Positions 1 to 64,000 of a stretch of DNA of 64,000 bases are shown in pieces; within the stretch, counting starts at the first letter, position 1, and every line of letters starts with the position of its first letter. Source of the stretch: Octopus sinensis (Eukaryota). A program made the position numbers and the translations under genes. The notes under the pieces are model-generated. The model did no database searches. It saw only the letters and a list, made by a program, of their open reading frames with translations, and was not told the DNA's origin. Location of the stretch: the NCBI RefSeq assembly GCF_006345805.1, contig NC_042997.1:22816001-22880000 (forward strand), given 5' to 3'.

Positions 1-294
1 GTTGTGTATTTCAACGTACATGTATCTTTAAAGTAATTTTTTGACAGAATCAGAATGTTACAATGTGTGACAAGGCTGGACCTTCACACGTACACTCTAC
101 ATAGCCCTCATCTACCCAATTTTATTCGCGAAGTTTGGATCAAATCAAAGCTGTAGTTAATGACACTTGCTCAAGATACCATGGAGGAACTTCTTAAACT
201 TTTGGTCATATTGTGTTCATTAGAATTATATAGTTCTATAGATTAAGTGTTCACATGGTTTTAATTTGTTTTAACTGATAGTTTTATTTTACAG

Positions 295-438
295 GGAGAT
301 ACTGTGGATTCTGAACACCTGTCTGAACTAACTGAAGAAGAATATGAAATCAATTTTGTAAAAACACATTTACGAGGCTTTTTACGTTTTGATGTAAAAT
401 ATTTAATACCTTTCTTTACAAGGCGTTTTACAAAACAG
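295..438 (+). CDS. SLC9A8: Sodium/hydrogen exchanger 8, penultimate coding exon
   Basis: acag|GGA...CAG|gt, 144 nt, translates GDTVDSEHLSELTEEEYEINFVKTHLRGFLRFDVKYLIPFFTRRFTKQ. This matches the NHE8 C-terminal tail motif (SEHLSELTEEEYE...D.KYL.PFFTRR) as I recall it. Confidence 0.93.
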
Positions 439-1195
439 GTTAGTCTATTTGTTTTACGGCTACATTTAAACAGTTTTTAAATTGCCTAAAGGTAACCATA
501 AAACTCTCTTGCCACTGTAAATGTATTGAATAAGTAATTACTTCTGGTTGCCATGATCTCTGATAACAGAGATTTCCTCAAAGTGGCTCCAGATCAGGAG
601 ATGCAAGCCATGGAAGGGGCAGTGCTTCCAGTGGTAGTGCTAACTGCTAAACTCCATCTGAGACTTGATTAACCCCAACTGAGTTACCTGAGTGAGGGTG
701 CCTGATATTGAAAGATTCAAACACTTAATGACTCCAGGAAGCATCACTATTGATGTCTCCAGGTGCATCACAGGATGATGTATGGAAAAACTTGTTCACA
801 AAAAGTGCTATAATATAAAATATGATAGCCATCAAAGCCATACAAAGAAGACAGAACCTTAAAATCTTACATATGGACTGTCTCTTGAAATCAATGTTTC
901 TCAACCTCTTGTAGCTCAGCAAGCCCTTTCACCAAATGGCATTTTACAAATGCTTTCCCAATATATGCAAATAAAAAGCAGCTGATTATTTTTATCAAAC
1001 AGAACTAATTTTGTTCATATTTTTTGTGCTATCCTATCTAGCATGTGTCTCTTAAATATTTGTGTGGATTTGTGACTCCTATGTTAAATTTTTATAGAAA
1101 TTACTAAAGAAAGTAAAATTTGTATATGTAGCAGTTTAAAAATACAAAAACTATTTCTTAGAATTAACCTTCAAAATAATTGTTTTATATTACAG

Positions 1196-1324
1196 GAAGT
1201 ACGTGAAGGTCGCACACAAATGGACAATTTAACAAACAAGTGGTACAAAGAAGTGCGGGCTGTTCCATCAGATTCCAATTCTGAAGAGGACACAGCTTTC
1301 ACACAAGAAACTATTTATCATTAA
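1196..1324 (+). CDS. SLC9A8: Sodium/hydrogen exchanger 8, last coding exon
   Basis: tacag|GAA...TAA in phase 0 with the previous exon; EVREGRTQMDNLTNKWYKEVRAVPSDSNSEEDTAFTQETIYH*, matching the NHE8 LTNKWY.EVR motif. Confidence 0.92.
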   Translation, partial: EVREGRTQMDNLTNKWYKEVRAVPSDSNSEEDTAFTQETIYH

Positions 1325-1562
1325 ACAAGTTAATCTTTGGAATTTATAATTTTTTTTTTTTTGTTAAGTAACAATCACTGTGATAAACAAAGCATCTGAT
1401 TTAATTTTAATTCATGAACAACACAAACTAATTTATTGTTGATCTTTTACAAAATATTTTTTCGTGGTATTTGTTTTGTAATCTTGAATTTTACTGTGGG
1501 CTGTTGATATTTTTTATAAAATGTAATTTGTAAATTGATTATAAATATTTAAAACTAATTCT

Positions 1563-1568
1563 AATAAA
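1563..1568 (+). terminator. Candidate poly(A) signal for SLC9A8
   Basis: AATAAA about 240 nt after the stop, followed by T/GT-rich sequence. A second AATAAA lies at 1881-1886. Not discriminating in AT-rich DNA. Confidence 0.35.
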
Positions 1569-1738
1569 AGGATGTTCTTTTGCAAGGTTAGTTTTATCAA
1601 TTTATCTCATTTGGAATCTGGATATCAACTTTTTTTTTAATGTATTTTTTTATATCAGTAAGATGGGAGAATTATTGTTAGTAGAGCTGGTATAAAGCCA
1701 GATGGTTATTGTCTTTGTACAGACATAATGTCAAGAGC

Positions 1739-1856
1739 CAAATGCCGACAGTCAAACTGCTGAAAGTCAAAATGTCAACAGTCAAAATGCTGATGGTCAA
1801 ATGCCAACAAGACAAAATTTTGATGGTCAAATTGTTGCTATTCAAAATGCGAACAG
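1739..1856. repeat. Degenerate ~15-bp minisatellite (CAAAATGYCRACAGT-like), about 8 units
   Basis: Repeating caaatgccgacagt / caaaatgtcaacagt / caaaatgctgatggt units. Confidence 0.7.
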
Positions 1857-3232
1857 ATTTTGTTTGCTTTTTTTTTATTTAATAAAAGTAATTAAAAATA
1901 ACTCAATTGGAGTAATATCTTAAATAGAAGAAGGATGTCAATAATTTGCATTTAATGAAAAAGCAAAATACCATATATGTCAGTATATAAGACAACTGGG
2001 TGTTGTAAAAACATATCAGTAGTTGCCAAAGCAGTGGTTAACTATCATCAACTGTTATACATTGCTAACAACTCACCATACACTTTAGGAATTAAGGTTC
2101 AAATTTTATACATATATGTATAAGATTCCTCCTATTTTGGAGGGGTAATTTTAAGGTTAAATTGTCAATTTATATACACTGGCATATATGGTGAATATAT
2201 TTTAAAACTAAACATAATAATAAGAAGGTTGCTAAAAATAATTTGTTTTAAAATTAAAGCAATTTATTGAATTGAATTGTGAACCATTGACTTGAAAAAA
2301 AACATGGGGGTTGATCAAATTATAAATTACAAGTTTCTTTTTAATACAATTGTTGACCTTGGTATATTTTTTTATTTATTCATATCACACTATCTCTAAG
2401 AGAGTGTTAGCTTGCTAAAAGTTTGTGTAGCATTATATCAGTTTCTTCATTATTAACATTGTACATATCTTGTCAGGGAACAAATACTAATATTCCAAGC
2501 CACCTGATGGAGGAACCATTTTCTACATTGAAATTATCTGTTGATCTCAAAATGCTGAATTTTGTGCTATAAACACTGGCTCAAGTGAAAATAGCAACTG
2601 TGGTAAATTTATTTATTGTGGTTTATTGCTGTTTGTTACAGCTATTTCAAAGTCCACTGTAAATGATTATGGATAAATATATCTCTCTTTATTGAAAATT
2701 ACATTATCTCTTTGTATTTATCCATGATAATATTTTAGTTTCAGAAACAATGGCATGAAGAGTATAAAACTGTATTCTGTGAGACTCTCAAGAAAATGTT
2801 CCATCACTTATCTACTTCTTTTCCATTACTACAACTTTTAAATTTTCCATTCATTGTTAAATAAATATCCTCACTTTCTAATAAAAAATTTATCAACTCT
2901 TGTTAAATATTTTGTTTCATTTTTTAACCTTCTTGTTCACCATCCACTACATGGTAATAAGTCTTTATGTGATAATGCACCACCTCATACACTTTAATGT
3001 AGTTTGCTCATACAATTGTTACTTACAGAAAGCAGGCATGAGTATGGCTTATGTTATTAAGAAGTTTGATTCCATTGTGTGGAACCTTGCACAAATGTTT
3101 TGTACTACAGCCAACCAAAGCCTTGTGAATAGGTTTGGTTGACTGAAACTGAAAGAAGTCCATCAGATGTGTAATTTTGTTTACATTTGCACTTCTCCAA
3201 AAATCACTGAGCAAGAAACACTGACATTGTTA

Positions 3233-3951
3233 TGAGGTTGGGTTGAAAAGTTCGTAGGCCAACTATGAAGGAGAAATGCTAGAGCTGTGAAATCTTGCAT
3301 GCATTAATTTCAACTCTTCTTATTAATAACTGCATTGTTTCTTTCCAGGTAAACTGACATCTCATTGTTCAAAGAACTCTTCAAAAGTAACTAGTAGTGA
3401 CTTTTTTTTGAAAATGGATGAAATTTGGCATCATTGTGTTATCATGTACTTGGTTTAGCCCCCAAGGACATGCATGATGACATGGTTGCTACATTAGGGG
3501 ATGAATCTCCAGCTTTATTAATAGTACAAGTGGACAGCTGAATTTTGGAGGGAAAGGGAGAGTCTTGAACATAACCCTCAGTCTGGTCGTCCTGCACTCT
3601 GCCATCATCAACCCAAACATTGATCGTGCTCACCATATGGTTTCAATGACTGTTGTGCATGACTAGCTTTGAACCAGTTGATCACCCTCTCTATTCTCCT
3701 GATTTCGCCCCATCTGACTTTTATCTGTTCCCCAACATGAAAAAACACTTGGCTGGGAACCAGTATTGCAATGATGATGACAACATATCTGCTAGTGATG
3801 ACAATTTCTTCACCAATGGGATCCAAGCACTGCAACACCGATGGGAGTAGTGTGTGAACTACAAGGTGGACTGTGTTGAAAAATGAACCACATTTGGTCA
3901 CATTCCTTGAGAATATCTTGGTCAGCCTACAGACTTTTCAGCTGACCCTCA
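3233..3951 (+). mobile_element. Internally deleted mariner (Tc1/mariner) transposon
   Basis: TA-flanked imperfect TIRs (TGAGGTTGGGTTGAAAAGTTCGTAGGCC vs TGAGGGTCAGCTGAAAAGTCTGTAGGCT). Transposase remnant HPLYSPDFAPSDFYLFPNMKKHL...NGIQALQHRW contains the mariner YSPDLAPSD motif. Confidence 0.9.
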
Positions 3952-4544
3952 TATTTCCCTTGTTAACAAATCATCCACTGTCTTTACACCTTCAAAGAAA
4001 GATGTGTGGAATAAAAGATCCTTTTGTTTAAAAAAAACCTATGAGAGTTAACAACAAGTAGGGCATCCAGCTGTGAAACAATGCTTCCATAATAGGTCTA
4101 ACCCATGCTTGCATGGAAAAATGGGTATAAAAATAAACAATGATGTTGCTTCATTTGATTGCACTCTGTATTGCTTCATGTTCTCCACTACTTTTTAAAT
4201 ATATATGACTTGGACTGGCAAATGTGAATGATTATGAGAAATCTTTTGTATAATATCAGCATTACAATCTTAGCTTTGCAATGTGATCATTTCTCACTGA
4301 ATATATTAGTTTTTCATTTTCTGTTGACATAGACATTTCCTATATACAAGAATTTTCAGCCATCTTTAGCACCAGTTACAAATTGTGATGTAGTAATAGT
4401 GGGTTGGGTACATGGAATATAAGGATATACATTAGACAGCTAAGTAAAATCACAGCCAGCCATCCATTCAGGCTTTTCATTTATGACCATGCCCTCACTT
4501 TTTCTTCCAGCCAAGAGGTCTCTGCTTTGCATGTGCTGATGCCA

Positions 4545-4755
4545 CATAAAATGCACTTGTGCCAGTGCCACATGACATGCATTTGTGTTGGTGTCATGTG
4601 AAATGCACCTAGCACACTCTGTAAAGTGCTTGGCATTAGGGAGGGCATCCAACTGTAGAAACCATACAAAACAGACAACTGGATTCTTGCCAGCTCCTGT
4701 CGAACTGTCCAACCTATGCCAGCATGGAAAATGAACTTTAAACAATAATGATGAC
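4545..4755 (+). mobile_element. RTE LINE 3' end fragment
   Basis: GGCATTAGGAGGGCATCCAACTGTAGAAAC...CCAGCATGGAAAATG core, the same as the 3' terminus of the RTE copy at 41700-44314. Confidence 0.8.
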
Positions 4756-4778
4756 AACATCTATTTCATGGCTAATTA

Positions 4779-5117
4779 AAGGGTAAAGACCCCCTTCGGT
4801 CATGAATGACCATGGGATTGCACCTAGAAAGTTACCCTCCTAGACACAAGTCCGGGCAAGGTTGTTTATGGAAGACCAGCAGTCGCCCATGCATACGGGC
4901 CTCCCCTCTCCACGCCACCAGTGTTATCCAAGGGAAAGACAAAGGTCGATACAGCTTGGAACCAGTGACGTCGCAACTCATTTCTACAGCTGAGTGAACT
5001 GGAGCAACGTGAAATAAAGTGTTTTTGCTCAAGAACACAACACGCAGCCCGGTCCGGGATTCGAGCTCACAACCTCACGATCGTAAGCTCGACGCTCTAA
5101 CCACTGAGCCATGCGCC
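4779..5117 (-). mobile_element. Full-length tRNA-derived SINE (OR-like octopus SINE) with 14-bp TSD
   Basis: Minus-strand head GGCGCATGGCTCAGTGGTTAGAGC...TCGAATCC (A and B boxes). TSD TTCATGGCTAATTA at 4765-4778 and 5118-5131. The family name is from recollection. Confidence 0.9.
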
Positions 5118-5309
5118 TTCATGGCTAATTACTACATTCAAATACATGCTTTCACAATTCCAGCTCATCTAGTTTTGGAAGAACTTCACATATTGTATGA
5201 AATATACTTCCTTACATGGTTAGTATTTTGCAAAATTGGCCCAAAAGGAGTACAAAAGCAAAACCACCATGACAAAGTAGCATTCTGAATTCACTGGTTG
5301 TTGTGTAGG

Positions 5310-5780
5310 AACTAAATGCTAGAATGTTCGAACAAGTGGTATGAGTAGCAACCTTTGCCAGTGGTAGGGAGTGATCAGATGAGACTCATGGGATCTGCCA
5401 TACTACACACATAAGCTGCAACATAACCAACGAAATATCACTCTCCAACATAGCTATACCCGCAGAGCTGAATATAGTGAAGATAAAGAACAAGAAAGTC
5501 AAAAAGTACCAAGACCTAGCATTGGAAATAAAATGCATCCATAGAGCCTCAAAACTAAGTGTGATACCCATTGTGATTGATGCACTTTGGACCATCTCAA
5601 AGAATACAATGTTCTGGCATCTGGCGTGTAAAGCTGAAAATACCAAAAACTTCATAGGAAGTACATAGTTGGCATCAATACTTGGAACAACATATGTGTT
5701 GAAGAAAGTGTTGCTTCTCTTAAGCTGCAAGAAGGAGCTGAAATAACCCAGGAAGAGAAAGATTAATAATAATAATTATA
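5310..5780 (+). mobile_element. 3' fragment of an RLE-type non-LTR retrotransposon (R4/Dong-like)
   Basis: KVKKYQDLALEIK...VIPIVIDALWTISK...ILGTTYVLKKVL resembles the restriction-like endonuclease C-terminus; the fragment ends in a (TAA)n tract. Confidence 0.7.
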
Positions 5781-5789
5781 CGTGCTTGA

Positions 5790-6015
5790 GAAGACTTGTC
5801 AAGCCAAGTGAAATCATAGTCATGACTGATGCCAGTAGCACACAAAAAGCACCTATTATATATACTCTTGGAGTGGCTGGCATTTGGAAGGGCATCCTGC
5901 TATAGAAACCATGCCAGACCAGACTGGAACTTGGTGCAGCTCTCCAGCATACCAGTTTCAGCCAAACCATCTAACCCATGCCAGCATGGAAAGCAGATAC
6001 TAAATGATGATGATG
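5790..6015 (+). mobile_element. RTE LINE 3' end fragment
   Basis: Same GGAAGGGCATCC...CCAGCATGGAAAGCAG core with a (GAT)n tail. Confidence 0.85.
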
Positions 6016-6547
6016 AATAGTTTTTTGAACTAGTGAAAGTTAGAGAGTGAAGGGGGAAGTTGTATGTATCATTGTGGTTGATAGTTTTCTCCCTCTGGCC
6101 GTTAGTCTCTAGTGACTGTCTACCTGTGGCCATCTCTGGTGGTCTCTGTTCACTGACTGAGTTTGGCTTACAGAGAACAATAGATTTCATTTGGGGTCAA
6201 CCTGTTATCTCAATTCCATTCTCCGCCGCATATAAGAGATTAGAAGGGTCACTTGGCAAAGACAAATCAGCCTAGCAAAGCCACATGTTAAATGTAACGG
6301 CTGTCACTATTGTTTCTCCATGAGAAAAGAGCTGTTTAAATATGGGAAATTTGCTGATTCAGGTTCGAATCTACACCATGCCTAAATGAAGTCACTACAA
6401 CCCATTTAGCCATATCAATTTCATCACTTTCACCTTTTATAGAATGCATGGAAAGCTGTGCCTCTCACTCAACCATAAACTTCCTCTTCAAGTGGTACTT
6501 GAAGTTGAGAGCCTGGTCCCATTGGAAAATCTTTGAATTCAATACCT

Positions 6548-6780
6548 ATTTCTTTATTACCCACAATGGGCTAAACATAGAGGGGACAAACATGGACAGA
6601 CATAGGTATTAAGTCGATTACATCAGCCCCAGTGCGTAACTGGTACTTAATTTATCGACCCCGAAAGGATGAAAGGCAAAGTCGACCTCGGCGGAATTTG
6701 AACTCACAACGTAACGGCAGCCGAAATACAGCTAAGCATTTCGCCCGACGTGCTAACGGTTCTGCCAGCTCGCTGCCTAA
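6548..6780 (-). mobile_element. tRNA-derived SINE (second family) with 12-bp TSD
   Basis: Minus-strand head GGCAGCGAGCTGGCAGAACCGTTAGCAC...GAGTTCAAATTCC. TSD AATTCAATACCT at 6536-6547 and 6781-6792. Homologous copy at 23487-23714. Confidence 0.9.
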
Positions 6781-7450
6781 AATTCAATACCTTTTAACTG
6801 CACCCACCACACAAATTCCTTCACTACAGCCATCAAGTAGATGAAATTAAGCCATCTTTCCTTATCAAAGGTCACTATACGCAACACAATTGGCTAATAG
6901 CTAGATCTGTCTAGCTAGTGTTGGCAATATATGGACATTGAACATATGCATGCAGAATGGTTTCATTACCCTGCCTGTTTCTCAGACAAATTCAGTTGCT
7001 GATGCTTCTATATCTCTTGAACTTATGCTAAACAGGCTATCATCTGCCACATTGTTAGGAAGAATTCAGGACCATTTACAAAATCCCTCCTAACACAGTT
7101 TTTCTACCCCAAGTTGTTTCCATTCTTTTATGACAATCATAAACACTAAGCAGATGAAAAGAGGAAAACGTATGAATATGAAAGTGATGGGTTAGTTAAA
7201 GCAAATAGGGGAGAATAGAAAGAGTGATGGGCAGTTTCATGTTTTGGATAGAGAGAAGAATGGAAGAATTAATATATGTGAGTGATGTATGTTAATGAGA
7301 ATGATGAACTGTCAGCAAAAAGTGATAAAAGAGAAAGTAATGTGAAAAAGTTGAGGATTTAATCAACAATGAATAAATTATTCTATGTCAACAAATAGTT
7401 ACATGGGGAGAGAGAAAGTGAAAGGTCAAAAGATAGCAATAAATGTGGGT

Positions 7451-7616
7451 GATAGTAAGACAGTGAATGAATGATAACGATAGAGACAGGCCAATATAAG
7501 AGATATTGGAGATGATGAAGTGATGTGCACATGATGGTAGATAGTAAGACAGTGAATGAATGATAACGATAAGGACAGGCCAATATAAGAGATATTGGAG
7601 ATGATGAAGTGATGTG
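7451..7616. repeat. Tandem duplication, 89-bp period, in purine-rich DNA
   Basis: GATAGTAAGACAGTGAATGAATGATAACGAT...GATGATGAAGTGATGTG occurs at 7451 and 7540. Confidence 0.85.
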
Positions 7617-8109
7617 TAATAAAGATTGATGGTAGAGTGAATACAAACAGATCTAATGCTATCCATCATTACACAGAGAGCATGGTACAGTGAATGATAG
7701 TTGAGTGAGTTTTGAAGAGGGCAGTAGGTAGAGAGTTAACTAGTTTTTTTTTTCATTATCTTTTTTTATTTCGGAGTATCATAGAAAAAAAAGTGAGAGG
7801 TTGAAGTTCATTATATTTCATATATAATATATTTAGTAGAAAATGAGCTGTTCCAGTGACATTTTCAAGGCCTCCTAGACAGGTGATATTGATGTAAATG
7901 ATGTTGATCTTGAACAGTTCTGAGAATGATGATTGGATGAAGAGTCAGAGTAAGTCTGGGAGATGAAACATATCAAGAGTGATTTGATAGAATAATGGAC
8001 AGGGTATGTAGTAAGTCAATTTTAGAGGACTATATGACATTATAATAGTAATACAACAGGTGATGTGAAAAAACAGCTCATCTATGAATTTGTTGATAAA
8101 TTAATTTTT

Positions 8110-8305
8110 AAGCACTGGTGTTGATGCCACATAAAAAGCACCAAGTGCACGCTGTAAAGTGGTTAGCATTAGGAAGGGCATCCAGCTGTAGAAACTATGC
8201 CAAAACAGACTATGGAACCTGGTTTAGTCCCTGACCTTGCCAGTTCCTGTCAAGCTGTCCAACACATGCCAGCATGGAAAACAGACATTAAATGTTGATG
8301 ATAAG
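8110..8305 (+). mobile_element. RTE LINE 3' end fragment
   Basis: AAAAGCACC...GGCATTAGGAAGGGCATCCAGCTGTAGAAAC-type core through CCAGCATGGAAAACAGAC. Confidence 0.8.
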
Positions 8306-8559
8306 GATTCAAATGATTTTCTTCTTGTTGCAGTCTGATATATTTTGTGTATGAAGCAGTAAGGCTGTTGTGCAGTTGTGTAAAGTAACTCAGTATGGTT
8401 CTTATTGTGCTATGATATTGGCAACGTAAAATATGTAGGGTTGCAATGAGGGATCAGCAGAGGCTGTGAAGCTTTGCATTTGCAGTAACTTTGAGAGTTT
8501 CAATTGCAAACTATTCATGATTGGAATGTGAGGCACAAAACTCCTTAATATATGTAGTA

Positions 8560-8780
8560 AGGGTAGCAAACTGGCAGAATCATTAGCACACCAGGCAAAA
8601 TGCTTAGCAGCATTTCATCCGTCTTTACATTGCGAGTCCAAATTCTTTTGTGATCAGCTCTGCCTTTCATTCCTTTTGGGATTGATAAAATAAGTACCAG
8701 TTGAGTACTGAGGTTGATCTAATCAACTTATACCCTCTCCTGAAATTGCTGGCCTTGAGCCAAAATTTGAAAGCAATATG
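8560..8780 (+). mobile_element. Diverged copy of the second SINE family
   Basis: CTGGCAGAATCATTAGCAC...GCCTTTCATTCC...ATAAAATAAGTACCAG aligns by eye to 23487-23714. Confidence 0.7.
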
Positions 8781-8955
8781 TGTAGTAGTTGAGTTTTTGT
8801 ACTCTTAAAAGACACAAGGCTTTTGTGTATCATTGATGATGATTCTCAAGATTCCTATTCAAACATATTGCGTGGTGTTACAAGTAAAAGCAACTGGTAG
8901 TAGGAATAATAGGAAAAGATGTCCTAATGAAAACGCCACGCTTGTTGGATTAAAG

Positions 8956-9228
8956 CAGTGGTTCCCAAACTTTTTTGGGCTGCTGCCCCCTTGATACCCA
9001 GGCCACATTCCTAGCACTCCCACTCCAGCTAACCATCACAAGCATAAACCTCTTTCTGAAGCAAATTCAAAGTAATTGTATTTCACAAATAAAACTTAAC
9101 CTAATGAACTCATTATTTTGATGTTTTTACATCAATCGCCACCCCATTATCGCCCCACTTTTCATTCAACACCCCTTTGGAACTTTCCATCGCCCCCATG
9201 GGGGCAATACCACCCGCTTTGGGAACCA
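8956..9228. mobile_element. hAT/Charlie-like MITE
   Basis: Begins CAGTGGTTCCCAAAC and ends TTTGGGAACCA (inverted); internal CGCCCCC/GGGGGC motifs. The right TIR is incomplete. Confidence 0.7.
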
Positions 9229-9589
9229 AAGTAAGTGAAGAGCATTTACAGCCATAATCAGTCAGTAAAGAATTTATGAAGAGCTGACCAATTAAATAAC
9301 TTGTCTGATCAGAACCAGTGAAAATGTCTATTCTGAGTTACATTTCAATGTAAGATTAGCCATAATAATGAAGTGGTAGTCTGGGGATGATGTGGACTTT
9401 CATTTTAGCTTTTCATGTGTTCTTGCCAGGCAAGTGATTTGATCTGAGGCTATGTGTTGAAACTAAGAGAATTGCAGTGTGAAAAACACATATTAGACAT
9501 TCAAAAACACAAAACTATTAACTTCATTTTAAACATTTATTGATATATGGTGTTGAAATTTTCCTCGTGTGAACTGCATGCAACCAGGT

Positions 9590-9923
9590 TGCTGACGAGG
9601 CTATATTGTATTATTTTAGATGTACACTTCAAATTCACCATTCAGAAAGCTCATAAAGAGCTGAGTATTTCTAAAAACAAAAAATAAACTAAATAGCCTT
9701 TCGTTTTTAACTCGTAAATAACGCTAATCTTCCATGGGTTTATTTTTCAATGAATGACTGGGAATGCAGTTTTAATTAGTATACAAGAGTTACCTTTCTT
9801 CTTCTCTCTCTCTTTCTCTCACCGCCCAAATTTGATCTTAATTAGCTCCCTTAGAGAACCTGTCATAACGGTGTAGCGTTTGCTACCTTAAAACGTCTTC
9901 TTTATCTCATCTGTAATGAAATC
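9590..9923 (+). promoter_or_regulatory. Putative SAC1 promoter and 5' UTR
   Basis: Lies directly upstream of the start exon; CT-rich tract at about 9795-9820; CpGs visibly more frequent than in the gene body. TSS not determinable. Confidence 0.5.
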
Positions 9924-9949
9924 ATGGCTGTTCATGAATCTCTCCGATT
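9924..9949 (+). CDS. SACM1L: SAC1 exon 1 (MAVHESLRL)
   Basis: Strong Kozak context atcATGG; phase-2 donor TT|gtaagt; joins exon 2 to give SLRLHITSEKF (human, from memory: QLKLHITPEKF). Confidence 0.85.
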
Positions 9950-12900
9950 GTAAGTTCTTCATTTATTTACAACTGTTATAATTTTGGACTTATTTTTTTA
10001 TCTAATTCTATCTCAATTTTCATATTGGATAAATAATTTTCTTTGATAGTGAAATAATTTAATCTCTCATTATCATCAGCATGCGATTAGTAGAAAAATA
10101 AATTAATTAAATATTTGTTAATCAGAATGTTTTTCGTTTACTAGTTAATTTCTTACAGACTAAAACGTACTTCTTATCCGGTTAAAAATGCTGACACTGT
10201 TTGTTTGTTGGTGTAAAATCCCTTCTCTGATTTTATTACATCTTCACTATATTTTGCATATTACGTCGATGTTCATTGACTTCATTTTCATCTAAATTAG
10301 TTGCCAGACCTTATATTCTTAACTCCGTAAAAATTAATATTCTAATACTGTGAAGGAACCTTTCTATTTTATTTACTCGGATGGTTAAAGTTAATTTTAT
10401 ATAAATTCAAGTTAATATCGTTTATTTTCTACTGCATTGAATTAATATAATAATTCCGAATATTTTAATGCTGTATTTTCAACATATTTTACAATAATTT
10501 TTGTTGAATAGACAACTTTTTTTTATTTGATGATATTATAAAATGATAAATGTTTTTGTTTTTTACTTTTGATTGACCTAACTATGTTAAGAGTGGGCGT
10601 TATTCCTTTATTGGTGTATTTCAGTATTTAATTGTTTTTACTAAATATACAACCCTATATTTTAGACAAGGTGAATAGGATATTGTGACGTGCATATCTT
10701 TACTGGGTGGTATCAGTTGCGTAAGTGAATTGGTTTTCAATAAGAAATCGAAACCATGCTGCAGAATCGACCTTCTGGGAGTTTATCTCGACGTCCACGT
10801 CTACCGTATGACAATCGACACATGCTTAAGTCAGTTTAGTCTGAATTTATTCCTGCATTAAAACGAATTTGTGCCTTTGAGTGACTCAGAAAATCTGCTA
10901 ACCACAATTTAAAAAATAATAATCTTGTCGCACTATTATTCCCAAACTTTTATTTTTTTTTTTCATATTTTTGTCTATCTGTCAGAGCTATTCGAAAGTG
11001 TGGGTCACACATAACTACGGAAGATCGTGATTGATAGAATTTTAAATTGCACAAGAATGATTTTTAATTTTGTTAATTTAATAAAGTTTGGTAAACTTGA
11101 TCAACTGATTTCTTTCTGAAACTTGTGTCATTTAAAAAATCTTTGATACTTCATGTACACTACTTGTTGTTCTCTCGATAATTTCAATGTCTGGTTCAAA
11201 GACATATAGTAGGAATCTGAAATAAATATTTTAATTATTGTTTTTGTGGAGGCAAGTTGTATTGCCACACTAATGATGGTTAATCCCAATCAGACATGAT
11301 TGAGAAAACCTCTGAATAAAGATGCTATAACCAGTATAATGCTGCTGCCTTTTTGTATGCTAGAGATTACTTTGTCCTATGTAATCTGATAGTCAGTCAT
11401 GAGAGATTTAACTGCTATTTGTAGCAATTTTAATGACCTCTTAAAAAAACCCTTGTAAGCTTGTCCAATATGTTGAAGTTACTTGTCAGTAGTGTCGGTT
11501 GATGATCATATTTTCTTTCAGTATCAAAACTGTTAACAATTCCTAAAATTTTGTTCCAATTTGATGTCATATCAAAGTCTAAATCCATTGATTATTCCGT
11601 GCCGGTGGCACGTAAAAATCACCATCCGATCGTGGCCGTTTGCCAGCCTCGTCTGGCACCTGTGCAGGTGGCACATAAAAAGCACCCACTACACTCTCGG
11701 AGTGGTTGGCGTTAGGAAGGGCATCCAGCTGTAGAAACACTTCCAGATTAGACTGGGCCTGGCGCAGCCTCCTGGCTTCCCAGACCACGAACCGTCCAAC
11801 CCATGCTAGCAAGGAAAACGGACGTTAAACGATGATGATGATCATCATCATCATCACCATTTTAACATTCATCTTTCTATGTTAGTAGGGTTTAAATGTT
11901 TTCAAATACTTCCTATCTGCTATCTTGGGCTTACATAATCTCATCTGTGATTTCCAATTTCTTTATTAGTTTGTTTACACAACTTAGCTGTCAACTTATG
12001 ACACTTTCACCAAGCAGATATTGCCTATTGTTTTACTTAATCAGCATGTAATCAACTGAGAAATCAGCAATCTGAATGAGTTATTAGTACAGTTAGAATG
12101 ATTTTTAATTGTTAACTTGATCCATTGAATTTTGCATTTTGATATTGATACACAAACTCTAGCTAAATTACAATTCCCATCACTCAGGCCATCGGGTATT
12201 TTCAGATGCCAACTGCATCAGACTAAATAATGTTCCAGTAACAAAGTTTATAAACACAAAGTATTCCACTTTAAAATATACATTCCTAAGAAATATATAT
12301 GCCCTTAACTGCATATTACAGAATAAAGTCTCAGCAAGAGCTTTAACTAGACCTCACAATAACTCTTTCCTATTGTGTCTGGGAAGACATGATAAAACTG
12401 TAATTAATATATGATAACAGTGCCCAGAAATAGCATGATACTCCAAAGATGCCTCACCAGAAACAGAAGAATTGAAACTCCCTGAAAATTAGAATCACAG
12501 AACATTGAAAAGTTCTAAACCAATGCAAGACAACAAAAATCAGGAATAGCAGAATATGTGATACGGTGTGAAGATGAGAATCATATTTTGTTATGGATTA
12601 ATGTTTTTGTTATAGACAAAGTGGAAAATATAGAGAGTAAGATCCAGTTCAAATAGTGCTAAATGAGACCAAAAATGATTTACTAAATCTATTTCCAAAT
12701 AAAAAAGGAGAAGGAGAGATTTGTCAAATTTCAATTTTACCAATTTCATGCATTGAAAATTATCACTCCTTGCTACCCACTATTTTTTTAAAAAATCCAG
12801 ATGGTTCTGCAAACTGTACACTTGTAAAGAAAGTCACCATATAGTCTGTCCACTTGGAAATCCCTTCTCTTCCATGTGTTTTTTTCTACTTATTCATAAG

Positions 12901-15900
12901 AACAACAACTACCTACCTGTCACCCTATCTTCCAATATCTCACAAGTAATGAAAAAAACAATGGTAAACAACCACCACCTACCTCACCTCACTTGCATCC
13001 ATTTCATAAACCAGCGGTATGGTCCCTGTAAATCCAGATTTTTATGGAGATTTGCTCTCCTGTCATACTGCCTTGAAAACTTCAAACTATATATGGTATG
13101 ACAATTTCCTAGCTAAATGGGCTAAATCCATCTCTGTTCACTAGGATCAGTATTCTTATTCACTAATGAGGATCTCTCTAATTCATATTTCATTAATTTT
13201 GGTGTAGGTTAAACTATGGCTATGTCTTGTAAACTGTTCTTTAATAATCTATTTGATATCATTAATGTTCTAATTGTTGTTTTAATACCACTCACTTTTA
13301 TATATGTATGATACTATTTATTCCTCTTAACCATCTGCAACCTGGATACCTTACACTAAGCATTCACTTCTTCCAAGGACAATGACCTTGACAATATCCA
13401 CCAATGGGGATTTGGTAACCAAGTCAAAATCAACCAACATTACACACATATTACACATATATGAGGTGGTATCAAAAGGTTCCCAGACTAGTTCTGTAGT
13501 GCGCCAACAGATGGCAGCACATGATTGCATGCACAGTTACAGCTAACAGTGACCTTCATGAGACAGTGTGCCAAGTATCATCACTGTGTTTACTTTGCAA
13601 GTTGTGAAGTTTGTGTTTTTGTGATCATATGTATGCTGTAGTCTGTGATTTTGTCATGGACTGTAATAAAGAGCTAACATGAAATTTTGTTCTAAACTTG
13701 GGAAGTCTGCTACAGAGACATCGAGCATGCTTCGGCAAGCTTTCAGTGATGAGGCAATGGATTGTATGCAATGTTTCAGGTGGCACAGGTGCTTCAAAGG
13801 TGGAAGAACATCCCCGGAAGACAGTGAGTGATCTGGAAGACCTGCCACAAGCGTCACCCCCAGAAATGTGGTATTGTGCATTAGGAATTCATCCCCCAGA
13901 GCCAGACCATCAATTGAGAGTTCTATTGCAATGTTTTGAAGCATTTATGGGAGGACTTTCAGTGAAAGTGGCCAGATTTGTGGGGTGCAAAGAATTGGAT
14001 TCTTCATGACGCCAAAGCATCCTGTCACAGAGCTCTCCTCATGCATTTGAGTCTTGCCAAAAACAACATGGTATTGCTTCCGCACCTGCCCTATTTGCCA
14101 GATTTAGCACCTGCAGACTTCCTTCTCTTCCTGAAGATGAAAATGCAGCTCAGACGGTACCATTTTAACACTGTTGTCAAAATCCAGTGCAAATCACAGA
14201 AAGTCCTCAACTTGCTTATGGAAAATGACTTCCAGGCCAGATTCCAAAAGTGGCAGGAATGCTGGGACCAGTTTATTGCTGCAAAAAGTAACTATTTTGA
14301 AGGAGATGATGCTAAAACTTAGGTAAATAAGTTATTTTTTATTAAACATAACTAGTCTGGGAACTTTTTGATTCCACAATGTATCTGGGAGAGTGCTGCT
14401 GCTACACACATGGAAACCTAAAACCACTGTCTTCAATGCCTTTCTATTTCTCTGAATTAACACACTGCATTTTAACAAAGACCTACTCAACATATCTTTC
14501 TTCCTTTTGTCATTCTTACCTTATCTCATCAATCCACATTCCATACTAAATAGGTTACCAGTATGTTTATGTATTAATTTTGCAAGATTCCTGATGTGAA
14601 ATCATGTGTTGAAACAGGTACTGTTATATTTCAGGAGGATTTTTTTTCTTTTTCAAATAAACACACGCACTATTAGATGAGATGCAGTTTGGTTTTGTGC
14701 CAGGTAGAAGCACCACTGATGCTATAATCCTGGTACAGCAACTGCATGAGAAATACCTAGCCAAAGATAAACCCCTATACTCGGCTTTTGTGAACTTGGA
14801 GAAAGCCTTTGACAGAGTCCCCTGATCCCTTATCTGGTGGGCAATGCGGAAACTGGGGATTGACAAATGGTTAATAAGGGCTGTACAGGCCCTATACAGA
14901 GATGCCGTTAGTAAGGTTAGGGTTGGCAATGAGTATAGTGAAGAATTCCAGGTAGAAGTAGGGATTCACCAAGGATCAGCCCTCAGCCCCCTCTTATTCA
15001 TCATAGTCCTCCAGGCAATAACAGAGGAATTCAAGACATGTTGACCTTGGGACCTCCTTTATGCTGATGACCTGACCCTCATAGCAAAATTACTACCAGA
15101 ACTAGAGAAGAAATTTCAGGTTTGGAAGCAAGGTTTTGAATCAAAAGGCCTTAGAGTCAATGTCGCAAAGACCAAAGTTCTAGTAAGTAGGAAGGCAAAT
15201 ATATCACACGCCCCTTCAGGTAGGTCGCACTGCCTGATCTGTAGAAAAGGTGTAGGTAGAAACTCTGCAAACCCTCTAGAGTTCCCTTTTTGCTCACATC
15301 TTTATTGCATACATTAATCTTTCACTTATTGAAAATTGTTAATATAGAGGACTACGTTGGTTTGGACATGTGATGCATGTGAATGAGGGCCGCTACATAA
15401 AGAAGTGCGGATCACTGAAAGTAGATGGTACCCATGGAAGAGGGAAACCCAGGAAGACATGGCATGAAGTGGTAGGGACTGATTTCAGGAAGTTGGACCT
15501 CATGGAGGAAATGACCATGGACCAACATGTCTGGTAATATGAAGTTCTTGAGAAGACCTGCCCACATCAGCAAAACTGAGTTCTAGAAGCGCTGTGTAGA
15601 AAACTTCTCACACACTCTGCCACATTCGAACCAAACTGTCTCTACATCCCTTCTCTTCTTCACATTCCCGCTTCATGTACTATGATTACCTCCCACTCCC
15701 CAATCCTGTCCCCTTGGCCCAGTGCCACTATATCATTGATCTCAGCTTGCCCCAACATGTGTGTTCTACACACATGCCTTGTCTACACACATTGCCATCT
15801 ACTAGCCCCCCACCTGGATGTTCCACTCACACGTAACAAGAAAGCTTTTCCCTCACCCTACCCCAACAAACCAATTTGAATCTCTTCTCTGTTTTGCATT

Positions 15901-17690
15901 TCCTCCTTCATTCCCAGGTCTTTCACTACTTACTTTGCACTCTTTCATTGCACTCTCTTTGCAATATGCTGTCACTTATATTGCATTTGAATCTCAAGGG
16001 TATGCCCTGGCACTTGCCACTCTCTGTATCTCTCTCTTCCTTTACTCAACCATCTCATTTATACTCTGATCCCCATTCTTTGTGAGTATGCCCAGAATTT
16101 TGTGCACTTCCCTCAGGTTGGGCAACCATGTATTTTCTTTGTGGTAGCACACCTGTTTCTGTCTTTATTCCTGATCTTTCTCTCTCCAGCCGTGTAAACT
16201 TGTACTTCTTCTTCAGCAAGACGCCTATATCTGTCTCACTATAACCTTTTCATTGTCACCTCCTCCAATGTCTCCTCCCCTCTTAAAAGTTTTTGTCTTA
16301 CAAGTACTTGTTGGTGACCCTGTCAGTGCAGGTGCCTCTTAAAAGCACCCAGTCCACACTGTAAAGTGGTTGGTGTTCGGAAGGGCATCCTTGCCAAAAC
16401 TGACCTTGCCTGTGCTTGTGCCTCATAAAAAGCACAAAGTCCACTCTGCTGAGTGGCTGGTGTTAGGAAGGGCATCCAGCTGTAAAAATCCTGCTAAAAC
16501 AGTCACAGAAGTCTAGTGCAGGCTTAGGCCTGGCCAGCCCTTGTGGTACCTTCCCACCCATGCTAGCATGGAACATGGATGTTTGATGTATTTAATGTAT
16601 AGATCATGATCATTTTACATCTATTTTTCCATGAGTTGGATAGTGCTGGGACATGAATTGTATTATTTCACTTAAATGTTCAAATTCAAATATGACATGC
16701 ATATGTTAACAAATGTATTTATTCCAAATGACAGGCTGGCAGATACACTTAGATGAGAATTTGTAGAATCTGTCTGGTGCTTTCAGGATTTAGCCTTTTT
16801 GGTGCTTTCTTGATCTTTGTTTAGCAATGAAGTATTTTAAGTAGTAGAGTCATAACTTCCTCTTCAATAATGAGATTGAGATTAGATTTTTCTTACTTAC
16901 ATGTTTAAGTCTTACTTCTCACAAAGACTTTATAAACCTGCCATTCCAAGAAAAAATGTTATTGAAGAGCATCTGTTAAGACCATCAACAACCATCATTG
17001 CAGAGCAATAATCCTACATTGCAATGAAAGATCTTATTACTTTGCAACCAATAAAGATAACTTGTTGATCAGTGTGTAATGTAAAATAACAGTAAAAAAA
17101 TTCCCCATTTCCTAACACTTTCTATTATAACTATATCTTCCCTTCAGTTTATGAAAGAGTGTATGTTTGGAGAGAAAATTGAACAAATTTATGACACTGT
17201 GAAAGAACATCTAAAATTGTATTTCCAGAAGCATCAGTTTCAACATATGGTAGAAAGTCAGGGGAGAGGGAATGTAGAATTAACTATTGAAGTTTTAAAT
17301 AGGCATATAGCATCTAGATGTCTTTATAGTAACAGAAATGTTAAATTTAGTAGGGATTGAATTAGTTGAGAAATGAGACACCAATTTAGAGTAGTAGTTA
17401 AAGAAACCTAGTAGTAGTCTTAGTGTGTTCAGCATTACTATGCATCTGGTAGTGAATGAGTAAGTTTCAGTCTTTCCATATCAAGTTGCAGAGAATTAGT
17501 TTCTGTTTTGTATCCTCTAGGCGCAGGAGTGGCTGTGTGGTAAGTAGCTTACTAACCAGCCACATGGTTCCAGGTTCAGTCCCACTGCGTGGCATCTTGG
17601 GCAAGTGTCTTCTGCTATAGTCCCGGGCCGACCAATGCCTTGTGAGTGGATTTGGTCGACAGAAACTGAAAGAAGCCTGTCGTATATATG

Positions 17691-17729
<39 letters not shown>

Positions 17730-20700
17730 CTGTGTTTGTCCCCCTAGCATTGCTTGACAACCGATGCTGGTGTGTTTATGTCCCCGTCACTTAGCGGTTT
17801 GGCAAAAGAGACCGATAGAATAAGTACTGGGCTTACAAAGAATAAGTCCCGGGGTCGATTTGCTCGACTAAAGGCGGTGCTCCAGCATGGCTGCAGTCAA
17901 ATGACTGAAACAAGTAAAAGAGTATATAGCAAATGGATCTTTAGTTAAAAAAAAACATTTGTCTTTAATAACTGTAATGTTGTGTCCCTTCATAGCTGAA
18001 AAAGCATTTGAGTCAGGTTCTCACCATTCTCCTCAATAGTTTTGTCAATAGCAATAATTGACACCTACCTTGGCAGGTGTCAATTGCTTTGATACACTAT
18101 CCATCACTCTTTGAAAAGCACATAGCAAGCATTAGTCACACTAAAATGTAACCATGTAAAATTAGATATGGGTCCATCAGCTTGAAATGTAGTATATCCC
18201 TTATTATTGTGGCATAGAACTTGACAATGTGCTGCATTCAGATCCCGTTTTCTGTTGAATTTATTGCAAATAGAATACTAGATTTGCAATATTAGGAAGT
18301 GGGTAGATATCGAGAAGGCAGGGCTGTATTGTTTGTGAACAGTCAGTAGCAAGGCATTTCCTCTTCTGTTTTACAACAGTCGCATTTGTTCGCCTTGAAG
18401 AAATTAAGGACTGAATAATATCACCAAGAAACTATTTAGTCACTTTTTTGACAAACATTTCACAAGAGAAGAAAAGCAGCAAGATTTAGTAGCAATTGAT
18501 TTCAAATCATTGTATAGGTATGGAAAAATACAAAGAGGTATCAAAACCATTGCAAATTGAGCAACTGTTAGAATTTTTTAAACTTAATAGTGTTGTGACA
18601 TTTAAAGAAGTCATGTCCAAGAATTGAAAAATATTTAAATGCACAGTGGAACAAGATATGTGATGCGTTGCTGTACTTGAGAAGACTTGCCTACTGCAAC
18701 AGACCAGAGATCCTAAAACCAAGTTTCCATGTAAAAAGCACCTAGTACACTTGTGGTTGGTGTTAGAAAGGGCATCTAGTCATAGAAACCAAGTCAAACC
18801 ACACTATGCAAACTGCTGTGACCCCTGGCCTTGCCAGTTTCTGTCAAGCCACTCAACCTATGCCAGCATGGAAAACAGACATAAAATGTTGATGATGATG
18901 ATTATAAACCTTTTTGTACTAAAGGGTAAAAAATATGCATTAATTTACATACAATGTTTAGATGGAGTTCTCAAGCCAATTCAAAGACATTGGCGAGAAG
19001 ATTGGAGTGAGAGATTTTTTGCAAACATCTTTATTGATGAAACTGGTGGCACTTCCAGGTCAAATAAGCCAGGTAAAGCATCAATACATTGGTTGGCCAT
19101 AAATACATTGACGGTAGCCTTTTCAAGTGTATTTGTTGATGTGCCCTTTTTCAGAATGACTTGTAAATGCTAATAGAGCTCCCTTTGAGAGACATACTTG
19201 TAGAAAATGTTCAAACTTTAACTTTTTGCAGTTATGACAAATTTCATTTTTTTACTAGACAAAGAGTGGTTATACTAGGGGTCAATACAATATGCTCATT
19301 GCTAAGGGAACTGGACTCAGTTTTTTTGTTACAGTTCCAAATAAGGCATGAAGAGAAAAGAGATTACACAACTCTGAGCAGCTTCTAGAGAATGGGCTTG
19401 GGTGATTACCTGTTTTACAAATTCAGTGAATAACTCTGAAGGAGTCTTTGTTGAAAATGGTTAGAAGAGATCCTATAAATATATGAATTTCTAATGCATT
19501 CTACCAATATACATCAGTAGTTACAGTCTGAATGGAATCTACAATATATAGTAAGGATGCATGGAATTGTAACATAAGATTCAATGACTTCACCTGGTTG
19601 TTTTTGTGACTGCAATTAGAATCTGCAAAAAATTTGAATCTTGTTGTTTAATGTCTACCTAGTAGCATGGGGACAGTTTGGTAACCCAAACAAATTCAAC
19701 AGGAGTGAATGGAGACAGCTGGAAGTACAATACAATGTATACAGTCCACAAAGTAAAGTGATTGGTGATGGTGTGGGTATCCAACTGTGAAAAGCATGTC
19801 AAAATAGTGACATACACAAGAGACCCCTATATTTGGCTTTTGTGGACTTGGAGAAAGCCTTTGACAGGGTCCCCCCACCCCCGATCCCTTATCTGGTAGG
19901 CAATGCAAAAACTGGGGATTGATGAATTGTTAATAAGGGCTGTACATGCCCTACACAGAGATGCCGTTAGTAGGGTTAGGATTGGAAATGAGTATAGTGA
20001 AGAATTCTGGGTAGAAGTAGGGGTCCACCAAGGATCAGCCTCCTATTCATCATAGTCCTCCAGGCAATAACAGAGGAATTCAAGACAGGTTGTCCCTGGG
20101 AGCTCCTCTATGCTGATGACCTGGCCCTCATAGCAAAATCACTACCAGAACTAGAGAAGAAATTTCAGGTGTGGAAGCAAGGTTTAGATTCGAAGGGCCT
20201 TAGAGTCAATGTTGCAAAGACCAAAGTTCTAGTAAGTAGGAATGCAAACACAGAACACATCCCTTCAGGTAGGTGGCCCTGCACGATCTGTAGAAAAGGT
20301 GTAGGTAGAAAGAAATGAAGCTAGCATGATCTGCTGGATGTGTAATGTCAGTGTGCACACATGGCAGAGTGTAAGCATCCTGAGAGAAATGATAGACATA
20401 AGAAGCATCAGATGTGGCATGCGAGAGAGACGTTTACATTGGTATGGTCATGTACTGTGGATGGACGAGGAGAGGTGTGTGAAGTGCCACTCCCAATCAG
20501 TGAAAGGAATCCGGGGTAGAGGGAGACCCAGGAAGACATGGGATGAGGTGGTGAATCATGACCTTTGAATGTTGGGCCCCACAGAGGCAATGACAAAAGA
20601 CCAAGACCTCTGAAGGTATGCTGTGACTGAGAAGACCCAGAAAATAAAGTGAGTTCACAGCTGTAACCTACACTAGTGTCACATAACCAGCCCACTCAAA

Positions 20701-23700
20701 AATACCTTGGATTGTAGGACGACATGCCATGCATAAGGAGACCTATTCAGTCAAGTACATCAATATCAAAATCAAGTCAAATGGAAATTGCAGTTGTGAC
20801 CCCTGTGCTGGTAGCACGTAAAAAGCACTATCCGAACGTGGCTGATGCCAGTGCTGCTTTGACTGGCTTCCATGCCAGTGGCACGTAAAAGCACCATCTG
20901 ATCGTGGTCGATACCAGTTCATCTGGCCCCTGTCCCAGTGGCACGTAAAAAGCACCCACTACACTCTCAGAGTGGTTGGCGTTAGGAAGGGCATCCAGCT
21001 GCAGAAACACTGCCATATCAAATTGGGGCCTAGTGCAGCCTCCTGGCTTCCCTGACCCCAGCTGAACCATCCAACCCATTCCAGCATGGAAAACAGACAT
21101 TAAACAATGATGATGAATGATGACGACATCACATTTTCTATATGAGTGTATTTGCATTTTCGTTACCTATGTTAGGCCGATGACTGACAAGTGTATGTGT
21201 CTGTCAGTATACATACATTTTTCTGATGACTGACACATACACATCTAAAGACAGACACACACAGGGACAGAGAGAGGCTTCACTATTAAACAAAAAATTA
21301 CTTCCATTATTCCATTAACTATATATCAGCTGTGCCGATTCTGCCCATAAGAAAGGAGCAAATAATACAATGTGCTTGTAGGTCATAACACCCAGGCAAT
21401 GCCAGGATGCATTGCTAGTTTATATCATAAAAAGCACCTAAAAGAGGTTGGGTTAGGATTTGCACTCTGACCTCATAAAACCCTCACCAGCCATGGAGGG
21501 TTGTTGCCTTAGTGGTGCAAAGGTTTTATCCATGAAGGGTAAGGAAGCACCAACAAATGGTGGATGCAGTGACATACTGTTACTGTGCATGCCCTCATAC
21601 TACTACAACTACTCTTTATATTGTTAGGTGGACATGGTTAGAAAAGCAGACTCTGTGAATTCTAATTGAAAGTGTTCATTAAAATAAAAAACTATGAATT
21701 ACTAAAATTTTTTCTTAGGCATAAATAAAAAAAAGAATCTCGTTTGATATCTCTTAGACACATACATGACTGTGTAGTTAAGAAGTTTGCTTTGCAACCA
21801 CATTGTTTCAGGTTCCATCCTATGGCCCAGCACTTTGAGCAAGTATGTTTTACTATAGCCCCAGGCTGAGCGATACCATGTGAATGAAATTGATGGAGTG
21901 AGACTGTATGAAAGTTTGTTGTGTGTGTGTGAACTTGTGTCCACCCACCCTGACTGTTTTGCAATGTGTATTGGTTAGTTTACACCCCTGTAACTTAGCA
22001 GTTTGGCAAAAGCACCAACAGAATAAGTATCAGGCTTAAAATAAGTACTGAGGTTGATTTGTTACATTAGTCATACAAGGAAGTGCTCCCTCATGGCCAC
22101 AGTCTAATAACTAAAACAAGTAAAAGTGTAAGAAACTGAAGTGCATTCATATTTCTCCAAAATTATTTCATTTACTTTAAACTTTATTAGTTTTTAAAGC
22201 ATAACTTTGATATTTAACTGTTTTAAATTCAAACCAAAATTTAACATTTTCCCTAATTTTAAAATATTAAATTTTCTAGGCATATCACGTCAGAAAAATT
22301 CATTATTGAAGCTAAAGATTCAGTAACTAATGAGTTATTGGTTATTGATCGGGTGACTCAAGAGATAAATCTGCAAGGTGAGTTTTTTTTACTGATTCCT
22401 TTATTCATCTATTTACAATATTTGAAGAAATTATTCATATATAGACTTTACATTTAGATGTAATATACTAATATTGTTATATAGATTGAAAGTGTAGATC
22501 TTTACGTATGCTGGGTGAAAACTTTGTCTAATAAAGGACTGCTTGTAATAAAGTTGACTCTATTGTGGACACTGAAATCAGACCTGGGCTGACTCCTCAG
22601 TAACTATTCTAAGTGTTGTTGTGTAACATTGTGTTCTTTTACTGTTAGTGATTGGTGACCTATTTGAATGACCTCTGTGTGGACTAAAACAACCAGAATG
22701 TTGTTTGGGCACACATGGTTCCTCCAAGGGTGCTTTTTCACTAAGAGTCCAAGGCAATCAGTATGTTTATTGTAAAAAAATTGAATTACCCTGAGCAAGT
22801 CCCACTGGCTTGCAAACACTGTCAATCTTTCCCTTATACATATACATAACTTCACAAAACAACAAATACACACACACACACACACACACACAGAATAAAA
22901 TAAGGATTCAGATAGAATCAGGTATTTGTAAAGATATGCACCAAGTAGAGTTGGATAAACCTGTGGTTCGAGCCTATGGTTGGTAAGTATCATATAGGAT
23001 ATTCCGGTTGTGTACACAGAGAAAACCAACCCTGTGAGTATTTTGCTGGTCCAAATCCCCCTTGGTGTGTTATAATCAAATTACCCCTCTCAAAATTCCT
23101 TGTCTTGCAAATTACTTGGTACCAGTGCTGGTGCCATGTAAAGAAGCATCTAGTGCACATTGTAAAGTGGTTGGTATTTGGAATGGCATCCAACTGTAAA
23201 AATAATGCTAAAACTAACCTTGCCTGTGCTTATGCCATGTAAAAAGCACTGAGTTCACTCTGCATAGTGGTTGGTGTTAGGAAGGGCACCCTGCCAAAAC
23301 ATACACAGTAGCCTGGGGTAGTCTTCTACCTGTCCAGCTCCTGCCAACCACCCTACCTATGTATGCATGGAAGGCAGATGTTAAATGATGATGGTGAATA
23401 ATAACAAACAGTGGATTATTGTCAGCTGACAATTATCCATCATCTGTTATTATTCATTTGATTATATATATAGTTGTATTCCATTAGGAGCTGGCAGAAA
23501 CATTAGCATGCCAGGTGAAATGCTTAGCGGTATTTCGTCTGCCGTTACGTTCTGAGTTCAAATTCCGCCGAGGTCGACTTTGCCTTTCATCCTTTCAGGG
23601 GTCGATAAATTAAGTACCAGTTACGCACTGGAGTCAATATAATCGACTTAATCCATTTGTCTGTCCTTGTTTGTCCTCTCTGTGTTTAGCCCCTTGTGGG

Positions 23701-26700
23701 TAGTAAAGAAATAGGTAAAGTACAGTATAAAGCTCATTCACTTTCAGAATTACTCAGGACTATTGATAGTGTTATATACTTCCAAGTTTAAGTTTGAGTA
23801 TTCACTGTGTGTGAATGTAAAATTGAAGAAATTGGAGTTAAGAAGAAGGAATATGGGACATTTATTTATTATTTGCTACAATTGTTTCACTGCAATGTAG
23901 TTCTCCAATAATACAGATATTTGATTATGCAACTGTTTGTTGGCATAATTAGATCTAGTTGTGTTTCCTCGGGTGATATACGAGTGTTGTCTCTGTTAGC
24001 TTAAAATCTTCAACTTCAAGGTCATCTCTGTTGTGGTGTGAATTTAGTAGCGGTTGATAGACCCATGGTGTTTGCTCTTGCAGCAAACAGTACATTGCAG
24101 TGAAACAATTGTAGCAAATAATAAATAAATGTTCAACTGTACTCCTTCTTTTTGACTCTAATTTCTTCAATATATATATATATATATAAATATATATATA
24201 TTTGTAGTGTAATATATGGATTCATATAATTATGTGGCTATCACAGGAAGCTCCCCTAGCAGCCCTGGCTAGCAGACTACATAGTAATCTAGGACAGAGG
24301 GGTGTAATGCAGAGTTCTATGCAGCTGAAATTGAGGAAATCTGATTGATGAAATTATTTCATGAGTAATATATAAACTAAAAGTATGAGAGGTGAATATA
24401 TTTATTTAATCGCTTGTCATCCTTAGGGATGCAGCTGTTTCACCAGCCTTCATCATGTAATAATAATATCAGTGTATAATAAATTATTTTACAGGGTAGT
24501 TTGCTCTGCTTGAGCGGGCATGTTGGCTAAGTAAAATCATGACCGTTCATACATACAAGCTAATCTTCTACATCTCTCTCTCTCAGCCAAGTAATCCTAA
24601 TCTTGTGGCTCATGTGTGTTGGTGCCAAGTAAAATACTCAGTACAGTTTGTAAAGTGGTTGGCATTAGGAAGGGCGTCCAGATCTGACCTACTGTTGACA
24701 TCATGTAAAAACAAACAAATGGAGCCCAGGGAACTCTTCAGCTGGTCAGCTCCTGTTAAACCATCCAACCCATGTCAGCATGGAAAACTGATGTTAAATG
24801 ATGATGATCTCTGCTCGAATATGCATGCTATGCATTATACAATGCAATTGTATATTTACAAATCAGTGCAGATAAAGAAAGCTAGCTCATCAGATCACTA
24901 GAACATGATGGTCATATTAATGCTTCAACTCTTAAGTATCCATACAAAATTTACTCTTTATAAATAGAATGTATGGAAGGCCCGTACTTAATAAAATTAG
25001 CTTGGTATGATCATTAAAAATATAAATAATAAATACATTTTGTTTCATATCAAGGTGCTGTATCTAAGTTCAGGAAACTGACCGTCCTTAATGTTAACAG
25101 GAAAGGCTAGGAAAGGAAGTAAAGTAGTTAAATAAAAAAAAAAATGTTGAAAGTATATAAAACTACATATAAAAATATAACAAAACTTAACATGAATGAA
25201 TTCAATAGGAAACAGACAACTTGAGACATAAAAATTAAACCAAGAGATAATATTGAACAACAGTTATTTTCAAATAGGGTCAAAAGGTCTCAAAATATTT
25301 TCTGTCTAAATAAACTGTAACCATGATGTTCTAGTGATCTGATGAGCTAGCTTTCTTTATCTGTTCTAATTTGTAAGTATACAGTTGTATCATTCATAGC
25401 ATACATATTAATGCAGACATGTAAAATAATTTATTATACACTGAAATTATTATTATATGATGAAAGCTGCAAAACGTCTGTAACCTTAAGGATGACAAGT
25501 GGTTAAATAAATATGTTAACCTCTTGTACCTCAGTTCACTCTGTGTTACCTATACTGTAAAGAATCAATATGTAAGTGCTTTATCACAGATTGTGTTACT
25601 GCTCTAAAGGTAAAAAAAAAAAAAATCAGCCTACAAAATCTTGAAATGACGGAGGATCTTTACTAATGTAAATGCATTTTTTGTAAGCGGATGTTCAGAA
25701 AGTAATAAATATGTGAAATGTATGTAGCCTTCAGTCTTTTGACTAATTATATCTGTGTGATTTGGCCATAATTGAATGCTTATCTAGAGCAAGTATAATG
25801 CAAAAAAAAAAAAAAAAATGTGGGTGTGGGTAAAATATAGGCACCAGTGTGGTTAAGAAGCTTGTTTTGCAACCATGTATGCTTGAATTCAGTCCCATTG
25901 CATGGTACATTGGGTCAGTGAAACCTTGTGAGTTAATTTGGTTGACAGAATTTGAATGATGCTTATTGTGTGTGTGAGAAAGAGACAGGTGATTGCATAT
26001 ATGTTTGTCTCTCCTGTTTTGACATTGCATGACTTGGTAAATGAATGTCATTCATTTTCAATAATCTGCAAAAAGAAAGTCTGGACATGCAGAACTATTA
26101 CCTTGCTTGAAAATGGGTAAGGGGTGATGACAGGAAGGATATCTGACCATAGTAAATTTGCCTCATTAAACTATCTGACCCATGTAATTATGGAAAAGGA
26201 GACATTAAAATGATGTTGGTGAGATATATAAAGTCATTCTTATTATTAACATCATTTTCCATTTGCTTTTCATGCTGGTATGAGTTGAACAGACTTTAAC
26301 AGTCAAGTCAGTTCTTATTTGAGATCTACGAGGCCGTGCCTGATGTCTTCGCAGCCTGGCTCCATCGTGTCTTCTGTGCTGTGTGGGCGATGGAGTGTTT
26401 TCCTGATGATTGGAGCGAGGCAACTCTTTTACCTTTCTTCAAAAAAGGTGATAGAAAGCTGTGTTCCAACTACAGAGGCATCAGCTTGATCGATGTGGCT
26501 GCCGAAACCTTTGCAATCTTTCTTCTGAAGAAGTTCCAAGCCATCTGTGATGTCCGTACTCATCCTTCTCAGGGCAGCTTCTGTCCCAGGAGAGGGTGTG
26601 TTGATCAAATCTTCAGTCTCCGGCAAGTCTTGGAACAGCGGTGGGTGCACCAACAACCTGCTGTTCTCTGCTTCATCAATTTTGTGGCTGCCTTCAACTC

Positions 26701-28697
26701 GGTGGATCGGGAAACCCTCTGGCATATTATGCAGGCAGACGGTATCCCTGTGAAGCTGCTAAACCTCATACAGGGCTACTATCATTCAACGAGGGCTCCT
26801 GTGAGGTTCTATGGCGGGAAGACGGAGTCATTTGATGTTACTACCGATGTTCGACAGGGTTGTGCGCTCTCGCCAACCCTATTCAATTATGCCATCAATT
26901 ACATTCTCAACACTGTGCTTCTGGACTACCCAGGCGTAGAGGCTGGGAGAGGAGTCGTGGTGACGGACCTGGCCTATGCAAATGACATTGCGCTCTTGGG
27001 CTCTAACCAGGCAGATGCCTAAGATGCTCTTGAAAGGGTGCATGCAGCAGCTGTTGGTCTTTGGATCAATACTGGCAAAACCAAAGTGATGACGTCTCTG
27101 GTCGCAGCAGATGAATGGCAGCCAACCGTTCTCGAGGGCATGGAGCTGGAGGATGTGGAGTCCTTCGTCTATCTAGGTCAACTGTGGTTCCAACAGGCCA
27201 GGGCGCAGCTGAGGTTGAGTGTCACATAGGTACTGCCAGATCCGCATTTGTATGCCTTCAGCAGTGGCTGTGGGACAGAAGAGAGATCTCCTCGGTGACC
27301 AAAGGGCGAATCTACCAGGCCGTCGTTCGTACTATCCTTCTCTGTGGTTGTGAAACATGGCCTATGAGGGTAGTCGATCAGCGAAGGCTGGAGGTGTTCG
27401 ACAATGACTGTCCTCGCTGCATTCTTCGCTGCCGATGCATTGATCGGGTTCCTACAGCCGGTCTTCATCATCGCCTGAATCTCCGGCCCCTCCCTTCAGT
27501 GCTTCTACAACAGCGCTTAAGGTGGTTCGGTCATGCAGCTCGGCATCCAGAGGGTGAGCTGATTCGCGATGTCCTCCTCCCACCTCCACTTCCCAACTGG
27601 CTCAGACGCACGGGCGAGCAGCTGAAGACCTGGGCAACGACGATAAAGGAGGACCTCTCCGAGCTCTTAGGTGCGCAGATGGAACCGCGAATGGCACGCT
27701 ATCTCCAGTGACCTCGCACAGGACTGTCAAGCGTGGACCGCCATGGTTCATGATGTCGTCAGGACCAGAGAAGAAGCTGGCTCAACCTACCCTGGCTGAA
27801 CACCATCACAAGTACAAGTACAAGTTATTTGGAGCCACTCTCCACTTAGGAAGGTTGGGTGGCCATGTTTCATTCTTATATTTCAATTTGGGTGTGGTTT
27901 CTACAGTTTGATGCCCTTCCTAATATTAACCAGTTTACAGGTTGTATTGTGTACATTTTATCATGGTACCAGCATTAGAGGGGTTGTCATATTCTCAAAA
28001 GACCTTATATTGTCTCCTTATGTTCACCAAGCACTTGACAAAGTGTACTAAGTGCATTATATTGTAGTACCAGCACTAAGGTTGCCCTGCACCCTCAAAA
28101 CAAAAGGGCTCCTCATTGCTCCTTTCATTCATACAAGCCAGTGTGATAAACAAAGTGGGTTAAAGAGAGGGCAAAGGATGCACTAGAGTGACAGGAGGAA
28201 AGAAATAACAGCATGAAGAGAGAAGCAGTGAGAGAAAGAGAGTTCTAGAAGGAGTTATAAAAGAGATAGTAATGGCAGAGTGTATCGAGAGTGACAATAA
28301 TGGCAAGGGATGAATAAGAGAAAGGAATGGATAGTTTTAAAAAGTGGGTGATGGCAAGATTGTAAAAGATGTGGTTAGCAGTATAGAAGAGCATTGCTAG
28401 CTGGCAAGAAGAGTGGGGTATGTGATGAGTAGTGCTGGTGCCACAATATAACAGTAGATACCTGAGGGAGATAAAGCTGGTGGAAGGGTAGAATGAATTT
28501 GATGCAAGACCTCATTATTCCAGCATCATCATGAAGGAAAGAGATAATGGCAGCTACATATTTGCTTCAGATATGAGATCAGGGGTGGGTATATCAGATA
28601 CCAACAGATGTGATGCAATCACTTATTACTGGAGTATTGAGATGAGAGGGAAGCAGTAAATGCTGATACAAAGGTGGGGAGAGAGAGAGAGAGAGAG

Positions 28698-28728
<31 letters not shown>

Positions 28729-29300
28729 CTAAGTATGTTTGATGGATGTCAATGAAAGCAGCTAAGTAATATTATCTGGTAAGGAAGTAAAGGATATCAA
28801 TAGAACACTAATCTAAAAGAGGAGGAGTGTTGGCTAGAGGTACTTGGGTAAAAGAAGTGGATATTCAGAAACCAACAGATCTTTGCTCAAATAAGCAAAA
28901 GATACCTGCTTGACACCATCATCCATTTTCTCCTGACAAAAGAGTATTAACCCTGAAATATAGAAATATAAAGTAAAGTTTCTGCATTGCATTGGCTTTT
29001 GAACAATTTTCAATCTTCAAATGTCACACAATGCTTCACTTAAACTATACTATGCCTGCATTATATACTTATTTATATATATATATATATAAAGGGAAAG
29101 TTTACGAAAATAAACAAAAGACAAATGTATTAGTATAGCGCTCAGGAATAGAAATAGAAAAAGTCTTTTACGTTTCGAGCCTACGCTTTTCGACAGAAAG
29201 ATACACAGAAAAAAATGCGTGTAGGAGCTAACGATCTATCATGGCGTCCGACTTACACACACACACATATACATACATACATATATATACACACACACAT

Positions 29301-29359
<59 letters not shown>

Positions 29360-32300
29360 CATATATATACATATATAGTGTGTGTGTGTGTATTTGTATA
29401 CATGTATACATACTTTTATGTTTGTTGTATATGAGTAGGTTAACATTTATTTATAATTCTGTATTGTAATACTTCAACTACTTATGTGCTTCTAAAATTA
29501 GAAGACTAAGTGAAAAGTCAAGAAGCTTGTCCTTTGGGTTATTGAATATCAGAAAAAGTCAGGAAATGCTAATCACCTGTTTGTGATGAAATCATATTTT
29601 ACTTCTCCAGTAAAATAACCAAATTATGATATAACGTAGTTTATAATGAAAGGAAATATGTGATGATGCAGCTACTGGAATGCTGACCATGAAAGTTGAT
29701 ACCACAAACATTAAAGTTCATCTTTATAGGACACAGTTACTATAAACTGATATACACCATCATAAATTTCATCTGACCTGTTTTTTTTTCACCATTTATA
29801 TGACTATATTCACTGGTTGATGCAAATAAAGCTAGCCAGCTCATCTAGCATGTTAACTTACTTGATATGAGGCAATATATTTTTACTTCTACTGACCAAA
29901 TCAATCTAATTTTGTCTAGTTTCAGCCTTCCATACATTGTATGTATAATGTCATTCTAAAAATATACAAACACACCATTGAAATCTTGCAACTACTAGAT
30001 AGAGGGTGATTAATACAAAACAAAGTGAATAAATATGCAATACATTTGACAAAGAAATCTGGATGCTAAAGGTTAAATTACAAATTTATTATGTGCATCC
30101 TATCTATTATATAAAATCCGTTCTATCTGTCTGTGTGTGTCTTCTAAGATCTCGGGCAGCCTCCATCCGATTGCGCTCAAATTTGATATGTAGATACCGA
30201 TGGTATCAGGGCATGTATAAGTCTTGAAAAAATTCCAGGTGAGAATGCAATCGATAAAGCCGTGGGAACGTGCATTTGTACGTGCAGGTACATCAGCTGT
30301 TGCAATCAATACTACGCATACACGAGAAAAATGCACGTGCAGTTTGCGCAAAAAAAGCCGGCTGGCTTGAAATAATGCCACAAAATGGGACGGTCGGACA
30401 AGTTGTTTTGAGAAAATTTGGTTTAAACTCAGCACTATCGATTGGATAGGGGGCATTTTGCCCATTCAACTGATATGATCAAATGTTGCAGGTGAAACAT
30501 AGTTAATTAATAAATATAGTTTCTGAGAATCAGTAGTGTCTATATTAGCTGTATCCAAAACATTGGAAAAAGTTTCAAACCAATGCAGCCATTCTTTAGT
30601 TACTACTATTAATTTTGCAAACAAGCCTTTCTGATCCTAAAAATCTCCCCATTAAAATTTTGTATGGGCCACGCAAGCATTGCAAAGTACCCTAAATGAT
30701 GTTGATGACGGAATTGTAATAAAGTAACTTATAGAAAATATGCTCTATTCAGTGCAACTGAAGTTTAATTTGTAGTTGAAATAGTACTGAATCTTTTGAT
30801 ACCCCATATGTCAAAATCGGTAACTCCATTTTGGAATGCATAAGGAATAAGCGCCATCTGTTCGTGTCCGTTGCCAGCCTCGCCTGGCCCCCGTGCCGGT
30901 GACACGTAAAAGCACCATCCGTTCGTGTCCGTTGCCAGCCTCGCCTGGCCCCGTGCCGGTGACACGTAAAAGCACCATCCGTTCGTGGCCGTTTGCCAGC
31001 TCTGTCTGGCACCTGTGCGGGTGGCACGTAAAAAGCACCCACTACACTCACGGAGTGGTTGGCGTTAGGAAGGGCATCCAGCCGTAGAAACACTGCCAGA
31101 TCTGACTGGGCCTGATGAAGCCTTCCAGCTTCACAGACCCCAGTTGAACCGTCCAACCCATGCTAGCATGGAGAACGGACGCTAAATGATGATGATGATT
31201 GGGCAGACTTCTTTCGAAGTTGAAAATTCTTTTGGTTCAGGACACTGCATGGACCTTAAGTAAGGCGTAAGTAAAATTTGGTGAAATTCAGTTGAAAATT
31301 ATAGGAGTAGAAGTGGTTGACACAATACACAGACAGATAACTTCGCTTTTAATATATAAGACTAGCAGGTGTACCCAGCATTGCCCGAGGCTGTTTGTTA
31401 AGTATGTCTGTTTGGTTATTAGACCATTCATGGATGCATCTCTGTACTGAATGAAAGAAATCATAATGGCAGATGTTCCCTGCATTGTTTGATTTATTTA
31501 GCGCAATAGTGAACATGCAGGGTCATATGCCCACACCATTGTCATTGTTTTCCATTGGGACAGTAGGGTGATCTGTAAAAAAACTGGCAGTAATTGAGTT
31601 TATTTTCCTTACCATATAATTGCTGACATGTGCTGTTTAGCAAATGGAAAGGTTGAGCCTAAAGATATGACATAAAGAGAAATAGTATTAGTATGTTTAC
31701 CTGCTATTTCACTGGGTTGCACATGCAATATTATCTGAACAAAAAATTTGACGTGTGGCCTGTGCAGAAAAGATGAAGAGTGTAGTATCTGTTGCCTACC
31801 TCACAATTTGTGCACTTAACAGAGAGTGTACTGTGAAGATCATGCTAATGAAACGCATTGGCCACAACTACAATTTCCATCTGTGATTTGATTTGAATTT
31901 TGATTTCACTTGACTCAATAGGTCTCCTCAAGCACGGAATGTCGCCCAACAATTCAGAGGTACTTTTTAAATAGGCTGGTTATGTGACACTAGTGTAGGC
32001 TATGGCTGTGATCTCACTTTACTTGCTGGGTTTTCTCAATCACAACATTTCTCCAGAAGTCTCGGTCTTTTGTCATTGCCTCTGTGAGGCCCAACTTTCA
32101 AAAGTCATGCTTCACCACCTCATCCCATGTCTTCCTGGGTCTCCGTCTAACATAGGTTCCTTCCACTGTTAGGGAGTGACAGTTCTTCACACAGCTCTCC
32201 TCATCCATATGCAGCACATAACCATACCAGTGCAGTCGTCTCTCTTGCACACCACATCTGATGCTTCTTATGTCCAGCTTTTCTCTCCAGGCACTTACAC

Positions 32301-34310
32301 TCTGTCGTGTATGCACACTGACATTACACATCCAGCGAATCATACTAGCTTCATTTCTTTTAAGCCTACGCATGTCTTCAGCAGTCACGGCCCATGTTTC
32401 ACTACTGTGTAGCATGGCATTTCACACACATGCATCATACAATCTACCTTTCACTCTGAGTGAGAGGCCATTTGTCACCTGTAGAGGTAGAAGCTTTCTG
32501 AACTTTAACCAGGTTATTCTTATTCTAGTGGCAATGCTCTCCGAGCATCCACCTGCACTACAGACTTGGTTAACCTAGGTAGTGGAAGCTGTTTATTGCC
32601 CCTGAGCATCTGCCGCACACACAAGCAGTCTTCCCAGTTAACTTCCTTTGATGTTGCTTATACATCCATACCTTACACTGGGTACATCTTATGGAGTTTC
32701 TACAGATCAAGCAAGGCCATCTACCTTACTAGGACTTCAGTTTTTACAACATTGACTATAAGGCCCTTCAATTCTAAACCTTGCTTCCACACCTGAAATT
32801 TCTTCTCAGTAAGGTCATTATCATAGAGGAGCTCCCAGGGGCAACATGTCTTGAATTCCTCTTTTTGCCTGGAGGACTATAATGAATAAGAGGGGGCTGA
32901 TGACTGATCCTTGGTGAACCCCTACTTCTACCCAGAATTCTTCACTATACTCATTGCTGACCCTTACCTTACTAATGGCATCCCTGTACAGCTCTTATTA
33001 ACTACTCGTCAATCCCCAGTTTCCACATCGCCCACCAGATAAGGGATCGGAACCCTGTCAAAGGCTTTCTCCAAGTCAACAAAAGCAAAGTATAGTGGTT
33101 TATCTTTGGCTAGGTATTTCTCCTGCAGTTGCTGTACCAGGAATATAGCATCAGTGGTGCTTCTACCTAGCACAAAACCGAACTGCATCTCATCTAGACT
33201 AACTCTCTCCCTAATTAGTTGAGCTATGACACTCTCCGTGACCTTCATCACCTGATCCAACAGTTTGATATCTCTGTAGTTATTTCTATCTGAAGCTTTA
33301 CCTTTATAGCAGTTGACTATGGTGCTTCTGTGCTAGTCATTGGGTATGACTCCATCATGAACTACCTGGTTTACAATACGGGTGACTAGGCCATAACCCA
33401 CACCACCAGATACTTTAAGTATCTCGGCAGTGATTCCTGATGGGCTGGGGTGCTTTACTTGACTTCATATCCTTAATTGTTTTATCTACATGACAATTTT
33501 CTCATACACTGTCTTGCAATCCGAAACACTTCAGTTCTTTGGTCCTCACATCACTGAACATTGGCAAACTTCTTTTCTGCTTCTCCCTTTGCTATGTATA
33601 CCTGTCTACCCCCACTCTTCCAGGCTTTTTTTGCTCCAATGGTCTTGTCTACCATATTATTCCACCACCACATTACTCTAGGTCTGGAAAGGACCTTGCA
33701 CCAGCTGCAGATTTGGTCTGTGGCACTCATTAAGCTGTCTTGTAGGAATTTCCAGTAACCCTCTATGTAGCTTCTCTTCCCTCTCATCAAATTTCTCAAG
33801 CATGATCAGTAGTCACAAAATCTATGTAACTAGACACAAGAAATTTTGCATAGTACTTCAAAGCCTATTTCATTCTACTCAACCTTAAGCTCTGAAAACT
33901 GGAATTCTTGGTATTTTGTACAATTTACCTTCAATAATTAAGATCATGTTTTAGAAAATATTTCTGTATTAGGATGTTTCCAATAAGTAGTCAAATCAAG
34001 TGATAAGTCAAAGTTGATAATAGATTATATTTCTTTACTTCAGTTGGAAGCCAAATCCCAGAAGCAGCTTCTGTAAAACCCATTTATGGTATTTTAGGTA
34101 TCATCAGATTGGTAGCAGGTAAGTTAAAAATTTTTTACCTTATAAAAATTTTACTGGTTCTAAGCAATACAAAGAACCATTTGGTTCTTGATATATAAAC
34201 TTCTCTTGAAATTTATTTGGATTGTGGTTAACTCAAATCTTACTAACCTTGATGAACCAACATGTGTTAAATCAACATACACTCTACACTGAAAACTGTG
34301 CATATATGTA

Positions 34311-34352
<42 letters not shown>

Positions 34353-34575
34353 AAAAAAAAAAAAAAATAAATAAAATAAAATAATAATAATAAAAATATA
34401 TATATATATATATTTAAAATTTATAAGTTTAAATTATTTAAATAAATTTTTAAATTTTAACTTTAATTTAAATATTTTAATTTGGAATTTTATATTTTAT
34501 ATTTATATTTTTTAATTAATTTTTTTCTATGTATTGGCTTATGATTTTCACTGTTTGATTTGCCTAATAGTGGTT

Positions 34576-34634
<59 letters not shown>

Positions 34635-37600
34635 ATGAGGGTAGAAATTAAGCATCTTCTTCTAGCATATTAGGAATCCACCTTGGTGGTTATTCCTCTT
34701 ATATATGTATATGTGTCTATGTATGTATATCTATCTATCTATATATATATGCTTGAAGAATTCACTCTAAACTTATAAGATTTTGTTCTCTTTATCTCTG
34801 AGTGCTTGTTTGATGCTTTTTATTTCTCCTGTTTCACAGATTTCTAGACTGATTTCCCATCTTTTCCTCTGGAATAATTTGTTAATATTGCTATTTCTCT
34901 AGAAGCTTTCAGTTATGTCAGCATTTTAATCTTAATATCAATAAAGCAGATTTCCTCTATGGTTCAATCAGTTATCTCATACATTGATAGCAGTACTCAT
35001 ACTGTAAAGTCATCATAGACTATTATCTAGTTGTAAGAGGAAAATTTCTATTTTCAGATTTTTTAAAGTTTGATGTAATATTCTTTGCTCATTCTCTAAC
35101 ATCAGAAAAATTATGGTACTTTTAGTTACAAGCCTTTTACAAAACTTCCAAAGGCAGTAACTAGAGCATTTGGTAGTTTTGTTGAATGTGGAGAGAAACT
35201 TGGCAACATCTTTTTTGTATGCAAGCCATACTGTTATAAGGTTTCTATAGTGTTTTTAGACATAAGATAGTACATCTTTATTAATTAAAAGTTGTTCAGT
35301 ATACCTGCACACTGTCTTTTTACCACCTACTGCTTATCTGTTCTTATCTTGTTAGATTCACAATAATTTTGGAAGCCTTACTTTAAACATCTTATACCTC
35401 ATGTTTAAGCAAGCAATATGTCTATAGTTTTGGCCAAGTGGTTGTTTCATTCTCAGTTAAAAGATTTGTCTGTGCCATGGTAAGTTAATTTGGTATGTAT
35501 TAGCATAGTTCTTTTAAAGATACATGTGTGTGGCTTTCTGTACACTATCAATATCTTATACCAGTATCCAAGTATTAACTCTTTTCTTGATACCTTGATA
35601 TTATGCAGATTTACAACAACTTAAGTGAGTTTTAAAGTCAGTAATATATGCTTTATTGTCTATGGTACAGTATTCTTTCCTGATACATTATGGTCAAAAT
35701 TCTTGTTTTCATTCCAAATCCGAAACCAAATTGATTTAAGATTTTCATGAGAATGAGCTCTTTCTACAAGAGATGGTCTTTTCTTTCATCTTCCATTATT
35801 CAGATTGTGGGTCAGAGCCAACTTGTGACTAATGAGTTTGCTGCTGTTGTCATTTTTGGTAATTTTTAATTTTATAGACATTGGATTTCAGAACATTTAT
35901 TATTGCTGATTCTGTCTTCAGGACCTTATCTCATTGTGATATCCCAAAAAAGTAAAGTTGGTGAAATTAATGGACATTCAATATGGAAGATTACAGACAC
36001 AGAGATTTATTCTTACAAACGAACTATGCTTCACCTCACAGAAAAACAGGTTTGTGTTAAGAAATTTCCTATGGAAAGTTTCAAGAATATTTTTAGTTTT
36101 TAAAATATATATTTTGTTCATTAATTAATGTTTCATAGTCAGTGTGTCATCACCTCAGTAATATGGCCACATATTTCATATTACAAATTGGGCTGTATCA
36201 TGGTCTTGTTGCACTCTTCTTTCACTGGACAGGCAAAAATTTTTTGATCACAACCCACTGAAGGACAGTATTTAATTTCATCAACCAATGAGCAATTAGC
36301 ATTTCTTTTCTTCCCTGGCTTTCCTAATGAGTGGCACCAAGTTCAGCACTTTTTAGTTTGTCTTTAAATAAAAGATGCATATTTAGTTGTATTGTAACAA
36401 CATACATAGAAAGCAGATGTGAAATGATTATGATGGTAGGGGTGGCTGGAGGCAATGCAACTTCCACCATCATCATCGAGGTTGATGCACTTTCAGACCA
36501 AGAGTTGGCTCATGTCCAGTCTTAATAACTCAAATCTTCTGACAATGAGAGTAGAACAACCTAGAAAGAAGAGCAGGTTTTGACAACTGGGTTCATCATT
36601 TTCTTCTCTACCTCCTAGCCTCACAATGTTTTGGAGCACTAAAACTGTATCATAAACACAGTCTGCTAGAATTTATTCTATGGTGATTCAGACAATGGCT
36701 CAATGATTTTAAACACCTACTTTAAACAAGTATTGAAATGAATGGATAACATTCATAAACATCTAACATTTTTCACATAATTTTTTTTGTAAGACCTGCC
36801 TACAGTACTTGTTAATATTTTTTTTACCTCACTTATTGCCAAAGTAATGATTTAGCAGAATCCTTCATGTTGGGCACAATGCCTTGTGGTATTTAGTTAC
36901 ACCTCTTTACATTATGTGGTAAAGTTCACTTTTCACTCTTCTGGTGGTAGGGGGAAGTTGAATAAAATAAAATATAAGTCAAGTACTGAGGTCAATTTAA
37001 TTGATTATACTCTCCATCAAAACTTCAGGCTTTCTGTGAATGTTAAAAAAAAATTAGTAATTTTCACATCATACATAAGAGATCAGAGTTGGTTGTTTAA
37101 TTCAAATTTTGAGTTTGAATGGTAGGATAATTCTCGTATGAATGTTGTTTTTTTTTTGTGTGATTCCACATTACACATCATCGTTAATGTTCATACTCCA
37201 TACTGGCATGGATTGGACTGTTTGACAGGATCTGATGTGACCAAGGATTGCATCATGCTCCAATGTCTGCTTTGGCGTGGTTTCTAAGGTTTGATGCTCT
37301 TCCTTGCATCAACCAATTTACAACAGGGACTTGGTGCCTTTTTTGTGACACTTGCATTAGAAGAGATGACATGGTTGGATGGTCTCCAGCAGGGGAGGTG
37401 AGCATAATACGTGAGCGGTTGGAGGAATCATTGTAATATGGGTGCAGAGTATGAATCATAGCATTTCTAAAAGTCAGTTTTGCTGAAGAGAACAAGTCTT
37501 TTCAAGAAGCTCATATCACTAGAGATCCCTGTTTTTTGTCATCTTATTTCTTATATCATGTGTAGAGTAATAGTTCTCCAATATTGTTTTACTTTAATTT

Positions 37601-40600
37601 TCAGATCACCGACAACAGAGTCTATTTAACGATGGTTGAAAGTTTCCTTAAAACAGATGGTTTTTACTTTTCTTCGACTTTTGATTTAAGCCATTCCCTA
37701 CAGCGGTTAGCAAACACTAGCCCAGATTTTATGAACATTCCGCTTTTTGATAGGGTAAGCAGTTTCAATAAATTCTTTTAACCAAAACAGCTTTCTTTTT
37801 ATATTACAGAGTCCATGGAAGAAATGTAAAACCTAAGTCAGTATAGTTGATAATTTTTAAAGTTTATGTAGATTGATGCTTGTATTTAAAATGTGGGGAG
37901 GAAGGGAATTCCAATAAAAGGCAGTTATAAGAAGAAAAGAAGAACATGTTTAATATGGGCTTTGAAGAATGAGACATGGTGCAGATTAGGAGAGGAGTGT
38001 GCATTTGGTCATCTGGTACAAGGTAGTAAAATGTATACTTGTTTAGGGAAGCGGGAATTGTTGTAACATTAGAAGATACAGAAAGAGAACACTCCACATA
38101 AGAAGTTGCAGTGTGTATGGGTGATAATTTACTAATCAATCAGATGGCCGTTTTAAGATAGAATCTAAAATGTTTTTGTGCGCAACAGCTGCTCTGTTTC
38201 AGAAATACAAGTAGTACTTTACTATATAATATATGAGAGTGGAGTTTTAATTTTGTTGGTGAATAGTTTATTGTGAACCTACTTATTTAGATTTTGTTAT
38301 GAAGTATTTAAATGCTTTCAGCTATGTAGCAGATGTTTTAGTATGTTTTAACTGCCAGCATTATAACATACAAAAGAAATAAAGACTTTTTCTCTTGTGT
38401 GTATTTGAAAACTTTTAAAACTCTTTCAAATTTACGCATACAAGAAATATAGTTTATTAACTGTAGAGTAAGCAAATTCACTATCATCATCAATAGCAGC
38501 AGCAGCATCTTCATAATCATCAATAATAACAAATTGTGTGAAAAAGTAAAATCATTGAATAAATTCATGAGTGTTAATAATCAGTGACTATCCTTTTTTT
38601 TTTTTTGTACTGTTGAGAACCTTTGACCTCACCCATTTTTCTTGTTTCAGTTTTTCTTGAGTTACTTCACTCTATTCTTTCATTTCATTCACTTTTACTC
38701 CTCAATTTTCACTTTAAGGCTGTGATGAGTTTTGATTGTCATCTATTCTATATTTATGCGACAGGGTGATCCACAATTTATTTGGAATGGTCATATCACC
38801 AGAGAGCTAGCCCAACAACCAGAACTTGGAAAATTTTGTCTACCAGTAATTCATGGATGTATCTTTTTACCAAATTTTAATTTTTGTATTTATTTATTGT
38901 TATGAAACTCCTTTTATTCCTAATTTGAGTTAAATGTAATTTTTGAACACTGAACTGTTGTAAGAGACATGGGAACAAAGCTGAAAATCTTACAATTTAT
39001 CTTAACCAATTGTTATAGGAGAAAGTGTATAGTTGATTGAGCCAATAGGAATTATTACTGGTATTTATTTTACCTAAAAGACAAAGTCACTCTAGTAGAA
39101 ATTGAAGTCATAACTGTGAAGCAAACTAGTTGCTATAAATCAGTGGTTTTCAACCGGGTTCAATATGGCCTTTGGGGATTCATTTAAGATTTTGTTGTTA
39201 AAATTTATGCACTGGTTATATTTCTGCAATGCACAATAATTAAACATTTTAAAATACTATTCTTAGTAATTTTCAATCCTAAAAATATAATAGTTTTTAG
39301 ACATCAAATGGTCTTGAAGGCCCCACCCACTGAGTAAAATAAGAATCAAAGGGGTCCATAGGCAAAAAATGGTTTGAGAACTACTGGGATGTATAATCAT
39401 TTCCAGCTCTTCGCTATTTCTGCCATCATTTAATTCTAATATCAACATCATAGAAAGCCTCCAATCTTTGTTGTTACATGCAACATTTGTCATGGCTGGA
39501 AAGCTTTCTTATCATCAACCACTTCACAACATGAACTGGATGCATTTTACTGCACCACTAGAACTAGAGTTTAAATTACTACCTTCCTACATGACTTGCT
39601 TTCATTATGGCTGAAAGCTACATCTCTCCATTGATGCTACCAAAGAGGTGCAACGTCAAGACACACATGACTTCTTTTAAGTTTCTGTATACTGAAATCT
39701 CTCAAAAGGATTTGGTTAGTTTAGGACTATAATAGAAGGCACTTTTGCTCATGGTGATGTGCTGTGGGATTGAACCTGAAAACAAGTGGTTGTGAACCTC
39801 TTAACATTCCCATTCTTGTGTCTATAACCATCCCCTGTACCCATTAGAGCAAAAACAGATGTATGTTTTTAAGTTGTAATGTGAAAAAGACATTATGTAT
39901 TGTAGATGTCACTTTTTCAAGAGAATATACTCTAACAAAGAGCTTTTCTAAATTCAAGGAAGTAATGTGAAAATGCATTAGTATATAGCTTTACAATATC
40001 CAATTTGTGTAAATTTCATTTCCATTTTATATAATCTACCTGTGGGCTTAAGACTCTGGATCAATAGTATACAGTTTCAAATTCAACCACATGTATTGTA
40101 TTAATTTTAGGTAGAGCACCTTTCACTCTTCAAGTTAGTCATTCTTGTTTTCCATGAGGTATGGATGTCAATACATAATCATGATTAGTACTAAGAAGAA
40201 GCCAACTATTCTGTTAACACTTGGTTATTTGGCATCTGAAACAATCCAGCTCTTACTAACATGACTTCATGTTCATAAAAGAATCACTTTTAATAATAAT
40301 TATATTTTCTAGCATCTTTTATACTTTTTCCTTGACATTTTCATCAGTTGTATGTATACGCTCTTGTACAGTCAACAATAAGGCCATAGACTATATTTTA
40401 ATTTCCAGAAGATCAGTTTACAGGGCTGGTACTAGATTTTATATGCGAGGCTTAGATTCAGAGGGACAGGCAGCTAATTTTGTGGAAACTGAACAAATAC
40501 TTCTCTATGATGGCCATAAATGTTCCTTGGTGCAGGTAAATATTTTTTATATTGCAAATTACCAATTAAACGGTTTTTTCTTTTACATTAAAAGCAATTT

Positions 40601-43600
40601 TATTCCTTTTTTTATAACTTAGCAAAAATTGATGCCTTGCTATTTTCAATGGAAATAAAAGCATTTAAAAAAAGTTTATTAAGTTTCTCTGTTTGTAAGG
40701 TTTAAGGGAGTAGAAACAGAAAAGGAAATTTAAAGGAATGGGTTATCTTTGTAATATTAAACTAACTTTGAAAATTATAAACCTGCAATTTTAGATTGGT
40801 AAGGAAGGGGAGCAATGAGAGTAATGTTTCATATTTCATAGGATTTTCTAACTCAATCTTATTTACTCACTTCTGGTTTTCAAATATACTAAGTACTAGC
40901 ATTGTTTCTGATTATTGTTCAGTTTCTATGCTTTAGCAATAAGTAAATTTTGTAACACAGACTGACTCTTGAATTTTATGTTTTTAGATCTACATTTAAA
41001 ACTAAGTGAATCTTTGACAATTCTTTGCTTTTTGTCACTTTGCTAGCAGTAAGAAAAATCATCTTATGTCTTACCCAAGTCTACTTTCAACCAAGCCTAT
41101 GCCCTGTAGCCAACTCCTACACTTGCTATGGAGCATAGGTTCAGCCAAATACAGGAGCTAAAAGTTTTTAAACCAGTCTAATTTCCATTTTTTAATAATT
41201 TAAAATTTAGATATCATTTAAATTAAATTTCTTCACTTGCTCAGTAAAAAATTATATGGTCTTGAGCTCTACATTTTAGGATATCTATAGCAGATAATTA
41301 GAAGTTTAAAAAATATATTTCTAATGAAAATAATTTTTGCATAACTGGAGTAAATATCTAAATGATGGAAGTATGTAAATTATCTTTTTTTAATTTCTTA
41401 TTTACAGAGTCGTGGTTCAATACCATTGTACTGGTCACAGCGACCCAATCTTAAATATAAACCAACACCCGTTATCAGCAGTACAGCTAATCACGTATGT
41501 CTTTACAATTTTAATTGTCTGAAATATAATTATCATTTCATTAGAAAAACATTTTTCATTCATCTATTCATCCTTGTCATTAATTCTAAAATGTTTAAAG
41601 GAAGTTATGTGATTATTAAAAGTCTTTTCTGTTGAGGTTGATATGTTGGCCATAATGCATATAACCACAGTATTAAAAAATATTCCAAAACCATTATTAA
41701 GTATTATTCACCAATGATTTTGTTAAACAAAATTGTGAACTGAATAAAGAAAATGAATGGGAGAAAGAGAGTCTGCCGAATGTCGACCCCACAGAGGGAC
41801 CAGCTATCCGAGTTGACAGTACCTTGGTAGATAAAGCAATTAAAAGTATGAAGACAGGGAAAGCCCCCCGGCCCATCAGGAATTACTATAGAGATGCTCA
41901 AAATATCTGGCAGTGTCGGCTATAGCCTAGTCACCCGTATAGTCAACTAGGTGATACACGAAGGAGTCATACCCAATGACTGGTGTAGCAGCATAATAGT
42001 CAACTGCTACAAAAGTAAAGGTGATGCTTTAGATACAAATAATTACAGAGGTATCAAGCTGTTGGATCAGGTAATGAGGGTCACAGAGGGGGTCATAGCC
42101 CAACTAATTAGGGAGAGGGTCAGTTTAGATGAGATACAATTTGGTTTCATGCCAGGGAAAAGCACCACTGATGCTATACTTCTGGTAAGACAGCTGCAGG
42201 AGAAATACCTAGCCAAAGATAAGCCCCTGTGTCTGGCTTTCGTTGACATGGAGAAAGCCTTTGACAGGGTCCCCCAATCCCTTATCTGGTGGTCAGTGAG
42301 GAAACCAGGGATAGATGAATGGTTAGTGAGAGCCGTGCAAGCCATGTACAGGGACACTGTCAGTAAGGTGAGGGTTGGCAACGAGTAAACTGAAGAATTC
42401 AGGGTAGAGGTAGGGGTCCACAAAGTTTCAGTCATCAGCCCCCTCCTTTTTATCATAGTCCTTGAGGCAATAACAGAGGAATTCAAGACAGGATACCCCT
42501 GGGAGCTCCTCTATGCTGATGACCTTGCTCTAATTGCTGAGTCACTATCAGAACTAGAGAAGTTTCAAGTATAGAAACAAGGATTAGAATTGAAAGGCCT
42601 TAGAGTTAACCCAGCTAAAACCAAAGTCCTAATAAGTAGTAAGGCAGGCAAACCAGAAATCCCTTCAGGTAGATGGCCCTGCTCGATCTGTAGTAGAGGC
42701 GTAGGTAGAAACTCTATAAGATGCACCCAGTGTAAGCTATGGACACATAAGAGGTGCAGTAATATCAAAGGAAGGCTAACTGGGAAGATAGCTTTTGTAT
42801 GTGGCAGATGCTCGGGTGCAATAAACATTGGAAATGTGCAGAGAACAACTTCCACCACATTCCAGGGAGAAAAACTAGAAGTAGTTGATAGCTTCTGAAA
42901 CCTAGGTGACCAAGTCAGTAGCGGGGGAGGGTGCACTGACAGTGTAGCTGCTAGAGTAAGAATAGCTTGGACAAAGTTCAGAGAGCTCTTACCTCTGCTG
43001 GTGACAAAGGGCCTCTTGCTCAGAGTAAAAGATAGACTGTATGATGCATGTGTACGAACAGCCATGCTACATGGCAGTGAAACATAGGCCATGACTGCTG
43101 AGGACATGCGTAAGCTCACAAGGAATGAAGCCAATATATTCCGCTGGATGTGTAATGTCAGTGTGCATACTCAACAGAGTGTAAGTACCTTGAGAGAAAA
43201 GTTGGACCTAAGAAGCATCAGATGTAGTGTGCAAGAGAGACAACTGCGCTGGTATGGTCACGTGGCGAGAATGGATGAGGATAGCTGTGTGAAAAAGTGC
43301 CATACCCTAGTGGTTGAGGGAACCTGTGGAAGAGGTAGACCCAGGAAGACCTGGGATGAAGTGGTGAAGCACAACCTTCGAACATTAGGCCTCACCAAGG
43401 CAATGACTAGTAACTGAGACTTTTGGAAATATGCTGTGCTTGAGAAGACCCAGCAAGCCAAATGAGACCATAACCTTGTGGCCTATGCCAGGGGTGTAAC
43501 CAGCCCGCTTACGCATACCTTTCCTTCATTGGATGCTAAACTCTGCTTGCAAAGACCTGTTGAGGCAAGTGAAATCAAAATCAAAATCAAATTCGATGAC

Positions 43601-46600
43601 TGGCATCCATGCTAGTAGAGCACTAAGAGCACCATCTGAGCATGATCATTGCCAGAGTGGCTAACTGGCTTCCATGCCTGTGGCACATAAAAAGCACCAT
43701 TTGAGTGTGATTGTTACCAGCTTCGCCTTACTGGCACTTGTGCCGGTGGCACCTGAAAAACTTTCGAGTGAGGTCGTTGCCAGTGCCACTGGACTGGCTC
43801 CTGTGCAGGTGGGACATAAAAAAAACACCATTTGAGCGTGGTCATTGCCAGTACCGCCTGACTGACCCTCGTGCCAGTGGCACATAAAAGCATCCACTAC
43901 ACTCACAGAGTTGCTGGCGTTCTGGCACTCAAGCCCTGTGCTAGTAGGGTATTAAGAGCACCATCTGAATGTGATCGTTGCCAGAGCGGCTATCTGGCCG
44001 CCGTGCTGGTGGCACGTAAAAGACACCATTCGAGCGTGATCGTTGCCAGCATCGTCTTACTGGCACCTGTGCCAGTGGCATGTGTAAAAGATTCAAGCGA
44101 GGTCGTTGCCAGTACCGCCTGACTGGCCCCATGCCGGTGGCACGCAAGAGCACCCACTACACTCTTGGAGTGCTTGGCGTTAGGAAAGGCATCCAGCTGT
44201 AGAAACTCTGCCAGATCAAGATTGAAGCCTGGTGCAGCCATCTGGTTCGCCAGCCCTCAGTCATTCGTCCAATGCTAGCATGGAAAGCAGACGTTAAATG
44301 ATGATGATGATGATCTATCCTATGTTTTGATTATTTTCATCAGGTGTCATATTACTGGATATATACAAAGTACAAGCCTGAGTTTGAACTTGGAAATTTC
44401 ATTTTCTAGTTCACATCCAGTCTGGTACTATATACGTATCCAGGAAAACGACACCCAATGGTGATCAGAGATCAGGCCAATTAAAGATAGGTATCATTCA
44501 TCATCATCGTTTTATGTCTGCTTTTCTAAGTTCTTATTCAAAGTTACTACTCTGCTAGATATGTAGGGGACCATGCCTTGCGAATAAGTTACATTTTTGG
44601 CATGGTTTCAATTGATGGATGCCCTTCTTATTGCCAACCACTCTACCGAATGTAGTGCATGGATTTTATCATAGCACCAGCACTAGAGAGGTTATCTTGA
44701 CCCCAGCAAGTTTAAAGTCTTTTTACCCTATATTATCTCTGTTCATAATGTAGATGTAAATATTTTTAAAATATCTCATTTCTAGAATGAGATTAATAGT
44801 CCCAAGAATGTATAATCGTTTAACAACTCAGATATTTAGACATCTAATTACATGCATAACTGTTGGGAGTTTTGGTGCATGGAACTCTTTAAAAAATTGT
44901 CGCAAATTTGTTGTACTGTTTCAACGTAAGATCTGATACGTATTTCTTTCATGTTTTTATAGTCAAGAATATTGTTACATTTCACGCAATGAAGAAGAGT
45001 TGTATGGTATTTCAAAGAATATTTGTTTGAGGTCATCGATTGTCGGGAGCATTTTCTTCATACGGTTGTTTGAAAAAATCTGTTATGTTGCTAATCTCAA
45101 GGGTGCTTTGTTAATGGCTTGGGACACAGAATTGTTTCATGTTATCCAGTTGTGTTATTTGTCACTGCTAGAAAGGGGTATTGAGAAAGCTGGAAGTGTA
45201 TATTTACAAGCTATCCAGATGTGAGCTTAAGATGTTTTTGGTTCTAATTTTTTAAAAGAATCCAAAATAAAGTTTTCAAAATCAATTGTAGAACAAACAG
45301 TTAATGTTGTTTCTTAGAAATATATGTATAGCCCTGTTTGTAGATTAAGTGATAAAGCCTTAACATTTTGATCATTGGTATGACTCTCTATGTTCTCATC
45401 ACATATTTATGTTTCATCATTTTTATTGATCACATTTTCTTCTAAAGCCAGTAATGTGGAGCAGTTTCCTTGCAAGACTAATAATGACTGTATTTTCACC
45501 CCAAAATCCTGATATGTAGTAGCTCTAAAGCAACCTATCATGGTCTGCCAGCATACTCTCTTTTACTCTTTTACTTGTTTCAGTCATGTGACTGTGGCCA
45601 TGCTAGAGCACCACCTTTAGTCGATCAAATCGACCCCAGGACTTATTCTTTGTAAGCCTAGTACTTATTTTATCGGTCTCTTTTTGCCGAACCGCTAAGT
45701 TACGAGGACATAAACACACCAGCATTGGTTGTCAAGCGATGTTGGGGGGACAAACACAGACACACAAACACGCACATATACATATATATGACAGGCTTCT
45801 TTCAGTTTCCGTCTACCAAATCCACTCACAAGGCTTTGGTCGGCCCGAGGCTATAGTAGAAGACACTTACCCAAGGTGCCACGCAGTGGGACTGAACCCG
45901 GAACCATGTTTTTTTTTTTACTCCTTTTTGCAAAAAATGTTAGATTTTTCTGTATGTAAATTTTGAGATATCTTCTTTCAACTTCAGCTTGTTTACAACA
46001 TTAGCTTCACTTAATATTTTGGTTCTCTATTTATATACCACTACTATTATCATTCTCATCCAATGTATTCTGACTTAGTACTTACTGTAAAGCAGTTTAT
46101 CTGGTTAATTGCTTGAGTATCTGCTAGTGTATCTCAGAAATTATTCAAGCTAGCAAATACAAATATTTTATTAATGATTTCTTAGCTGGCTAGCTACATG
46201 CATACATACATAATTTTTTTAATATTGCCTTAACAAGTTATTTAAATATTGATTTATGAAATAGGCAGCACATAGCCTCAAACATTTGGGTGAGAGATAT
46301 AGTAAATTATATTGTCCCTCTTCTCCTTCACTATGTGTCTGGTATTTATGTTACCAACCCCAGAAGAATGAAAGGCAAAATTTAACTGGATGGAATGTGA
46401 ACTTAGAACAAGAAAATAATTCTGTCAATGCTGCTTTTTGGTTACTTAAATTTGAAATGGACAACCCTGCTCTATTCATCTTGCCTGCTGTGGGTCATAT
46501 GAAAAATGCAATCAAGTATGCTTAAACTATAAGGCTACACAAATAGTATTGTTAAATGTAAAATGCATGCAATGAAATGGTTTCTCCCATAGCATACATA

Positions 46601-49600
46601 AAACATGGAGTTGATGCTTAAATTTTGAGTTTTATGTAACTGATTTTTGTTTCATTTTTGCAACAACCTGAAATGATTGAGTTGAAATAATTCTCATAAT
46701 TTATATATGTTGGGTGATATGTAGGTAATGATAAAAATTATATCAGTTGCATACAGAGGTGCAGTGCACAACAATTTCTTTCAAATACTGCTGTCTGTAA
46801 TAGATATGATGTATGTAGAAAAATATTTCCTTTCATTTTCATTTTTTAACATTTAGTTATAGATCTGATTAATACTGGTTCATTTCTTTTCTTTTAAAAA
46901 AAAATTCATAATAAAACCTTCATCAGTTTCTTCACTGATTTCTGTGTTAAAGATGAGATGTGACAGATCTAAGATGTAGCTCAGAAGGGAGAGAGAAATA
47001 ACTGAAGGCATTGAAAGAGGGTTGTCCATGGAAAATAGGTGGGAAGGGATAAGAATTAGGGATGGATGTTAATAAAATGTGGTTTCAGTGGGGGAGTTTT
47101 GAAATATGTGCCAATTCTATCCTCAAATGATTACAGCAGCTGAGAAGTACTATAGTTAGAAGAGTGTTGGAAAAATGAAATGTGGCCAATGCTTGATGGG
47201 GGCAGATTGGGCACATGTCCCAACATATACAAACATAAACATAATGGTTTTAGGATATCACTTTCACTGTGACAGATGGGTTTTATCAAGCATAGCAAAT
47301 CACCTATCGTCTCTTTTGTGAGGCTCAACTACTTTGTTCTATAGTACGAATGCAATAGAAAGGGTTTATGAACTCTAGAATACTGTATTATGATTGTAAA
47401 ATTAGTGTCTATACTTCTGAATTATGCTAGTTTTTATATGATGGGCAGTCACACATAGTGTTATGTGATATGCAACATCTAAAGCCTGACTCAGATTTAA
47501 AATGTTTTTTTTTTTACTTTCTGTTACGCTTCACAAAAATGTGTATTACGATTTTGTGACCAAATTTTCTTTTTTTGCAGATGGATGCCTTTAATCGACA
47601 CTTTGATGCTCAGATTTATTCCTATGGGAAACAAGTGCTTATCAATTTGGTATGACACTATGGAATCAATTTAATCTTGATATTAACCACACCTAACTAA
47701 ATGAATAATATATACTAAGTGATAAGGTATTGTTGTTAATAGTATAATTTTGTTATTAGATAAATTAATGTTTATAATTTAATTAAATAGTTCGAAAACA
47801 ACCAAATTGAACAAGGATTTTCTTCTAATTTGAAGAGACTGATTGCAATGTAGATATGATAGAGAACTTTTCAGATGTCAGCCAGGTTGATTGATCAAGG
47901 AAAAATATGACATTTTAGAGGTTCTGGTTTGATATTAATTATGATGTAGCAAGTTATAATAAACCTTTATCAGCAATTCCCCATATTCATGATTTTGCAG
48001 CTTCATTGTGTGGTTGCAATATCTTTTCAAAGATAGATTTAATTAGAGCATACAATCAAATTCCTGTTGAAGAGAGTGATATACCAAAAACAGCAATTAC
48101 AACTCCATTTGGGTTGTATGAATTCCTTCATATGCCTTTTGGATTGAAGAAAGCAGCAAATACTTTCCAGAGATTCATCGACGAACTAACAAGAGATTTA
48201 CCTTTTGTACTTGCTTATATAGACGATATTCTCATTGCTAGTCCATCAAAAGAAGTTCATGAAAATCACTTAAAACTAATTTTCGAAAGACTGACTAAAA
48301 ATGGTATAGTGATATATCCATCAGTGTGTTTTCAGTGAATGCACTGTATCTTTTTTAGGTCGTCTCATTGATAGAGATGGAATTCGTCCACTGCCTGACA
48401 ACAAAGTTGAAGCTATTAACAAATTTCCAGTACCAAATTCTTTACGAAAGCTTCGAGAATTTTTAGGACTCATTAATTTTTACAGATGAATCATTCCACA
48501 TTGCATTCCTTTAACTGAATTATTAAAGAATAGGAAAAAGAAAAATGAAGCTATAACTTTAAAAGATAAAGAATTACAGGCTTTTCATTGCATAAAAGAA
48601 AAACTTTGTGAAGCAACACTCTTAAACCATCTGGTTCCTGAAGCAGAATTATTGTTGGTAGTTGATGCTTCCAATGTTGGAATTGGTGGAGCTTTACAAC
48701 AATTTCATTGTGGTTCTTGGCAACTATTATCCTTCTTTCCAAAAAAATTCAAGGCACCAGAAACAACATACAGCGTTTACGCAGCCTGAGTTAAGATTTA
48801 TGAATGGTAATAAATACTTATGATTAAGAATAGAATTCAGAATCACGTTGTGGTCACCAATTTATAATGGTTGATTGATCGCCTAGTTTATAACAGGCGT
48901 TAGTATTAAGAAGAAATGATGAGTGGAAATTTATCTATAACACTTAGATGATTTTATCTATTTATCATGTGTTCAACTTGAAATTATAATAAATGTAAAT
49001 ATTTCTTGAGTAGGAATCTATGGTGATAAAGCTGTCACTTATAACTTAATTATAATTTCCTGAGTAGAATTCGGAATCCACATTGGTTTGTCACAAATTT
49101 ATAACGGTTTTGACTTGGAAGAGATAATAAATATAATTATTTCTTGAGTAGGAAATTATGGTGATAAATCCGTCACTTATAACTTAATTATAAGTATCTA
49201 TCACCATGCATAAATCCTAGCTCAGACTACATAACTGCTGTGGTGAGTTACACACACCAAGACACTGAATGTGCATGCATGTTGAAGATAATAAAGCTCA
49301 CTCTTTTTCACAGCTATAATAACAATTTCATAGTTACAGAAATACATTTCATCAACAGGTTGAAGAAAATGAAGAAAAAGAAATTATTTACTAAATTAGT
49401 TTATTTACGTACATTTAATATTTACAGTACATTTTTATAAGTCAAAAGAAGACTGTCATAGAGAGTTACGACATAAAATTTATATTAACTAATTCTTCCA
49501 TAAGTAAGCTACATGAGTTTTTAAAAGATAAAAGTGAGTGTCGTGGAATCGAATGACAACCGATGAACACTGATTAATTTCCCAAAAATCAGGATTTTTA

Positions 49601-52600
49601 TAACTGCTCATACCTGAATTCTAAGACCTGTATTTCATAAAGATTTCTCTTTGATGCAAGTTAGAATTCAAATATGGGCAGTAATTTTAACCAATGGGAA
49701 ACTAACAATTATACCTATTTGGCCAACATGACCATGACGTCATATTACTACTGATAAAGGTTTATTATAAGTTGCTACAATGGAAATAGGAGATTAATTA
49801 TACTCTTGGGAGAGAAAAATCCATATTAGCCCTGATCATGCACACCTATGGTCGAAAGTATTCCTGCTTTAACCTGCTCATCTTTTCCTTGGGACAGTGG
49901 CCTCAAGACCATTAAATCCACTTTGTCATTTTTTTTAATGCAGTGTGAGGAAGATTTACCGGCTATGTATGGCAGGTCAAGCAACAGTAGGAACTTCCTC
50001 ATCAGTTTTATAATAGAGAAGTTGATTTGTAATATGACTAATGCCTGGGTTATTTATACAAAATATGACAGCCATTGTTTTCACAGCAATCAATATTCTG
50101 AAAGAAAAACACCTTTGAAAGAAAGCAGGAGATTTCAATGATTATGTTAAGAAATGTATGTATGAAGTGTAAAACCATTGTATCTGTAATGCAGAAGACA
50201 CAAGATTCCTCATGTGAACATAATCTTCTGTAACATTAATTTCAGGAAGGTTATAAGCTAATTGTTTTCATATGATACGGGGAAGACTGCTAGATAAATT
50301 AGGATTGTCCTAGATCAAAAACAAAATAAAATTATTACCACCATTGCTCTTTGTGAAGAACTGAGCTTTACAATAAATTTTGTTATAGAAGATGAAGAAT
50401 GACTTTGTAATGATCAAGTGACATGCATTATGAGCAAGTGGTTAATCTGTTTTGTGAGAAAGCAAACTTATAAAGGAAAGGTGGGTGCTTCTGTTGAATA
50501 ACCTATTATGGATGAAGCCAATTGAGCTAACCAATAGTGAAGAATACATTAGTGGAACACTAACTATTAAAAATTACTGGTAAATGTATAAGAATTGGAA
50601 GAAGAGAGTAAATTAAAAGTAGAGTAGGATTTAGCCAATATTCAAAGATTTGGGGACAAGGGACATGATATGTTTCAATTTATAAGATACCATGTGGAAA
50701 TTTGAGAGGATCAATGATAAAGAAAGCATTCATTTTGTTACAAATAAATGGATGAGAAACTGTGCATGCTTTGATAAGCTATGTAGTGACCACAAAGAGG
50801 AGAACACTTGTAAGGCAACAGAACAGGCAGAAAGATAATGACTTTTCTATTACAGTTTGGTAATTGGATAAATGCCAATCATAAGAAGTTAAGAGTATAC
50901 AGAGGGTTATTTTTAGAAAATATTTTGGCATCTTGGGAATTTTTTTTTTACATTTCCTGATTAGATTGGAATAGAGAAATCTGTTATGCTAGGTAATTTT
51001 TTGTGGTAGATGAGAGAAAATATGTTGGATATACAACACTAATTTTGAATAAAGTTTGATCTTTGGTTAATTAAACACAATTAGCTTAAAGGCTGTGATT
51101 GACATTTGTAAGATAATCAACAGATTAATGATAAAAATGGTTAATGTATGTATCATGAAAAGTGTTGTGGGTTAATTGTAGAAGATACATGCATTTAAGA
51201 TCAGTAAAGTCATGAGAAAAATGGCTACATCAGTCTGTATATACAGACCTGGGACACCTGGGAAGGTAATCTAATGCATACTAGCAAATACAGCTAGGTA
51301 ATGTCTATATAAAAGTCTCTTGATAAGATTTTAAAGTGATCCAGAAGTGCTGAGTGATCCTAGTGGAGGGAATCTTAAAAAAAAGAAAATGGAAAAAGTA
51401 ATGAGGTCTGATTTCAGATTAGTGAAACTCACAAAAGAGATGATGCTGGGCCACAAGAGGCAAGATGCTTTTCTAGAGAAGATTTGTCCAGCCGATTCAA
51501 TTGTGGATAAAACAGATGTATGTAGTGACAGTGCAGTGTCTATTGTTGTTTAAACTACAATGGGAAATTATCAAATTAGTTCTTCTGTTCAGGTGGATTG
51601 TTAATTCAGATATCCTGCAATGCTAATATTTTCTTTCTTCAACTCTAGAAAAATTATCCTAAATATTACATTTCCTTATGATAACTTAATAAGAACAAAA
51701 ACTTTATGAAATGATAAAATATATAATAAAGATTTAATCACATGTATGTATTTTAAGATCTCATGATTAATATTTATCCAAATATTAATTGATCAGATTC
51801 TCATTGTTGTGCATATTAGTAATAATTACTGTAGAATAAAGTTACTATAGCTTTTTATCTTAGCTTACTCCTTTAGAGAAACACAGCCAACATGTAAAAT
51901 GTGATATTTATCTAATGTAATCTTTTCAATATTTTAGATTGATCATAAAAAACCTGAGGGTTACTTGGAAAAGGCCTTTGCACAGATGATAGTAAATGCT
52001 GCAAACAAAGATATCAGGTTGTAAAATTACATCTCTTCCAAACTAAAATAACTGAATATTTAAGACATTTTGTCATTTTCTTTTACACTTTGATATCGAA
52101 GAACATAAAGTAGATAATGCTTATCATAAAACTGAATGAAGTTTATTCATGCTATAAGACAATTGGTAGGCTTGTGTTATTTTCTGGTTGCTACCTAGAC
52201 CATCATGTAGCTTTTGTATTCATGAACATTTCACAGTTACTATTGTTGTATTCCCTATCAATGTTCAACTTTACAACATCAAATATCCTTTCAAGGTAAC
52301 TACACATTCTTCACTTGGTTGGATTTTGTCTTCAGAGACAAAAAATACTTCAGCCTTGAACATCAGATTATCCTATACAAAGCATAATATATGCTAGATT
52401 AGAATATTGCTGTACATTTGGGATAATATATCCTCCAAACACACTGTAGATTACAACCCCTCAAAAATTTAGAGATAATCAAGCTTTAACTCCTCATATT
52501 TCATAATCCACTATTAAGATGTGCCCTTCCTCTTATTTTTCTAATGTCCTTAAAACCATTTCTACTCCTCTCCACCTAGTGACTGAAACATATGATACAC

Positions 52601-55600
52601 CCATTTGTGCTGCTCCTGTCTCCACCACCTCCACTGTGTTTTGTCCTTCTCAGAATTTCATCTTTTAAATTGAAAATTCCTCACACTAATCTCATTCAGT
52701 TATGCTTACACCTCAGTCTAGAATGGCATAAAAAGGCTATGGGCGCTACCCCTTTTCCTCAGAACAATTAATAAAAAAGGTAAATGAACATACTTATTTC
52801 TTTTCATGTGACACAAGAGTCTTTTTGTAAGGAGAGAGTGTGAGGCAATAGAATTAACTTTAGTCTCTTATAGGTATCTATATTATCAAGTCTAAAGAGA
52901 GTGCACTGAACATGTATGTGGCTCTCTACTGCCTGTGCTGTCTCCTCCGTAATATACATGAACATACTAGTTTTTCCAATTTCATATTTGTAAATAAATT
53001 TTGTTTCAGTTTCTAGTGTAAGATTTTAAGAGTACGTTATGAACTAAAAAGCTGGTTCTCAATATTGATTATCAGTCTTTCTAGGCTTCGATAAATAAAG
53101 CCATTTTGAATTAGTATCTAACACCTACGCTTTTCAAATATGTTGAGTTTGTGGTAACCACTAAGCATTCATCAGCTAATTCTGTGTTACATTGAGAGCT
53201 AATGATGGTTAACCCAAAGCCCTTTTCACTTGCAAGAGAAGCATTAGATCAAGATTTTAAAATTACATTTTTTTTTGTATTTTTAACCAGATGGAATTAG
53301 TTTGTACCTGTAACATTCAAAGGCTCTCCAACACTGGTGAAATAGTTGCAGTTTGTGTTCAGCTTGAACAGCTGTAGGTCAACAACTGTAAAAAAACATG
53401 GCAGAAAAAAAATTTCAGAGAGTTGACTTTCTGGGAATAAAGGATTGGGTATAATGGTTAGTGTGTGTCTGAGGAGACAGTATAAGTGTGTTGCGTGGTC
53501 TCGGGTGAAGGAAGCATGCAGCTAGCTAATTCTGAGAAGCAATGATAGGAAAAGCAGTAGTATTCTCTTTTTTGCTTCTTAAATGGCTTGGTGGAGGCAG
53601 GCCAGTGTCATGATTCTTTGCAGAGCTTCCATTACTTCAAAATTAGGTCTGGATGAGGAAAAAATTTAAACAGTTAGAAAGCGACTGGCTGATCTATATA
53701 TGAGTTCAGAAGTTTAAACAGAGAACAGATTAGTTTGGGGCAAAAATGGGAATGGCTATTGGCCAGATGATAGTGTAGAAATAATGCAAGAAAATAAATG
53801 AGATTCTTGTACTCTGTAACATTGTTCAGCTTACTGTATGAAGTACCTGCATTACAAAGAATAGTTTTGATAGGCACACCTCATTACAAAATATTTAGTT
53901 TTCAAGCTTTACTCGCAAGAAAATCATCAATAGAGCTATGCACAGTATATATGTTCTCATTTTTTCCTTATTACTGCTGCATATTCTGGCCAGGAGGGTT
54001 TAATCCTGCTTGATTCTAACTGCAGTATTTTTTTATATCTCAGCAGCTAAAACTACTACATTTGTTATCCACCTTACTTCCAATTCCACACTGTACATGT
54101 AGCAAACATCCTCCTTTTGAGCTTCCTTTTAATTATCATCACCTGCTAAACAACTGCTTCTGACAACATGCATATCCATCACCTTGTAAAACTACTTGTA
54201 CCATATTTTCTATCCTCAGTCATCATCATCATTTAACGTCTGCTTTCCATGCTTGCATGGGTTGGATGGTTTGATCAAGGACTGGTGAGCCAGAAGGCTG
54301 CACCAGGTGCAATCTGATCTGGCAATGTTTCTACAGCTGGATGCCCTTCCTAATGCAAACCACTCCGAGAGTGTAGTATAACTTCTACATCATCATCATC
54401 ATCATCGTTTAACATCCGCTTTCCATGCTAGCATGGGTTGGACGATTTGACTGTGGACTGGCAAATAAATTACCGATACCTTAAAAGTATTTTATTTCAA
54501 TGGGTCACTGTATTACAGAAAATATTCATGAATTTTAGTTAATATTATCTCTAGTAGACAGGTGCAAACTCCTTGACTTTGTATACAGTAACTTCATGAA
54601 TGGTGAAAAGGAATCAGCCAGACCAGTTTCAATCTTAGACACATATAGACAATATTTTATTTCATATATTATCCTCAAACATACTAGGATGCCATCTATG
54701 CAAATAGATATTGGATAACGAATTAAAAAAAAAAAAAAAAGAAACTAATAGCAGCTCCTACCAAGTCTACAAACATACACACACATGCACACCGTACACC
54801 TAGCACACTTTACAAGATTTCTGCTCACTCATGTAATGAATCTCTATGGAGTATCTTGGTTATTACATGTGGATAGAATAGCCCATCATGGAGATGGGCT
54901 GTACTATCTTGTGTATAAACAGGTGGTTCTAAAGGCTGCCACTCTATAATAACTCAACCCTTCTATATGTTCCCTCCCAAAATACATTAATCACCAAGCA
55001 GCCATGCATCAGCCAACCTCATTTACCCCTATGAACAAAGCTACCATACAATCCCCCCCTCTCTCTCTCAATAGCTTAAAGAGAAACTTTCATGATCACT
55101 TCAGCTTGACAAAGTGACTGCTTTCAACAGTATTCCTGCTGTTGTCTTCAAATACTGTACACATGTTGACTTCATTCAACTGTATGTTACACTCCCTAAC
55201 ATGTCTTTTCTTTAGCTACATTTTCTACTCTTCTGAATTAACAATCTGTAGGTGATAAGACTTTCCTCATTTTATCAGCTTTACTGCCAGACCCTATACT
55301 GCATGCTTTCCCTAATTTTTCCTTCTCAGAATTATCATCCTCTGGAATGTTCTCTCTCAGCTTAAAGTTTTCCAACTGACAGCAAATTGTATGAGTTCAA
55401 GCTGAACATCAGCTGCCAACTTCACCAGTGTGGGAGAAGCTACAAGTATTATGGGATCTACCTTTTCCCTTATGCTAAATAGTAACATTCTTCCACCATA
55501 CATACACACCTCTACACATATATACTTATAATTTCATATGTAGCAGCACAAAATATTGTAAATTAATTTTGCAGATGAGGATTTATATACACATTTTAAA

Positions 55601-58600
55601 GTAAAGATTTTATTAACTTTTGCAGGTATGAAGCATTTGATTTTCATCATGAATGTCGAAATATGCGATGGGAGAGGCTTTCAATTCTAATAGATTTGAT
55701 ACGTGAAGAAAGAAAAGAATTAGGGTGAGTATTTCTTTTATCTCTCATCAGTGTAATATAATTTCAATTTTTATTGTGTTGTTATACTCTTTTACTCTTT
55801 ACTCTTTTACTTGTTTCAGTCATTTGACTGCGGCCATGCTGGAGCACCGCCTTTAGTCGAGCAAATCAACCCCGGGACTTATTCTTTGTAAGCCCAGTAC
55901 TTATTCTATCGGTCTCTTTTGCCGAACCGCTAAGTGACGGGGACGTAAACACGCCAGCATCGGTTGTCAAGCAATGCTAGGGGGACAGACACACAAACAC
56001 ACACACATACAAATACACATATATATATATATATACATATATACGACAGGCTTCTTTCAGTTTCTGTCTACCAAATCCACTCACAAGGCATTGGTCGGCC
56101 TGGGGCTATAGCAGAAAACACTTGCCCAAGATGCCATGCAATGGGACTGAACCCGGAACCATGTGGTTGGTTAGCAAGCTACTTACCACACAGCCACTCC
56201 TGCGCCTGTACACCTGTTATGATTGTACACTTAAAATTTTTTTTGTGCCACATTTCTCCTCTAACTGTATAAGAGTGCTTATCGCCATCATCATCATTTA
56301 ACATCCTCCTTCCATGCTGACATGGGTTAGATGGTTTAACAAGACCTGGCCAGGCAGGAACCTGTGCCATACTTCTGAATGTGTTTTGGCATGGTGTTTA
56401 CAGCTGGATGCCCATCCTAACACCAACCACTCTGTAGAATGGGCTGAGTGCTTTTTATGTAGCATGTCAGTTTTGGCATGATTTTATAGTTGGATGCCTT
56501 TCTAAATGCCTATCACTACCTTACAGTGTGGACTGGGTGCTTTTTAAGTGGCACCTGTACTGGCTTTGCAAGATAAAGAGTCTTTGAGAGGGGAGGGAGC
56601 ATTGGAGGAGGTGATCTTGTGTCAGATGATGAAAGATTAGAATGTGAGAGAGAGGCAGAAACAGATATCTTGCTGTAGAGGAGGTCCATGGTTACCCAGC
56701 CAGAGAGAGGGAGAGAAAGAGACCAAGAGTTAACAAGAATAAGGGTAGAAACAGGTTTGTTGCTGTAGAGGAGATACATGATTACTCAGCCAGAGGGAAA
56801 GTGAGGGATGGCAGCAAGTGCCAGGGTATACTTGCGAGGAATGGGGATCAGGGCATAGATGGAATGGTAGAGTAAGGAAGAGGGAGATGAATTGTGGCAG
56901 GTGCTGGCAGGGTATTGCTAAGGAGTCGGGAGTGGGAGAATGCAGTGACTGGAAAGAATCTGGGTATATAGAGGGGGAGGAGACAGGAGGAAGTGGTGAT
57001 GCAGTGAGCAGGGTAGTGAGGACTGAGTTGGGGGTGGGGACTACTATGACTGGTGAGAATCTAGGTATGTAGAGGGTGGTTGCACCGATACAGTGAGCAG
57101 GGTAGCAAGGACTGGATTGGGGAGTAAGAGATAATCATAGTGTGTGAAGAGGAAATGTGAGGAAGAGAAGAGAAACACTTTGGGATGGGAAGGAGGGTGG
57201 ATTAGGGCAGAGTGAAAATTGCAAATTTCAAAATTGGTAACCAAGAATCGATATTTTTATTCTTTTATAGGTTTCAAATGACAATTTATAAAATGTTTAT
57301 CACTCAACATTTGTTTTATTCTTTTAATGTATAATGGAGAAACTTATATATTTATAGATTTTTCTCTTCATCGCGAGATGGCATTACCTTAACACAGCAG
57401 AATGGTGTCTTTCGGACAAACTGCATTGATTGCCTAGATCGTACCAATGTTGTACAAAGTATGTTAGCCAAAGAGTCATTACAAGATCAGTTAATTGTAA
57501 GTATGCAAATTTCATTCATTTTGTCTTTAAGCAAGTATACAAATGTCTTCAATTTTCTTAAAAACATTTCATCCATGTTGAAGAATGATTACAAAGATTT
57601 TATCTCTTTTTAGGAAATGTGATACTTGTTCACATGACAAATATGGTGTTAATTATAATCATCTTCAAACATCAATTGATATCAGTCTACACAGTTAACG
57701 CAGTTGGTGTTACAACCCAATGTGTTATGCTGTACAGTTAATTGACCTGGATTTTATTCTTTTATATCTTCCTATAATCAACAACTTATTACATGAACTG
57801 GGTGTGTTGTGCCACCATCACTAAGAGAGATTATAATCATGATAAACCACAAGTCTTTTAAAACTAAACACTTCGTCCTCCATGTATCACTTGTAATTTA
57901 GAGTGGCTTGTGGATCCATTTTTCTCCTCTACATGAGTGTTTTTTTGTTTTTTTTTACATAACCAATGCCATTAATGGACTACTTTGACTACAGGACCAA
58001 AAACAATGATGTAGGTTGTTACCTGAATAAAAGGAGGGAAAGGAGGCTTGCATAGCATGAAGTTCATATCTTCATCAATGTCTTGTAACAGTAAGAATGA
58101 TTTCAGCTATCTTAGAGTACAGAAAAGTATATTAGTTTTTCAAGAGTTGAACATAATACTTCACTGCCTCTCTGTGAGAACACATCCCTTTCTAGTAGGA
58201 TTTTGGCTTTACAAAAAGCATATTGTTTTGTAATTCTGTATGTGAGAAACCTGATTAGTTCCTAATGTATATATCTATGATACAAAAATGAGAATTTAAT
58301 TCACAAAATGTCTTTACTACAGTGAGCATCTTTTCTGATTTGACTTTCGATGTTGGGGTAGTTTTCACTCTTTAATGGAAATGAAGCAGCCTTTCATTGC
58401 AATTATTCAAATTATTGTATAATAATAATGAAATTATTATATATTGTGTTGCATTTAAGAAAAAATTGTATCAAAAACATTTCTTTCTTTGTTACAGCAT
58501 GTTGATATTAAAGATAAAAATCATGCAAATTTTTGCACCCTCTGCACATGCATATGAAAGAGAGAGATGACACAAATACAGTGTACTTATGAATCAATAT

Positions 58601-60743
58601 GTGTACATAATCATATATGCTGACACCTTAGGCAAATATCTACTACTCTCACTCTAGATCAACCTTGCCTTGTGAGGGGAATTTGTTGACAGAAACTGTA
58701 TAGAAGCCTGTTATGTCTTTGTATGTGTGTGTATTTGAGTGTAATTGGTTGACAAAAACTGTATAGAAGTCTGGTGTGTGTGTGTGTGTGTTAAAATAAT
58801 AATAATGAAATTATTGTATATAGTGCTCAGGTGCACTACAACATGTCAAAAGTGCATGTAAAGCATATGCAGTGATGTACAAATGTCTGGAAAGTGAACA
58901 GTGTATGAGTCAGATATATGCTTGCATGTGTATGGAGGGGAGAAAATCGGGTGTAGTGTTGGCAAATCTCAGGAAACATGGAAGTTTTGAAGGATGCAGT
59001 GCTCCGACAACTAACAAATGATGCCGGCAGTTTGTTCCATACTTCAGCAACTCTCAGCGTGAAAAAATGTTTCCGAAAGTCATGGGAGCTGTGCTATTTT
59101 CTGACTTTGTAAACATGTCCATGGGTGTTAGACAGGTGGAGTTTGAAAAGGTGCTCAGAGTTATTGTTTGTAAGATGGTTAATAATTTAATGTAGACATT
59201 CCACAGTTTTGCTGTCACCATGTGAGTGAAAAAGTGATATGATGTTTACATTCTTAGTTCACATTACTACTGAATACTCTGAACTTTCTAAGACTCATGA
59301 AATAAAAAAAATATCAAAATTAGTCCTCATCCAACCCATCCAAGCATGGAGCATACATATTACTCTTTTATATATATTTACATTTGTGCACACAGACACA
59401 CACACAAACATACTTGTATATATTACTTCTTTATACATGTTTACTTGCATGCATACACATACAAACACACATATGCACACGTACATGGGAGTAAATTTAA
59501 TTTGTAAAATTTATCACTTTTAGCTTGTAGTATATTTTTTTTCCTCTGCTATTTTCTTTTACATTTTATGCACTTTATATTTGTAGTATCTTCAGGTTTT
59601 ACCCCCAGGAAAAGATGTAATGGATTCTCAAAACTTTTCATACATCTTTAAAAATGGTAAGTAGATTTTATAATTAAATTTCTTGTATTTTGGATGAACA
59701 TTTTCTTAGAGATAATATAGTTTTAAAAATTTCATGTAATTGCTCGTATATATTTGCTGACAGAGGCAAATTGGCTGAGTTCCTTTCAAGTGTTGGGCCT
59801 CACGGAGGCGAGGTGGCTAAGTTCCTTTTGAATGGGCCTCACAGAGGTGAGGTGGCTGAGTTCCTTTTGAATGGATCTCACAGAGGTGAGGTGGCTGAGT
59901 TCCTTTCGAATGGGCCTCGCAGAGTTGAGGTGGCTGAGATCCTTTCATGCAAAGTGGCTGAGCATATTTCGAATGTTGAGCTTCACAGAGGCAATGACCA
60001 AGACCTTTGACATTATGTCGTACTTGAGAAGATCCATCAAGCCAAGCAAAATTGGAGTCATGACAGATACTGGTGTCACACAAATGGCATCTGTGCCAGT
60101 GGCATGTAAAAGCACCCATTACATTCTCAGAATGGTTGGCATTAGGAAGGGCACCCAGCCATAGAAAACCATGTCAAATCAGACTGGAGCTTGGCACAGC
60201 CTTCCAGCGTGCCAGCCCAGTCAGACTGTCTAACCCATACCAGCATGGACAATGGATGTTAAATGATGATGATGACCTTTTGAATGAGAAGTGCATATTA
60301 ATTAAGTTTTGGTATAATTTCTTATTTTAGTGTGGGCTGACAATGCAGATATTTTATCAAAGCAGTATGCTAGCACAGGTGCATTAAAAACAGACTTTAC
60401 TCGGTATGTAAAATTCAGTTCATCTATTATCCAAACTAACTATTCCTTAATATGTTCACTATAAATATTTTTAATACACTTACCACATTCATTACTCACA
60501 CTTGATTTCTATAGACTAAGTATGATGACATGACCAACTATCTTTCTAAGTTTTCTTTTACCATCTGCTTATCCAAACTCCTGATCAATACTTTCTATTT
60601 TATTTACACTGATCTTATTGTGATTTATTTTATATTTTATTATTACAAGGACTGGTAAACGAACTAAATCTGGCTTAATGATGGATGGTTTAAATTCACT
60701 AATCCGTTATTTCAAGAACAATTTTAAAGATGGATTCCGACAG
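9924..60743 (+). CDS. SACM1L: Phosphatidylinositol-4-phosphate phosphatase SAC1, 15 coding exons, 3'-partial (490 codons)
   Basis: join(9924-9949,22280-22377,34044-34118,35922-36049,37605-37754,38765-38858,40348-40535,41408-41494,47581-47649,51938-52017,55626-55724,57358-57496,59587-59656,60331-60403,60650-60743) = 1470 nt, open throughout, all junctions GT-AG. Sac-domain motifs [40 protein letters not shown] (CX5RT, Cys387), [12 protein letters not shown]. The exons encoding the transmembrane C-terminus were not found in the window. Confidence 0.96.
11597..11845 (+). mobile_element. Young RTE LINE 3' end fragment
   Basis: CGTGCCGGTGGCACGTAAAAATCACC...GCTAGCAAGGAAAACGGACGTTAAAC(GAT)n with CpGs retained. 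Confidence 0.9.
12150..13440 (+). mobile_element. Highly decayed LINE ORF2 remnant (CR1/L2-like)
   Basis: [17 protein letters not shown] resembles the NYRPISLTS.ISKVME RT motif; otherwise scrambled. Boundaries approximate. Confidence 0.4.
13462..14381 (+). mobile_element. Internally deleted mariner transposon (second family)
   Basis: TA-flanked TIRs (TGAGGTGGTATCAAAAGGTTCCCAGACTAGTT vs CATTGTGGAATCAAAAAGTTCCCAGACTAGTT). N-terminal remnant [19 protein letters not shown]; C-terminal WILHDA...[14 protein letters not shown]...[10 protein letters not shown]. Confidence 0.92.
14664..16590 (+). mobile_element. 5'-truncated decayed RTE LINE with long pyrimidine-rich 3' UTR
   Basis: [10 protein letters not shown]..., [28 protein letters not shown]; then a CT-rich tract (about 15600-16300) and the common RTE terminus. 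Confidence 0.9.
17520..17923 (+). mobile_element. Full-length tRNA-derived SINE with CORE-like segment and internal (TA)n(TG)n
   Basis: Head GGCGCAGGAGTGGCTGTGTGGTAAG...GGTTCAGTCCC, central CTTGGGCAAGTG, tail GAAACAAGTAAAAGAG. Near-identical minus-strand copies at 45555-45908 and 55785-56206. Confidence 0.92.
18680..18902 (+). mobile_element. RTE LINE 3' end fragment
   Basis: AAAAGCACC...AAGGGCATC...GCCAGCATGGAAAACAGAC...(GAT)n. Confidence 0.8.
19696..21123 (+). mobile_element. Decayed, internally deleted RTE LINE
   Basis: [44 protein letters not shown]; 3' UTR tandem units and (GAT)n tail. Confidence 0.9.
21170..21418 (+). mobile_element. Non-autonomous Helitron-like 3' end
   Basis: Subterminal CCCAGGCAATGCCAGG (decayed CCGGGCAACGCCGGG hairpin) followed by CTAG|T at 21415-21419. 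Confidence 0.55.
21765..22125 (+). mobile_element. Diverged copy of the CORE-like SINE
   Basis: TTTGAGCAAGTATGTTTTACTATAGCC...TAACTTAGCAGTTTGGCAAAAG...AAAACAAGTAAAAG. Confidence 0.7.
22280..22377 (+). CDS. SACM1L: SAC1 exon 2
   Basis: ctag|G CAT ATC...CAA G|gtgag; [32 protein letters not shown]. Confidence 0.93.
23120..23397 (+). mobile_element. RTE LINE 3' end fragment
   Basis: Duplicated AAAAGCAC...GTGGTTGGT core and TTAAATGATGATG end. Confidence 0.75.
23487..23714 (+). mobile_element. tRNA-derived SINE (second family)
   Basis: Near reverse complement of 6548-6780. Confidence 0.9.
24410..25502. mobile_element. TTAA-flanked foldback MITE (piggyBac-like) with ~190-bp inverted arms
   Basis: TTAA at 24406-24409 and 25503-25506; ends (T)CGCTTGTCATCC and GGATGACAAGTGG. 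24410-24492 plus 24818-24912 is inverted-homologous to 25320-25502. The left arm is interrupted by an insert carrying an RTE 3' end (24610-24810). Confidence 0.8.
25840..26190 (+). mobile_element. Old diverged SINE copy
   Basis: GTGTGGTTAAGAAGCTTG...TTCAGTCCCATTGCATGG...CCTTGTGAGTTAATTTGGTTGACAGAA resembles the 17520 family head. Confidence 0.55.
26322..27824 (+). mobile_element. GC-rich 5'-truncated RTE-clade LINE of a second family, (CAAGTA)n tail
   Basis: [41 protein letters not shown] (YADD decayed), RWFGHAAR; in-frame stop at 27020 and frameshifts; possible 7-bp TSD TTATTTG at 26315-26321 and 27825-27831. Confidence 0.92.
27832..28980 (-). mobile_element. Old RTE LINE 3' UTR (GA-rich on +), split by the GC-rich RTE
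   Basis: TTTCTACAGTTTGATGCCCTTCCTAAT continues the minus-strand tail that begins at about 26246; followed by a purine-rich tract like the reverse complement of 15600-16300. Far boundary approximate. Confidence 0.6.
29090..29250 (-). mobile_element. Penelope-like pseudo-LTR fragment
   Basis: Contains the minus-strand GGCTCGAAACGT motif in a minimal hammerhead arrangement typical of PLE repeats; no RT or GIY-YIG sequence seen. Confidence 0.5.
29164..29201 (-). ncRNA. Degenerate minimal type I hammerhead ribozyme motif
   Basis: UCUUU-CUGUCGA-AAAGC GUAG GCUC-GAAACGUA/AAAGA: 5-bp stem I, core with A6U, short stem II with one mismatch, palindromic ACGU stem III, GUA cleavage triplet. Confidence 0.55.
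29253..29410. repeat. Compound (CA)n/(TA)n/(TG)n microsatellite
   Basis: Direct reading. Similar tracts at 22868-22892, 24170-24202, 28680-28728, 34300-34400 and 34578-34632. Confidence 0.95.
30103..30460 (+). mobile_element. Helitron-like 5' end
   Basis: A|TCTATTATATAAAATCCGTTCTATCTGTCTGTGTG, the TC start plus TATA/CTGT pattern of non-autonomous Helitrons; CpG-rich. Confidence 0.55.
30851..31200 (+). mobile_element. Young RTE LINE 3' end with three ~60-bp tandem units
   Basis: Units start at 30851, 30912 and 30972; then the common terminus and (GAT)n. Confidence 0.92.
31200..31860 (-). mobile_element. Helitron-like sequence containing an end-to-start junction
   Basis: Minus strand reads CTCGGGCAATGCTGGGTACACCTG-CTAG|TC-TTATATATTAAAAGCGAAGTTATCTGTCTGTG. 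Confidence 0.55.
31862..33810 (-). mobile_element. Decayed RTE LINE fragment
   Basis: [61 protein letters not shown] on the minus strand. Confidence 0.92.
34044..34118 (+). CDS. SACM1L: SAC1 exon 3
   Basis: cag|TT...GCA G|gtaag; [24 protein letters not shown]. Confidence 0.93.
35922..36049 (+). CDS. SACM1L: SAC1 exon 4
   Basis: cag|GA...CAG|gt; [42 protein letters not shown]. Confidence 0.94.
37185..37360 (-). mobile_element. RTE LINE 3' end fragment
   Basis: CATCATCGTTAATG...CTGGCATGGATTGGAC...TGGTTTCTAAGG-type minus-strand core. Confidence 0.7.
37605..37754 (+). CDS. SACM1L: SAC1 exon 5
   Basis: cag|ATC...AGG|gtaag; [50 protein letters not shown]. Confidence 0.95.
38765..38858 (+). CDS. 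SACM1L: SAC1 exon 6
   Basis: cag|GGT...GGA T|gtatcttt; [31 protein letters not shown]. Confidence 0.93.
38859..40347 (+). other. U12-type (minor spliceosome) GT-AG intron of SAC1
   Basis: 5' splice site GTATCTTTT (U12 consensus GTATCCTT); branch point TTTTTCCTTGAC at 40325-40336 with the branch A (40335) 12 nt from the end of the intron (CAG); no long polypyrimidine tract in between. Confidence 0.85.
39141..39386. mobile_element. hAT-like MITE inside the U12 intron
   Basis: CAGTGGTTTTCAACC at the left and GGTTTGAGAACTACTG at the right; subterminal TATGGCC/GGTCCATA-type inverted motifs. No clear 8-bp TSD. Confidence 0.7.
40348..40535 (+). CDS. SACM1L: SAC1 exon 7
   Basis: cag|TT GTA...CAG|gta; [62 protein letters not shown]. 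Confidence 0.95.
41408..41494 (+). CDS. SACM1L: SAC1 exon 8
   Basis: cag|AGT...CAC|gtatgt; [29 protein letters not shown]. Confidence 0.95.
41700..44314 (+). mobile_element. Longest RTE LINE copy: 5'-truncated ORF2 with premature stops and tandem-repeat 3' UTR
   Basis: [71 protein letters not shown]; stops for example at 42386-42388; (GAT)n tail. Confidence 0.95.
44494..44660 (-). mobile_element. Old RTE LINE 3' end fragment, tail-to-tail with the preceding copy
   Basis: CATCATCATCGTTTTATGTCTGC...GGATGCCCTTCTTATTGCCAACCACTC. Confidence 0.65.
45555..45908 (-). mobile_element. 5'-truncated CORE-like SINE
   Basis: Reverse complement of the 17520 family from the (CTTTTA)n tail to GGAACCATG. 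Confidence 0.92.
47581..47649 (+). CDS. SACM1L: SAC1 exon 9
   Basis: cag|ATG...TTG|gtatga; [23 protein letters not shown]. Confidence 0.94.
47945..49779. mobile_element. Composite element: 29-bp inverted termini enclosing the Gypsy pol fragment and an opposite-strand LTR-like sequence
   Basis: TGTAGCAAGTTATAATAAACCTTTATCAG (47945-47973) vs the reverse complement of 49751-49779: 28/29 identical. Flanks ATGA / ATGG. 48786-49779 is homologous to the LTR at 61081-61848. Confidence 0.75.
47974..48785 (+). mobile_element. Ty3/Gypsy pol fragment (RT and RNase H), disrupted
   Basis: [15 protein letters not shown]...[29 protein letters not shown]...[10 protein letters not shown]; then [12 protein letters not shown] and [16 protein letters not shown]; frameshifts and stops. 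Confidence 0.93.
51938..52017 (+). CDS. SACM1L: SAC1 exon 10
   Basis: tag|ATT...AG|gtt; [27 protein letters not shown]. Confidence 0.9.
53290..53670 (-). mobile_element. Decayed CR1-group (L2-like) LINE 3' end
   Basis: Minus strand resembles the FYRYY...HPY...LWN.LP C-terminal pattern; similar plus-strand pieces at about 55250-55450 and 63360-63670. Confidence 0.45.
54220..54470 (-). mobile_element. Two adjacent RTE LINE 3' end fragments
   Basis: Two (CAT)n-TTTAAC.TC.GCTTTCCATGCT.GCATGGGTTGGA starts at about 54220 and 54388. Confidence 0.85.
55626..55724 (+). CDS. SACM1L: SAC1 exon 11
   Basis: cag|G TAT...GG|gtgagt; [33 protein letters not shown]. Confidence 0.95.
55785..56206 (-). mobile_element. 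Full-length CORE-like SINE
   Basis: Near-exact reverse complement of 17520-17923. Confidence 0.93.
56285..57240 (-). mobile_element. RTE LINE 3' UTR, long purine-rich form
   Basis: (CAT)n start, duplicated core, then a GA-rich tract homologous to 62200-62730 and to the reverse complement of 16100-16300. Confidence 0.75.
57358..57496 (+). CDS. SACM1L: SAC1 exon 12 (catalytic P-loop)
   Basis: tag|A TTT...ATT|gtaagt; [46 protein letters not shown]. Confidence 0.96.
58795..59222 (-). mobile_element. CR1 LINE 3' end
   Basis: Minus strand translates [44 protein letters not shown], the CR1 ORF2 C-terminal pattern; (TTA)n tail. Confidence 0.8.
59587..59656 (+). CDS. SACM1L: SAC1 exon 13
   Basis: tag|TAT...AAT G|gtaag; [23 protein letters not shown]. 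Confidence 0.85.
59773..59990 (+). repeat. 39-bp minisatellite, about 5 units, fused to an RTE 3' end (to 60275)
   Basis: GGCTGAGTTCCTTTTGAATGGGCCTCACAGAGGTGAGGT units at 59773, 59815, 59854, 59893 and a partial unit at 59932. Confidence 0.9.
60331..60403 (+). CDS. SACM1L: SAC1 exon 14
   Basis: tag|TG TGG...CG|gtatgt; [24 protein letters not shown]. Confidence 0.95.
60650..60743 (+). CDS. SACM1L: SAC1 exon 15
   Basis: aag|G ACT...CAG|gtaatt; [31 protein letters not shown]. Confidence 0.94.
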
Positions 60744-61080
60744 GTAATTGATAATCTTTTATTAAAGTACTAAATATAGTACTGTAGTTTATTCGAAGCA
60801 CTGTTGTTTTAGTCTAGAATTAGTTGTACTGAAACCCACATCTTCTCTAGACATGACAGGAAATGTAGTAAGAATAAATGGATAGAGAAATTCAAAAGAT
60901 TGCTTTGGTTCTATGGTGTGCATGTGTGTGTATGTTAAAGCTTGTTTTTATTTCAAGTTATATATCAAAACAATTTAACACTATACTGAAGGATTCCACA
61001 CTACTTTTTAGTTGAGTTCATATAACTTTTTCAAGGAAAACGTTGATAGTAACTTTGAAGCTTTGGTTTTCGTTTGCATT

Positions 61081-61848
61081 TATGGCGGTTTTCGGTTATT
61101 CTACCTTAAGCTTTCTCTTAGGTTATGTTATTTATTTTGTCTTTTCTCTGAGTAAGGGAGAATATAATGATTCAACGTCACTTATACTCAAGTGTTATCA
61201 TTATACCTAAAAACCCTAACTACAGTTATAACATCATAGAGACATATACGCATGGAACGCTATATTAATGACATGTATGTTGAATATTTAATCGTGTCCT
61301 TTAAACCGCTATAAGAAACATAATTCAAAGATTACAGAAATGCATATTTATCTATGCTCAGTTGAAAAACAAACGTGAAGAGAAACATTTTCTTTTTAAT
61401 TATTTTTTATTATATAAATATAACATTTCATATTATTTACAATAAGAAAGATAACTTTGTCATGAAGAAAAACGACTATAAATTCCTTAGCTAATTTCTT
61501 CTTTCTATCTAATACATTAACCAACAAATCAAAATAGATTTGTGATTAACTTAGACATGGCATAAAAATTTACCAATGTCTCAAAAGAGTGAGTGCCGTG
61601 GAGTTATGTGACAACCAACGAACACTGAAATATCTTCCAAAATTCAGGGTTTTTATAACTGCTCAACTTGACTAAAAAGAATCGAAATCCATGACAGGCA
61701 TTCTTTTCGAAACTTCTAGAATCTTTATATGAGCAGTTATTTTAACCAATGGAAAGAAACGAAAATGATAATTCTTCGGCAATACGACATTACGTCATAT
61801 TGCCATTTCGCGCCACATTTCAAAATGGCTAAAATGGTTATTGCTACA
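61081..61848 (-). mobile_element. Solo LTR (768 bp) with 4-bp TSD
   Basis: CATT at 61077-61080 and 61849-61852. Minus strand starts TGTAGCAA and ends GCCATA (decayed ...CA). CRE-like, CCAAT, TATA and Inr motifs in order; AATAAA near the 3' end. Confidence 0.8.
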
Positions 61849-61855
61849 CATTCAT

Positions 61856-61897
61856 CAGACTGATGAAGGCAAACAAGCCAAAACTTCAAAGTCACTG
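61856..61897 (+). ncRNA. Type I hammerhead ribozyme motif, probably inactivated (G12A)
   Basis: CAG(A)-CUGAUGA-A-GGC AAACAA GCC-AAAA-CU UCAA AG-UC/ACUG: intact CUGAUGA, 3-bp stem II, short stem III, GUC cleavage triplet, CAG/CUG stem I; GAAA reads AAAA. Confidence 0.6.
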
Positions 61898-62119
61898 TAA
61901 AACTGTTCTCCTGAAAAGTGTGTGTATTTGGGTTTGTGCATGTGTAAATATATAACTACACAAAACTGTTGGTGATTTCTTTTCTTTCTTTGGACTTTTC
62001 CCTTTCTCCATTCCAACAAAGAGTAATGCTCAAAACATCAAAAACTCTCTCTCTCTTTTTACTGAGCTTCAAACTAATACATTCCTTGTGCATGACCTTT
62101 TGTTGTCTGTTACTCTTAT

Positions 62120-62730
62120 TTGACATGGTTTCTACAGCTGGATGCCTTTCCTAATGCCAGCCACTTTACAGAGTGTACTCAGTGCTTTTTATGTGGCACC
62201 AGTACCAGTAAGTTCACCAAAGTAACTTGCAAGAGAAGGCACCTCACCCACTCAACTGAGTGAGGAGTAGTATTGAGGGAGATGGCTTTGTGTCAGGTGA
62301 GGAGAAGTTTGAGTATGATAGAGGGATATAAACAGGTGTCTTGCAGTAGAGGAGATACATGGCTGCTCCGGTTGAAAAAGGAAAAGAGAGCGCACAAGAG
62401 AAAGAAAAGTGGTGAAGTTGATGTATTGGGGTGCATACTCAAGTTACAGGGATGGGTGTATAAATAAAGTGGTGAAGAGGATTGGATAGAGTAAGTGGGT
62501 AGGTAAGTTTGCAAGAGTGTGAAAGGAGAGTTGGAGAGAAAGAGGAGGGTGTGCAGTGAATGAAGATGAATGGAGGGAGCCAGGTAAGAAGGTGAACTGC
62601 AGGGGAGAGAGACTCACTAGGAACAAATTGTGTGCAGGTAAATTCATGAGAGTTTGAAAGGAAGAGTGGTAGATAGAGGAGAGGGGATGCAGTTAGTGAT
62701 GAATATGGATGGAGGTCAGCTAATGGGACT
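62120..62730 (-). mobile_element. RTE LINE 3' UTR, long purine-rich form
   Basis: GGTTTCTACAGCTGGATGCC core followed by a GA-rich tract homologous to 56570-56800. Confidence 0.7.
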
Positions 62731-64000
62731 CTAACCAAATATCTATTGCTTTTGTATCATAAAAATATAAGTGCTCAATAGACCAAAATGTTAGATGAGT
62801 GTGTAGTCTTTTGTTTGTCACAATGTAATGTAAACAGAATTTTGTATACAAACCAAGTTTTTGTTGACTGTACACAGCAGTGGATTAGAAGAAATGATCA
62901 AAAGTTGGTGAATTGCTTAAATTGTGTTTTCAGTTAGCCATGTGAAACTCTGACATCAATTATGTGATCCGACAGTCTGTTTCAAAGTTCATGAGAGAGT
63001 GTTTGTTCATTTGTCAGCTGGTTGAAATACATACTTTTCTTTTGCTTAAGATTGAAGTGGGATGGCAAAAGATATGCAAAGATCAGAATTATTCAGTCTA
63101 ATCCAAAACACTTATACCTTATCTAGAATTATCTATGTAATCCTGGCTGTCTCTTCTCTGATCTCCAAATGTATTTTGAGAGTGCTGTGTTGTTTTCCAA
63201 GTGTCAATGGCAGTTTGGGCTGTTGTGCTGGTGTAGGCAACTTTTGAATAAGCATTCTGTGAGGCCTATGTAGCTGGTTGATGTGTTTATTAGTGGAGAC
63301 ATCAGCACGGTATATAATGCTTTTATTTTAGGCATTTACCTTTGCATGTCAGCTACTTTTGGTCTTGGATTATAGCGTTTTTGCATTGCTGTCTTTTTTC
63401 TCTACCTTTCTACTGCTATTACATTGTCTTCTGCTCCTAGTAGCTGGCTCTCATGCTACCTATACTCACCCATTACCGTCATATTCGTCTCTCTTCATAT
63501 TATCACCCATGTTGTGTGTCCCCCTTATAGGATCCAGACTAATCTCTGCATCCGACTTTTCTATAACATCAACCCTCTGGAATTTCCACCCTGCATATGT
63601 TTTTCTTGATGTCATTGAGTTGCAACTGCTCAAGAGAAATGCTAACCACATTGATCTCACAAGTTTTAAAGAGTCTGCAAAGTCATTAGGCACAAGCCCT
63701 TTCCTCCAGATTAATCTAATTAAAAAAAAAAGAAGAAAAAAAAATTTTACATGTTCTGCATGTAGCTTTAGCTCTCCTTTATGTTTTGCTTATTGAAAGC
63801 TGGTGGAATTTGTGTTCTTTCAGAAAGTGCTGATCTGAGTGAAAAAAATGTTTGGCAACACTCATCTTTGTGTAATATTGTGTCACACCCTTTCTCATCA
63901 TAAACAGCATAAATTAAAACCCTCAGAACAGCTACAGATGGTCTTTACCAGCCATCCTACAACGTACATACATAACAAAGCTACAACTGCATCCTAAAGA

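What the first reader, a model, noticed from the sequence alone, without database searches (positions are those of the whole stretch)
60082..60385. Candidate restorative A-to-I recoding site in SAC1 (Ser449 to Gly) guided by an intronic LINE tail
Seen: exon 14 reads [13 protein letters not shown], with Ser encoded AGC (A at 60372) in a U-A-G context. About 270 nt upstream, in the preceding intron, the RTE-tail repeat GCATCTGTGCCAGTG (60087-60101) is antiparallel-complementary to exon bases 60368-60382. It gives 10 contiguous pairs (one G-U), an A-C mismatch exactly at A60372 opposite C60097, then 4 more pairs (two G-U); 3 further pairs form past a 1-nt bulge. Established: this position is Gly in human ([11 protein letters not shown]) and yeast ([11 protein letters not shown]) Sac1; ADARs prefer UAG and A-C mismatches; coleoid cephalopods recode mRNA extensively; AGC edited reads as GGC (Gly). 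Inference: a G-to-A genomic substitution may be tolerated because a transposon supplies the editing-complementary sequence. Caveat: the duplex is short and the repeat is very abundant, so the match could be chance.
Basis: partly seen in the sequence, partly recalled or inferred. Interest (0 to 1): 0.72.

Follow-up and report, generated by a model that had tools for sequence, protein, structure and literature searches.

The report
Octopus SAC1 Gly-to-Ser change, editing unproven
Octopus SAC1 carries a genomic serine where about 280 other eukaryotes, including argonaut and cuttlefish, have glycine, and RNA editing could turn it back into glycine; whether that happens was not tested, and the proposed guide sequence in the intron is no better than a roughly 1-in-25 chance match.

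Summary
The sequence observation holds. A60372 starts an AGC (Ser449) codon in a UAG context in coding exon 14 of SAC1. The intronic 15-mer 60087-60101 pairs with 60368-60382 exactly as described.

The evolutionary premise also holds. Ser449 is encoded in O. vulgaris/sinensis (this window) and O. bimaculoides. Argonauta has GGG, cuttlefish has GGA, and 282 other homologues have Gly.

The LINE tail sits at the same place in O. bimaculoides, and none was found in Argonauta intron 13. Its one difference in the 15-mer turns a G-U into a G-C.

The proposed mechanism is unproven and leans unlikely:
- Shuffled flanks reach the duplex energy in 4% of trials.
- 2-5% of other exonic A's in the gene have an equally long match.
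- The 15-mer is no more conserved than neutral intron.
- The A:C register is the least favoured in folding.
- Inverted LINE tails and a local intron-exon hairpin compete for the same bases.
- Only 2-3% of such potential restorative sites are edited in octopus, mostly below 20%.
- Octopus SAC1 has four other departures from conserved residues that editing cannot repair.

No octopus RNA data could be reached. The most likely reading is a tolerated lineage-specific substitution. One RNA-seq pile-up would settle it.

The parts
60372..60374 (+). AGC codon for Ser449 of SAC1. A60372 is the candidate editing site, in a T-A-G context.
   Evidence: The codon is GGG in Argonauta and GGA in Sepia.
60331..60403 (+). 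SAC1 coding exon 14, encoding (V)[23 protein letters not shown](R).
   Evidence: AG/GT borders and reading frame. It is 73/73 identical to O. bimaculoides.
60087..60106 (+). Intronic segment complementary to exon 14. The extension to 60106 gives the 10 bp + 3-nt bulge + 7 bp register.
   Evidence: O. bimaculoides has C in place of T60090.
60085..60275 (+). LINE 3' tail ending in a GATGAT run. It has about 20 further copies in the window, on both strands.
   Evidence: blastn of the element against the window. The same tail follows an RT-bearing element at 41951-44310. It is orthologous in O. bimaculoides at 93.1% identity.
59657..60330 (+). SAC1 intron 13 (674 nt). It holds a 39-bp tandem array at 59772-59946 and the LINE tail.
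60293..60370 (+). Predicted local hairpin. The 3' end of intron 13 (60293-60331) pairs with the 5' half of exon 14 (60336-60370). It competes with the 5' arm of the proposed duplex.
   Evidence: Pair probabilities of 0.7-0.96 in the O. bimaculoides fold. In the O. vulgaris context an exon-internal hairpin places A60372 opposite G60334.
56286..56455 (-). Inverted LINE tail in intron 11. It is a potential long dsRNA partner of 60085-60275.
   Evidence: blastn at 75.6% over 172 nt. RNAduplex gives -201 kcal/mol with 146 pairs.
54219..54463 (-). Inverted LINE tail copies in intron 10.
   Evidence: RNAduplex gives -216 kcal/mol.
62114..62189 (-). Partial inverted LINE tail downstream of exon 15.
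   Evidence: RNAduplex gives -118 kcal/mol.
9924..60743 (+). SAC1 (SACM1L orthologue), coding exons 1-15 of about 20. The window model is identical to residues 10-490 of the O. vulgaris/O. sinensis protein. The catalytic CIDCLDRT motif starts at 57422.

Best explanation
Ser449 is a real, genomically fixed Gly-to-Ser substitution. It arose on the branch leading to Octopus, after the split from Argonauta and before the O. vulgaris/O. bimaculoides split. By the published definition it is a potential restorative editing site. Most likely it is unedited, or edited only at the low levels typical of coleoid sites, and the enzyme works with Ser, at least outside the nervous system. The complementarity between the LINE tail and exon 14 is real and shared with O. 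bimaculoides, but it is best read as a fortuitous match. Shown: the substitution, its phylogenetic distribution, the shared insertion, the duplex and its statistics. Inferred: that Ser is tolerated, and that editing is absent or low.
For: - Ser449 is encoded in three octopus assemblies. Gly is present in Argonauta, Sepia and 282 other homologues.
- Base rates from Jiang & Zhang 2019 (PMC6881472): 3.44% (octopus) and 2.26% (bimac) of potential restorative sites are edited. Of the edited ones, 89.8% are below 20% and 0.88% are at 80-100%. In non-neural tissues the edited fraction is 0.03-0.2%. SAC1 is a housekeeping enzyme, so the unedited form must work in most tissues (inference).
- Octopus SAC1 departs from residues that are at least 95% conserved at 7 of 163 columns. 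Four of these (T74S, A160G, F204I, T254S) cannot be repaired by A-to-I.
- Arg163-to-Gln is CAA in all cephalopods and reads CAA in eight RNA-derived cuttlefish contigs.
- The duplex is not exceptional. Shuffled flanks reach its energy in 4.1% of trials. Of other exonic A's, 1.9-4.8% do as well by pair count. Windows in exons 4 and 6 reach -24.2 and -24.1 kcal/mol against -24.9 here.
- The 15-mer is 14/15 conserved against 93.1% for the whole tail and about 93-94% for the neighbouring intron. Exon 14's identity is shared by 7 of 14 exons.
- In the exon 13-15 context, the 10-bp helix has a probability of about 0 in O. vulgaris but 0.98 in O. bimaculoides. The A:C register is disfavoured in both.
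- Inverted LINE tails offer partners at -118 to -216 kcal/mol.
Against: - The position is invariant from yeast to human, so a free Gly-to-Ser change is surprising.
- The change is exactly the G-to-A type that editing can undo, and it sits in the preferred UAG triplet.
- Three of the seven departures from conserved residues are A-to-G restorable, against about one expected. This excess is weak and not significant.
- The window around A60372 has the most stable flank duplex of all 478 exonic A windows in the gene.
- The strict ungapped A:C criterion is met in only 0.1-0.4% of shuffles.
- In O. bimaculoides the 10-bp helix is predicted at 0.98 in every context tried up to 1157 nt, and its one sequence difference strengthens the pairing.
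- No octopus RNA data were available, so editing is untested rather than excluded.
Confidence: 0.6

Rival explanations
1. A60372 is deaminated at a substantial level in pre-mRNA, restoring Gly449, and the LINE-tail segment 60087-60101(-60106) is the editing-complementary sequence. On this model the insertion permitted, or later compensated, the G-to-A substitution.
For: - The duplex is verified and is the best flank duplex in the gene by energy.
- The insertion and the Ser share the same phylogenetic distribution: both are present in the two Octopus species, and Argonauta has Gly and no detectable tail in intron 13.
- The only difference between species in the 15-mer keeps the pairing, G-U against G-C.
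- The 10-bp helix is predicted at 0.98 or more in O. bimaculoides and 0.87-1.0 in short O. vulgaris contexts.
- The site has a UAG context and replaces an invariant ancestral Gly.
Against: - There is no RNA evidence.
- Only 10 stable pairs form, all 3' of the site. The four pairs 5' of the A have a probability of 0.07 or less, and the A:C register costs +3.5 to +6.2 kcal/mol.
- The helix vanishes in O. vulgaris contexts of 550 nt or more.
- The 15-mer shows no conservation beyond the neutral rate.
- The energy p-value is about 0.04.
- Inverted LINE tails can sequester the segment.
- The apparently compensatory exon changes at 60374 and 60377 are an ascertainment effect of starting from a present-day match.
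- Base rates are low.
- The order of insertion and substitution cannot be resolved, because both fall on the same branch.
Confidence: 0.06
2. A60372 is edited at a detectable, probably low to moderate, level, but the LINE-tail 15-mer is not the guide. The double-stranded context would come from the local hairpin between the 3' end of intron 13 and exon 14, from exon-only structure, or from ADAR recruited by long duplexes between inverted LINE tails in neighbouring introns.
For: - Exon 14 is predicted to be almost fully paired with intron 13. Positions 60336-60370 pair with 60293-60331 at 0.7-0.96.
- The last 55 nt of the intron are 98% conserved, against about 93% elsewhere.
- Inverted tails lie 1.9 to about 6 kb away, with duplex energies of -118 to -216 kcal/mol.
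- The UAG triplet is favoured.
- Several percent of coleoid coding A's are edited.
Against: - In the O. vulgaris fold A60372 faces G60334, a mismatch that ADARs disfavour (established knowledge).
- In the O. bimaculoides fold it sits unpaired at a helix junction.
- The overall fold of 60000-60410 is not more stable than shuffles, with z = -1.43.
- High conservation of the intron's 3' end is expected from splicing signals alone.
- There is no RNA evidence.
Confidence: 0.2

Closest known systems
Potential and actual restorative (harm-permitting) A-to-I sites in coleoids (Jiang & Zhang 2019, PMC6881472)
   Same: A derived genomic A replaces an ancestral G, and editing would give back the ancestral amino acid. 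The octopus lineage and the same logic apply. Thousands of such sites are catalogued: 2,818 in octopus and 1,960 in bimac.
   Different: Here editing itself is not shown. The gene is a housekeeping enzyme rather than a neural-specific one. No SAC1 site appears in the portion of their source data that is held, though that file was cut when stored.
Recoding sites guided by an intronic editing-complementary sequence (mammalian GluA2 Q/R and R/G sites; Drosophila Syt1, reviewed in PMC5705066)
   Same: An exonic A is proposed to pair with a nearby intronic segment before splicing.
   Different: Those complementary sequences form longer, phylogenetically conserved duplexes, with conservation above the intron background. 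Here there are 10 stable pairs, neutral-rate conservation, and a predicted structure that depends on context.
[quoted passage not shown]
   Same: The same codon logic applies: an AGY Ser is edited to GGY Gly.
   Different: That site is experimentally established and diversifying or regulatory. It is not a restoration of an invariant residue, and it is not repeat-guided.
Inverted-repeat transposon dsRNA as ADAR substrate (primate Alu pairs; editing inducer elements)
   Same: Inverted LINE tails in adjacent SAC1 introns could form duplexes of 95-166 pairs.
   Different: Such duplexes normally give promiscuous non-coding editing. A role in directing a single coding site here is speculation.

Membership tests
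Restorative A-to-I editing site (sensu Jiang & Zhang 2019) | The coding A is derived from an ancestral G, and an A-to-G change is nonsynonymous. | tested here: met
   The codon is AGC in Octopus, GGG in Argonauta and GGA in Sepia. Gly is present in 282 other homologues.
Restorative A-to-I editing site (sensu Jiang & Zhang 2019) | The post-editing amino acid equals an ancestral state. | tested here: met
   IGC reads as GGC, which is Gly, the state in all outgroups.
Restorative A-to-I editing site (sensu Jiang & Zhang 2019) | The site is actually edited: A in the genome and an A/G mixture in RNA. | not testable with these tools
   No octopus RNA-derived SAC1 sequence exists in the collections. 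Cluster 1 holds only four genome-derived proteins. No paper or held supplement lists it.
ADAR site with intronic editing-complementary sequence | A stable duplex encloses the edited A. | tested here: inconclusive
   The 10-bp helix lies 3' of the A. Its probability is 0.98 in O. bimaculoides and about 0 in O. vulgaris contexts of 550 nt or more. The 5' arm has a probability of 0.07 or less.
ADAR site with intronic editing-complementary sequence | The complementary sequence is conserved above the intron background in species that share the site. | tested here: not met
   The 15-mer is 14/15 identical, against 93.1% for the tail and 93-94% for the flanking intron. The one change does keep the pairing.
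ADAR site with intronic editing-complementary sequence | Editing depends on the complementary sequence. | not testable with these tools
   This needs a minigene experiment.
SAC1 / Sac-domain phosphoinositide phosphatase | A Syja_N (Sac) domain with the CX5R(T/S) catalytic motif, and orthology to SAC1. | tested here: met
   CIDCLDRT starts at 57422. PF02383 is recorded on the orthologues, and the model is identical to residues 10-490 of the O. vulgaris/O. sinensis protein named SAC1 or SAC1-like. PDB matches are 3LWT and 4TU3.
   59968-60045 and 60085-60275 match 43377-43461 and 44061-44310, downstream of an RVT_1 ORF at 41951-42388.
   Only Pfam RVT_1 and PHD were scored. No clade-level comparison was made.

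The most novel reading that the evidence does not exclude
A transposon-derived intronic segment, the 5' part of a LINE tail, serves as the editing-complementary sequence for high-level Ser449-to-Gly recoding of a housekeeping phosphoinositide phosphatase in Octopus. On this reading a LINE insertion allowed, or rescued, a G-to-A substitution at a residue invariant across eukaryotes. That would make it a dated, mechanistically explicit example of harm-permitting editing created by a mobile element.
Probability: 0.05. Interest if true: 0.7.

Novelty: new member of a known kind. Interest (0 to 1): 0.3.

Why it matters
If A60372 were highly edited, this would be an unusually clean single-gene case for the harm-permitting model of coleoid editing. 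It would combine a residue invariant from yeast to human, a datable substitution, and an identifiable transposon-derived guide. It would also show that octopus recoding can depend on intronic repeats rather than exon-only structure.

If the site is not edited, which is the more likely outcome, what remains is a small curiosity. Octopus SAC1 tolerates Ser at an otherwise invariant Gly, along with several other departures from conserved residues. Either way, the question can be answered directly from public RNA-seq.

Tried and rejected
- Protein searches with a 41-aa and a 182-aa query returned only fragments of similar length and no cephalopods. They served only to show that the Gly is invariant. 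A 481-aa gene model was needed to reach the orthologues.
- I looked for octopus RNA-derived SAC1 sequences, and the collections hold none. Cluster 1 contains only four genome-derived proteins. Logan transcripts exist only for cuttlefish, where the codon is GGA.
- Literature: Liscovitch-Brauer 2017 is not held. The supplements of Jiang & Zhang 2019 and Shoshan 2021 have no SAC1 entry, though the files were cut when stored. Three further full-text searches gave nothing specific.
- I considered reading the Octopus-derived exon changes at 60374 and 60377 as compensatory evolution towards the LINE tail. I rejected this. Any derived change inside a helix that was found because it pairs today must look pair-creating, and 60374 is also forced to C or T by the Ser codon.
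- I considered exon 14's 100% identity between the two octopuses as a sign of constraint. I rejected this because 7 of 14 exons are identical and overall exon divergence is 1.25%.
- I used a human SACM1L sequence recalled from memory only as a tblastn probe to locate exons. No conclusion rests on it.
- An empty insertion site in Argonauta could not be delimited. Intron 13 is too diverged, and homology only begins at 60325.

Full report
**1. What is in the sequence**

The window carries coding exons 1-15 of SAC1 (SACM1L orthologue) on the + strand.
- I mapped the exons by motif search and tblastn and fixed their borders on AG/GT sites.
- Exon 1 has its ATG at 9924.
- The resulting 481-aa model is identical to residues 10-490 of the protein annotated in both O. 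vulgaris and O. sinensis.
- The catalytic motif CIDCLDRT starts at 57422.

The exon in question is 60331-60403, the 14th coding exon. Intron 13 is 59657-60330 (674 nt).

A60372 is the first base of AGC, Ser449, with T before it and G after it.

**2. The substitution is real, derived and confined to Octopus**

- Gly occupies this position in yeast Sac1 (PDB 3LWT and 4TU3).
- It also does so in 164 of 164 short homologues and 118 of 119 full-length homologues. The single exception is O. bimaculoides.
- The 90% identity cluster holds O. bimaculoides, O. vulgaris/O. sinensis and Argonauta hians. The neighbouring cluster holds Sepia pharaonis and cuttlefish transcripts.
- At the DNA level the codon is AGC in the window and in O. 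bimaculoides, GGG in Argonauta, GGA in the Sepia genome, and GGA in eight Logan cuttlefish transcripts.

So the G-to-A change arose after the Argonauta split and before the O. vulgaris/O. bimaculoides split. By the definition of Jiang & Zhang 2019 (PMC6881472), the site is a potential restorative editing site.

**3. The repeat**

The segment 60085-60275 has about 20 relatives in the window, on both strands. The same tail, and an upstream piece matching 59968-60045, lies 3' of an element at 41951-43417 whose ORFs hit Pfam RVT_1 and PHD. 'LINE tail' is therefore justified. 'RTE' was not tested. A 39-bp tandem array (59772-59946) lies just upstream.

The tail is present at the orthologous position in O. 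bimaculoides. The alignment is contiguous at 90% over 1170 nt. No copy is detectable in Argonauta intron 13, which is about 2 kb long. The insertion and the substitution therefore fall on the same branch, and their order is unresolved.

In O. bimaculoides the 15-mer reads GCACCTGTGCCAGTG. The single difference turns the T60090:G60379 wobble into a G-C pair.

**4. Is the duplex more than chance?**

| Test | Result |
|---|---|
| Ungapped count, at least 14 pairs, any opposing base, other exonic A's (n = 478, within 1 kb) | 23 (4.8%) |
| Same, with C opposite | 9 (1.9%) |
| Same criterion with C opposite, dinucleotide shuffles of the flanks | 0.1-0.4% |
| Same, any opposing base, shuffles | 0.5-3.5% |
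| RNAduplex energy of the 23-nt window around A60372 | -24.9 kcal/mol, lowest of 478 (mean -15.2, SD 2.6) |
| Next best independent windows (exons 4 and 6) | -24.2 and -24.1 kcal/mol |
| Shuffled flanks reaching -24.9 kcal/mol | 4.1% |

It is the 10-bp helix, a 3-nt bulge (60097-60099), then 7 pairs between 60100-60106 and 60372-60366, with A60372 paired to U60100.

Because register, wobbles and bulges were all free choices, I take roughly 0.04 as the fair figure. That is suggestive, not compelling.

**5. Folding**

- For 60000-60410 the MFE lacks the helix, but the ensemble gives it a probability of 0.87. The region is not more stable than shuffles, with z = -1.43.
- In O. vulgaris contexts of 550 nt or more the helix probability falls to 0.05 or less.
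  - The intronic segment then forms its own hairpin (60085-60089 with 60094-60098).
  - Exon 14 folds on itself, placing A60372 opposite G60334.
- In O. bimaculoides the 10-bp helix holds at 0.98 or more in all contexts tried up to 1157 nt.
  - The 5' half of exon 14 pairs with the end of intron 13 (60293-60331).
  - A60372 is left unpaired at the junction of the two helices.

Cost of forcing each structure in the exon 13-15 context, relative to the unconstrained ensemble:

| Forced structure | O. vulgaris (kcal/mol) | O. bimaculoides (kcal/mol) |
|---|---|---|
| 10-bp helix | +3.5 | 0.0 |
| 10 bp + 7 bp, A-U register | +4.1 | +1.1 |
| 10 bp + 4 bp, A:C register | +6.2 | +3.5 |

The A:C geometry that motivated the finding is the least favoured in both species. 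The prediction also flips between two species that share the Ser. These differences are within the error of such models for RNAs of about 1 kb, so the folding result is inconclusive.

**6. Competing partners**

Inverted LINE tails lie in the same pre-mRNA at 54219-54463, 56286-56455 and 62114-62189. RNAduplex gives -216, -201 and -118 kcal/mol with 60080-60290, against about -25 kcal/mol for the exon duplex.

**7. Conservation**

The two octopuses differ at 18 of 1440 exonic positions (1.25%), and 7 of 14 exons are identical, including exon 14. The LINE tail is 93.1% identical, the neighbouring intron 92-94%, and the 15-mer 14/15. There is no constraint on the proposed guide beyond the neutral rate. 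Only the last 55 nt of the intron stand out, at 98%, and splicing signals alone explain that.

**8. Base rates and internal controls**

From Jiang & Zhang 2019:
- 3.44% (octopus) and 2.26% (bimac) of potential restorative sites are edited.
- Of octopus restorative sites, 89.8% are edited below 20% and 0.88% at 80-100%.
- In non-neural bimac tissues the edited fraction is 0.03-0.2%.

SAC1 is needed in all cells (established knowledge), so the Ser form must function in most tissues (inference).

Aligning 118 full-length homologues shows that octopus SAC1 departs from residues conserved at 95% or more at 7 of 163 columns: T74S, A160G, R163Q, F204I, T254S, G310K and G449S. Four of these cannot be repaired by A-to-I. 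R163Q is CAA in all cephalopods, in a column with Arg in 113 of 113 others. It reads CAA in eight independent RNA-derived cuttlefish contigs. So an invariant residue lost through a G-to-A change is not restored in the majority of those transcripts. Three restorable departures out of seven, against about one expected, is a weak, non-significant hint in the other direction.

**9. What could not be done**

No octopus RNA-derived SAC1 sequence and no editing-site table covering this gene could be reached. The central claim, an A/G mixture in RNA, therefore remains untested.

**10. Verdict**

The mechanism, editing guided by the LINE tail, is unproven, and on balance I judge it unlikely at about 0.06. 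I put detectable editing by some structure at about a quarter overall, and a plain tolerated substitution with a fortuitous complement at about 0.6. The kind of phenomenon proposed is already known, with thousands of restorative sites catalogued in octopus. Only a transposon-derived guide at an invariant residue of a housekeeping enzyme would be new.

Noticed in passing
window 38774-38776 (CAA, Gln163; middle A at 38775): All four cephalopods have Gln where 113 of 113 other homologues have Arg. CAA edited at its middle A would read Arg, so this is a second potential restorative, Q/R-type site. Eight RNA-derived cuttlefish contigs read CAA, meaning the site is not edited in the majority of transcripts there.
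   Followed up: partly
window 51950-51952 (AAA, Lys310); also Ser74 (35942-35944), Gly160, Ile204, Ser254: These are further octopod departures from residues conserved at 95% or more in SAC1. Lys310 would need two edits to give the conserved Gly. T74S, A160G, F204I and T254S cannot be repaired by A-to-I.
   Followed up: partly
window 41951-44310, + strand, inside SAC1 intron 8: A LINE remnant with broken ORFs that hit Pfam RVT_1 (41951-42388) and a PHD finger (42590-42898). It is followed by the same 3' tail as in intron 13. The clade was not determined.
   Followed up: partly
window 59772-59946: A 39-bp tandem repeat of about 4.4 copies at 86-90% match lies in intron 13, just upstream of the LINE tail. 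The orthologous O. bimaculoides region gives several overlapping blast hits, which suggests a different copy number.
   Followed up: no
window 54219-54463, 56286-56455, 62114-62189 (- strand) against 60085-60275 (+): Inverted LINE tails in neighbouring SAC1 introns could form duplexes of 95-166 pairs (-118 to -216 kcal/mol). This is the kind of long dsRNA that ADARs hyper-edit.
   Followed up: partly
window 26001-28000 and 32001-34000: There is a local G+C rise to 0.49 at 26-28 kb and a strong negative GC skew (-0.23) at 32-34 kb, inside SAC1 introns. These are probably other repeats.
   Followed up: no
L002 (Argonauta hians) 23587-25595 against window 59657-60330: Intron 13 is about 2 kb in Argonauta and 674 nt in Octopus. 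No alignable sequence exists apart from the last few bases before the exon.
   Followed up: partly
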